In this document: positions 1 through 64,000 of the stretch, one piece after another | How the letters are laid out: the number at the start of each line of letters is the position of its first letter | Position numbering within the stretch: the stretch's first letter is position 1 | DNA from: Lytechinus pictus | Taxonomy: Eukaryota | Length of the DNA stretch: 64,000 nucleotides | NCBI RefSeq assembly: GCF_037042905.1 | Contig: NC_087256.1 | Span: 6,138,001-6,202,000, forward strand | Direction: 5' to 3' | Made by a program: the position numbers and the translations under genes | The notes under the pieces: generated by a model | The model's input: the letters and a program-made list of their open reading frames with translations, nothing else | Database searches by the model: none | Told to the model about the DNA's origin: nothing

Positions 1-1445
1 TAATGTATTATGTAATATGTATGAAATTAAAACCACAACCAATGGCACACCTTAGTTTCTTGTGCTTGTGTGAATTGTGAGTGTAATATTCGAAAATTAT
101 GCAAATGACTCAAGGCCTTGGCCGGCCCCACTCTGTGCCGTATCGAATGATTATTTTGGTGTGCGCACCTTTTGGATAGTGTTACTCTGAAGCCATGTGC
201 GAAGTTTCATGAAAAATGTTGACAGAAGTAACAAAAACCGCCCATGAAACAAACCCTGTATTTTACTTTTGTTAAATTTTGACTTCCTCTCTCATAGACA
301 CTGTGTACACTATGGGTGTATATGTTTAAAAATAAGTAACCCCTTATTCAATATGGTGGAACTTTTTTTCAAGGCTGACTTAATTGCTGTTGTTTTTATC
401 ATCCAATATTTTTATCACCACATACTTTCCGAACTTCTTACATTTTCATGGTTGAGCGAGCACATTCGAGAACTTGGGAAGAACACTCTTTATACTGCAT
501 AAATGTATTCTTTTCCTAACAATTTCTCAGGATCAGTTGAATTTATGGATAAATCAGTGGTGGATCCAGCATTTTAAAATGGGGGCCGATTAATTGGGGG
601 AGCCACCAACATTTTCAAATTTTAACATGTTTTAACAAGTTGTAGAGGATATACCATAAACCCCTATGATGATACGTCACAAAAAATTGTGCTCACTCAA
701 CCATAAACATACGTTATCAAAATTGTGTGTGTATTGGCTAAATGATGTATAGTAAAACAGCATTAACACCATAAAATTCACATAAAACAATCTTTGCCCA
801 ACTTTGTATTTACACAATTTGAAAAACGACTGTTGTGACTTTCAAAAATTGTTATTTTTTAATTCAATCTTTGATTACTCATGCATGACCCAACTGATAT
901 ATCTCATTTTTCACCAGGAGTTGCTTAATGACTATAGAAAACCACCTACGAAATATCATATTTCAAAATTATTCCGTCCAAAAGTTACAGCAATTTGATT
1001 TATGGGGGAATTACTTTTTTTGTTGTGTATAGATCTAAGCCTAAGGCCAATATAAGGATACCGGCAATTTGAAGGCGCTGATTTATTCATGGCAACGCGA
1101 ACGACCATAATTTTGGCGCACGGAATCTCCCCCATGCGGAAATAATGAGATAGGCGATCCGCACTTCCTGTGCGGACTAACTCCGTTTGAAACCCTCTTC
1201 TTGAACATGTTGAAGTGGGTTGAGTACTCCGCTTTGAATCTGGATCGAAATAATCATAGAATGTTCATACTGCCCTCCAAAGTGGAGAAACTCTTTCTGG
1301 ACTCCGGATTAACTCCACTTCGGCTGTCAGTATGAAAGGGTCTTTCGATTTTTTTTTCTGATTTTGCTTTGAAAGGTTACCAAAGATGCACAAAAAATGA
1401 AAGTCAAGATACTCTGTGCAAGAGATTGGTAGAAAATAAACTAGA

Positions 1446-1887
1446 ATGCTTTTCACACTGCACTTTTTGTCATAAATTGGTGGGGCTAAGGGGGGTCTTA
1501 GCCCACTTCGTTTTCACCCTACGTTTTAGCAAAGTGGGCTAGCACGGTAAATTGTACGGTACTATCTGCAAAAAAGCAGGGTTAGCCGGCATATTGCGGT
1601 GCTAGCACCACAATTGCGGTGCTAAGAGATGCAGTGTGAATCGAAACCGGGCTAAGGAAAAGTGGGGCTAAGCATTAGCCAATCACAGAAGTCGAAATTG
1701 CACGTTAATCGCGCTCTGTATGGTAAAATCATCAATATTAATGAGCTGTGTGATTGCCCGGGGTTAAGGCGTTAACCCCGGCTAAGCAAATAGTATGGGG
1801 TTAAGAAAGACAGTGTGAATCGAAAAAAAAAAGATAGTATGGGGTTAAGGATAGTATGGGGTTAAGGAAATGCAATGTGAAAAGCAT
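1446..1887. mobile_element. MITE with TIR atgcttttcacactgca…tgcaatgtgaaaagcat (PIF/Harbinger-like)
   Basis: 17-bp imperfect TIR; internal gggctaag/ggggttaag repeats. Confidence 0.7.
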
Positions 1888-2823
1888 ATAAGATTCTGTT
1901 ATCAACACGAAACTCATTGAGTAGATTAGATTTCAGAAAATGATTTGTAAAGATTGCGAAACTTAAAAACCTCTTATCAAATCGGATTTTGTATGGGTTA
2001 AATTTGTCTGTAATTCCGGGATTTAAACAGAAAGAAAGATGAACGGCCGAACGCACGTATCTATCACCCTGGTCACCCCAAAATGAGATCAAAATCCGGT
2101 CAAAATCAGATTAAGTGAATTAGAAACTTTCAGTATCTAGAAGAGACATTCTTCGGCTGATTGATTTAAACTTAAACCATTTCTGCTTTTGGGGGATGGG
2201 CTAAATATGACGTAAAGAAAATTTATCATCTTGAAATCAGGGCAATCACCCCCAATGAAAATATCAGGGGCAAACATATTGATTTGTCCCCTCCCTACCA
2301 AAAATTTCACAACTAGAACAAAAAATTCATAGTATGCAATGCAAATGTTTTTTTAAGCTTTGAAAAGCATTGAACTTGGCATATAACATGCTAATTATAT
2401 TATACATCCATTTTCTGTGCGCTAATTCTGGATCATAACTTGACGATTTTTTTTTACATTTAAAAGAAGTAATTTTGCACCCTTCTCTAAAGCTTGGATC
2501 GACACCCCAGAACACCAACACTTGTTGAAATAACATCGTGAATTTACCATTGGTGTAAACTACTTGGTGCGTTCCTATGACATGTCTGAGATCGACTGGT
2601 GTTACTTAGTTTTAACACAAATGTAATGTAAATTGCAGTGTTCATTTTTTATATTTGATTTACATGTAATTTAACCACTGAGCTGTATAGTAGGCCTATA
2701 CAGATTAGTGAGTCTAACCCTTGTGCGGACTTCAAGACCGTTAGACCATGTAGACCGAAAATCTTGGTCCTATTCACTTTTACGTGAACATGGTGAAAGC
2801 AAAGCCCCTTGTAACTCCATAGA

Positions 2824-3069
2824 ATAGAGTTCCGAAGCGATGACGTCAGTTGCCATGGTGTCACGGCGGCATGGTTCTAAACAAATGAACCCGGAACATG
2901 CGGAAAGCGTGTGTTTCTCATACTAGAAAATGGCTGCTATCGGAATGTTTGCTTGCAGCCTATTTTTCAGACGAGCCGAAATGTGTACAGACGATCGTCC
3001 GGTGCGACTCTGTTTAGAACCAGCCCGCCTAGACACCATGGCAACTGACGTCACACTTTGGTACTATAT
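2824..3069. mobile_element. Foldback MITE (tgacgtcagttgccatggtgtc…gacaccatggcaactgacgtca)
   Basis: Long imperfect inverted repeats at both ends. Confidence 0.75.
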
Positions 3070-3980
3070 GAGACTACAATAGAGCTAAGAAAACTCCCAC
3101 ACCCTATGTTTTTTTATCATATATATACTGTTTAGGACATGTATTTACTGTCTTCTTTCAAATCAAATATACCATAACAATATAAGTCTCATACGCAAAT
3201 TAGACAATAACTGAAACAAGTATTATCACATTATTATACACTGGTACAAACGATCATCGAGAAAAGAAAGTATATATAATGATAATGAAGAACATGTAAC
3301 TTGCCTCTAATACAGATTAAAATTCATAAGAATCTGAAATGATATGAGAGAAAAGCAAGATAAAAAAACCAGGTGGAGTACGTGAGTCCACCATCCCCAT
3401 GCACGAACCCAACCCTCGATCCCCTAGGCCTGTAAATCAAACTTGCTTCTTTTTTTATTCCTTTTTGAAAAAAAAATATCATAGCTTCCTCATATATAAA
3501 TGAATTAATTCAAATGACATAATGGATAATCAGTTCATCAATCATTTTACTTGATTCTACCACCGTAGAAATATACAAGACTGGCAAAAAATAAACAACG
3601 AATCATTTTTTTAACCCTGAAACATAATTATTCATAATCTGAATGAAAGTATATAAAACATAATCTTGACAGTATAATGTTAGATTATACAAAATATAAA
3701 AATACACATTTTTTATTTGCTCTGTTGTTTCGATGATAAACCTACATAATACAGTATATGGTTACGATTATAGATTGTCAAGACTTAAGCGGCTTCTTAA
3801 AATTTTAAGTCCTTTTTCTATGCACGCAGAGATTTTATAACGGATTAACCACCTTCACCATGATGACCATCGCAGACTTTGACAGAAGAAGTAGATGAGT
3901 GCACAAGATCACTGAAGTGGGCAATTCGTTAGATAAACTCTCCTTTGAATCCCTTGTTGTTCGGACAGTAGGTGACACCG

Positions 3981-4144
3981 ATGGCGAAGGTCCGTGTTAT
4001 CTTCTACCTCACGGTGGGAATCTTGTGCGGTTTCGTGAAGTCTGCTTACGTCCCAGAAAAAGCGATTACCAATGACGATGTCCACCATGATCCTATCATC
4101 AGGTCCAAAAAGGAAGGAGCAACCATCGTTGGAAAGGGGGAAGG
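3981..4144 (+). CDS. HPSE: Heparanase-like exon 1 (signal peptide MAKVRVIFYLTVGILCGFVKSA plus extension)
   Basis: ATG in ccgATGg context, basic-hydrophobic-small signal pattern, and a GTAAGT donor in phase 2 that matches exon 2. Confidence 0.8.
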
Positions 4145-7100
4145 GTAAGTGTGTGTATCAAACCAGAAACACGCAGATCTTGTACTGTTTCTGGCAAAGT
4201 CACTCACTAATCTTTATTGCTGTATATATTCTAATATTGCAGCGCACAAATGGAAAAAAAGAAAAGAAAAGGGCGGTAAAACAAATCCAAGGCCAATATG
4301 AGACGGACATCGAGGCTAGTGATCATCCTAGTACATGAACTTTGTGGCCTTGCTCTTGGATTAATTTGATATGGTGGCTCACGTATGTTCACGGCCTCAA
4401 CTCAGTGGAGCGCGCCATTGAAAGGCCTTTTCGCCTAGCAATATTGTTAGCGACGTTTGTTAGCATCACTTTGCTCACTCTCCAAAATGCCTGCGACATT
4501 AAAATTCTAAAAACAATGGATTTGTTCAATTTTAGTGAGGCTATGAATGTTTATCATTTATATTGACTATCAGTGTACCAACATATACCGAATTTACAAG
4601 CAAGTGTGGGTAAGACTTTGAATTATCAGTCATTTCGATGCAATCCCAAAATTGATGAAAATATAACAGAAATTTGATATAGCATTGCAAAATCCTTATT
4701 TTCATATCCCCTTAATTTTTAATCATTTGCAAAAGCATCTTAGTACGTTTCCTAGAATTTTTCACAACTGATAACGGTGGTGGCTTATTGATTCTAGTTT
4801 TATTTAAGAAATGGCAGGCATTTGAAATCAGGTAAATTGTTGTTATATTTTTAAAAGAAAATCGTTAGATTCGAACAACTTACTAATAGTTCTCCAAAAG
4901 AAGGGTTATATTCAATTATCTGTGTGTAAATGATACATGACGACAAATTTTACGAGTATATCATTGCATGTTGGATAACCTTTTCCACGATGAGTTTCGT
5001 AATTGAGAGAAAAATCAAGTTCATTCCTAGCACGCGAGCCGCAGAATGATAAATTTTAGTGTGCGCACACGGGCTGATCGCCGTGTCTGCGGGGACGGAT
5101 ATCTAGTCCCATACTGGTGTAAGGTGGTATTTTCCACGTACCTTTTCCCCTTGTAATGACCACTTCGCACTTTAATACTTAATTTTGACACTTAATCTGT
5201 TAAATTAATGGTTTAACGATTTTGGAAAATGTTCGGAATATACCTAACACATAAATGATTTCATTTTCTAGAATTATTAGTTCTTTCCTGAATTACCAAA
5301 AGGCAAATTTAGGTCAAGATTGCATATACTCACATTGACTGTTTAGCATAGCGCATATCCATTACAATTTATATTATGTGTGTCTATATTAGATAAATTG
5401 TCCTGATGTAAATATATGTTATAGAATCATATTGGATACAAAAATCATGACGGGTGTCATGGTCTGAGTTTTCTTTGTGTATAACAAACAAAATACTGCA
5501 TGATTCCAATTTTATTTGAACATGTCATCGTATGCTACGGCAATTTCAATCAGTTTATAATTTTCTTTTGCTTAGTCAGCGTTTATTTTTCAATGTGCAG
5601 AATTGGTTCGCAAGCGGTTTTTACACCAAAGAGCTTGCCAAAGAGCTCATTCCTGGCACTTCGACTAAAGATGGATATGATTATTTTGTTTCTCATGGTT
5701 ATCCATTTTTAAAAACAATATTTATTTACTGCAGCCAACGAGTTCCTGACACAATTTATTTTTTGACTAAAAACTACATTATGAATGTCCCCCGAGCGGT
5801 CTTAAAATAAAAAAGAAATACCCTTTTTCGCAAATGAATCATAGTTGTAGCTGTAAAATTACTTTGTCTTAATTCCTTTCCTCTTAATTTAATATTTTAG
5901 TATTTCATTTACATAACCTAAATGAAGGAGGATTCGGAACGATTATTGTTTGATGATTATGGGTGTGAAAGGACCCCTCCCCAAAAATAATAATGAGTAA
6001 GAATAAATAAATAAATGAATAAATAGATTAAATTAAATTAAATTAAAATAAAAGTCAGTAATCTTTAACAGGATAGTTCGAAAGCTTATTTTCAGTGGGG
6101 TCCTCAACACGTATAGAATTGTAATTATAAAAGGTAAAATCTGTTTACACTATAAATATGAATATGAACTACTATTAAAAATAAATAAGATCTTGAGATG
6201 GTATGTACAAGAAATATATAAAAAAGAGAACGAAGAAGAAAGTTGAAGGTATAATGTTGTCTCAAGCGGATCGGGAGAAGGGGGTGCTCCTTTCCCTCTC
6301 TTTTCCAATACACCGGGTGAGTTATGTATATCTCAATATTGATTTTATAACAAACTACTTAAAATCCCCATTTCATGACAGATTATAAAAAAATTCGGCT
6401 TACGATTTGTGCTCGCATTGATTGTTGAAAATATATTAAATCGTGCATCATAATTACAAAAGTGCTTTAAATGTCCATTTTTCAAGCCATAATATTAACA
6501 GATTACGCGCTCTCATTAGGCTTATTAGACTAATAAATAAGATATTAATTTAGTAATCACTATGTCCTTGTTTTCAGAATGGAATATCGACAAGTTCTAT
6601 TTCGTGCTTAGGAAGAGAAAAAGACAGTCATCATTTTCATTTGATGACATAATGTTCTTAGGATGTCCCGGTCCTAGGTCAAAACTCAAAGGAATAATAT
6701 TGAAACATATCGGCTTTTTTAAAACTGTGATCCAAATCCACCTCACAATTGTCCTACAAAGTGCTTGAAATACAGAGATTAAATTGTCCCTTTTTCAGAT
6801 CGGAATATCAAATACTTTAAGCTCGCGCTTTTTGCGCTCGCTTTATTGATTTTCATGATGTAAAAGGTATTTAGAATGCCCAGATTCTAGGTCGCGCATG
6901 TTTATTCAGATACGCAGCTTGTTCACTATTTAAATCATCCAAATATCAAACATTTTGTGCTCGCATTATAAGATTTCCAATTATCATTTTCATGATTTAC
7001 ACAAAATGATCAGAGTGTCCCATTTTTGGGTGTAAATCTCGATTTTTTTTTCCGCACGCGCTTCGCGCTCGCATCAATTGTTTAGTCATTTATTTATTTT

Positions 7101-10100
7101 TATCACGATTACAAAAAGTGCTTAGAATTTCCGTACTTCGTCTAGAAATGTCAAAATTTTCAGCCCACGCTTTTCGCTCGCATTATTTGATTGTTGAAAA
7201 ATGTAAGGTAGTTGCGGTAGATACACATCTGTCTTAGGATCACAAACATTGCCCAGAATATTTAGATTTTAGGACAAAATACTTTGCACTCGCACTAATC
7301 AAAATAAGGCTTATGAGATTATTATATATTTATGTTGATTTATAAGAATAAAGCTTAGACTATTATAATAAAAGACTACCCCTTCAAAGATACAAACAAA
7401 AATCAACTTCGAGTGGCCGATCGGGAAAATGTGGCTAAAAACATTCGGCTCCCCCCCCCCCCCCATATTGGCAAAGGCTGGATCCGCCCCTGTCTACTGA
7501 TAGCTCTTGAAGGGGGGGGGTGAGTTACCCTTGAATATTATTGTTGAATATTCAGCTCAATATATTGCTTTGACCCCCATCCCTTCACACACGTTTTGTA
7601 TATCCCCGTCTACTAACAGCTCTGGGGGGGACCATTTTTTTTTAACTCAACATAATTATTGCTCTCACATCCCCCCCCCCCCGATCAGATGAATTACGCC
7701 ACTTGACGTGCGTGATTTCAATTGCAATATAGCCCCAAGATCCACTGACTATTTATTTAGCTTACACATTAAAAAAAACTGGAGAGTTGTCAAACTCAAC
7801 ACAAATATACAATAAAATAACAACAAAATAACATATTATAGAAAGAAAGTATTAAAAAAATTGAGAACTTAGTACAATAAAGATAATAAAATGTTGAAAT
7901 TTTTTACCCCCGTCTCCCACACTCGATCTATTACGTATTAGACAATGATATGAAATTATGCTGATCTGCCTTTATTTGCGCACGATATTCTTAACTAAAG
8001 TCATGATATGACCATTGATATAATGGATTATAAATTTTCATAGTTTGATCACACCATATCCACTTTAAATCCCTGGAAATTCCAGCAACAATACATGTTG
8101 TCATGGTACGACACACATTTTCTTTATTGAAAAGTATCACGACACCAACGTTGAAACTGTGCAAAGGCCTTTAATGGCGAACTCCACTGGGTTGATACAT
8201 AGCCTATGGGTGATGAACATACGTGGGCTCTGAATTACGGTCGATCACACATTATGACACACGACTTCAGTCGTGAAATTCGTGACTTTCGCTGCAAACT
8301 TTGCAACAAAAATCGCGAACTTCGCGACAAACAATTGCAAGCGTTGCAACGAAAATCGCTAACTTTAGAACTGAAATTGCAAAATTTGCAACGAAAATAG
8401 CTAACTTCACGACGACTAGAGTCGTGTGTGATTGACCGTACTTCAAAACTACCATACTTGTAATAATAGTGGCTATTGTCATGCATATTACATAATGAAC
8501 TTGTAGTAAAGGTTAAATGTAAATTTGTAATACATGTTTGTTTTTTGTTTTTAGCATTGTCAAGGATATGTCTAAATGAATTCGACTTGAGAAAACGGTA
8601 GCCAAAAATGAAATGTTAAATCAACATTTGAAAAGTTGGAGGAGTGACAATCATTCCAAAAGGTTATATCCAACTTTGCACAAAACTGAATCCAACATTA
8701 TACATATTTGGTCAAACCATTTAAAAGTGGTAAATGCAACATTTAGAAGAGGGTTATCACTATTCACTTTATACTCCAACCTTTCAAATGTTGATTTAAC
8801 ATCATTTTTTTGTGTGAGATTACTGTACTACTAGAAATGGTGGCTTTACTTGGGGTGGTTTCAATGAAGAACCCAAACACGTCCAATGGATTGTGTGATG
8901 AGCCAGGTACATTGGTATGTGGTATATGTTTTTAGGTCAAATAAGCCAGTTCGAAGTTCCACTCTGCGCATGATCAGAGGAAGGTCATTGGTACTCGAGC
9001 GACATGGTGGTTTAAAATCTAATGAGATAAGCACCAACTTTGATGTCTTGATTATTCATATATTCTTTTGTTTTTTGTGTTTCATTTACATCCACAACAA
9101 ATGCGGCGTCCACGAACGACTAGTATTTCATAGTTTGCAAAGTGCATTGTACAACATGCTATAATATGCATTCAAAGTAGAAATGCAACAAACACCTTCA
9201 TAGAATGTTCACTGGTGTGCTATTCTAGTCACCTGGTCTATTCAATTTCTTCATCCTGCTATTTAATGCATGCTTACGTAATATCTTGCTTTTAAATCTG
9301 CCTATCATAATGAACTAAATGAAAGTTATTTTTACCAAAATTGTCCATGAAGTAACTACGAACTGGTCTATTACCTTAAAAACAGTACCCGAACCGAATT
9401 GGTACATAGCTAGCCTACGACATACCCCCCCCCCAAAAAAAAATGGGGGGGGGGGGTTCCGTCCAAATTAAGGATGATTTCAGTCTGGAAAATTTGACAA
9501 GCAAAAGAAAGTTTTTATTACAAAGCGAAGCTGATTTTTAGTTAAATTTGTACTTTTTAGCATATCTACCTGATTTCTAGTGGTGTGCATATGGCCAATA
9601 ACATACGCAGCACCTCCCGCAGGTAAATCTTGGGGGTGCACCCCCTTTTCCCAGGGCCATGAGCACAGGTGAGGCAGAAGGGACTCTCTTGTCCTTAATT
9701 TCCTCTTGTGGAATAGAATATCTCTTGACAATACNNNNNNNNNNNNNNNNNNNNNNNNNNNNNNNNNNNNNNNNNNNNNNNNNNNNNNNNNNNNNNNNNN
9801 NNNNNNNNNNNNNNNNNNNNNNNNNNNNNNNNNNNNNNNNNNNNNNNNNNNNNNNNNNNNNNNNNNNNNNNNNNNNNNNNGAATGTGATGCTGAAGGACC
9901 AATGCCGGTATATTGATAGACAAGTTTACTTACTGATTTATACAAATTATGGGCATTCTTATTTAAACAAATACTGTTCTTGGAATCCCGCTGAAAGCTT
10001 GCAGGAGGCTTGTATGACATAGCAACAAATGATGTATGGAAACTGCAGTATTGTAATTTGTTTACTATAAACACGACAAAACAGGTCTCTAAGAAAAACG

Positions 10101-13100
10101 TCCATCATTGCTGCATGTGCCCTTGTATAACATTTAATAAGAAGCTAGAATTCACCCCATTCGCATCTGCCATATCATTATAACAATACATCGATGTGCT
10201 CAGCAAAAAAACGTTCACCATGCTATACCTAAATCTTTATTTCCTATATCTAATCCATTTATATTGTTTTATGTATATGACAATAATGGCTATTAGTTTG
10301 AATTATTTCGCTCATGGCATCCGTGCACTTTCCTCTACAAGCTCTCTACAGACAAGTGTTGGTTGACTACTGTACCTTCCCTCTCTTTTCCAATATAAGC
10401 ATTATTCTTTTTTTTTTCATATGAATTTTCGGTGAGCCTATATTGGTCAGCTGCTATTTACCAAAAGGGTGAGCTTGAATTTCATTTTTTGTATAAACAC
10501 AAATATATACCATGTTTTACATTGTTTTTACAGGTTGAAATATAATAAAAACAAACAAATAAATCAATTAGAAATGAAATAACGACACAATATTTCTTGT
10601 AAATTCTTCTCCCTTTTCTATTGCCTAAATTAAACAGTTTACCAATCCATTCAAAGTCGACGTCATACTTTCTTGTATCTATCGATTCTAATGAAGCGAT
10701 ACACGTTGTTGATCGTCGATTTCTTTCTGTTGGTCTCAGCGCGAAAGCAGTGGCTGTGAGAAGCATGAATGCATCTCGGGGATACGATCCAAAGTAAGTG
10801 TAAATCATATTATGTTAGGACATATGAAAGAATTGACCTCACAATTAATAATTGGAATATTTTTAATTGCCGGAGATGAAAGTCTAGGATATATGTAACG
10901 AAATATATTGCCATTTTATACCGATTTTATTTTTGTATATTGTAAACCCCGACTAGTGAGGAGAGCTTCAAAACAGAAACTAGTTTTTCTTTTAGTCATC
11001 CTCAGGCACTAGTCGGTGGTAATTTCTTCCTCTTGTTTATATTCTTGTTGTCTTTTGCCTGGAAACAAAATAAATAAAATAAATGAAGTTCGTGAAAGCA
11101 TTTATATGTACATCGTCATGAATATTCATCAGGTGGGATGATGACATATTCCCACTTCCCCCTTTCCTTATGTTACTACATGAAGCTATAATCATTTCAT
11201 ATTTTCTTACATGTGTGCATGATATGACTTCCTTGTAAGACAATACATATCAGCAATGAACTGATGAATATCGTATGCATTACATCAATTGTCAGTCCAT
11301 TTTGTTCACTCTTGGTGGACAAAATCTGAAGAATATAATATCGTATGACAAAATACAAACAGATAAGTGGGGATATGACATCATCATCTTGCTCATAATA
11401 TATTCATAAAGACATGCACAGAACTGTTTCACCGAAATAATGCAAAGCTTTAAACTACCATAACTTTGTTATTCCTTGTCCGAGTTTAATGAAATTTTCA
11501 GTATTTTGTTTGTCTGATTTTACTTGGTCGATTTAAATCACACATTTACAAGCCTATAGTACTTCTTTAAGGCCCCTCTTTGTGGATTTCCATGAAAAAT
11601 CTCTCGTTGTTAATCACGAACCCTTTGATGTATATCAAATCAGTACATTCTCATCAATGTCGGTAAATAGGGCTCACGTTCGCATTGCGAAACCACGGGT
11701 AACTTTATACGACAAAATGGTACTGATTTTACTTCAAAATCAGACTTTAACCCCTTTTACATTTTGAAAAAAAAAGCTTGACTTTTTTTATTCATTTTCA
11801 TCGTAACAGCTCGGTCATCCTCCAAACATTGTTACGTGGCCTTGCTCCTTCTATTTTACGTGTCGGAGGAAGGGCGGGAGACGAGGTAATATTTGCTCTG
11901 AATGGTTCTTCCAATTCCATTCCTCATCCCTGGATAAATATAAATCATTTTCTGACAGGTAAGCTCCCGTGATCGCAGCCCATGAATTTATCTTCCCATT
12001 TAAATTTGTTTTGGAGACACATTTTTGTACTTCTTTCGCTCCCTGACAATTGTCCGGCCACTTAAAATCCACTTTTATTATCCACATATCCGGCTCTCCA
12101 GAAGGGTTCCGTGACAATTGCTCCGCCGCAAATTCCACACATTATTCGAATGACCAGTCTTTACCCTGGGTTTAACACTATACCCTATCCTAAACCTAAC
12201 CCTATACCTTAGATGAAATTGAAGGGATGCTCCGGGCTGAGAATATTTATATCTAGATAAAAAGAGTAAAATTCACAGAGCAAAATGCTGAAAATTTCAT
12301 CAAAATCGGATAACAAATTACGAAGTTATTGAATTTTAAAGTTTAGCAGTATTTTGTGAAAACAGTTATATGCACGTCGTCATGAATATTCATTAGGTTG
12401 GCCGACGATGTAACATCCCACATTCCTTTTTCTTATTTTTACATGAAATCACAATTTTTTGTCATCTTTTCATACAAGTGTAAATGATGTGTCTCCATTA
12501 TGATGAAATAAGTTGCAGCAATAAATAACTGATGCACTTAATCAGTTGTTAATCCAATTGTTTTAGTTTTTGGGAAAAAAATCGAATACACCGAATTTCA
12601 TATGATACAATACAAAAGAACAAGTGGGATTGACATCATCAGCCCACCTAATGAATATTCATAAAGACATGCCTAGAACTGTTTCACCGGAATAATGCAA
12701 ATCTTTAACATTCAATAACTTTGTTATTTGTTATCCGATTTTAATGAAATTTTCAGCATTTTGCTCTGCGACATTTTCCTCTATTTATTGAAGTATAAAT
12801 ATCTTCAGCCTGGAGCATCCCTTTAAGCCCGTAGCAAATGTCGTTTCACCTCCAGAAGAAGCGCGAATTTGAATTTGGTAGGCCTTTCGCAGAAGGGATT
12901 TTTCGAGAAAAAAATACCGTCACACTGCAAAACTCTGCGATGTCAACCGGTGTACACGAAGGACCACACCGGACACTTTACTCAACTGTTAAACTGTTAG
13001 TGTCAGTTCAACACCTATGGGTGTTATTGTAACACGCTGTAACGTTTACACTCTGGTGTTATGTTCAATCCTGAGGGGGTAAATTGAACACATTGGGATG

Positions 13101-16100
13101 TGGTCCTTAATAGACACCAACCGGTGTCAGCCTTAACACCCTTCATCATTAAAATTGTTGAATGGTAGGATACAAGTATTAGAACCTGTCGTCTAGACCT
13201 ACAGACTAATTAAAAAAAACACCCAATGTAATCTTCACTAGGTAATCTAAGGGTGTACAAGTAATAACACATAATTATCCATTTGCAGGTGAACATTGGA
13301 AGAGTCTTAATGAATTTTGCTTAAAAAGTGGGGCGGATCTTGCATTTACTTTGAACGTGGCTTTGAGGAAAGGCGGTGCATGGGACCCGACTAACGCTAA
13401 GGAACTCCTAGACTTCAATGCGAACCTTGGATATCGTGTCATCTGGGAATTGGGAAACGGTAAGATAGATGGATGTTGTAAGATGGCTGTGATAAAAACC
13501 ATAAAGGAATATAATGATAATGGTCATGGTGGTGTTTGGTGTGGTGTGAAGGTGGCAGTGGCGGCAGCAGTGGCAGCGGTGGTGATGTCGTTGTTGCTGT
13601 TGGTAATGATGGTGGTCTTAATTGGAACGATGAAATTGAAAATGTGGATGGTGCTTTGTAGAGTTGTGATGATGATGTGGTGTTTTGTGTGGTGGAGTTA
13701 GATGTGGTGGTAGTGTTCAGGGTACTGTGATGGATTATATGTGTTGATATTAGTTGTGGTGATAATGAGTGCAGCCGGAGTGCAGTGTTTGGTGGCGTTT
13801 CATGCGTCAATGATGGTGGAGGTGTACGTGATGCTGTGTTGGTCGGACCTGTAGTTTTTGGTTGATGTTATTTGTGGTAGTGCTGGTGCTGATGTAAGTT
13901 GTGTTCGTGATAGTGGGAGGATGTTATATTTGTATTACTGATAACATGCACATTTTGGGGACTTTGATTTTCAGCGGCATGCATGGACGTGTGATGTAAG
14001 CAGCTGAGTATCTGCCATAATCTCCATCTCCGTCTGTGTACACGTGTGTACTTGGTTTTACACTTGGCTATTATTGTCCAGCATTAGAATGTTGAGGGAT
14101 GTGAAAGTGCGTGCATGTGGGTGAGCGTGTGTGTGAGGGTGTTTGAGGGTGTGTGTGTGAGTGTGAAGGGTACGTATGATGGTGTGTGGCTGTGAGTGCG
14201 CGAGGGTGAGTGTGTGTGCGTAAAGGGGTGAGCGCGCGAGGGTGTGTATGTGCTGTGTGAGGTGTGTTTACTGAAGAGAAAGAGAGATTTAAACAAAAAA
14301 TCTGCTCTCGATTTGAAACCATGAAATAGACGCATGCGTATTATGGTTTATTTTTTGCTCGAGTGGTCACGATAAGCAATATATTTTGTTCATTTTCGAG
14401 AGAAAGTCTTTGAAGTCCAACTGAACTGTCATTTTCTCGAAATTTATGACAAATAAATACAAATATTTTTGATAGTTCACTGTTTTATTGTAAATTGTCC
14501 ATTGTAATAAATTGGAGCGTTTTGTTTGAAATTCTGCTAGAATCGAGTTCATAACGTCACTACTATTGGAATTTATGTTTGACCAGAACCGGCCCTGTTC
14601 AAGAAAAACTACCACCTCAGGATACCAGCTCGACAGTTAGCCAAGGACTTCAACACGCTAAGGAATATCTTATCAAAGGACCGGTACCGGTTTAGCAACG
14701 AGTTAGTGGGACCGGATATGGACCACCTTCCCATCGCACATTGCGGCAATACAAAGACAGTCACATCAGAAGACTTTCAAAACAATACAGACTATTTGAG
14801 AAGGTTTTTTCCCCTCTTCTTACATTAAGCTTGATTAGTATTTAGTTTACATCTGGGTCCCATAACACAAAGGTTAGCGATTAATCGTACGCTTGCTTTT
14901 TACGATTGATAATGCATTGTATTCATTGCTATCAATCACAAAAAGAAACGTTCTACGATGATCGCTAAGCTTTGTGTAAAGCCCGACGCACACTATGCGA
15001 TTTGTTGCGATCCGAATTTCAAAGAAATTTAAACACTAGTAACATTTGTTATGAACATTCCAACCAATTTATATTGGCGATCAGAGTTCAGAATAGTGGT
15101 AGGACTACTGAAATAAAAATTCAGTGTAGTTCGAGCCTCCTTGGAGGAATAAAAGCAAATTCAAATCCAAATCGTAATGACGTCATCATCGGCTGCGACT
15201 TGAAGTCGATTTGGACTTCACTCCGACCACAGGGCTTGCCGCAAAGCAAAATCATAATTTTGTTATTCCTAACATTATGCTGAACTTCAAATGAAATCAT
15301 TTTACTTCTTGAAACTTTCACATTTAATGCAAAATGTGATTTATAAATATATCGCGTCGCATCGGATCGCATAGTGTGCTGTGGGCTTTACGGGCCCCTA
15401 ATATAATATATATATAATATATAGTTGGAATTACGATCTAGAGTCCGTTATAATTACCTGCTGATCCCCATTATGCCTATTTTGCCATGGTGATTCCGGG
15501 GGGGGGGGGTCATTATAGCTGAAAGTGTAGTTTATCATTTAAATCTTTTACAGGCCTGCCCGAAAAATGGTAAAAGAAAATGATCACCGACTCCAATCTT
15601 AAAGATCATTTCCTTTCCAGGAGAGGTACACCTATAGAAAGTTATAATCAGATTTCCTTAAAACGGGAATTTGAAAATTATTTTTCTCTCTCTCTGAAGC
15701 AACTGTAATGTCTGATGATATTTTGATTAATGAATTGGCCATCCAATTACACTTCGTAATAAAGGTAAATTTGTTACTGTTACATATTGAATAGGCTATT
15801 GAAGGTAAATCTCCTCAACCATAAATCTAATGAATTTTCTTAGCTTGGTTTCTTTTTATTTTGTTATGTTCTTAGAAGAGGTGTTAAGACACACCTTGTA
15901 TAATCATATGGTAATTATACACTGTAAAAAATGAAGTGCTAATTTAGCACCTGCAGTGTTTGTATAGTGACTGCACTACGAGTGTTGATATTCTAGTTCA
16001 AATTTGAACTAGAAAATCAGCACTTGTAGTGCAGTCATTATACAAACACTGCAGGTGCTAAATTAGCACTTTATTTTTTTAGTGTATAAGCACCCATCTT

Positions 16101-19100
16101 GATTGATTAAAAAAATGTTACTTTCAAGTTAAAAATCGAATTTGATATGGCATTTGGATATCAGTGTGTCCCTGCTTGAAACAAGTGGGGCTTCACACAA
16201 GACTATAGCACAAAAACAACTTATTTCATTTTTAAAAAATATAATAGGGGTAATTCTTTGCACTTTTCTAAGTCAAGGACTCAAGGCTGCACATTCAGTG
16301 ATTCAGAGCGTTTTCCTCGACATAATGCAAACTAGATAACAGATATGATGGCTCTACTGGGAGTAACCAGCTCTGAGAGTATATGATCAGAAATAAGAGA
16401 TGATATCGGGAAAGAAAGTTCGGTCCCGTTTATTGCAAGCTGTTTATTCCGTTATGTCAGTTTATATGTTTAAGGAATTATGGAATAGCCTCCCTGAAAA
16501 CATCAAACAGTGCTTGACCTCTGAAACTTTCAAACAATACCTTAAAACATTTCTCTTCAATTCTTCTTGATTTCTGTTATAATTTCCTAAAAAGCGCCTT
16601 GAGCACTCTACAGAGTGGATTTGGTGCGATATAAGTCTAATTATTATTATTATTATTATGGGACAAGAGGCTTGCCATATCTCTTTCCATAACGATGCAC
16701 ATACCCGGGATTGGGCGGGAGGGGGGGGGGGTATGCACAATAAAGAACATCTTCTCTTTCGAATTTGTAAATCTTGATTACTTTTGATCTGTTGATACAG
16801 GTTCTTAAAGGATGCTGGAGATGCCATCAATGCAACTACAGTTCACTTCTACAACCTAAACAGAAAATCAGAAACATTATCCGTCGACAATTTCACCAAC
16901 CCAGACACGGTCAATTTGATGAGATGCGAGCTCAAGGAATTCCGAAAACTCATGAAAGATGTCAAACCGACAGGCGCGAGATGGTTAGGCGAGACCTCCT
17001 CCGTGGCTGCCGGTGGCCTGAGAGGAGTATCAAATCGATATGTAGCTGGATTTATGTAAGCAGTTTTTTATCGCCCCTCCCTATTTATCGACTCCAGCCT
17101 TTACTTTGAGGATTGTAACCAGTAAATGGCTGATTATTTCCCCTTCGTACGTAAGGCCCTTCTGTATCGGTCATACACACGATGAAAATTAAACTTTTGA
17201 ACGCGATCCAAATTTATATATTTTTTCGGGGAGGGGGTGCGTTAACTCTTAGCAAATTATGTGAAATTTGAATCTTCCTTTTTGCAGGTTATAAAAGCCA
17301 TGTAATTCTCCCTTTATTTGCTGACATATGTGGTTTATTTAATATCTTAAAAAAACATAAGAAATTGCAAAAGGAAGAACACATCGAAACTTGCATCACA
17401 GGAGATAGACCCCGATAGGTTAAAAGAGCTAGATCGACAAATGCACATTTTCATGAGAGTATTCTAAATCATTGATCATGATGATTGGTCAATCGGTGAT
17501 CACATGAAAAAAAAGTTTCTTTACATGGCAGACATTGAGTATGCGCAGCTATTCCCAAGGGAGAATATAGTGAGAATATTCCTAGCTCTCGCCCATTCTC
17601 ATACAGTCCGAAACCATTCTGAAATCTTATATTACGAGTAAACGTAGCAAGCGAGAGCAGAAATAAACTTTATTTATTTATTTTGTTATCTATTTATTTA
17701 TTTATTTATTTTGGCTTCCAGTCAGAATTGCATTATTGAAGTTCAAAGTATAATGATTTTATCAAAATTATTATTCACACAAATAATATAATTGGCTTGA
17801 ATCCATGGGTAGCTCATATTCTAGTTTACTTTATACACCCCATTGGGGAAAAAAAATATTGGAATAAACCCGATCGGTTTATCCCGGTGTTGTAACGATG
17901 TGCCTGAGGGCAAACCGGGACAGTCGCGGAACTGTGTCGCTGCTGGAGCAAGAGTTTGTTGCGAGGTTACAGCGAGGCGAGGTTATACCGGGTAAGTTTA
18001 TTGCGGGTCCGATCATTCACAATAAGGGTAACACCAATACAGTCTCAGGACAGTCCCGGGACTGTAGCTGTGTTTGAGGCCAGTGTGAAAACCGTATCAG
18101 TCTCTCAATCTAAATAAAGGAACAACTGAACGCGCTGTCGAAAGGGCCGATTTTGTCAAGGTGGTCACCGGCCTTCTCTAGCGCAATGTCATCACTGTAT
18201 AATAATACAAGTGAATAATTTGCCCATCTCTTTCAGTATACTTCACAACTTGGGAGTTGCGGCCGAGATGGGGATATCTGTATTCATATACTGGGACCTG
18301 ACCAATGGACCTTATTCATTGCTCGATGTTGATGATTATACACCGACACCGGTAAGCATTCAAAAATTTGTCCAATACTGCAACGAAACTCCAGAAATGG
18401 TATACCCGAAACATTCACATTCTCACATCCATTATGTAAAAAAGAACATTTTTGTCAAGATACTTCACATACTTTTATGTCTTTCTTAAGGAAAGTTTGT
18501 AACGAAGGATGTGTCATTAGAAACTGAATATTTGATTGCAAATCAATGTCGGCTTTAAAATATAAACGAAAACGCGAATCATGATTAAAAACGTGATTAC
18601 AAAACGTTGATGTAATGGGAAACAAAGGGTTTGCTCAATGTTCTCCATTCCCGGTCGTAAACGTAAACGTCTTTCAAATCATGATTCGGAGGAAAATTTA
18701 ATTTCATGGCGTTCCTAAACGGATGTTTTAAAGTTTACATGAATTTTCGTTTACAGTAGGAATAAATCGGCCTAAACGGCGTCATCTCCCCCAAAACGTA
18801 GAGATTCTTAGGCAAAATAATGAAAGGTGCACACAATTTTAAAGTAATCTACTCTAATTATTACCGACCCTTGAAGTGATCTCCTGGCTCTTTTAATCTG
18901 AACTGAACACTAACTTTCACACAACTTAATAGGCCTATAATTACATGCGAATAATATTGAATTGTGATTTTTTAGTATGCTGATCACATTGAACTTTTAT
19001 GAGTTGCACCATGTTTATCCGTGTTTATGACACATTGTGTTATCTTAATCTTCAACATTGTCTTTGAATTAACTTAATGTCATGAGTAAACTTAAATTCA

Positions 19101-22100
19101 CATTGTCATGTTATATTCTCACTAATGTATGTAATACAATAATTTTGCCTTACCTAACCTATTGCAATGTAACATGGGGAAGCACAGCATCTTATTTATT
19201 ACAAATAAATATGTTTTTAATACAACAACATGCAATAAGAATAATCACTAATTCAACATATCTTGCCCATACGGACCTACTGATTTGGAAGCTAACAATT
19301 TTAAATATATATGATTTACATTGCTGTCTTGTTCCTTGTTTTATGTTTTCTTATTCCAAAGGGGCTTTACCGGATATTTTAATGATTTTGTTTTCACTTT
19401 TAACTCTATGCACGCTGATGTTGCAATCTTGCACATTTGTACATTTAGTAATGTAAATATGTATTCAAGAAGAAACATTAATGACTCATCTCCCAAGATA
19501 TATACAGTTGAGGCCAGAAGTTTAAATACACCCAGGAAATTCAAAGAAAAGTTGACACTTGCCAAACATAAAATTTACTGTATCTTATAAAATATTTTTG
19601 CTATCATGACGAATTTGATATCAAACAAATGAGTATGTCATGCCCCTTGATCATATTGATTTGTCATCAGAAGCTGAAAAATATTTAGTTGTCATTTTTA
19701 CCCCAAAATCTTCATATTTTAGACAAATTAAAAATAAAAACTTGACAAAAAACATTTCATATTTGTGTTAGTTACTTCTCAACACAAACATTTCAGATTA
19801 CACTTTTTTGTTCAGTGGTGACATATCATGATAGAAAATGTAATATAAATCATAGATATGACATTTATATATTTTTTATGAAACGATGTTTGAAAATATA
19901 ATAACAAACAATAGAATACATTTGGCAAGAATATTACTTTTTTTTTTCTTCAAAGAAAATTCCACCTGAAATATACTTTAATCCAAACGGCATCCCAAAT
20001 CATGTGAAAGAACTTGATATGCTCTTTCATTTGATACCAAATTCGTCACTATGGTAGTATTTATATTTTTGCAGATATAGTACATTTTACGATGTTTGGC
20101 AAGCGAACAATTTTCACTGAATTCCATGAGTGTATGTAAACTTTTGGCCTCAACTGTATATAATTTTCTAAAACTGTTTTTAGATATGAAGGACCTGTCA
20201 TCTGGAATGATTTGCCATCAAACAATAAAACTTGGTCCTAACTATTGATTTTTAAACATAAATGTAAATCATATCTTGCAAGTTTTCTATTAATTTATAA
20301 ATAAAATGGAGCCTCTGTTTTTTTTTTCTTTTGTTTGTTAATGTTTTTGCTCTTTGTTTGTTGTTTGATCACGGTTATTTTGTTTTATTGATTTGTTTTT
20401 AACCAATGCGCACAACTAAGGGGATTGGTCTCGATAGGTCTTTGGCCTTTGCCAATCCTCTACATGCACTGCATGTTGGTTTTACCCTTTTCTTTTGCCA
20501 TTATATAGATTGTTTTAATGTATTGATTGTTCTTTTTTATTGCTTATGTATTGTCTGTTTTATTGTACCCTTTTAATAGATGTGAATAAAGTGAATTTGA
20601 ATTGGAATCATACATTGATCTGGAAAATAACAGTTGATTTATTTCTGAAGAATCCTTTTACAGGCGTTTGATTTTGATTACTTTGTTCAGTCTTGATTTG
20701 AATTAAAATGGATTGTGTGGTTTTTTTCCTTTCAAAAGCTGTATTGGATATGTTTTCTGCATAAGCGGCTTACTGGTACTCATGTTTTATCTGTATCGTA
20801 CACCGAAGACGAAAAAGTTACACAGACAGTGAAAAGTGCCTCTTATGTCCACGTTTTTGCTCATTGTACCAAAGTTTCGTAAGTATTCTTTTATCATTCT
20901 CTCTGATTCACTCTCCTCGCAATTATTCATGAAACCCAAATATAAATTGATTATTAATGATACCCTTTTTCTACTTAAACTCTATATTTTTGTTTGAATA
21001 AAGAATCTTCTTATTTTTACATAGGAATAAAGATTTTTTACATTCATTTTGAAATATATATGAATTTTCTAGTGTTCACCACTTACTACCCCTGGACCAC
21101 TTACAATCGCTGGCAACTTTTCATTAGTGGTCCACCACGTTTACAGCTCATTGGGAAATCGAAATGCGTGTCTTTGTTAAATTAACATTGATTACATGTT
21201 ATTATTCACAATATTTATGGCTCCAGAGTATTTCTACAAACTAAATGTTAAATAATTTTTCCTCAGCTAAAAATTCATTATTATTATACACTTAAAACGA
21301 CAAAAACATCTGTTACCTATACTCATCTTCGTTAATCAACTAACCACACTTGAAATTGTTACAATATTTTTGTACTTCGATTCTTTTTTTTTATCTCACC
21401 GATTTCTATAATACAGTCTGTTGTATCCTGTCGGTGCTGTTACGATCATAGCAATTAACCTGCACAACGATACTGATGCATCTTTATTCTTAACTGAGAA
21501 TTTGATGAATAAGAATATAGACGAGTATCTATTGACTGCACCAGAAGGAAACCTTACCAGCAGGTAGATAATTGTCTTATTTTATTATAATCTATGTAAA
21601 AGGAAATATTTCCTTAGTTATCACGATTTGTTAAAGGTGAGAATAGTCTTGAAGAAGTTCCCTGAATTAACACACATAATTGAATCAATTGACGTAAATA
21701 ATTGTATCGTGTGTCTTGATACATATTTATGTGTGTCACTTACTATTCTCTCGTGTGTAACTCTTTAGTCTCTCGTGGGAGACAACGTAACGGGTCATTT
21801 TATCAGCAAGAGATCATTTATATGGTATGAAGGTATATGCTCTGGGAAAGTATGTTATGTCACTGAAGTTTAACTTTACTTCATATTCGTTAAAATGACT
21901 GGGTGACGAAGTTAATCTGTTACTTTACTCTGCCCCTCTCAGTACTGGGTGACGAAAGTGATCTCCTACTTTACTCAACCCTCACTGAACTGGGTGACGA
22001 AAGCGATCTATTACTTTACTCAACCCTCAATGTACTGGGTAATGCAAACGATCTCTTGCTTTACTCAACATTTCGTTGAACTGGATGACGAAAGCAAGTT

Positions 22101-23475
22101 GGTTACTTTACTCAGCCTCTCTTTTTATTGGGTGACAAAAGCAATATTTTACTTTACTTAGCACCTCTGTGTACTTTGTGACGAATGTGATCCGTTACTG
22201 TACTCAACCTCTACTTGTACTCGGGGACGAAAGTGATCTGTTACTTTACTAAACCTCTCTCTGTACTGGGTGGCGAAAGCGATCTGTTTCTTTACTCGAT
22301 CTCTCTCTGTACTGGGTGACGAAAGCGATCTATCACTTTACTCAACCTCTCTCTGTATTGGGTGACGAAAGTGATCTGTTGCTTAACTCAGCCTCTCTCT
22401 TTACTGAGTGACGAAAGCGATATGTTACTTTACTCAACACCTCATTGTACTGGGTGACGAAAGTGATCTGTTACTTTACTCAACCTCTCTCTGTACTGGG
22501 TGACGAAAGCGATCTATCACTTTACTCAACCTCCCTCTGTACTGGGTGACGAAAGTGATCTGTTGCTTTACTCAACCCCTCTCTGTACTGGGTGACGAAA
22601 GCGATCTTTTACTTTACTCAACCTCCCTCTGTACTGGGTGACGAAAGCGATCTTTTACTTTACTCAACCTCTCTCTTTACTGAGTGACGAAAGCGATATG
22701 TTACTTTACTCACACCTCATTGTAATGGGTGACGAAAGTGATCTGTTACTTTACTCAACCTCTCTCTGTACTGGGTGACGAAAGCGATCTTTTACTTTAC
22801 TCAACCTCCCTCTGTACTGGGTGACGAAAGTGATATGTTGCTTTACTCAACCCCTCTCTGTACTGGGTGACGAAAGCGATCTTTTACTTTACTCAACACC
22901 TCATTGTACTGGGTGACGAAATTGATCTGTTACTTTACTCAACCTCTCTCTGTACTGGGTGACGAAATTGATCTTTTACTTTACTCAACCTCCCTCTGTA
23001 CTGGGTGACGAAAGTGATCTGTTGCTTTACTCAACCCCTCTCTGTACTGGGTGACGAAAGCGATCTTTTTACTCAGCCTCTCTCTGTAAAGGTTATGTGC
23101 ACATGTTCAATAAATAAAATTAGTTTCGCATCATTTCATTTATTTCTACAATTTCATATTCCATGGTGTTTTTTTAAAACAAAATGTGCCAAATACCAAT
23201 CAAATTACGCATTGAAATAAGTTTAGGCATGTTATCTCTTTTATTTTGATATATGTATATAAATCTTTTCTTATCTGACTGTTTTATTTTTACTTAGTAA
23301 TATACTTCTCAACGGCTACAAGTTGGAAATGAAGAATTCAACCCATTTTCCAGATATCAACCCACGCCCTCTGCCGATAGGATATCCGATAGTTCTTCCT
23401 CCACGGACGTATGGGTTCTACGTCATTAAAGACGCTGATGCTCTAGTTTGTCGGAAACATGAGACCAAATACTGA
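3981..23475 (+). CDS. HPSE: Heparanase-like glycoside hydrolase family 79 protein, 10 coding exons: 3981-4144, 10638-10793, 11810-11958, 13289-13459, 14587-14803, 16801-17055, 18237-18351, 20739-20878, 21417-21563, 23298-23475 (1692 nt, 563 aa)
   Basis: All nine introns are GT-AG and their phases chain without a break (2,2,1,1,2,2,0,2,2). The translation carries GH79/HPSE motifs in order: VVDRRFLSV, LLRGLAPSILRVGG, WDPTNA, WELGNEP (acid/base Glu), LVGPD, WLGETSS (nucleophile Glu), YVAGF, YW..LHKRLTG, VFAHCT, EYLLT, ILLNG, YGFYVI..A..C. It has an N-terminal signal peptide. The symbol denotes the family; this may be a divergent paralog. Confidence 0.93.
6300..7492 (-). mobile_element. Non-autonomous element ending …gctggatccgcccctg, with gcgcgcttcgcgctcgc subrepeats
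   Basis: Reverse-complement relative of the element at about 61662-62540; left boundary approximate. Confidence 0.65.
8238..8438. mobile_element. MITE with TA flanks (cggtcgatcacac…gtgtgattgaccg)
   Basis: TIRs, TA flanks, internal ttgcaacgaaaat repeats. Confidence 0.7.
9001..9357 (+). repeat. Interspersed repeat, inverted copy at about 60525-60897
   Basis: Long colinear identity, e.g. ctattctagtcacctggtctattcaatttcttcatcctgctat. Confidence 0.85.
9735..9880. other. Assembly gap (N run)
   Basis: N bases. Confidence 1.
10638..10793 (+). CDS. HPSE: Heparanase-like exon 2 (…VSIDSNEAIHVVDRRFLSVGLS…)
   Basis: cag acceptor and gtaagt donor; resembles HPSE PLHLVSPSFLSVTID. Confidence 0.9.
11060..11570. 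mobile_element. Degenerate T2/Kolobok-like MITE
   Basis: Colinear with the interior of 12223-12822; ends …ctttaa; left boundary approximate. Confidence 0.65.
11810..11958 (+). CDS. HPSE: Heparanase-like exon 3 (LQTLLRGLAPSILRVGGRAGDEVIF)
   Basis: Resembles HPSE [25 protein letters not shown]; cag/gtaagc boundaries. Confidence 0.93.
12105..12850. mobile_element. GG…CC-terminated MITE with 8-bp TSD tccagaag (Merlin-like), interrupted by a T2 MITE
   Basis: tccagaag at 12097-12104 and 12851-12858; same family as 30852-31053 and 60904-61310. Confidence 0.75.
12223..12822. mobile_element. T2/Kolobok-like MITE (agggatgctcc…ggagcatccct; ttga/ttaa flanks)
   Basis: AGG termini, TTAA-type TSD, long TIRs. 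Confidence 0.85.
13289..13459 (+). CDS. HPSE: Heparanase-like exon 4 (…AFTLNVALRKGGAWDPTNAKELLDF…IWELGN)
   Basis: GH79 motif; the catalytic Glu codon is split across the phase-1 intron. Confidence 0.95.
13510..13925. repeat. Degenerate (GGT/GAT)n simple repeat
   Basis: Low-complexity tract after exon 4. Confidence 0.8.
14100..14270. repeat. Degenerate (GT)n microsatellite
   Basis: gtgtgt runs. Confidence 0.85.
14587..14803 (+). CDS. HPSE: Heparanase-like exon 5 (EPALF…QLAKDFNTLRNIL…LVGPD…DYLR)
   Basis: Completes GNEP; LVGPD motif; weak donor ag|gttttt. Confidence 0.88.
14855..15398. mobile_element. Harbinger-like MITE (gggtcccataacacaaag…ctttgtgt/acgggcccc) carrying a nested MITE at 14980-15387
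   Basis: The outer TIR is restored when the inner element (agcccgacgcacactatgcgat…atcgcatagtgtgctgtgggct; TAA/TTA flanks) is removed. Confidence 0.8.
15920..16084. mobile_element. Near-perfect 165-bp palindromic MITE with CACT…AGTG ends (CACTA/EnSpm-like), TA flanks
   Basis: Arms pair to the centre ttctagttcaaatttgaactagaa. Confidence 0.85.
16470..16658 (+). mobile_element. CR1/L2-type LINE 3' end (LWNSLPENIKQ…FKQYLKTFLF) with (ATT)n tail
   Basis: Typical ORF2 C-terminus, stem-loop and microsatellite tail. Confidence 0.8.
16801..17055 (+). CDS. HPSE: Heparanase-like exon 6 (FLKDAGDAINATTVHFY…WLGETSSVAAGG…YVAGF)
   Basis: Nucleophile Glu codon at 16991-16993; cag/gtaagc boundaries. Confidence 0.95.
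18237..18351 (+). CDS. HPSE: Heparanase-like exon 7 (ILHNLGVAAEMGISVFIYWDLTNGPYSLLD…PTP)
   Basis: Aligns to HPSE WLDKLGLSARMGIEVVMRQ…GNYHLVD…PLP. Confidence 0.92.
19100..20600 (+). mobile_element. Decayed CR1-like LINE 3' portion, split by a Tc1 MITE
   Basis: ILPYLTYCNVTWGS…AIRIITNSTYLAHT, resuming after 20156 with FRYEGPVIWNDLP. Confidence 0.75.
19505..20156. mobile_element. Tc1/mariner non-autonomous element, TA TSD
   Basis: TIR cagttgaggccagaagtttaaatacac / gtgtatgtaaacttttggcctcaactg, flanked by TA. Confidence 0.9.
20739..20878 (+). CDS. HPSE: Heparanase-like exon 8 (LYWICFLHKRLTGTHVL…VFAHCT)
   Basis: Aligns to HPSE DYWLSLLFKKLVGTKVL…YLHCT; aag acceptor, gtaagt donor. Confidence 0.9.
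21417..21563 (+). CDS. HPSE: Heparanase-like exon 9 (YPVGAVTIIAINLHN…IDEYLLTAPEGNLTS)
   Basis: Aligns to the HPSE C-terminal beta-sandwich; cag/gtagat boundaries. Confidence 0.92.
21897..23088. repeat. 46-bp minisatellite, about 26 copies, in heparanase intron 9
   Basis: Unit tgggtgacgaaagYgatctgttactttactcaacctctctctgtac; period measured from 22451 to 22497. Confidence 0.95.
23298..23475 (+). CDS. HPSE: Heparanase-like exon 10 (NILLNGYKLEM…LPPRTYGFYVIKDADALVCRKHETKY*)
   Basis: Aligns to HPSE VQLNG…LPAFSYSFFVIRNAKVAACI; TGA at 23473-23475. Confidence 0.93.
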
Positions 23476-24007
23476 TGGTTGATACCAAATGGACTATAAA
23501 TGTTCCTTTTAGTCAACATTTTTAAATATCATAATTGAACTTTTGCAAAAAAGGAAGTTGCAGAGAATTCCTAGTCCCTTTTTTTTTTTGGGGGGGGGGA
23601 TTCACCGAAATGCATTAACGGTTAAAGGTCCTTATCATTGCCATTAACATGTCAACGAATGCAAACTACGTGTCGTCATGCGACTTACCAAATTGGTGAA
23701 ACCGGCTAAAATACCGAAAATATCGGCACGGAATTCAGCCAGTCGCAGTGTGAAGAACACAGCAATGAGTTCTGGGAAGTTCCATAAAAAAAACTCAAAC
23801 TTCTATACGCCCAACCCATAGTTTCCTCCATTTAGACCTCACTTCAAGCACTGTTCAAGCAATGATAATTTAAGAGCATTTTCAATATTTGCAGGGACTA
23901 GAATAACGAAACAAATAATTCCAGTCCCATATACAGCAGGTGGGACGTATATGATTTATAAGAATTGTCCTTGTTTGCATCGTTTCATTTCCAAGTTAAC
24001 ATCTTGC

Positions 24008-24230
24008 CCTCTAAAAACACTCAGTAAAATTGTACCTAATATTGGGTAGAAAGGGAACATGCATGTTTGCTGGATATTTTTGTTTGACCCCATATTGGGC
24101 TAAATGCATGTTTTAATGGTAAATTTCAACGCAACATTGCGTACAATTTACGAAATATTTGGTATCTTTTTACCCAACCAACATGCGTGTTCCCATTTTC
24201 TCCAATATTGGGTAAACCTTTTTTAGAGTG
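24008..24230. mobile_element. CACT-type foldback MITE
   Basis: ctctaaaaa…aatattggg…gggaacatgcatgtt versus aacatgcgtgttccc…ccaatattggg…ttttagagtg. Confidence 0.65.
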
Positions 24231-24785
24231 TGTAGATAGTTTAGATAAATAATAAATCCAGATTTGCTGTAAATATACCAAGCCGTTGTAATTAAAAACT
24301 AAAACTGTTATCCAATTCCCTGATATATCATATAAACTATTGTGTCACTCTGTAGCGCTTCACAGCACAGTAACGATCTACACGATCAATAACTCACTCT
24401 TCATATCTATGTTTTAGTAAACATTTGTTCATAATCACAAAGATATTACCGTACATGTCGATGACTTAAAATATCTGGAAACTGAGGTTTGTCTTCAAGC
24501 TACAAAGAAATATGCTTCCTGGCGTTTTTAGTATTTATATATATTGTACATTACAGTTCTATTTACATTTTAATGTATCTTTAATTCAGTCTTTGTTTTG
24601 TATGTTTGTGAAGATAATGTCTAGCATTCCAAAATTGTTATTTTCAAGATCCTTCCTCTAAAGATATATGACCTGTTTATTTCTTTTTAAATTGTTCTTT
24701 AGGCCTGATGTTGCCATCATAAAATGATGAAAGTGGCACATGACTGCCACGTAATAAACCATAATTAAATTAAAAGTACAAGGTT

Positions 24786-25080
24786 TTACATCAAGCTAAT
24801 GAAATGTATATTAACACTACTTTTTAATATGTCCATGTTGGGAGCTAAAGGGAATGTATTGGCGGGAAGTGAATTCCACAGCCGAGCCGTCCTTGGTATA
24901 TATGATTGATGAAGAGAAGTGTTTGATTTTGGGACAGTGACTCTGTAGGGGTGGGCAGCTGCAGTAGAGTGCGTCAAACGAACGGGGGGAAGATTTCCAG
25001 ACAACTCAAGAGATGGTTTCAGGAAGAAGTGACAGTAGAAGGTACAGAGAGATGCAGCATAGTCTCCGGGGCTCGAGTGG
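24786..25080 (-). mobile_element. CR1-like LINE ORF2 3' fragment
   Basis: SYIPRTARLWNSLPANTFP…LKSSVN motif. Confidence 0.8.
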
Positions 25081-25814
25081 ATAAAGCCCAACCTTGGAAG
25101 GGTCTTCAATTCTCAGGAGGCGGAGTGCTTTCCGATGTAACCTACCAATAAGTGTAAGTACACTCGTACCAGCTCCAGCCCAAATCGATGTATTAATCTA
25201 TTTTTATCTTGAAGTGAAAATGAACGAGATGACATGAAATTAAATTAAAATAATCAAAGGGGAAGCAAACCGATCAACACTGTATTTTGTCCCTCATTGA
25301 CTGTGCGTTTTAAATGGCTAGTCTTAAAATACACCATTTGATATAACTTCGTAAAAACGGAGAATAAATCAGAATATAATTATATTTGTGTGAGAGAGAG
25401 AGGAAACGTAACTGTTTACTTGGTAACATAATTATTGTAGTATGAATGTATTGAATAGTGGATTAGTGTGTTCCAAATCAAGTTGGCCTATAATTATAAG
25501 ACTGAACTGCTATGAATGTTGCATTATGGGTACTGAACCTGGCCAGAATGATGTGAGTAGTTGAGAATTTGAGGTGGGATTATAAAGGCTGCTGGTTCGT
25601 ATGTCCTTTAAGATGTACTATAAAATTTAAAGAGATTTAGAATTCAAATCTTTGAGATTTCGATCAAAACCCCCATGCTCTGTCTCACTCCCTCCCTTTC
25701 TCTCTGTTGTCTGTGAAAAGATGATAAAAATCACCTGTATAGAGCAAGATTATAGTGCAAGTGGAGAAATATGAAATGTATCCTAGCTTATCTACCTATT
25801 TGCATATCATGGAT

Positions 25815-25979
25815 TAGTCTGCTGGGCAAACCCTTCACTCGAGTTATGGGTCTGAATGTGCAGCCTACTCATGCCTTGTGTACTGAAGGCTCTCTCGCTC
25901 AAGTTGTGTATGTGCTAGTCTTTGCGTGGAGGCACACTTGTTGATCAAAGTTCCAATCAGGGTCTGTGCCTGCAGACTA
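25815..25979. mobile_element. 165-bp non-autonomous element with TAG…CTA termini and 9-bp TSD atcatggat (AcademH-like)
   Basis: atcatggat|tagtctgc…gcagacta|atcatggat. Confidence 0.85.
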
Positions 25980-26582
25980 ATCATGGATTCTGTACAGGCC
26001 TGTAAAAAGCAACACCACAAGTAACTAAATATATAGTAGTGAGAATATACAATTTATTTGCATAATGTCGTTAGTACACTTTTTACATACATAGTTTCGT
26101 ATTCATCGATGATTAGATATATCAACAGTCAAATCAAATTTGTAGAAAGGGGACCGAACTCACGGCCCTGGGAACGAAAGAGTTGTTTCAGAATCATCAT
26201 AATATATTCAAATCATAAGCAGTGAAGGTCTACTGCAAGATGATCAAACAAAATGATAAAATAAAAGCAAATATGCGCTTCTGTGACGTCATGAATAGAC
26301 TCGTTGTTTCATACACAATTAAAACATAATTTCTGTTTGCGTAGTACATGTTTATTATTTCATATACCTTTTGACGTGGTAAATACCTATTCTCTTACAG
26401 ATAAAAGATAATTTTCACTCTGAATTTTGTCGAACTACTTACCGAGTTCTTCATTGATTGCTACTGTACCTTTGCGAGTGAATATCTATTTACCTCAAAT
26501 GTGTTCTTTATCATGCAAGTGAGTATCACTATCTTCCGTTGTATTTTCACTCTATGTTGGAATCATGTAAATCTGATATCAT

Positions 26583-27286
26583 GGCTTGTCCCATCACATC
26601 GGTTAATTGCATCCAGGGCCTGTTGCAGAAAGAGTTGCAATCAATCGCAACTCTAAAAATCATGCGCAACTTGATTTTCAACCAATCAACAGCGCGCATT
26701 TGGGACTTGCGATTGATTTTTGGCTTGCGTTTTAACGCAACTCTTTCTGCAACGGGCCCCTGGTCGGGTAATCGCGTCACCCAACCATTCAAGATAAGGG
26801 CCCCCGAAACGTCGGGTCCAGTTTACCCGACCATTTGGCTTACAATTTTTACAGAACATCGGGTAAATTGGACTCGAACATTCATAATTTTGAATGATAA
26901 TTTTTCACATAGCGTCGAGTAAATTTTACCGGATTTAGATTAGATTAGATTAGATTTTATTTCCGTTCAACAATTTTTTCAAAATATAATCAAAGTAACA
27001 ATACATATTCAATATAATCGATAATACAGACAAATCAATGAAATTTCGTAACAAATGTTGAATATAAATTAAACAAAACTACAATTTGTTGCAGTAATAT
27101 TATCAATGAAAAGAAACAAGAAATGAACGGAGGGACTTGCCAAGAAAAGCAAAAGCTTGTAGAGAAGGCAAGCCCCTAAACTTAGTTTCAATACTAATTA
27201 TAAATTTTCGGGAATTTTGGGGGGTTCTTGATTGGGCGTGATTGCCCGACCGGACGCGATAACCCGATATGTGATGGCACAAGCCT
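26583..27286. mobile_element. TIR element (ggcttgtcccatcacatcgg…ccgatatgtgatggcacaagcc) with a nested MITE (26613-26763) and a probable retroposon tail (about 26935-27200)
   Basis: Outer TIRs; inner gggcctgttgcagaaagagttgc…gcaactctttctgcaacgggccc; (TTAGA)n tract. Confidence 0.75.
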
Positions 27287-29689
27287 TATATCATTTTGGA
27301 CCAGATGGATTGTTCAGTTTAAAAGTTTACAAATTACACGGTTTTTAAAATGAAAGACTCTTATCATCACACAAAATATAATGATGCTTTACTTTTTAAC
27401 ATCACCTTTTAATTGTTATTGAACATGTTCAGTTGCGTAGACTGTTCCAGATGATTCATATTTGTCGCAAAAATATAATTCTATCTAGTTATTACATGAA
27501 TATAACATAACATTCTTTACAAATCACACACACAGATATTTTCGTATATAGATTGTCCATTTCATTACGTGGAAAGATACGTAAAAAGATAGATACACTG
27601 ATATCGACATGATAGAATATATAATACGAGCACACTGTTACCATGGTTACACACACATATCTGATTATCATGATTATATATTTTCACAAGGTTGTATAAA
27701 AAATGATTGTCACAAATAACCCTCTTGGGTCAGTTTGGCAAAGAAGCTCTGGCATCTATACCTCCATATCCTCCCCAAATCTATTATACATTTTACAATA
27801 AGAGGATGGTTAATAGTGAATCTCCGAACTGGTGGTTAAAATTGAATCGCACATAAAATGAAGTAAGTGACTTGGTATCAAAAAAGAAGAAAAAAAGATA
27901 AATGATAACAGTTTATAAGGTTCTCACTTTACCATAGGCTTATGATTTTTAAAAAATTTTCACAAAAATACAGAAAAGGGATGAACTGACTATTGCAAAC
28001 GAGACCTCAGTGCTACTAATTGGTTGATAATTATGCTCTTGAAGATTGCTCTTATATTTCTTCAAGATTTGAATCGGATCACGTATGTACGGGCATGTAT
28101 TATAAAATCTTAGGATAATATTTAAGATTATGTAAAAAGCTACTGATATCATCGTATATATTGGATAAAATATCAAGGAGTTCAGCATTCGCGGTATTAG
28201 TTAAAATTTTAAAAAGTCTAATGGTAGATAAGGGCATATCCTTTCCATGTTTACCCGGGAATACTCTCTCACCGCATCTATAAGCCAATCAGAATGATCA
28301 CAATAGGATGATATTTCTTCTTAACGATTGGCCTATCTATTTTCATTTAAATCTGGTATGACCAAAATTAATGTCCCGAAATTATTCAAGAAATAATTCT
28401 AACATGTCCAAGAAAACATGACGAAAAAAAAATATAGAAGACATATTCCTTTTAATATTAGTGTTGAATAAAAAGGTGAGAAATATTACTGAACTGCCAA
28501 GACTACGTTATTATCATAATCGCAACCTATTTTAAAAAATATTTCAATCTATTTATATTACTATGTGGAAGATTTTATAGAAGGCACGTATGTTTTATTG
28601 ATGATTATAGAAATGATTTGATTATCGTGTTATTATATCACTATACTTTAAGGGGTCTGTGGACTCATGTAATGGCAAACCTGCATTCACATGTTGCTCT
28701 AAATTAAGCTTCTTTGACAAAAACTGTTTGGAGTTTCTACAAGGAAACACCCCTGGCTTCTCTAAGTTCTTTGGTTTTTAACAACATCGCAGAATTCTAT
28801 AAAGAAACACATATATATATATATCTAAACTCATAATATCACAAAAGTTATAATATCAATAATTAGAATTTAAAAAATATTAACGACAATTGAGCACAAG
28901 ATGAACAGGGGCAGATCTTTCTGAGGATATGTGGCGAAGAGAGGGGATTAATGATCGATGGAGAATAGCTACCCCAGAGGACAATTCCTCCGGATACGAT
29001 TCCAAGCCCCACATGGACACTCTCCTACGCACACTCTCCTGGATTAAAACTTCCCGGAAGTCAAGTCTCCGAAGAGAATCACCTTATCCAAACAGCAACT
29101 CCTTTAAAGACAGTTTGCCAATCTCCAGGGGACTTGTCCTTCAAGAAGGGTAGTCCAAGAACCCTTCAAAATGAATAAATTTCTTAGACAGATAATATAG
29201 AAAAATATACGTCTGGAGAAATATTCTTTCTCCGCTTTGGCTATGATATCCAATGAAGAATGGTACATCTCGTTTCCTTGACTTTCTCCCGACCGGAAGT
29301 GTTTGACTGAGCTACCGCTGTTCACAGTAGATTACTTCAACGTTACACACCAGTGTTCAAATTGTGGTGTTGGTTCATTATCCACATCTTGGTTGTTTTC
29401 CAACATTATTTTGGTGTTATGTTCAAACTTCAGAGTGTAATTTGAACACCACTCGATAGTGCTTTCCTGGTGTTTCATTCTCAATGCCCATTTGTACCCT
29501 CTGCAGAACACCAGGTAATGCCACATTTGCACCGGTGGAACCGACTCTAGACCGATCAAAGCTTTTACGCTATGTCCAATGACGTACCTTCGGTCGGTTT
29601 GGAGTCTGTACTGTCGTCGGTGTGACAGTAGCATGCGAGTGTCATACACTACCCATGTCAGCAGTCAATCAAGTCTTTTCCTTCAGGCA

Positions 29690-29803
29690 ACACACTTCTA
29701 CTCATTTTTATGGACCTTCATTTCTCTAGTTGAAAGGCCTCACTGTGAAGACCAGAGGAAACATATCTTACATTGGTGCGGCCTTTCCCTCACTGTGTTC
29801 GGA
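29690..29803 (-). pseudogene. Degenerate tandem duplicate of glass ZF5 plus stop codon, in the 3' UTR
   Basis: 114-bp period; the copy reads HQCKICFLWSSQ*GLSTREMKVHKNE* versus [26 protein letters not shown]. Confidence 0.9.
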
Positions 29804-29811
29804 ACACACTT

Positions 29812-30024
29812 CTATTCATTTTTGTGGACCTTCATGTGTCTGGTTAGATTGCCACTCTGTGAGAACCTAAGGAGACATATCTTACACTGGTACGGCTTTT
29901 CCCCGCTGTGGATTCGAAGGTGTTTCGTCAGGGTTGAACTGTCGGCGAAGGCTTTCCTGCAATAAGCACATCGGTAGGGGCGCTCTCCAGAATGTGTTCG
30001 CATGTGTGTAGTAACTGATGAACT
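29812..30024 (-). CDS. glass: glass exon 6 (second half of ZF3, ZF4, ZF5, stop)
   Basis: cttcag acceptor; [11 protein letters not shown]…RHMKVHKNE*. Confidence 0.96.
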
Positions 30025-33000
30025 CTGAAGGAGAAAAATATAAATCCATTTTATTGTTTAAAATCCACTTTAAGCTTTCTACAATGTGTTGAAAATATAC
30101 AGATATGTATTATCGTTTGTATCACACTTGTAATGAAAAGATCATAACAGATTCCCTTGTCATTTGCTTGCCTTCTTTCATGTCTTTTAAAGATATCTGT
30201 TGAGGTTGAAATTCCCAAGTATTATCTTCAAAGCACCGCGTAATGTGATGTCCCTCCATGCAAATTTGAAAATCAAGCTTTCATCCACTCCCGGCAAATA
30301 CTCGAAATTCATACTTAGTATCTGACTATCCTTCCCGGATAAGTAAAAAGGTGACAACTAACTTTGTTCCCCCTTTTCAGTGCTTTGCGCCATAGTGAAA
30401 CATTCCGACAAGTCTCGACGAAGAACGGCTATAATTTCCGAACTTTAGAACACATGAACCAAGGATATGTCCACACTACCCATGGTTAAAGTGTTTCGGT
30501 AACAGCTCTGTAAGTTTATATCCCCCCGATCCGTTAGTCTTGTCAGCATGTAAAGAATTCTCTCAAAAGAGGGTTACATTATGGTATCTTACCTGAGAGA
30601 ATTGTCGATTGCATATGAGGCATCTGAATGGTTTTTCACCCGAATGTGTCCTCATGTGGGCCGTCAAGTTCGCTGTTTGGGAAAATGACTTCTGGCATGT
30701 CGGGCAATGATAGGGTTTCTCTCCCGAATGTGTTCTCATATGCGTCTTCAATGTGCTTGGTCGTGCGTAGGACTTGCCGCAGATGTTGCACTGGTTGCTA
30801 CCTAGAAACGACAATGGTTTAAGATACGTTGTAGGCTATGTCTTGTTTATCGGCGACACGACACTTGCTCCGGCGACAATTGCTGCGGGCATAATTTCGT
30901 CTAAGATATAGAGTTAGGATTGGTGTTGCCATGGGGTTTTATATTAGGTTTATGGTTTGGTTTAGTGTTAAATCCAGGGTTGAATTTGGTCATTCCATTA
31001 GTGTGTGTAATTTACAGTGGAGACATTGCCGCCGAAGCAAGTGTCATGTAACCTGTACTGATGTGATAAACTTTCGAGGGAGGGGAAAACCTGATAATCT
31101 TTAAAATACCGTATTGCGTACAATGCAAAAAGATGACATAATGCAGTGATGTAATATGCAATCATTGTAATGGGTATCATTGAGCCGTTACTATCTAAGT
31201 TGTCGACTCACTACGCGCATGTGCTCTACTTATTGGAAATCTCATAAGGAACTTTCAGAAACACCATGAGAGGCAAAGGTGACGGTAGATAGGACATAAA
31301 TTTAGTTGCACATGCTCAATCCTGAGGAATTTTTGGATTGAACATGCGCAGATGATCTTAATCTACTGTCCTCTATGCCTTCCATCATACTTTTTAGAGC
31401 TCCCTTGTCTCACTGAAATAATTTTTGCAATTATGATTTCAAATAAAGCACCACAGGGTACTTACTTTTCTTGTGTTCGCTCTTATTTTTGTTTGATCTC
31501 ACTTGAACCATCCTCCCGCAGAAGTACAGAGGTGGTGGCGGCGGTGGAGGAGGGACGCTTGGCTGTGACGCATGATGGTTACTGCGCCAAGCAGGTGGAG
31601 TGGGCGTGTACGGCAGGGAGAAACGCCCCTCATCGGCCGAAGAGCGCAGCTTGGTGGCGTAGTCGTCGTAGATAGCCCCGCCCACCGACGTAGGAGAGGA
31701 GGCTGAGGACACGAATGGCGAGGCTTGGTGCGGATTGGGGTGGGCGGAGTGATGGGAGGGGTGGTGACCGGGGCTGTGGGCGGACTGAGAACGGGCGGCA
31801 GCTGCTGAGGAAGAGTTGAGGAAGTTTGGCTGGTGGTGTGGGAGGACATCGGAACATGGAAGGATCCCGGATGTACCATTCTGCAATAAGAGAGAGTAAA
31901 AACAAAATAATATATCTATAAATTACACAAATTTGATCCAGATACCAAATTGATATCAATATCTCGAGTGCGTGGATATAGGTCTTCACGTAAAATATTA
32001 TCGATAACCAGAAGGGATAACGGGCAAAACAAATAGAGAATTTAAATTTTTTTAACATTTGCTGCAATATGAATCATGTTCCACGCGCATCACTTAAATT
32101 CCGACCGAGGTGGAATACGTCATCATCCACCCCCGAAGACAAAATCCGGAGAGTGAAATGCTGGGGAGGAAAATGATTTATTTTTTAAATGGGGTCATGA
32201 TAATTTTGTGACACTTACCAGTGTTGGAGATTTTTGCCATGAGCCTCCGTAACTTTGTTGATCAGAGCTCTGCACACCATAGCCTTCCCTCAGTAAATCT
32301 GTTTTGAAAGGAAAAGCGAAATATTTGAGAAATGATGATGGTACTAATGACGATGATTCACATTGGGGATACACATTAATATTTATTTTGTATGGCTCTG
32401 TTATAAAACACTTGCAGATCATTGGTCGAATTACTATTTAATTTCTTGATGAAAAGTAGCAGTTTTCAGCGAATGTTTAAAGCATGGATGGCTGAAAAGT
32501 TCAGGATGTAATCTTTGTTGGTAGCTTACTGGTATACGAGCACTAGATAATCTAAACAATCCCTTTTCGAAATCTCACCCAAAAAAAAGCCGTTGGAAAA
32601 AAGTTATAATGGCCACTTCTAATACTGTTTTACATGTTTACCAACGCTTTACACATGATTTAAATGAAATGAGAAAAATTAGATTTTTGTGCAGAAAATG
32701 TCAACACCAATATATTGGCTCAGTTGGTAGAGCATCCGTCTCACAACCGAAGGTCGGGCCGCGTCAGTCCAAAAGACATAAAAAGATGAGAGTAATGAGT
32801 TGCTGCGACAACATTTAAGGGATAGAGTATCGTCGATCAGGCTCTGCACATTGGCTGGAAAAGGAATTTTCTATATCAGATTGATGTATTTGTGGATCGT
32901 ATTTCGAAAAATTATGGATTTTCATTTTCTTCATTTTCATTTCATTGAAACAATTCAAGACCCTTAAACACAAACTTGAATGATTCATTATATAGTTAAT

Positions 33001-36000
33001 TTGTACAACTAATCGCACATAATGATTCAATCTTAATTTAACTGTATATGATCAAGCGTTATGGTTTGTGAGATAGGTCCCAGAAAATTGAGAATCCGTT
33101 GTCGATATCATGGAGGTGCCGTGGTCGATTGGTCTAAGGCCTGATTGTACATGGAAAGTCCGGGGTTCGATACCCGGCCGCGGGACCTATGCACATGAGC
33201 AAGGCATTTAATCGACAATGCTCTTTTTCTGCATTAAAAAAAAGGAAATGCTATACGCATTCTTGGTAACTATAGGTGTGCACATGTTTTTAAAAAAGGG
33301 TTGTCGATTGAGTCACGTGATCTATGTCTCAATGGATCAATTAACATGTGGGTAGGTGCTATCAATGCTATATTCAAATTGACAAAGTATGACCAATGGG
33401 GGTCGATCCAGCTAATGAATAACAAATTTAAATTTACTGACAAAATAACATCTGTGATAAAATCCTTACTCATACTAAAAACTTAAAAAATATATATCGA
33501 TACAAATAAAGATATGATTTTATGATGATTGATAATGACAACAGATAAATGTATAAGAGAAAAATAATTTTTCAGAATTTATTTCTATTTTACATGGTCT
33601 TCTCAAGGTAACTTTGAGAATAAAATATTGGTCGTAAAACGGCTGAGCCAAATACAAGTTTGAATATGTATATATTATACGCATCCTTGGAGGGCGGTTG
33701 TTAAATTATTTTGCTTTTCTGTGAATATCGCATTCGTCAATTACCGACGGTTTCATAATAGAAAACGGCCGATAGCGCATCGTAATTATCCGGACAATTA
33801 ACAATTCAAAGATATATCTAGGCAATATAATTGAGCGCATAAAATGATGACACGGGGGTTAAAATTTGTTTGTTTATTCAGTATTTTTAATCCCTTCTAT
33901 TGATGATGGCAAGCGGGAAAATGGCCCAAGAGCTACTGAACTGAAGAAGCAGCAGCAGTTGCGGTTGATCTCAAATAACAATAAAAACAATGAAAGTAAA
34001 TACTGATGACTATTCAAATTTCCGACATTGCCATGAGTATCGAAGAAGTTTTTCCCCAACCTGTTAAACGTGGGTTTGAAATATTTATTGTTTTAGAATC
34101 TCTCATACTCTGTTGGTGAAGAAAACAAATTCGAATTATATAAAATCGTCACAGTTATGTAAGGACAAATCCGTTATCAGATGTAGTTGGGTAACTATTT
34201 TCCAGCTTGATATCAACGATTTCTTGCTTACTTCCTTACTTCCTTACCCATTTCTTACTTTTTTTGCTCGGATTCGAAAATGCATCTACATGACCCCTCG
34301 CTATCCGAGTAAAAATAAATCATCTTAGGGAAAGTGCGTTATCATGAAACCTACAACCCAAGCTCATTGTGATCTCTCGTTTTTTCTTCTCTTACTGTAA
34401 AGATTAAATTTTACAATATTAGCCGTATATTGAAACAACAGCACCCCCCAAAAAATGAGAGAGAAAGAGAGAGAAGATATAGAAATACAAGGAAAGAAAA
34501 AAACAAGAGGAAAAGCAGTGAAACGGAAGAAGACAAAAAAATATATAAAAAAAGTAATAAAAAATTGAAAGAAATACAAATGAAAGAAAAGAAGAGAAAA
34601 AAGATAAATGAAAGGGTAGAAGCAAAATAGCAAACAAAAAACAGAAAATAAACAGAAGAAAAAGAAAAAGGAAATAGAAAAAGAAAATTGTAAAATAAAA
34701 AAATTACTTTTAGAAAAAATATACTATCTATTTACCAGAACGATTAAATCAAAATGTTGATTGATTGGTTGCATTTATTCTTTTTCATTCCAAAATTCAT
34801 CAAAAATGTATATTCAATGTAAGGAAAAGCAAAAAATATAATATACAGAAATTAAAAACGGAACCCAGTGGAAAGCAAAGCTTGTTAGTATGGGTTCCCT
34901 GCAATAAATAGTTGATTAAAGTATATATTTCTTCAATGAAATTCAAATCGTAAATTAAAAATGTTTAACATTGAAAAAGAATAATGGGGTCAAGCTTTTT
35001 ATGCCTTCTAACTATGTGACCATTAAACAAAATTATATTACATCATACCCCAGGTCTATAAAACAAACCTGAGTTTAAAAGAATGCTAACAGGTAATCAC
35101 TGTTTATCAGGTGCAAAAATAGTCAATTTTAACTGCTTACTAAACTAAAGAAACAAAGAAGACGAAGACTGAAGACGACGCACAGTGGGCCAGAATGAGT
35201 TGAAAGTGCGCCAAAATTATTTTCCGTGTTATATTTTTACTTTAACACGTAGATTAAGGGTAATTTTGGGCGTAGAATCGACTGAACATAATTTAAAGCC
35301 CATATGACGTCACTTTGATACCATATTTTGATTGACTGCTTAAAACCTATATGTGAAAAGAAAAATTACGCCAAACTTTGTGTTATGTGTTACTTTAAGA
35401 TTGATCAGAGTAAATGTTGGTTTATGCTTCTCACATGCCTAACAAGTGTGTACGAGATCCTGAAAATAATTTTATGGTATCAAAATGATCATTAGATTAA
35501 AAAAGTACTTTAAAATCTGAAAAATATTAACCGTGCTTTATCAAGCTATGTAGACTTGTTAAAACGCAGAGTATATAACACAACGAATGTTTTACTATGA
35601 TGAGGGTTTTTGGCTGAAATTATTCTACAAATAACTTTTATCTCTGGAAGAGGGCTGGGTAGCCCTTATATGCGTTATCAACCTTCATTTTGTTTACATT
35701 ATGCCCGGAATTTCATGGAATGGAAGGGGAATCGTCCCCGCCGTGCAAAATTGCAAAAATGAACGGCAATGTACACCCCACACGGTGCGCTGCGATGACT
35801 GCACGGTATAAAAATGACCGTTTTTTAACAGGTTTTTGGGGTGATGTCTCAAGTAAAATCGGCTCTAACATAAAAACAGGCAAAAACGGGCAGCTAGATT
35901 TGGTATCGACTTAAAGCTTAGACACCGGGTAAAATGATGATGATAGAATTTAAACGGAAATCAAAACGTTTCTCATGTTAATGCAAAAAACATGAATTAT

Positions 36001-39000
36001 CAGCACATTTCGATTACAAATGAGCTCCTTATTCATTTCTCCCCGTATTTATAACCAAATTCTGGTACCGCTCCGACACCTCCATACCAACGCTAAACCA
36101 AGGTTCATCACCGCAATGGATCGCTACTTTAACGCCCAGCACCGTTCCAGCAATCCCGTGTCCGCTCGGAAAACGCTTACAACCGCACCACCAAAGTTTG
36201 CGAACCGTTTAATCACCGGCCGGGCAACGCTGGCGAAGTAGCGGTTGTCCAGCGTTCAATATTTCTGCGTTTGCCTAGCGGACCCAAGCGTTCACGAACT
36301 TTCGTCTAGCAGTGACTGGGCGTTGTTAGAGCGGTAGTCAACTTTGCTGGAGCGGAAAATTGCCCGCTCCTCACCGCTCGCAATATTTTGAGCAGCTCAA
36401 AACTTTCGGAGCGGTAGGAGGGACCATCAGCGGTGGCCGAGCGTATTCGGCGTTGCCTTAACGGATGCCAACTTTGGTTAAACGGTGGTGAACGGTAGCG
36501 AGCGGTGATGATTTTTTCTCTCCGCTCCCCGACCGCTCCAACAACGCTCGGGCGGTGTGACCAGGCCTTAAGATTTCACGATGGAACACATTAAATTTAA
36601 CCTATTAAAGAAAAGATACCTGAATAAACTTGAAATATATACCTGAATATGGAAGAACAGTTGTGTGGTGGCTCTGGTTATCAACGGGTTGAGGTGATTG
36701 GTGGTGATGATGGTGATGGTGGATGTTGGATACCCCACTAAGAGGATAATCACTAAGTGGTTTCCTTGGCAACACGACAGGTGAATGAATCGTGGTCATG
36801 TGTCCCATCTGAGTTCCTCTCGTAAAATCACTATCAGGATACAGCTGAAGATTTCTAGTAAAATATAAAAACGAACGAAGAAGAGAAAATTTTAAACTCA
36901 GAACATTTTATTTTCATTTATTTTATGAAAAGTTTCCTGATACAAAACAAAAATGTAGATAACCAGACAAATAGACAGATAACTAATTAACTAAATGAGT
37001 AATTAAATAAATAAAGCAATTGATTAACAGATAGCTAACTAATAAATGCATCCATCGATGCTTTTTATTAATTTTTTAACCATTTGTATATTATTTTTCA
37101 ATTCATTGATTTTGTTCATTCATTTATTTAGTCATTATTCGTGTCAGTTATTCGTAAATTTATTTATATTTTCATTCTTTCTACATTGCATAATATATTT
37201 TTTTCGATTGAGCTTGCAAAAATATATAATGCTTTTTTGTGAAGCAACTGTCTATTTCTGTGTCATTTTTACTCCATTTTATAGCATGCATTAGAATTAC
37301 ACGTTCATCATAATTCCGTATGTATGTCCTTCAAGAGGTTTGTTATTATATTTGTATCGTATGTTCTTTATTTATATTACAAAACAAAATAGATGAAATA
37401 TCGAACGATAAATTAATGTAATTTAAAATCTGAAATGTTGTTAAGCTTTCGTGATTGTATATAAGAACGTCTTATTAACTTATACATGCTAATGAAAAAA
37501 AAATTATGAATAGATCTTGTGATGAAATGCAATTTATTACAGAAGGGCAATATAATCACCTTCAATAGAAATGAAAGGTTTGTTTGACCTTTTATCAGAT
37601 AAAAGTAACAGGTAGAAAGAATTAATCCAGAAAATAGGAACATGAATGTCATTGATGAATGAACTGCAATTACAAAGTTAAAGGACAGTGGCGTAATGAG
37701 GAAATAATTTTTAAAGGGGGTCAGACATCGCATATGAGCAAGCTGCGAGTGAGCAAAGAGAGTGATAAATTTCTGACCTTTTTTGACACAAAAATAAAAT
37801 TTTGTGATAGATAGTGACATGATATTTAGAAGGTAGTATCATTTTTCACCTTTTCCCTTTCTTATCCATTCCTCCTTTTTTTCTTTGTCGTGAAATTTTT
37901 TGGGGGGTCAGTGATATAAGGAAAATGGAAATTCACATTTATACAATGTTGGATTATTTCAAGCAGAAAATCCGATTAGACATACTAAATTAAAAATATA
38001 AAAAACAAAATCACGAATTAATTTGGAAATAAGTTACAAAGAATTGGGGGGGGGAGAAAAATGTTTGAAATACATTGTATATATATGTATGACTTTTCTA
38101 ATTTCATCATAATATGGAACTTAACAAATCTTAGAGAAACAGTTAAGAAAAACTTTAAGCCTCTTTAAGAAATGATTTCGTGTGTTACTTGCATTTAAGG
38201 TCACTAAGGTGAATGGATGTTAATAAATATTATAGCATCGGCAAAATAAAAATATTGTCATATTAGCGTCTTAGGGATTTCAAATTTTCATATTTATATC
38301 ATTCCTTGTTAAACTTCACAAAAATGCTTCTCAGAATTCAGAGTTTCCGATGAAGCTATATTAGTCAAGTAAATAATTTAAGTACTTAACAAAAATCGAG
38401 GAGTGGCAATGAAAGCATTTACAAGAGGTTGAGAATACAAACGACGCACGAAAATGTATTTATGCATTTATACAGTCGAGTGTAACTTTAAAAGTTTGAC
38501 TTCCAAGGCGCCAAATCTCCTCTGTAGAGTGCTCAATACGCATAAGGTTTAGAATGGTTTGAAAAGATTTGTGAAAAGACTCGACCAGTGATACAATTTT
38601 GGGGTCTTGAGGAAGATTATTCCACAAAGTGATGATGATATATCTGCGTGTTCCGAATTCATTTTGAAAGATGAAGATTGAACTTTATTCTTTCATCAAC
38701 TTGATTCCATTTTTATTTTATCTTGAGAAGTGATGACATTGAATTCTAACTGAATTTGTAATCGGTATTATTTCATCTCTTTCAATAAATAGGGCAGAAA
38801 AGTCTGGCATTCCTGGAATGTTTCAATTGGCCGAAGAAATTGATTGATTAATCTAAGTTTCATGCGGGGAAAAAATGAGAGGAAATAGCGCCGTGTAATG
38901 TCGAAAAGGATTTCTATAATAACATAATTACTCCCCAATGACATTTCATAAAAAGAAAGGCTTTATTTCAATTCATAAACTCAAGCAAGACGTGCTAAAC

Positions 39001-42000
39001 ACAGAACGAAATTTTTATTCAGACATCGAAAATGATCTATGATGTTTGGCATATTTGTCTTTGAATAGAGACAAAAATTCCAATTTCGATCTTATCCCTG
39101 GCGCAGCTGCCTTTGTTGCTGGTATTTTCACGCTAATAAGGGGTCCGGTGATAGCATTTTTCCCCTTGTTAATCTATCTACTTTTAGAAAATTGAAAAGA
39201 TTTTTATAAAGTTCCAATCCTGTCCTTTGCCGGCACAAGGACTTTTGGTGAGAGATTTCTCTTATATTGTCTATCCTTAACAAACACACAAACTATGAAG
39301 AAAAGACTTGACATGTTTACCAAGAGTTCGCTTCATTTTTTCGGCGACAAACCAAACATAAAAACAGCCCCAGGCTACAACATTACACACACACACCCGA
39401 CAGTATGTTTGAAGACAAAGAGAAAGAGAGTGAGAACACTGATTCTAATCATCATTCATTGGAGCAGAGAAAATATTAATTCTTACGAACAAATCCCTGC
39501 CCTTTGTGCAAAAAACAAATTATTTTGTAGAAGAGAAATAGAGAATAGAGGCGGGTGAATGGTGGCAAAGACAGACTGAAAAGAGAAGCGTTAGCGAGAC
39601 GAAGAAACAGAATCGACATTTAAGTTAATTGTATACAGTATATGTCGAGTATTCAATAGGCGAGGTTCAGGAAGGATAAATTATCCCGGATTGGAGCGGG
39701 AGAGGAGAAAGGCATGAAATAGAGGGGGTGAGATTTGGGGAAAGGGGGGCATTGATGAGGAATTGGGGGTGCAATGGTGCCCGAGGCGTGAAGCCCCGGT
39801 AAGGAGCTATAGTCCTGGTCTTAATCCTTAAACAATGCCCCAACCAGACCCCACGACTCCAAACCCTTCTTTGTAGCCACACCGAAAAGAAGATGGGGTG
39901 TACCGGAGCTCAAGGGACTGGTTTTAAACCCTAGTGTCTTGATTGTCTTCTTCAAGAAGATAATCAGAGACAATGGCGGGTTTCTGTTGTTACTTTCTAA
40001 GCGCTCTGACGAGACTCGGTTAATAAGAATGAAGCTTTCCCCTCCCCGTTCGATTTACCGTCCTTACTTTAAATTTATTTTGCTTTCCGTAACTTTCCCC
40101 AAATTAAGCCAACTTAGTCAGCGCCCGCTCTACCTGATATGTATCCTCAGCTAACTGCACCGACCTACTCCTCTCTAATCCTGTATTAAACATGAAATAT
40201 TTTCTTACTCCAGATCTCAGATATCTGCCTAATCTAAACTCTACCTAAACATTTAAAACTTCAAATGAAATCTGGGGCGTGAGCATTGATCGGCAAGAAC
40301 CCATGAAACTGAAAAAACAAATCCTGACTTTGAAACCCTTCGAGTGAACTCTCTGGCTTCGTGTAATCTACGCCAAAATGTTGGTGGAATTTAGACTATA
40401 AGAGAAAATAAATAAATCAGGGCTTCCTATTAGCCTCCTTCTAATAAAATCGGAAGTTTCATTAATGTGTTTTGCTGTTTTTGTTTTTGTACAGCTTCTA
40501 ATGAGTTATCTGTTTAACTCCCTTAAGTGCCATTGAGAAGCAATTCGTGAAACCGTCCCGAAGAAGTGACTCTGTGACAGTTCGCACTTTATAAGATTAC
40601 AGATTGAGGAGGAGAAACAAAAGTCTGACGGGAAAATCCTTTCAGTGACGAAATGATTGTATAGAAGAATCACGTCTGTAGCAATCCCATTTCGCACAAT
40701 TTTTTTTTTTATTGAAAACTTGAAGAAAAAAAATATGTGCATTCTGCTTTTATAAATTAAAGAATTAACGAACGGGTTTTAAAAAAAAATGAAAATAATT
40801 CAGGGAAAAGAAATAGAATTACGTACCATTTTGGTCAAGAATTTGAGTTTCTGAAATCTTTGACACGTTTTTCTTTATGAAATATGACAACACATAAAAC
40901 AACACGTAAAGTCGTCTAGAGTAAATAATATATATTTTGTTCACTTTCTCACGCCAACCACGCCCATACATCTTGCCTTTCTTTCTAGTTCTCCCTCTTC
41001 CTTTTACCACTTTTTTCTCTCTTATACCTTTCTTTCTTTTCTTATCCCACTTTTCTGTCAATTTCGTTACTGTCTCAACCATCTCTCTGTGGATCAGCTA
41101 TCCATTNNNNNNNNNNNNNNNNNNNNNNNNNNNNNNNNNNNNNNNNNNNNNNNNNNNNNNNNNNNNNNNNNNNNNNNNNNNNNNNNNNNNNNNNNNNNNN
41201 NNNNNNNNNNNNNNNNNNNNNNNNNNNNNNNNNNNNNNNNNNNNNNNNNNNNNNNNNNNNNNNNNNNNNNNNNNNNNNNNNNNNNNNNNNNNNNNNNNNN
41301 NNNNNNNNNNNNNNNNNNNNNNNNNNNNNNNNNNNNNNNNNNNNNNNNNNNNNNNNNNNNNNNNNNNNNNNNNNNNNNNNNNNNNNNNNNNNNNNNNNNN
41401 NNNNNNNNNNNNNNNNNNNNNNNNNNNNNNNNNNNNNNNNNNNNNNNNNNNNNNNNNNNNNNNNNNNNNNNNNNNNNNNNNNNNNNNNNNNNNNNNNNNN
41501 NNNNNNNNNNNNNNNNNNNNNNNNNNNNNNNNNNNNNNNNNNNNNNNNNNNNNNNNNNNNNNNNNNNNNNNNNNNNNNNNNNNNNNNNNNNNNNNNNNNN
41601 NNNNNNNNNNNNNNNNNCTATATATTTAATTATCTCCGTCCTTTCTCTTTCTACTCGTCCAAATAAATATTTTAACGGTGTTTTTCTTTGGACACCAGTC
41701 ATCCACGACGAAGACTCGCAATCAGCTTAATTTCAATTGTAAGAAATAGATTCTAAACATCTCTTGTTCTGTTTTGATCCATGACAACCAGAAATACATG
41801 AAACGTTTTGTTAAGAAGATGTAGCATGTAGGAGGATAATGTTATATAACCATTTCTTCATGGACATCGGAGAAAGGAATGAGCCAGTGAGGTCGCGTTA
41901 GGGGGCGCGCAAGTCCAGGTTAGAGAAAAAAAATCATCGTAGGAAATCAGAAGAGATGATTGTTTCATATATTTTTTTTAATTCAGCTTTCAACTGCAAT

Positions 42001-45000
42001 ACACCAGCTCATAATGGCATGACACCCAATGATTGGATGAGTAAAAATTTGTTTTAGAAACTTATGACATTATTTTGAAATAACAAGTTTATGAAAACTG
42101 GGCGTAATCAGGAACGGTTACGACGACTAATATGTTTTTATATATATATATTTTTTAGTCTTGGTCAATGAAAATAAAAATGTTCGAACTGGGTATATGA
42201 GATGGGGAGGGGATAACAATAATTGGCTGAGCAGCATGAAAAATTAGGTAAAATGCACACAATTCCCACCCATTCCATACCCATCGTCCAGGCCACAGAC
42301 GTCGCTGCTAATGGGCGTTTCAATGACAACAGTAACGGTAAGTTTTGTTTGAAATTAAAATAAATCTTCAATATAATCTTCGAAAACAATACAAGACTAT
42401 GTAATACATTAACAAGATATAATAACACAAAGTATTTTAGAGTTTTCCCGACCTTTTCAACGAAATTCTATCTGATGTTGTTTGAAGGTTTGCATGGTGG
42501 TATGTACAATCGCTGATGTGGTTTACGGTACACCATGTGAAGTGTTATAGAAACAGTGGATAGAAGAAGAGAAGAAATGGATAGGCGAGAAAGTGGAGAT
42601 TTGAGAGTAGAGTAGAGAAATTCTATTTGTATTCAAGCAAAGTTTAACTTCATAATAAATTTAACTAATCACATTCTGGGAAGAAAACAATTCTGGTTTT
42701 AAGACAGATGATTATCTCAATATAGACATAAGCTTGTTAAAATATCTTAAAATTTAATTTCCAGCCTGTAAAAGAACAAAAATATTCCCAGTGAAAAGAC
42801 AGAATATGAAGACGTAGATATGCTCCTTTTGCTGTAACAAAGTGGGCAATAATTCCTCGTCAAAGTAATATCTACGCCTAAATGGATCATGCTAAGTGGA
42901 ATGTTACACTATATGCAACAGGATAAAATACTTACGACGCGCGGGCGATGCTACGGCAGGAAGGGATCCAATGAAGTTTAAGTTTTGAAGAAAAAAAACA
43001 GGGAAAGGGAATGGAAAGGGGGAAATGAAAAGAAAATGAAGTGTGTGGAAATGGAAAGAGTGGCTTGAGAGATCTTGTGTTGCGTTTTAAGAAGAAACAA
43101 GTTCAAACTGACTTTCATGTCACCTTGCGCCCCCATTACCTTATTCAAATTTATATTTGTATTTATTCATTAAAAAAAAATAAACCAAGTAATCAAAATG
43201 AAAATCATTTTTTTTATTTATCTGTGACCCGCTATTTCTTCAATTTTGCCATGATCTGAGTTATCTTCAACAAGTTTCAAATCATTATATTTGGGCGCGA
43301 TGATGTTGGTTTGTATTATCTTAATTTTAGTCTTAAAGCCTGTCATTAGCTTTGGTAAGGGTCATTAATGTGATATTAGAGTATCATCGAACATTTCAAT
43401 ACTACAAAAAGCGTAGGAATCATTGAATGCATTTCTCCAATTTAAATATGATTTTTTCCGGCAGTTATGATTCAAATTCAAATGTAGCGCCCTCACTAGG
43501 TAATGCTTTTATTTTTATTTAAAATGACAATTTGAGCAATTACTTTACATATTTAGTAATTGGAAAGTAGAAAGCTGATTGTAAAAATGATATCCTGAAT
43601 TATTTCTCTCTACCCTTTATTTTGCTTGAAGCTTGTTTTATGCTTTCCTAATTTGTTCGGTCATTTGTTGATATGTCCAAAGAGGGAATGGAGCAACCAT
43701 TTAATATCTCTATTATCTCTTCCATCATGGCAATACGCAGAATTTTCTCCTGCAAGGGGGGTGTAAAAAAATCGGAAGCGAAGAGATCGAGCTTGCCACG
43801 GGGCGCTTTAACATAATATTCTTAAGTGAAATTGAAAAACATTGTGCACACTTCTTATGAGTTTTTGTGAAAATGTTCAGTGAAAATGTATTTAGAATAA
43901 CTGTCCCCCCCTGCTGCGTACGGCCTTGTCTACTATGAGGCATTCAGATTGTTGGAAGGATATACATTAATAACATTGCTAAAATTGAGGATATAATTTT
44001 ATAGGCAATTATTATACTTTGTTTTAATTTTGATACGATATTAAAACAAGCAATAACATTAAAAAAAATAAAGAAAATTGCACTGATCGAAAGTGTCACA
44101 GTTAAATTTCTGGTGCCAAGTGGTAGGTTCTCGTTTTACGGGCATCAATAAAATCTAAATATAAACCTATGCCAAATTGTCATTAATGTTTATATGTTTC
44201 ATATTTCTAATCCTTCTTTACCCTAGCAGATGACTCATTTTCCCTTTTTTCAATATCTGTTTCATTGTGATATCGCTATGTCTATAATGCCATTGTCATT
44301 ATCTTTGTCATTTCAATTTCATTATAAATTGTATGACTCAAGATAGTGACACTCGATTACGAGAAATTCGAACTTTTGTGTAAGCTGCGAGAACCCGAGA
44401 TATGAATCAATACCGTTCGAGTGATTCCAAATTTCAGAGAATTTATGAATTCCATTTTCATTGCAATATACATTTAAAAAGAATTAAGGACTTATAAAGA
44501 AATAAAGAATGGAATACAAGTGCATTAAACACCATGAAGTTCTGTGAAAAGCACTAGTATTTGGCAAGCCAACCATACCTCATCGCAAAGAAATCAATGG
44601 TGTCCCAAAACCGCAGGGTTTTGACGGTCAAATCTGGACATAACGCTTGACCACTGGTCAGGCAGTAGGTCATAATTCCTTTTACATTTGTTCTTGTTAT
44701 TGAACTTTTTATAATAGCACAATAATGCCGTATGCAATGAGTATTGTGGTCACAATTTTGTCTTCATTATTTTGTTCTGTACTACAGCATAGTAACACCA
44801 TGCGCTGGACAACCTTAGCAAAGAGATTTGAGCATGCATTTTCTTGTGTTGGTGTAAAAGCTTTCACGTGCAGTTAGATTTTGCGATCATCTGTTCCCAA
44901 GAATTAATATTGCCCTTTTTCATTCATACTCTTGATAACCTGCCAAAATAACGCTTTATTCCAAAAAGCTTGTATTATTGTCTGATAAATATGAAAACTG

Positions 45001-48000
45001 TAAATTATATCTATATCTTGGGCACTCTGCAGAGTGGATTTTGCGCATTATAAATCACGTTTATTATTATTATTAATAGTGTCAATCAATATTGTCGAAA
45101 GGAATATAAATAAATATCTTTCAGCGACTGAAGACGACGACGATGATGATGATGCTGACCATGATACTGATGATCAGCAACATTTTTTAGTTCCTTATAA
45201 TCTTGCTAAATTGTAAAATAATTTACTGTGGTTATTACCATGATGTCAGAATGACATTTTAAAGACAAAGGGAGGGGTGAAATACAAAATAATTTTCATA
45301 AAGAGCCACCCTCATTATTTTCGTGATTATGCTTTAATACTGTATACTAGAATATTTTATTTTACTTTTTATGATTATCTTGAATGTCACAGGAAAAACC
45401 TTTTTTGATATTTTGTTTCAAGTCTCAAGATAGATAGATATATAAGTGTGAGGAATTTCATGAAAAACAGCTTTTGCCACTACTTTCATTTGAATATATT
45501 GTGAAAAAGATGGGGATAAGGAATAATGGTAGACGTATCATCATGAAATTGAGTTCTCAGAGCTATCCTCTCTTTTGAAAATGTTTGTGAGGCCAAAAAA
45601 TATCGTTGCCGATATTCAAGCCAGGGACCCCAGATAATAGTTAGAATAGCAAAATCTGTACATTTATCAGACATTAAAATGAAATGAAAACCGATATTAA
45701 GTAAGATTGCATTGCAGTGGAAAATATATAGTCAATTACTACTACAAAGTATAGAGTGATGCGAACGAGAAACTTTCAGGCTACTAAATTAACGTGTGAA
45801 TCACTAAAAAATATTAACGTGATTTCATTCTCAAAAAATTATTATGGGCTGCATCATCACGATTACTGGTAGTTAGAAACGAATTATTGTTTTAATAATT
45901 ATTTTAAATGAGGGGGAGGGGTGTTGCGCAGTTCCCCTTTCTATTTCCCTTTCTCCCTCATCCCTCCTCCCCTCACATCCCCTCCTCTTTCTTTTTGTTA
46001 TTTCTTCACCCCCCTTCACCTTTTTTTTTCACCTTTCCCCCCTCTATCTCCCCTTCTCAAGTCTCAACCCTTCTCATTCATCATGTTCAAAACGAATACC
46101 ACAGTAATTGTTCCTTGTCACGCCTATGTGTATTTTCTGGACATCTCTGTCCCATTTATCTCTATTAAAGAAACTATAAATATGCTTATTAATCACCTGT
46201 TGGATCTCTCACAAAGGACACTCTGTCTACTTCAACAAGTCTCTTATTATTCAATGTTGTCATTATTATTATATTTTGCACAATCAAACAATAGGTATAA
46301 TCTTTGTTTACTCAATCTTCATCTATAATCTGGTAACAAATTATACTTATATTTTTTAGTTCTTCTGGGCGTGAATCTTTAGTCCTTTCTATCGGCGTCT
46401 CTATCTATCTCTCTATTTCACACCCACACACACCACACCCACCCCACGCACATATAGGCTTACTCTATTTTATATTCATTCACTCTCTCCTCTATTCGTC
46501 TTTCCTTTACGCCAATACACATTCCGTTACGTTTTCTGTCGATCGTTTATCATGTTTGTACTTCATCTCGTATAGACTTGTGTGTATTCTCCCCCTCCCT
46601 TTAAAAACCGAAATGTTTAAACATGTTAAGTAAACATCTAAGAAAAAAATGAATTAATAAATAAAGTCATAGGCCACCTCAGCAAATTAAGCTAATTTTT
46701 CATTGGATCCCTTTGAAAAATAATACATCCAGGGCAAAGTACTTCCGTCTCACTCCATCCCTTTCAAACTTACCCCCTCCCCTCCTCTCCGTCCTCTCGA
46801 TTTCCTCCATCTCATTAACACCCTTACTACAAAACTAACAACCTTATAAATACTAATTGTCCAATGGCTTCTGTTTTTACACAGCTTCATCTACTTTGTA
46901 ATGGGCTATCGTTTCAAACACACACTGCAAATAGAAACCCTATACATTTCAAGCAAACTGGACCAGCACATAATGCAGAGAGCAAATACAAATTCACCTT
47001 AAACCATGGGGTTGATTTCACGACCCCATTTCAATCTTCCCACCGGTGTCGAACCTGATCAGATGAAGCGATTTAGTTTGAAATTGCATGGCTTGAGATT
47101 AGAAATCTATCTTTTAAGTATTATGCTTTCCCATGCCCCATGCTTTAACTTAAAGGACAAGTCCACCCTAACAGTTGATTTGAATAAAAAGAGAAAAATC
47201 CAACAAGCATAACACTGGCAATTTCATCAAAATCGAATGAAAAAAGAAGAAAGTTAAGACATTTAAAGTTTCGCTTAATTTCACAAAACAGTTCCATGCA
47301 CATCCAGGTTGGTATGCAAATGAGGAGACTGATGACATCATCCACTCACTATTTCTTTTGTATTTTATATGAAATATTTTATATAAATATGAAATATTAT
47401 AATTTTCTCCGCACTGGCATGTGAAACAATGATTAATTCCTCCCTAAACATGTGGAATTAGCACTGTTTTATACTATATGGTTCAGTCGAGTTGGTCCTG
47501 ATTGTCGAATCTGTAAAAAATGAAATAGTTTGATTCAAACAATAAGAAAACAAAAGAAATAGTGGGTGAAAGACATCATCGACTGTCTCATTTGCATGTC
47601 ACTGTGTTGTGCATATCACTGTTTTGTGAAAAGTAAGCGAAACTGTAAAATGTCATAAATTTCTTATTTTACATCCGATTTTGACATAAATTTTCAGCGT
47701 TATGCTAGTTTGATTTTCCTTTATTTATTCAAATCAACATTTTCTGGGTGGACTTGACCTTTAAGTATATATACATGCATATGTTTTCCCATGCTTTAAC
47801 TTTATCCAGATATTATTTAGAAAAAAGTAGACACACGAAATGAACGATAGACTTTCTCCTTGTTCAGTAACCGAATACAACTTAACGACGGTTTAAAGAA
47901 TGATATGAAATAATCACAACTTGAGTGATACTAGTAAACCTTTCTGCCAAACTGATTGATAATGCTAATGCTATATATTTCAACCAATCTAGCAAAAAGT

Positions 48001-50169
48001 TTAAATATGTTCCCATTTAGAACAGAAATAATTTCCTGTGTCGCTTTACAGAGTGAAAAAACACAGTTTAACGACAAGAGAGTATCCAAGGTTTCTAAAC
48101 TTCTTACAATTTTTTGTTTCAAATTTCATTTTAATTAATGAAATCCCATTGATCTTTCGAATGTTTAAAGTAAATTTCTTCTCTTTATTTTTTTCAGCCA
48201 ATCAATGATTTAGAATGAAATTGAAGATAGTTTTATCGTTTTTATTTTTTCTTGTGATTCAACACTGTGATATCTTTTCCTCGAAAAAAAATTAGTTTAA
48301 ATTCACATGATTGTAATCATAATCAATAAAAATCATCAATAAAATAGGGTCCTGTCGATAATTATGATTTGTATAAAAGATATCCAATTGTTCAATTAGC
48401 GTAATTGTAAGTCAATGGCAGCCGACTTGAACCAAAATTTACAATGAAGTGAAAGTATTAATTGCATATTTTTATGTTACAGCCTCCACGCAGGTCTAAC
48501 TGAATCAAATACCACTTCAAATAATAGTACCAAGAGCAGTAATGGAGTAGTAGTAATTGCTTGTTATTACTGTTCTGTTATCATGGGAGTTGTCATTCAT
48601 ATCTGTATTTACTTCATTATCATTCTCGTAGCTGACATTATTATCTTCATCGTCGTCGTCATCATCATCATCATCATAATCCATCATCACCATCACAACC
48701 ACCTCCACCACCATAGACACCATCATCACTATCATCACCATCACCACCATCATCTTCATCATCATCATCATCACCACCAACATCACCATCATCATCGCCA
48801 GCACCACTGCCATATTTTGGTATGAATATTTAAATTAAGTATAAATACCAATGCACCTTATCATCTTTTTATATGGTTGAATTGTTGCCATTCAACCATT
48901 CAATATTCAACTTTGCGAGATGGGGAGGCTCGATATAGATAATAGTTATGTTTATTATGGGATATAACAATAACAAATACTTGTAAATTCTTAATGAAAT
49001 ATTCACTTTTATTTCATGTATAGCAAACATGCATTTGAATTATTGTAAGTTGAATGATTTAATTGTAAGTTAGCAATGTAAATATCACTACAAGTGTCTT
49101 TTTGTAACTTAAATTGATTTTTAATACATAGAATTATGAGGTATTGTAATGATCTCCAAAGCATTTTTTGTTTTCATTTATGCCTATGAATAATAATTTT
49201 GTTTTTCATTTTTTAATATTGAACTCGTGATCTATTTGATCTCGGTTTTCTTTCGTTCTTTCTTTTTTGTCTTTCTTTCTGACTTTTTATACACAAAAAA
49301 TATTTTCAGCTCTGTATGGAATTGCCATTTCAAAATGCAATTAAATTTAATGATTTTTTTATTATTTCAATGATGCATCATAGAAATAAGAATCAAAAGT
49401 TATCGGAAACATGAGTTGATTTCTATATGATCATACTTGGCTGAACTGATCTTAGTTAAGCTTATTTTGATCATGTTGATACTATCATTAAAACCAATTA
49501 AAAGATATCTGAATTTCAGAAAATATAACAATCATTGCACTTATCTCCATATGCACATAACCAAGATATCAAAGGCTTACAGTTACAATTAAAATCAAAA
49601 TTCAAATAGTTGTATGCATCAAAAAGTATACTTCATGTTCAGTTTGAAATAAATCTGTATCTTCATTTTGATAAATATTTAAACTTTTTAATTACAGTTG
49701 AAATGGTACAATAGAATTCTGTCACAATTATAAGGAAATATCAAAGGACGCCCAAATATTTCAGTAGACCTATGTAGGCCTGGACCTATGTCCTTTATTT
49801 TGTTTTGTAATTATGTAATAGTTTTCAAAGTTCATCAATATTCTCTGGAAAAATTGATTTCAGCTTACTTCAGAACACAAATTGCAGAACTTGTACGCAG
49901 TTCAGAATGAGGGGATGCTGAAAATCGTCATGACTTTTATCAAACTAGAGTTTGAGAGAAGAAGGGACTTACTTCATAGGTTGTGGGCCGGTGTTGTAGG
50001 CGCTGAGGTGCACTGGGGTTGGGTTCCCCTCGTATCCCGGCAGAGATGTGTGAACTGGTAGCGAATGCGACGGGATCAACGTTCTCTCCCCATGTCCAGC
50101 GGGCGGGCTTCGTGGGCGATACGGTGACGGCTCCAGCGGGCTCGGGGTAGAATAATACAGTTTCTCCAT
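29812..50169 (-). CDS. glass: Glass C2H2 zinc-finger transcription factor, 6 coding exons: 50169-49973, 36854-36643, 32298-32219, 31880-31466, 30801-30593, 30024-29812 (1326 nt, 441 aa, five fingers)
   Basis: The five fingers closely match the Drosophila Glass array as remembered ([10 protein letters not shown], FSQxANLTAH, [18 protein letters not shown], [14 protein letters not shown]). The upstream His/Pro/Ser-rich exons join through GT-AG introns with consistent phases (2,1,0,1,0). Confidence 0.9.
30593..30801 (-). CDS. glass: glass exon 5 (ZF1, ZF2, first half of ZF3)
   Basis: ttctag acceptor, gtaaga donor; [20 protein letters not shown]…FSQ. Confidence 0.96.
30852..31053. mobile_element. 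MITE of the ggttNcatgacaattgctcc family in glass intron 4
   Basis: Reverse-complement similarity to 12105-12850; TIR gacacttgctccggcg…cgccgaagcaagtgtc. Confidence 0.75.
31466..31880 (-). CDS. glass: glass exon 4 (His/Pro/Ser-rich)
   Basis: GC-rich open frame, ttgcag acceptor; the GTAAGT donor at 31465 gives the phase 1 that exon 5 needs. Confidence 0.85.
32219..32298 (-). CDS. glass: glass exon 3 ([27 protein letters not shown])
   Basis: Pyrimidine tract plus cag, ctg|gtaagt donor; phase 1 to 0 bridges exons 2 and 4. Confidence 0.8.
32716..32800 (+). mobile_element. tRNA-derived SINE remnant
   Basis: A-box tggctcagttggtagagc; B-box deleted. Confidence 0.55.
33112..33230 (+). mobile_element. 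tRNA-derived SINE 5' part
   Basis: A-box gtggtcgattggtctaagg, B-box ggttcgatacc, CORE-like gagcaaggcatttaa. Confidence 0.7.
35181..36050 (+). mobile_element. Putative Transib-like terminus and adjacent element body
   Basis: cgacg|CACAGTG start; partner end not found; right boundary approximate. Confidence 0.45.
36065..36568 (-). mobile_element. GC-rich Harbinger-like element end (…cggtgtgaccaggcct|taa)
   Basis: aggcctggtcacac terminus with TAA flank; ccgctc/gagcgg subrepeats. Confidence 0.6.
36643..36854 (-). CDS. glass: glass exon 2 ([10 protein letters not shown]…HHHHHHH…TVLPYS)
   Basis: tactag acceptor in phase 2, cag|gtatat donor in phase 1, His tract. Confidence 0.78.
38490..38660 (-). 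mobile_element. CR1/L2 LINE 3' remnant
   Basis: TLWNNLPQD plus a gagcactctacagag tail like that at about 16601. Confidence 0.65.
39150..40620. promoter_or_regulatory. Candidate intronic cis-regulatory module of glass
   Basis: Repeat-poor, partly GC-elevated block with K50-homeodomain motifs: TAATCC (39822, 40176), TAAGCC (40105), several TAATCT/AGATTA. Confidence 0.3.
41107..41617. other. Assembly gap (N run)
   Basis: N bases. Confidence 1.
43726..43928. mobile_element. hAT-like MITE
   Basis: catggcaatacgcag…ctgcgtacggccttg; degenerate 8-bp flanks tcttccat/tctactat. Confidence 0.55.
47154..47760. mobile_element. T2/Kolobok-like MITE, TTAA TSD
   Basis: ttaa|aggacaagtccaccc…gggtggacttgacct|ttaa. 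Confidence 0.9.
48595..48810. repeat. (CAT/CAC)n microsatellite
   Basis: Trinucleotide tract. Confidence 0.9.
49973..50169 (-). CDS. glass: glass exon 1 ([23 protein letters not shown]…PQPM)
   Basis: aaaATGg start, GC-rich island in AT-rich DNA, gtaagt donor in phase 2 matching exon 2. Confidence 0.75.
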
Positions 50170-50200
50170 TTTTATTTATTCAAAAAGCCACAAGTTTGAA

Positions 50201-50209
50201 GAAACCTGA
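50201..50209 (-). promoter_or_regulatory. MEF3-type Six/Sine oculis binding motif TCAGGTTTC, 32 bp 5' of the glass ATG
   Basis: Exact match to the MEF3 consensus; function untested. Confidence 0.35.
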
Positions 50210-52029
50210 GGTGCTTTGCTGATAAGGAATCCCCTTTTATCGAATTTTGAAGAGAGCGAAGAGAGTGTTGAAAGAAAAAGGGCAGGAGACCTAAAAAACT
50301 GACGAATTTCAGACAGAATCCATAACGAGAATCTTTACCCCAAAATGTGAAAAAATAAACGGCTTTTATCTATTCAAACGAATTATCTCAATGTACGATT
50401 GCTAAATGAATCATATCATTTTCAAAAGTTTCAGCCACTCTCCTTTGCTACAGTCAACTGTTCCGAATGAAAGTTTAAGGATCATTTGAAATCGGTGTCA
50501 AGACTGGAAAAAATCTATTTATTTTTCTCTTCAGAGATTTCAGCTGTCCTGTATTGTCCATCGGTAAAACTATCATCTCTTTCCGTTATTTTTTCGTGCC
50601 CTATCCTTTTGTAAAGTCATCTTTCGAAATCAGAGCCAGCCCCCAATCCGATATACCGTTAGATGTAATTCGGACCCCTGCAAAATGAGGGATTAGATGT
50701 TGTATTGTATACGGAACCCTCAGACCCGTAAATGAACAAGATAGTTATATTCTTTGAGAAGAAAGAATAACTAGAGGCTTATGGCTGGTGGCGTGTCCAA
50801 CTTCCACCAGGCTATTTTAATCCCTGGATTGCGGAGCGCTTCTTTGAGAACAAGAAGTTTGCTTTTCATTCATTGGAGGAAAAGCTTATAGTTTTTCCTC
50901 ACTATTATTTGATGAATCTGAACGCCCATTGAAAGCGGTTTGCAAAGAGGAGAAAGGGAGAGTGAGAGTAAAAAAAAAATACAAGGGATATATTAGGATC
51001 TGTTAGAAAGGGATGGAAAAGTTGAAATAATCTTCTTTTAGAATTTAGAAAGATGTTTTTGAGGAAAGTATAATTCATGTAATTGAAACGAGGTTGTTGA
51101 TGAATTTTGCATGTATCGTGCGTATGGTGAATAACACGATGTTTTTTTTTTTATATTGTGTTTTTAATTCAGAATGTATTAGACAAAATAAATCATGTTG
51201 GCAAGCAATTCTGTCTTCAATTTACCCAATCTTTACATAAAAATACATTACACTAAAACATGAACATAGAATAGTATTCAAATTATGAAAAATCAATTAT
51301 TGATCAAACGAGTGAGTATTTATAGTTTTGGGCTCTTTCAAATGGGAATTCAAGTAAAGTCCCTTTGGCAACCACGGCAACTGCTGCATTTATGAAGATC
51401 ATGGGAAATAATAGATGATGATAATATAATATAAATAGTCAATTTAGGATCATGACATACATGAAGTTAACGAAAAGGAACATCTTTTTTCAAACAATTT
51501 TCAACCTTTACAACATTATCAGATATATATTTTTTTGTTCTAACTGCATGTGACTATGGCTTCAATGAATCCTTCTGTGAGGACTCATCTACCCCACCCT
51601 AATAGGATCCAACGAACCAATTACCAAGTGTAGTGAAAAGGAGACAATTATGCCTAATTATGCGGTGATTATGATTCAAAATCTCAGCAGGCAATGGATT
51701 AGGAGAATGTAAAAAGCGGGAATGGAGAATTTGCTCGAGTTCCGCCTCAACATATGCAATATGGCCAATGTCTCTATAAGACCCAGTTGTGTTTTTTTGT
51801 GAAGTCTGATATTCAATCGTTATCGCAATTATGTATGACACTTTTAATGCGGATCATGGTAAAAACAGATTTATTTTCATAAATCTGATAAATAAAAAAA
51901 GGTTTATCAGTATTCAATAAATTGGAATTTGAGCGTACCATTGTGACAGTATGCATGGGAGGAAACGTCTTCTAAGATAGTTGAAAGATGTTGAAGAGGA
52001 TTGGTATATTGAGATGGAAAAGTATGCTG

Positions 52030-52195
52030 ACGGTGATGGTGAGGATGATGCTGACGATGATGAGATGATGTTCTTTGTGATGATGGTGGTGATGATGGTG
52101 ATGATGGTGATGATGGTGGTGATGATGATGATGGTGGTGATAATGATGATGAGACGATGTTCTTTGTGATGATTGTGATGAAGTTGATGACAATG
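52030..52195. repeat. (GAT/GGT)n microsatellite
   Basis: Trinucleotide tract. Confidence 0.9.
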
Positions 52196-52904
52196 GTTAT
52201 GAAAATGCCGATTCTAGATTATGATGCCGTTGTTGATGCTGTGTTGTTTAAACGTAAAGATTACCGTAAAAGATGTGCTTCATGAAGGCGGTTCGATAGT
52301 CGGCACAAAAAAAGGGGGGGGGGGACAAACAAAATACACATTTGATTGGACCATTGATTGAAAGTGGAGTAAAAACGAAGTTTGTTGTCAGGGGATGTGC
52401 ACTCTAAATTTAGTAAACTTCTACTCCGAATATATCTTTATTTTATGGGAATGAAGAAGACAAAAATTGAATGTGTTCTTTACGTTGATAATGATAACTA
52501 AAATAGATGGAAAATACTGTAGTGATCTTTATGATTATTAAGGGAGCATGTTCTGATTACATTGATAAAATAAATAACTGTAGACATCCTTCCATACATG
52601 CACCCAGCCTAGAGCCTAGTACCATGCACCATGACCACATTATTTCCGCACGGAGCACAGTCCCTTTCCCGAGACGCAGTAAACCATATAAAACCAACAA
52701 TGGATCTGATATTACCATGTTATTGTGTGGCGATTACTGAAGTGTGAGATATTCTCTTCCAAATGTATATACGTTGCTTTCGTTCGGGTCAACCCCGCAC
52801 CGATCCAGGGGTGTGATTTATCATCAATCAAAAAGCGCTTTGTTTTATGATTGCAAACGACTTCACAATGTTTACGAACTGGATGTGTTGGTGTGAAAGA
52901 CCTG

Positions 52905-53062
52905 GGGGGCGTTTCATGAAAGGACTTGTCGGACGTTTTATCCGACAAGTCCCATTTTATCCGACAGTTACCATAGTAACAGTACCTCTCAGCCAATCAA
53001 CATCAGAGAAAGATGTCAGATCTGACAACTTGTCGGACGAAAATGTTGATGAAACGCCCCCC
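52905..53062. mobile_element. PIF/Harbinger-like MITE with CTG TSD; near-identical copy at about 56975-57131
   Basis: ctg|gggggcgtttcatgaa…ttgatgaaacgccccc|ctg. Confidence 0.85.
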
Positions 53063-53595
53063 CTGGACATCACATTGTTTTATCCGACCACGTGATGTGG
53101 CTGTGTGATCTAATGTAGATAGTAAACCATTGATAAAGGAGGTGGTTAGTTACTAACTACAGTAACACTAGCGAACCTGACTCCAGACTCTCAGAAACCT
53201 ATTACGTTGTAGCCAATGATAGTTTATCGATCGGGTTTGTGATCGGTATCGTTGGTATGACTGTTGCATAATGCCAAAATGAAAATAAACTTACAAACGA
53301 TACTGCTCACCAAACTTGACAAATCCTCTCAATAGCCATGAAGTTCCCATTGCCATTTGGGGGTATTTTGGGGGATTTTCAGGTAACCATTTTAGAAGTA
53401 GGTATATAGAAATGGATAGCATTTGAAATATATTTTGTCAAAGAACGCTTTTCCCATTCGCGCTTGGAACTCGAACCCTGGCCCTTATGAGCGTTATAAT
53501 TGATTGAACAACAAGACTCTCTTGTCTTTCCTTCTTTCTTTTCTTTTCTATTTCCGTTTCTTTTTTTTTTGTCATTCTATATTTCTTTCTTTTTT

Positions 53596-53727
53596 NNNNN
53601 NNNNNNNNNNNNNNNNNNNNNNNNNNNNNNNNNNNNNNNNNNNNNNNNNNNNNNNNNNNNNNNNNNNNNNNNNNNNNNNNNNNNNNNNNNNNNNNNNNNN
53701 NNNNNNNNNNNNNNNNNNNNNNNNNNN
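53596..53727. other. Assembly gap (N run)
   Basis: N bases. Confidence 1.
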
Positions 53728-56607
53728 TTTAAACATACATTATCTGTCTGTATGTCTTTCTTTATATCCATCTTTTTTCTTTCTCTCTTCATTTATTTGT
53801 TGTTTTTTCCTCCATCGCTCGATACCCATATCTCCCCCGTCCCCGCCCTCTCTCATCTTGCCTATACATATTCCCACGTTTTCCCCATCAGCCCTCTCTT
53901 ATTATAGACCCCCTCACACTCACTTTACCTTCCCCTGAACGGTCCTTTGGGATTAGATCTTCAAGCATTTCTCACCTACTGTCCAGTAGGCAATATAAAC
54001 CGTGTTCTCTCTTTTTTTTTCTTTAGACACACTTTCGAAACCACAAGCTAATTCATGTCAATAGGACAAGTGCTTGGAAACCGTATGTGTCTGTTTGCTT
54101 AAAATAAATCCTATTTTACCACAATAGATACAAATCCTGTACCGAGCTATCCAAAGCATGCGAAATACATATATCATTATGTACCGTTAGATAATATTAT
54201 ATCCACATAGGCTTAAATCAGCCTTCTTTGGCTATACACATATATGATTTACCCCTAAACCAGGTAAACTCTAAAAAACACTATTTAAACGTGGATATTT
54301 TTAGATTAGCTGTCCTATTAAGTTTCTAATGCTGTTGGTAGGTTAATTAATGTTCATCATTTTACACTGTTTAGTAGCTGTTTACAAGAAGCCCTTCAAA
54401 TTATTAGCATACACAACAGCATCATCGTCCATGTTCGTCCTTTATATATATATATATATCATATATAAATATATATATTGGCACAATAATTAGATTAATC
54501 AATTAATTTGATGAAATAAAAATTTAGTTTAAAAAATACAATTGTAAGTGACCGAAATGGTGGAAATCTGACAGTTCCGTCGTAAAAAAAACACCCGAAT
54601 TAAATGTATATGTTTATTATTTTTTCAAATATTGTGTCGAAATCTAGTACAAATCAGATTTCCATTTCAAAATGGTCAAATAAATTCACTTAATCGCTTC
54701 GCTCTCTTGCAGCTTTGTACAAACTTTGCCTCTTATTCAACATGTTGTAGTGCCCCCTAAAATATATGGTTTATTGCGCCACTGACGCGGACAGGGCCAA
54801 GAGTGGAACTGGTACCTATCATGCCTATATTAAAAGTGGGGAAAATATAATTTTCTATTTATAAGGAGATGTGCATACAGAGGAACTCGCCTGAGAGGAG
54901 GCGACAGGAGCTGTGGAACAGGAAGCGGGGACTGGGGTCTAAAACCGTGTCTTTCCAAAAACGTAAAAGATGACCGTCTCGATTTGATTTTTTTTCGCAT
55001 TGTCCCCCCCCCCCAACCCTTCAAAACTAATTCGCGGCCCCTGGTGTATATGAACTCCTTGGATCTACTCGAATGTAATGCACGAATCTAATTTTGATCG
55101 GCACTTCTGGTAGGATATATTAGTTCAGGGCCCCGTGTTACGGAGAGTTAAGATATATGAAAATCAAACTGGGAGTGCTTTGTGTCGTAATAAATCAATA
55201 AAATGTCATTTTCTAAAAAAAAATGATTGTTTTTCTTTATTTTATATCACATGACTTTTGACGTCACAAGCCAAAGACTTTGAATTTTAATATTTTTCTT
55301 AATCTTTCCTGGATTTTGCCTCAAACCTTCACCAATGTATTTTTATTATTTTTTTCGAAATTTTTACAACAAACTGTTCGTCAGGGTGAGTTTCCTTTTT
55401 AAGACTGGGTCCAGGAAGGTTATTCGAAGCCAGATAACACGATACTTGGCAGTGAAGGCGTGGCAGGGAGTTGAAGATACAAGATATCTCGTTTTCCCCG
55501 TCATCATACAATCGGCTTGATAAAATACGGGATCATGACTTGACTAAAGTGACCAGACGGGGTCAATCTTGTCCTCTCTATATCAAGTTAACGGAAATAC
55601 AAAATCTTGTTTTTTTTCTCGATATGACCTCATCCTCTGGCACTCTAGTCAAGTCGATGTTGTCTTTTTGTCTTATTAGCCTAGCCAGGGTGACTTGACT
55701 CTTGATCGTTTTCGGGTTCTCGGTCGGTCAATAATTATAATGAAATATACTTAGTCCTTTGATATTTCACCTGAATTTGAGTTAACGAGATCCAGTATTT
55801 TTTTCTCGTCATAAGCTGACTTAAAGAAATGTGATATCGTTGCCTTTTCGTCCTCGTTAAGTCGATTTATCGACATATTTTTTTTCTTCTTGTTTCTCGT
55901 CCACCTTATGTCGACATGACCATGTTGACGAGGTCATGTCTTCTCGTTCAGAATTTAGTTTTATTATCTCCTCGTCCTCTCAAAGTTGACTTTCGAGATT
56001 CTGGAACTTGTCTTTTGTTTTAGATTATATTATGGGTTTTTTAGTTAGCGAAGACGACTTGTACGACTTATCTTTTTTCTCTCGTCGTGAAACTTCTCGT
56101 TATGTCGGTGTACTTAAACTTACCGTGTATGACCCACTGTCAGTGGTATGACCCACTCTCCTGCAAATAGACATCCTTGACATCCTTCTTGTCCCGCGCG
56201 CGCTAGAGGGGGCGCACTCTACATTTCTAATGAAACTGACATCAATCGAAATAAAAGCTATTGCTGAAGTTTACAAGTAAGATCTATCTATTATTGGTTA
56301 TGATAATCTTGGCAATAATTGTAAATGTGTGAATCATTCAATGATGATTAATCTGATATATTTCAACAGGTGTTAATATATACGTATGCTTACCTCAATA
56401 AAAGGCAAAGGCATGATTTTTGCTTAAATTTGTAGATTTGATTCACTTCAATTCACTTATTTCACTCGATAAAATAACATACTGTATACAGGTAAATACG
56501 AAATTACATAATGGCAAGATAGAGCGATAATACATAGTTACGAAAATGGCAATACAGTAATTTAATGTACAAAACAGACTTCGAATGTGGACTGACATTA
56601 AATATCA

Positions 56608-57650
56608 GGGGGGTGTTTCACAAAGATTTGAGTATGACTTATACCGTGTTTACACTTAATCGGCTTTTGGCTCAGAACCAAAAGCCGATGCAGATGCCGA
56701 TTTGGCTCAGAACCAAAAGCCGATGCAGAATCGGTTTTTGGTTTATCTTGCACCGCGTTTACACGCTGTTACATCTCGCGGTTCAGAATCGGCTCGGGTG
56801 TCAAAAACCTGAAATGATACGCACACCAACAACATACGCCATAATACAGACAACGCTGGATCCGTGCGCTTACAATTACGTCACAATGAAATGCGTACCA
56901 ATTGCCGATGCAGAATCGGCTTTCTGTACACCGTCGTAGTAAAAAAAGCCGATTCTGCATCGGCTCGCGGTTCTGGGGGCGTTTCATGAAAAGACTTGTC
57001 GGACGTTTTATCCGACAAGTCCCATTTCATCCGACAGTTACCATAGTAACAGTACCTCTCAGCCAATCAACATCAGAGAAAGATGTCAGATCTGACAACT
57101 TGTCGGATGAAAATGTTGATGAAACACTCCCCTGAACCTACTACTTTGGTGGTGCAAAATTGCCGGTTCTGAACCGCGAGCCGGTGCAAGTTAATCGCGT
57201 TTACACGCTATGAAAAAGCCGATGCTGCATCGGCTCGCGGTTCAGAACCAATTAATGGAGAAATCAATGAAGAATCAATGAAGCGGTTCAGAACCGCGAG
57301 CCGATGCTTTGTGCGTGGTATAAAAGCCATGACAGCATTGGTCAGATCATGCAAAGAGGACGCGCACTATTGCGTATTGATCAATTAGTACCGTGTTTAC
57401 ACTTAATCGGCGTTTGCATCGGCTTTTTCATAGCGTGTAAACGCAATTAACTTGCATCGGCTCGCGGTTCAGAACCGGCAATTTGCACCACCAAAGTAGT
57501 AGGTTCTGAACCGCGAGCCGATGCAGAATCGGCTTTTTTACTACGTGTAAACAGAAAGCCGATTCTGCATCGGCAATTGGTGCACATTTCATTTACTTTA
57601 CCATTGTGATGTAATTGTAAGCGCACGGATCCAGCGATGTCTTTATTATA
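56608..57650. mobile_element. Multi-level MITE nest with an inverted duplication (gccgatgcagaatcggc family)
   Basis: 56846-57228 is the reverse complement of about 57416-57645 once the CTG-TSD MITE is removed; taccgtgtttacacttaatcggc occurs at 56642 and 57389. Confidence 0.8.
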
Positions 57651-57896
57651 ACAAGAAAAAACGAATTAAGTCAAGGTCAAACGCCTTTGAGGTCAACAAA
57701 CTTTTGAATTCATGAAATAAATGGATTTTTTCTCTCTTTTCAAATAATCTTTTCAAGGTCATTTCAGACAAAATAACTTATAAGAATTTTTAATTTGTAT
57801 ATTATTTCAAAACTTGTATGAAATATTAATGGATATCAGCATTCTATGAAATGAATAACAAGTTCATAAGTCAATGTCGGAATCTATTTGGCATAC

Positions 57897-58112
57897 CTTT
57901 TACTATTTGTATTACAAAGTCAGCAGCACTGCTCCTGAATCCATAGGGTTCATAATCTCTCATAGCGCTCCACACCCTGCTCAATCCACTGCGGTCATGG
58001 TGGTCATCGTCGAAGCCTTGGTCATCATCGAATTTCACTTGCTCCTATACCAGTGTCTCGAGTCAGCGGGGGAGTCATTGATATCCCCCAGGGCGTGGTC
58101 GACATAGGGGAT
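57897..58112 (-). pseudogene. Possible decayed 216-nt symmetric (phase 1-1) coding exon
   Basis: ttag acceptor, aag|gtatgc donor, coding-like composition, three in-frame stops. Confidence 0.35.
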
Positions 58113-59863
58113 CTAAATTTACAGGCTAATACAATTTTAGAGGCCAAAACCGAGAAGAAAATGATAATTAAGAAATTTCAATTAATGGAGAAATCAATGA
58201 AAAAGTTATTTTGGGTTAGCTTTAATCAGCACCATACCAGCGCCAGGCCCGCGTGGCAGAGTTTTTTTTAATGGTGATCGTAAAAGTAGCTCGGCTCTGC
58301 TATAGTTTTCTGAACGCATTTTTTATTGTGTGGTGCGGACTATTTTAGCGCGAGCCTGCAGGTTCGGACCAAAATTTAAAAATCATGAGTTACTGAAAAC
58401 GGTATTAGACCAGTCGGCCGGCGCCACGAAACCTCCAAATCATTTTGGAAGTGCGCCCTCTTCAAACATTATAAGGGTAGATGAATCAGATAATCTGGAC
58501 AAAAGGTAAACAAACCTTAACTGGTTGTCTCGAATCCCTTATTAATGTTAAATTTCAGGATTTTATAAGGGGCTTAGACTTTGAACCCAAATTTATTTGT
58601 TTCATATATTTCATCGTTTTATGAATGTATGTTTTTCGTTATTTTGGAACATATTCTGGAACTATTTTGCGCAAGACATTAAAATGCAAAGTTGGAAAGC
58701 GACAGAGGTAGAGTTGGAAAGCGACAGGGGTAGTCGTGAAATTCGTCGAAGGGTTAATAAATATGAGGGTTAATGTGTGTGTGTGTTTTTTAATGTAATG
58801 CCACAATAGGACTTGACCTCATGGTTGTCCTGAGACTTTGATCCTCAGGGCCTAGTGCAGGTCTTCTAAAACTTAAGGGACATCAATATATTCTTAATTT
58901 CAGGGCACTTTCAAGATTAGATTAATCGGGCTGTCCCCATTCCCTATCTTTTTGTCAATCATTTGGGTTTTGGGGACAAATAATTTTTTAAACCAAGATG
59001 CTTATGTTACTAGCATGGTGCTCACTCACTTCTACTGTATGAAATTTCAATTTACTTCACCGTGGCACCTTGCGCTTAGTGATACAAAGAATGTTTCAAA
59101 CGATTTCGAGCTGCTGAACGAGATTATTGTTTATGGTTCAAGGTTCATTAAATGTAATAATAGGCAATTTAGTGATGATGAATGTCGAGGATAGAATAAT
59201 AATTGATAAATATTAATTAATTTACTTATTTAGAATTTCTTCATATACCTATGCACAATAAAATATCAACGATATGCATAAACTGAATTTATCTAAGGAC
59301 ATTAAACACGTGAATCAAAAAAAATATTTTACTTTCCAGAAACCTGCTCCAGGTCAGTCGACTTATTCCATTTAGTTTTGATTTACACGTACGCATTCTT
59401 TGTCTGGAAAACAGATCTATTTAAATGATTTATCTTACCTATACACAGTCCACTCGTTGCTTTATCTTGCAAGCTGAAAATTTACACTGCAGGCGTCTAA
59501 CGCTTGATAAATTGAAATAAAAATTGAAGGGTTTTGCCAACACCAATATAATATCTGTCGGTTTTCTTTCTTGTCATAATTTTGTTTACACTCAAGTAGC
59601 CCCCGGCCTCGGACGACTACATGGATTGCGAATCAGTCGTTCGAGCATAGCTCCATGGTTCGAGCTAGCTTCCACTCAAAGCCCTTATTCATGTTCTACA
59701 TTCCTCGTGTGCATGTTTATCTAAAAGCATTATATTTACGTGCACTGTCTCTATTATTGCGAGGGAGAAATCAAATTTCCCGCCATTGTGCGCTCGTGTC
59801 GCCTCAGTGCGCATTACGTAATCGCCAAGTTCAGCGCCAGACAAGAGCACCGCTAATCTGTTT

Positions 59864-60389
59864 ACAAGTCCACCCCAACAAGCATAACACTGAAAATTTC
59901 ATCAAAATCGGATGAAAAATAAGAAAGTTATGACATTTTTAATTTTTGCTTAATTTCACAAAACAATTATATGCACATCCCGGTGTGTATGCAAATGAGA
60001 AGACTGATGACGTCATCCATGCACTCACTTTTCCTTTTCTATTTTAGTATATGAAATAGGGAATATTCTATTGATTCCTCCCTAAACATGTGGAATGAGC
60101 AATGTTTAATACTATATGATTAAGTCAAATTGGTCCTTATTGTCAAATCTATAAAAATGAAATATTGTATAATTAAAACAATAAGAAACAAAAGAAATAG
60201 TGAGTGATGGACATCATCGACTGTCTCACTTGAGTTGTGCATATCGCTGTTTTGTGAAAAATAAGTAAAACTTTGAAATGTCATAACTTTCTTATTTTAC
60301 ATCCGATTTCGATGAAATTTCCAGTGTTATGTTTGTTAGATTTTTCTCTATTTATTCAAATCAACACTTTTCTAGGGTGGACTTGACCT
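59864..60389. mobile_element. T2/Kolobok-like MITE, same family as 47154-47760, left tip missing
   Basis: acaagtccacccc…gggtggacttgacct|ttaa. Confidence 0.85.
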
Positions 60390-60903
60390 TTAAGTTCGGT
60401 AAAAATTCGATTTCGGCTATTTTATAACATTTCGTAAATTCATGATGAATGATAATATAAAACTTCAACAATTATTTATCAGTGGCAGATCCAGGCGGTA
60501 TGTAAGGAAGGCGCCTCCTCTATTTATTACTCATGGACAATTTTGGTCAAATGACCTTTCATTTCTTTCATTATGATAGGCAGATTTCAAAGCAAGATAT
60601 TACGTAAGCTTGCCTTACATAGCAGGATGAAGAAATTGAATAGACCAGGTGACTAGAATAGCACACCAATGAACACTTTATGAACTTTTGTTGCATTCCT
60701 ACTTTGAATGCATAATTTATCATAGCATGTTGCACAATGTACTTGGCAAACTGTGAAATACCAGTCGTTCGTCATGTTCGTGGACGCATTGTTGTTTTTT
60801 GTGGATGTAAATGAAAACCACAATTCAAAAGAATACATGAATAATCAAGACATCAAAGTTGGTGCTTATCTCATTAGATTTTAAACCACCATGTCACTTT
60901 AGT

Positions 60904-61310
60904 GGTTCCATGACAATTGCTCCGCCGACATTTGCTCCGCCGACAATTGCTACGCAAAATACGACAACTGCTCCGCCGACAATTGCTCCGGACAGTTGCT
61001 CCGTCGACACTTGCTCCGCCGATATTTGCTCCGCCGACATTTGCTCCGCCGACATCTGCTCCGCCGATATCTGCTCCGCCGATATTTGCTCCGCCTACAT
61101 CTGCTCCGATTATACGACAATTGCTCCGCCGAAAATTGCTCCGATTATACGACAATTGCTCTGCGACAATTGCTCCGCAGATATTTGCTCCGCCGAAAAT
61201 TGCTCGGCCGACTTTTGCTCCGATTATACGACAATTGTTCCCCAACAATTGCTCCGCCGATAATTGCTCCTCCGACATGTGCTCCGATAATACGGCAATT
61301 GCATGAAACA
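60904..61310. repeat. MITE with an expanded internal 15-bp tandem repeat (gacaattgctccgcc)
   Basis: ggttccatgacaattgc…gcaattgcatgaaaca ends; roughly 20+ units. Confidence 0.85.
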
Positions 61311-61661
61311 TCTTATTTCTCCAAGTTGGTCTCTGTTAAATGATAAGAAATACATCCTGATAGAAATTGTTTTGTTGTTGTTTTGTTCTTGTTATTCGTT
61401 AATGTTTTATTTAATTTATTCTCCCCCTATCATCACAGCTTTCTGCTTTAAAAAAAAAACAAATCGGTCTCCCTGCCACCCCACAAATTGTAACGGAGAA
61501 GGGGAATGACACACTCCCCATTGAAATTGTGAATCTGGATTTTTGTTCATAATTGTTTCACTCCGGTCTTGAGCGGGGAGAGATATTTTTTTTTTTTTTT
61601 TTTTTTTTTGGGGGGGGGGATGGTGCTAGACACAATATCTCTTCTGCTTTCCAGCAACTTA

Positions 61662-62540
61662 CAGGGGCGGATCCAGCTTTCGCCAATAGGGGGGGGGGGG
61701 CAAAAAAAAATTACCCATATTTTCCCCTATCTGCCGCTCAAAGTTGATTTTTATTTGTTTCTTTGAAGAGTAGTCTTAACAGTCACGTCTTTGCTTTATT
61801 CTCATAAAACATGAATAAATAATGTCATATAAGCGCTAATTGAAAAGTACGAGCTAATTTTTTACGGAAATTTCATGTATTTTGTCCGGAAAATTGAACA
61901 TTCTTAGCAATGATTGTGATCGTGAACAAGCTGTGTATGTAACTAAATAATTACTGCGAGCGCGAATTGCTAGCAGCAATTTTATAATATACGTTTTGGC
62001 CTGATGGAAAAAAGACCGTAAGAACTGTTTGCAGTTACCCATGAAAACAATACACTATTTCAACAATCAAATAATGCGAGCGCGAAGCGCGAGCTGAAAA
62101 TTTATGACATTTTGACCTAAAAATTTGACATTCTAAGCACTTTTTGTAATCATATACAAAATAGGTATATACCTAAACATTTCATGCGAGCGCGAAGCGA
62201 GAGTGAAAAAAAATTGAAGGCGTTCTGAAGAGGGTCAATTTAAGCACTATTTCAAGCATCGTAGGAAAATTGTAAAGTGGATATGGATCGTACTTGAATG
62301 ATGCGAGCGCGAAGCGCGAGCCGATTTAAAAAAAAATATTATTTAGACCAAGCACCCGGCAAATTGTAAGGACATTTTATCATCATATGAAAATGAATAT
62401 TTTTCCTATTCCTCTTCCTAATCGTGAGATGAAACTTGTCGATATCGATATTCCATTCTGAAAAAAGTGACGATTTCATTATTAGGAATTCATGAAACTG
62501 TAATTACCTTATTTATCAATCTAATATTAATGAGAGCTCG
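61662..62540 (+). mobile_element. caggggcggatccagc-initiated element with gcgagcgcgaagcgcgagc subrepeats
   Basis: Same family as 6300-7492 in opposite orientation; right boundary approximate. Confidence 0.65.
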
Positions 62541-62599
62541 GAATCTAGCGGGAATGCATTGATAAATCAACTCTCCTGGCAAACTATTGACCAACTTCG

Positions 62600-62880
62600 A
62601 TATTATTTTCTAGCTATTCTCATGTAGTGTGTAAGGGGCCTTGCCCCTCCCCGCTTATCAAATGAAATTAAAATGTACTTCGATCGCCATGGCATGAACA
62701 CTAGGAATGCAAATTCACTAAATGTAGTATTACCCAAACGTAACATATCCCTATTTAAACAATCCTTTAAATATGCCGGAGCAGTAACTTGGAACAAACT
62801 CCCGCAAGATATCCAGAATGCCATTTCTGTTGAAAGTTTCAAATATCATTACAAGAAATTTCGCTTAAATCAATAAGAAT
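62600..62880 (+). mobile_element. CR1/L2 LINE ORF2 3' fragment
   Basis: NTRNANS…FKQSFKYAGAVTWNKLPQDIQNAISVESFK. Confidence 0.85.
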
Positions 62881-62904
62881 TATTTAACTGTTCTATATTG
62901 GAGT

Positions 62905-63259
62905 GGAGGGGCCGTGGTGTAGTGGTTCTGACTCTCGCCTTGTAAACAGAGGGTTCGAATCCCACCGCGGTCTGGCGTCCTTTGGAAAGGCGTTAATCCA
63001 CACTTTGCCACTCTCGACCCAGGTGCTAAATGGGTACCTGGTAGGATGTGAAAGTCATTGTAGCTTGTCCAGTACTGTGTGCGCCTCACCGGCGACTGAC
63101 TGGAATACTCCCCAGGGAGTGGAGGATGTGCACACATTGTGTGCGGGAATGACTGATTGAATCCGATGACCGGGGTAATAATATATTTGTAAAGCGCTTA
63201 GACACGTCGTTCCGATGTATTAAGCGCTATATAAAAAATGGATTATTATTATTATTATT
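62905..63259 (+). mobile_element. Full-length tRNA-derived SINE with CORE-like centre and L2-type tail
   Basis: A-box gtggtgtagtgg, B-box ggttcgaatcc, central gacccaggtgctaaatgggtacc, tail gtaaagcgcttaga…aagcgctatataaa then (ATT)n. Confidence 0.9.
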
Positions 63260-64000
63260 GGTCCATATATATTTATAGTATTATTATTAGCATGATTACC
63301 CAATAATACACATCTACTTATTATCGATTATTATGATTTCCTATCAGTATTGATATTGTTACAATTCTTTAAATTGAGGCCCATTCCTGTTTTAACTTGA
63401 TATCGATGTATAAAACCTCTTTCTTTTTCCTTCACTTCTTTATCTTACTATAAGATAAATCTTGCTATTTGTTCTTTTTTTCTGATGTTTCACTTAAAGC
63501 ATTATTTGTATTTTAGTTTTGCTGTATATAATTACATTTATTCCTAATTATTTGTTATCTTTTCTTTTTATATGTGTATAATTATATCTTCTTTGTGCAG
63601 GACCATTATGTGAAACAGCCTGCGAGCTGATTAATGTTTTATCCTGTTGAAAGATGTTTTAATAAATAAATAAATAAATGAATATAAAACTAGACTTCGG
63701 TTGTATTTTTTCTATTCTGTGCAAGAGCGACAACTTATAAATATATTTTGACAAATGAATTATGTATGTATCTCTCTCTTAACGTCTAGACAAATAATGC
63801 TATTTTCAAAAAAAATATATTATATATACCAGTAATAATATAGTTACAAATTCATGAAACCCAATACGCATCTCACTGAATTTATAATGCGAGCACGAAG
63901 CGCGAGCTGTTATTGACCTGGAAAAGGGACATTCATATGCATTTTTAAAATTGTAAACATGAAGCATATCTCGGGGGGGGGGGTATATTTACCAGAAAAG

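What the first reader, a model, noticed from the sequence alone, without database searches (positions are those of the whole stretch)
10638..18351. Heparanase-fold enzyme with both catalytic glutamates but a rebuilt -1 sugar pocket
Seen: the acid/base (WELGNEP) and nucleophile (WLGETSS) motifs are intact and the ORF is undisrupted. By eye against human HPSE, positions lining the -1 glucuronate site change together. D62 becomes S and N64 becomes K (FLSVTIDAN to FLSVGLSAK). T97 becomes R (GGT to GGR, codon 11871-11873). Y348/G349 become A/A (SSAYGGG to SSVAAGG). R382/Q383 become Y/W (VMRQ to FIYW), and WLDKLG becomes ILHNLG. H296, Y298 and Y391 appear retained. Established: D62, T97, G349/G350 and Y391 contact GlcA in HPSE structures, and GGT, YGGG and RQ are strongly conserved in GH79. 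Inference: this is a secreted, probably active GH79 with a different substrate. New Arg/Lys residues in the pocket could suit a sulfated or non-uronic sugar, such as the sulfated fucans/galactans or oversulfated GAGs of echinoderms.
Basis: partly seen in the sequence, partly recalled or inferred. Interest (0 to 1): 0.78.

Follow-up and report, generated by a model that had tools for sequence, protein, structure and literature searches.

The report
Sea-urchin heparanase with remodelled sugar pocket
This is an expressed, intact sea-urchin gene for a secreted heparanase-family (GH79) enzyme that keeps the whole catalytic and carboxylate-binding machinery but, like all its sea-urchin relatives and no other animal homologue examined, has replaced a set of otherwise nearly invariant residues around the sugar-binding pocket, so its substrate may differ from ordinary heparan sulfate.

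Summary
The window (Lytechinus pictus, chromosome C12) holds a 10-exon gene on the + strand (3981-23475). Its 563-aa product is identical to RefSeq "heparanase-like". HMMER alignments to human heparanase show D62S, N64K, T97R, Y348A, G349A, W365I, D367H, K368N, R382Y and Q383W. N224, E225, H296, Y298, E343, G350 and Y391 are kept.

Compared with 106 other family members (choanoflagellate to mammal), some changes are not unusual: positions 62, 64, 348 and 349 vary widely. The following changes are confined to one echinoid clade (Lytechinus x2 paralogs, Strongylocentrotus, Diadema): T97R/K, R382Y, Q383W (otherwise only in two annelid proteins), D367H/N, K368N and W365I/L.

The gene is spliced and expressed in RNA-seq. 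pN/pS is 0.51 against the L. variegatus ortholog, significantly below 1. The genome has no canonical heparanase.

Best reading: an active secreted retaining beta-glucuronidase whose O3/O4 pocket wall and basic heparan-binding patches were rebuilt. The substrate is probably a glucuronate-containing glycan that may not be classical heparan sulfate. This is a new variant of a known family, uncharacterised biochemically and of moderate interest.

The parts
3981..4144 (+). Exon 1: start codon, signal-peptide-like N-terminus (MAKVRVIFYLTVGILCGFVKS...) and the start of a disordered N-terminal region
   Evidence: Splice model. Identical to RefSeq protein P0110. AF2 gives helix 2-16, then pLDDT below 50 for residues 17-56.
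10638..10793 (+). Exon 2: beta-1 strand FLSVGLSAK. S89 (codon 10738-10740) is at human D62. K91 (10744-10746) is at N64.
11810..11958 (+). Exon 3: beta-2 strand RVGGRAGDE. R128 (11871-11873) is at human T97. It is followed by a short 20-residue loop where vertebrates have the 6-kDa linker.
13289..13459 (+). Exon 4: ends in WELGN plus the first base of the acid/base Glu codon (N213 at 13456-13458)
   Evidence: An RNA loose end at 14586 reads ...TGGGAATTGGGAAAC, which is the end of exon 4.
14587..14803 (+). Exon 5: completes E214 (the acid/base, human E225) and holds the K219/K220 pair. It also holds the clade-specific insertion (about 262-282, IAHCGNTKTVTSEDFQNNTDY) where human heparanase has the basic QPRRKTAK patch.
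   Evidence: RNA-seq depth and the 14803/16801 junction are supported by 61 reads.
16801..17055 (+). Exon 6: H301 and Y303 (human H296, Y298), nucleophile E350 (16991-16993, human E343), and A355/A356/G357 (human Y348/G349/G350)
   Evidence: RNA-seq coverage. A355T is polymorphic at 17006.
18237..18351 (+). Exon 7: IILHNLG (human WLDKLG), beta-8 VFIYW with Y389/W390 (18289-18294, human R382/Q383), and Y397 (18313-18315, human Y391)
   Evidence: The 17055/18237 junction is supported by 82 reads.
20739..20878 (+). Exon 8: PLYW (canonical PDYW) and the start of the C-terminal beta-sandwich
   Evidence: An RNA contig loose end at 18351 continues with CTGTATTGGATATG, which is the start of exon 8.
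21417..21563 (+). Exon 9: beta-sandwich domain
23298..23475 (+). Exon 10: C-terminal strand that completes the beta-sandwich, conserved Cys556, and stop codon TGA at 23473-23475

Best explanation
The gene encodes a secreted, single-chain, catalytically competent retaining glycosidase of family GH79. It belongs to a subfamily found so far only in sea urchins (Echinoidea).

Proposed mechanism (inferred from the family). The reaction is a double displacement, with E214 as acid/base and E350 as nucleophile. N213, H301 and Y303 support catalysis. Y397 and the backbone at G357 hold the C6 carboxylate of a beta-glucuronate in subsite -1.

What differs from canonical heparanase.
1. The wall that reads O3/O4 of that sugar is rebuilt: D62/T97/Q383 in human heparanase become S89/R128/W390.
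2. A neighbouring charged network is replaced by neutral or aromatic residues: W365, D367, K368, R382 and D403 become I, H, N, Y and L.
3. The basic heparan-binding patches are absent. There is no HBD1, and an acidic or neutral 15-residue insertion sits at HBD2.

The enzyme therefore most likely still cleaves a beta-glucuronidic bond in a glycosaminoglycan-like glycan. Its substrate preference is probably shifted away from the highly sulfated heparan sulfate that vertebrate heparanase prefers. The substrate itself is not determined.
For: Shown here.
- Gene model and identity to the RefSeq protein.
- GH79 Pfam hit at 85.8 bits against a cut-off of 23.1.
- Confident AF2 model (pLDDT 86.4) whose best matches are human proheparanase (E 4e-54), leech hyaluronidase and mature heparanase (TMt 0.91).
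- N224, E225, H296, Y298, E343, G350 and Y391 equivalents are kept in 9 of 9 clade members.
- T97R/K, R382Y, K368N, D367H/N and W365I/L occur in 9 of 9 clade members and in essentially none of 106 other homologues. Q383W also occurs in 9 of 9 clade members and otherwise in only two Owenia proteins.
- The clade has 100/100 support and the longest internal branch in the tree, 0.81.
- A profile search finds only echinoid members, then scores drop from 971 to 397 bits.
- RNA-seq shows stranded coverage and GT..AG junctions with 61 and 82 reads.
- pN/pS is 0.51 (p=0.005 against 1) for this gene and 0.37 for its paralog. None of the 46 differences from L. variegatus touches a pocket residue.

Literature.
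- D62 and the T97 backbone bind the 3-OH. D62 and Y391 bind the 4-OH. Q383 hydrogen-bonds D62 and Y391 (PMC10785800).
- N224, E225, E343, G350 and Y391 are absolutely conserved for accommodating GlcA at -1 in GH79 (PMC9500389).
Against: No activity was measured and no coordinates could be inspected, so the roles assigned to R128, W390 and the charged network are inference. L. pictus has no canonical heparanase, so this clade may simply be the urchin's heparan-sulfate enzyme with a compensated pocket. The K231/K232 pair is retained. pN/pS of 0.4-0.5 is fairly high, which is compatible with relaxed constraint. Positions 62, 64, 348 and 349 also vary in homologues assumed to be ordinary heparanases, so part of the 'rebuilding' is normal family variation. 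A355 is itself polymorphic (A/T) in the RNA reads.
Confidence: 0.5

Rival explanations
1. It is the sea urchin's ordinary heparanase. The enzyme still cleaves heparan sulfate at GlcA-GlcN bonds, and the substitutions are a compensated, functionally neutral re-packing. R/K at 97 and W at 383 would take over the hydrogen bonding and packing of D62 and Q383. Tyr/His/Asn/Leu would replace a buried salt-bridge network.
For: No canonical heparanase is found in the genome with five different queries. The other two GH79 loci are even less canonical: they lack Y391, and one has a frameshift. All uronate-binding and catalytic residues are kept. The S. purpuratus clade member is annotated 'heparanase'. 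The K231/K232 pair is kept. Sea urchins make heparan sulfate (my own knowledge, not tested here).
Against: The two basic heparin-binding patches and R303 are lost. D62, which binds O3, is lost (PMC10785800). The very long stem branch followed by conservation is the usual mark of a functional shift. Animals can lack heparanase altogether: insects and nematodes do, according to PMC12406646. The genome therefore does not need one.
Confidence: 0.28
2. It is a non-catalytic glycan-binding pseudoenzyme, or a gene under relaxed constraint on the way to decay, analogous to vertebrate heparanase-2.
For: pN/pS is 0.51, which is fairly high. A basic residue at position 97 is otherwise seen only in fish heparanase-2. 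Nonsynonymous polymorphisms and an in-frame indel are present in the RNA reads.
Against: Heparanase-2 has lost the nucleophile (Gly), H296 and Y391 (PMC12406646). Here all seven catalytic and uronate residues are invariant in 9 of 9 clade members spanning Diadema to Lytechinus. The ORF is intact, the splice sites are canonical, and the gene is expressed. pN/pS is significantly below 1.
Confidence: 0.1
3. One reading: the pocket now accepts a non-uronic sulfated sugar, so the enzyme degrades echinoderm sulfated fucans or galactans (for example egg jelly).
For: There is a new Arg/Lys at positions 97 and 64, and the O3/O4 ligands D62 and Q383 are lost.
Against: Y391, G350 and N224, the residues that anchor the glucuronate carboxylate and O2, are strictly kept in the whole clade (PMC9500389). 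K at position 64 is present in only 4 of 9 clade members. Every GH79 structure returned by the fold search is a beta-glucuronidase of some kind: heparanases, leech hyaluronidase and Acidobacterium beta-glucuronidase.
Confidence: 0.05

Closest known systems
Human heparanase HPSE1 (GH79; PDB 5E8M mature, 5LA4 pro-form)
   Same: Same fold (Foldseek E 4e-54, TMt 0.84-0.91, 31-34% identity). Same NEP acid/base and GETS nucleophile motifs. H296, Y298, G350, Y391 and K231/K232 are the same. The C-terminal beta-sandwich is also present.
   Different: The substitutions are D62S, T97R, Q383W, R382Y, D367H, K368N, W365I, D403L, Y299N, Y348A and G349A. There is no 6-kDa linker to excise, only a 20-residue loop as in other invertebrate homologues. 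There are no basic HBD1 or HBD2 patches. A 15-residue insertion sits at the HBD2 position.
Leech hyaluronoglucuronidase (GH79; PDB 7EYO)
   Same: It is the second-best structural match (E 7e-47, TMt 0.86, rmsd 2.7, 28% identity). It is an invertebrate, single-chain member of the heparanase family. It shows that the family can switch to another glucuronate-containing glycosaminoglycan.
   Different: It is a different lineage. I could not print its residue-level alignment, so I did not compare pocket residues. No evidence here links the urchin enzyme to hyaluronan.
Vertebrate heparanase-2 (HPSE2, pseudoenzyme)
   Same: It is a divergent heparanase paralog. A fish HPSE2 also has a basic residue (K) at position 97 and changes at D367, K368 and Q383.
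   Different: HPSE2 lacks the nucleophile (Gly), H296 and Y391 and keeps a lid helix (PMC12406646). The urchin protein keeps all catalytic residues and has no lid.
Bacterial exo-beta-glucuronidase AcGlcA79A and Burkholderia heparanase (GH79)
   Same: Same fold (E about 1e-26, 15-18% identity). Both share the absolutely conserved N224/E225/E343/G350/Y391 set (PMC9500389).
   Different: They carry Glu at position 62 and Asn at position 97 (PMC9500389), and His at 383 in AcGH79 (PMC10785800). The acidic or polar O3/O4 ligands are therefore kept there but not in the urchin clade.
Other echinoderm GH79 genes (asteroid 'heparanase-like' P0061/P0178; 'clade B' P0008/P0114 and the L. pictus C2 locus; crinoid P0011)
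   Same: Same phylum, short linker, same exon-level organisation, about 33-36% identity.
   Different: The crinoid and asteroid canonical-like proteins keep T97 and R382. They also keep Q383 (Asterias has Ala there) and Y391. Clade B keeps K/Q-Q at 382-383 but lacks Y391. None has the echinoid R/K97 + Y382 + W383 signature.

Membership tests
Glycoside hydrolase family 79 (Pfam PF03662 Glyco_hydro_79n) | Sequence match to the family profile above the curated cut-off | tested here: met
   85.8 bits against a cut-off of 23.1, residues 107-377
Glycoside hydrolase family 79 (Pfam PF03662 Glyco_hydro_79n) | (beta/alpha)8 barrel plus C-terminal beta-sandwich fold | tested here: met
   AF2 pLDDT 86.4, pTM 0.86. 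The top 33 Foldseek PDB hits are all GH79 structures.
Glycoside hydrolase family 79 (Pfam PF03662 Glyco_hydro_79n) | Acid/base Glu in an N-E-P motif after beta-4 and nucleophile Glu after beta-7 | tested here: met
   N213-E214-P215 and E350 align with human N224-E225 and E343. They are invariant in the clade.
Glycoside hydrolase family 79 (Pfam PF03662 Glyco_hydro_79n) | Glucuronate carboxylate ligands (Tyr391 side chain, Gly350 backbone) | tested here: met
   Y397 and G357 are present in 9 of 9 clade members. The role is taken from PMC9500389.
Glycoside hydrolase family 79 (Pfam PF03662 Glyco_hydro_79n) | Measured beta-glucuronidase activity | not testable with these tools
   Needs recombinant protein
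Canonical heparanase (HPSE1-type heparan sulfate endo-beta-glucuronidase) | O3/O4-binding network Asp(Glu)62 - Thr(Ser/Asn)97 - Gln383 | tested here: not met
   S89, R128 and W390. Among 106 other homologues, Q383 is Q in 101 and T97 is T/S/N in 96.
Canonical heparanase (HPSE1-type heparan sulfate endo-beta-glucuronidase) | Near-invariant W365-x-D367-K368 / R382 / D403 residues | tested here: not met
   I, H, N, Y and L here. These positions are 87-97% conserved in the rest of the family.
Canonical heparanase (HPSE1-type heparan sulfate endo-beta-glucuronidase) | Basic heparin-binding patches (HBD1 K158-D171, HBD2 Q270-K280) and R303 | tested here: not met
   No basic cluster at either place. 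There is an insertion IAHCGNTKTVTSEDFQNNTDY at HBD2. The R303 position is not conserved in the clade. Only the K231/K232 pair is kept. The patch definitions come from my own knowledge of the heparanase literature.
Canonical heparanase (HPSE1-type heparan sulfate endo-beta-glucuronidase) | Pro-enzyme with a 6-kDa linker removed by proteolysis | tested here: not met
   Only about 20 residues lie between the GGR strand and the next helix. The same short loop is seen in cnidarian, hemichordate and other echinoderm homologues, so the long linker is a chordate trait.
Canonical heparanase (HPSE1-type heparan sulfate endo-beta-glucuronidase) | Cleavage of heparan sulfate | not testable with these tools
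   Needs an enzyme assay
Heparanase-2 type pseudoenzyme | Loss of the catalytic nucleophile and vestigial active site | tested here: not met
   E350 is present. Fish HPSE2 (P0194) has G at that column, Q at H296 and T at Y391. PMC12406646 reports Gly381 in human HPSE2c.

The most novel reading that the evidence does not exclude
The echinoid clade is a GH79 enzyme with a new specificity. It would be a glucuronidase whose -1 subsite, with Arg/Lys at position 97 and Trp at 383 in place of Asp62/Gln383, recognises a glucuronate that is sulfated or substituted at O3 (or O2) in an echinoderm-specific glycosaminoglycan. That would add a third animal GH79 activity beside heparanase and leech hyaluronidase.
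Probability: 0.25. Interest if true: 0.7.

Novelty: new variant of a known kind. Interest (0 to 1): 0.48.

Why it matters
Heparanase is a major drug target, and its pocket residues are treated as fixed across GH79. This clade is a natural experiment. For roughly the age of the crown sea urchins (my estimate, over 200 million years), the catalytic residues and the carboxylate anchor were kept. Over the same span Asp62, Gln383, Arg382 and the W-x-D-K helix motif were all exchanged and a cationic residue appeared at position 97. If the enzyme still cuts heparan sulfate, those 'invariant' residues are dispensable and can be compensated. If it cuts something else, it is a new glycosaminoglycan-degrading tool and a lead on echinoderm matrix or egg-coat biology. 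L. pictus is a genetically tractable urchin, so both outcomes can be tested. The S. purpuratus clade member's current annotation as plain 'heparanase' should be treated with caution.

Tried and rejected
1. Single short exons searched against PDB sequences (exon 2 and exon 7 ORFs) gave only chance hits. Longer pieces of the spliced protein were needed.
2. The first MAFFT run timed out and was repeated with lighter settings.
3. HPSE2-like pseudoenzyme reading: rejected, because the nucleophile and all uronate ligands are kept (PMC12406646).
4. Decaying gene: rejected (intact ORF, canonical splice sites, expression, pN/pS significantly below 1).
5. 'Short linker means a special, constitutively active form': rejected as a distinguishing feature, because all non-chordate homologues examined have the short loop.
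6. Treating D62S, N64K, Y348A and G349A as diagnostic: rejected, because those columns vary widely elsewhere and A355 is polymorphic A/T in L. pictus itself.
7. Resolving whether the clade is the echinoid ortholog of HPSE1 or an echinoderm-specific duplicate: the quick tree joined it to asteroid genes at 94% SH-aLRT, but the careful tree leaves it in an unresolved bilaterian polytomy.
8. An attempt to print the residue alignment to leech hyaluronidase 7EYO failed, because human chains ranked first.
9. One paper search was badly specified and uninformative. Two proper searches found no paper that characterises a sea-urchin heparanase.
10. The search of earlier findings by words returned nothing.
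11. Deep-pair dN/dS (against S. purpuratus or Diadema) was not computed, because synonymous sites are expected to be saturated at 45-63% protein identity.

Full report
WHAT IS THERE. The window is G000:C12:6138001-6202000 of a sea-urchin assembly. On the + strand I built a 10-exon gene: 3981-4144, 10638-10793, 11810-11958, 13289-13459, 14587-14803, 16801-17055, 18237-18351, 20739-20878, 21417-21563 and 23298-23475. Every intron is GT..AG. The 563-aa translation is 100% identical to P0110, NCBI XP_063963363 'heparanase-like [Lytechinus pictus]'. Exon 1 (signal-peptide-like start) and exons 8-10 (beta-sandwich) lie outside it.

OBSERVATION CHECK. HMMER alignments of the spliced protein to human heparanase chains reproduce every statement.
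- FLSVGLSAK aligns with FLSVTIDAN, giving D62S and N64K.
- RVGGRAG aligns with RFGGTKT, giving T97R.
- WELGNEP is intact but split by intron 4.
- TVHFYN aligns with TWHHYY, so H296 and Y298 are kept.
- WLGETSSVAAGG aligns with WLGETSSAYGGG, giving Y348A and G349A, with G350 kept.
- IILHNLG aligns with MWLDKLG.
- VFIYW aligns with VVMRQ, giving R382Y and Q383W.
- Y391 is kept, with a one-residue shorter loop before it.
Pfam PF03662 scores 85.8 bits. An AlphaFold2 model built on a 56-sequence alignment is confident (pLDDT 86.4, pTM 0.86). It places S89, R128, E214, H301/Y303, E350 and W390 at or just after the C-terminal ends of strands beta-1, 2, 4, 6, 7 and 8, which is the catalytic face. Foldseek returns human proheparanase (E 4e-54), leech hyaluronidase 7EYO, mature heparanase (TMt 0.91) and bacterial GH79 enzymes.

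IS IT MORE THAN ORDINARY FAMILY VARIATION? I collected homologues with an exhaustive representative search seeded on exon 6 and two word-indexed searches. I then tabulated the key columns in 115 proteins, from a choanoflagellate and sponges to mammals.
- N224, E225, H296, Y298, E343, G350 and Y391 are essentially universal, and they are kept in all nine members of the urchin clade.
- Positions 62, 64, 348 and 349 are not diagnostic. Outside the clade, position 62 is D in 69 proteins and G/T/E/S/P/K in the rest. Position 64 is mostly S or G. Position 348 is Y/W/S/F. Position 349 is G in 78 and H/D/P/N/R in the others.
- The remaining changes are striking. R382 is R in 103 of 106 (K in 3). Q383 is Q in 101, and W only in two proteins of the annelid Owenia fusiformis. 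K368 is K in 102. D367 is D in 102. W365 is W in 92. T97 is T/S/N in 96, and Lys occurs only in a fish heparanase-2. The urchin clade has Y, W, N, H/N, I/L and R/K at these positions in 9 of 9.
- A blind scan for columns at least 85% conserved elsewhere but never matched in the clade returns only nine positions: Y299N, W365I/L, D367H/N, K368N, V380F, R382Y, Q383W, D403L and a Y-to-F change at residue 449. All but one lie in the segment from the end of beta-6 to the PDYW motif that follows beta-8.

WHO HAS IT. The clade comprises the window gene and its L. variegatus ortholog (P0151, 91% identical), a second Lytechinus paralog pair (P0109/P0154), the S. purpuratus protein annotated 'heparanase' (P0140, in the cluster of P0001), and Diadema setosum and D. 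antillarum proteins. A profile of the clade scores these at 971-1053 bits, and the next hit (a coral heparanase) at 397 bits. No starfish, crinoid, sea-cucumber or hemichordate member appears. In a careful ML tree the clade has 100/100 support and sits on the longest internal branch (0.81 substitutions per site). Its position among bilaterian heparanases is unresolved. A quicker tree had linked it with asteroid genes. The S. purpuratus protein groups weakly with the P0109 paralog.

THE GENOME'S GH79 REPERTOIRE. Five six-frame searches of the window's own genome were run: the Pfam model, P0109, Patiria P0114, crinoid canonical P0011 and Acanthaster P0061. They find the same four loci only.
- The window gene.
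- P0109 at C12:6108369-6124817 on the opposite strand, head-to-head about 17 kb upstream.
- A locus at C12:6096959-6103265.
- A locus at C2:22296714-22302345.
The last two belong to another divergent echinoderm group ('clade B', with Patiria and Acanthaster proteins). They read GGA, W-I/L-S/T-E-S-G and V-Q/S-Q, and they lack Y391. The C12 copy has a frameshift inside the nucleophile exon. L. pictus therefore has no gene with the canonical pocket.

IS IT ALIVE? Three stranded RNA-seq runs of the same species cover exons 5, 6 and 7 at depth 10-45, with only about 6% of each run read. Introns are near zero apart from repeats. The junctions 14803/16801 and 17055/18237 (GT..AG) are supported by 61 and 82 reads. 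Loose ends match the end of exon 4 and the start of exon 8. A clade-member transcript with an uninterrupted CDS is assembled in two further public runs. Against the L. variegatus ortholog (locus L029) all ten exons align, exons 2-10 without gaps. Nucleotide identity over exons 2-10 is 94.8% and protein identity is 91%. By the Nei-Gojobori method dN is 0.044, dS is 0.087 and pN/pS is 0.51, which is below 1 with p=0.005. None of the 46 replacements touches a catalytic or signature residue. The paralog pair gives 0.37. The gene is therefore constrained but not tightly. The RNA reads also show segregating variants: A355T at the Y348-equivalent position, C266S in the inserted loop, and V402F or an in-frame 3-nt deletion.

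HOW IT PROBABLY WORKS. In heparanase-inhibitor structures, the 3-OH of a glucuronate-configured ligand bonds Asp62 and the backbone N of Thr97. The 4-OH bonds Tyr391 and Asp62. Gln383 hydrogen-bonds both Asp62 and Tyr391 (PMC10785800). A review of GH79 structures states that Asn224, Glu225, Glu343, Gly350 and Tyr391 are absolutely conserved for accommodating GlcA at -1, whereas positions 62, 97 and 349 change conservatively between human and bacterial enzymes (D/E, T/N, G/Q) (PMC9500389). The urchin clade keeps the first set completely and breaks the second non-conservatively (S or G, R or K, small residues). I therefore infer a retaining enzyme that still docks a uronate carboxylate but reads the O3/O4 side of the sugar with a cationic side chain and a Trp platform. 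The co-ordinated loss of two acids and two bases (D367, D403, K368, R382) next to it looks like replacement of a charged network by neutral packing. That point, and the precise role of R128, are inference, because I had no access to model coordinates. The cleft is also less heparin-like. The N-terminal basic patch of the 50-kDa subunit and the QPRRKTAK patch are absent. The latter is replaced by a low-confidence 15-residue loop carrying Asp/Glu, a Cys and a glycosylation sequon. R303 is not conserved in the clade, and only the K231/K232 pair remains. The short inter-strand loop in place of the vertebrate 6-kDa linker is shared with cnidarian, hemichordate and other echinoderm homologues, so it is not special.

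VERDICT ON THE INTERPRETATION. 'Secreted, probably active GH79 with a changed pocket' is supported. 'Different substrate' is plausible but untested, and it competes with the reading that this is simply the urchin's heparanase with a compensated pocket, given that no canonical gene exists in the genome. 'Non-uronic sugar' is unlikely, because the carboxylate ligands are kept. The heparanase-2 type of inactivation is excluded (PMC12406646).

NOVELTY. The gene is already annotated ('heparanase-like'; 'heparanase' for the S. purpuratus clade member), and the fold and family are known. In the open literature searched I found no description of the clade-wide signature and no biochemical work on any sea-urchin heparanase. 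I rate it a new variant of a known kind, of moderate interest.

Noticed in passing
outside the window: G000:C12:6108369-6124817 (minus strand), loci L033/L034: A second intact clade member (P0109, 63% identical) lies head-to-head with the window gene, about 17 kb from its first exon. It has its own L. variegatus ortholog (P0154), and pN/pS between the two is 0.37. The duplication predates the split of the two Lytechinus species.
   Followed up: partly
outside the window: G000:C12:6096959-6103265 (loci L025/L027): A third GH79 locus lies next to the pair. It belongs to a different, Y391-less echinoderm group. Its nucleophile exon changes frame between ...VHKY and SKIWLTESG, so it is probably a pseudogene or an assembly error.
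   Followed up: partly
outside the window: G000:C2:22296714-22302345 (loci L024/L026): The fourth GH79 locus appears intact. It reads GGA, WISESG and IVQQ and has no Tyr at the Y391 position. It groups loosely with the starfish 'heparanase-like' proteins P0008 and P0114. Its function is also unknown.
   Followed up: partly
window 17006, 14742, 18328-18332: RNA reads show common coding variants: G>A at 17006 (A355T, at the Y348-equivalent pocket-rim position, in about half of reads), T>A at 14742 (C266S in the inserted loop), and G>T at 18328 or a 3-nt in-frame deletion at 18330 (V402 region).
   Followed up: partly
window 21898-23088: A 46-bp minisatellite of 26 copies (83% matches) lies in intron 9 of the gene.
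   Followed up: no
window 14850-14900 and 16465-16730: Short intronic stretches have very high read depth on both strands, and many loose ends lead into unrelated sequence. This is the behaviour of dispersed repeats or transposon fragments, not of gene exons.
   Followed up: no
proteins P0015 and P0037 (Owenia fusiformis): These are the only homologues outside the urchin clade with Trp at the Q383 position. They pair it with Glu at position 62 and keep T97 and R382. This looks like an independent, partial version of the same change.
   Followed up: no
locus L032:10839-12347 (L. variegatus): An intron of the L. variegatus paralog gene holds an opposite-strand ORF of 467 aa with DDE transposase domains (PF13359, PF04827).
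   Followed up: no
window 9735-9880, 41107-41617, 53596-53727: These are runs of N (assembly gaps or masked sequence). The first lies in intron 1 of the gene. None touches an exon, and they were left as they are.
   Followed up: no
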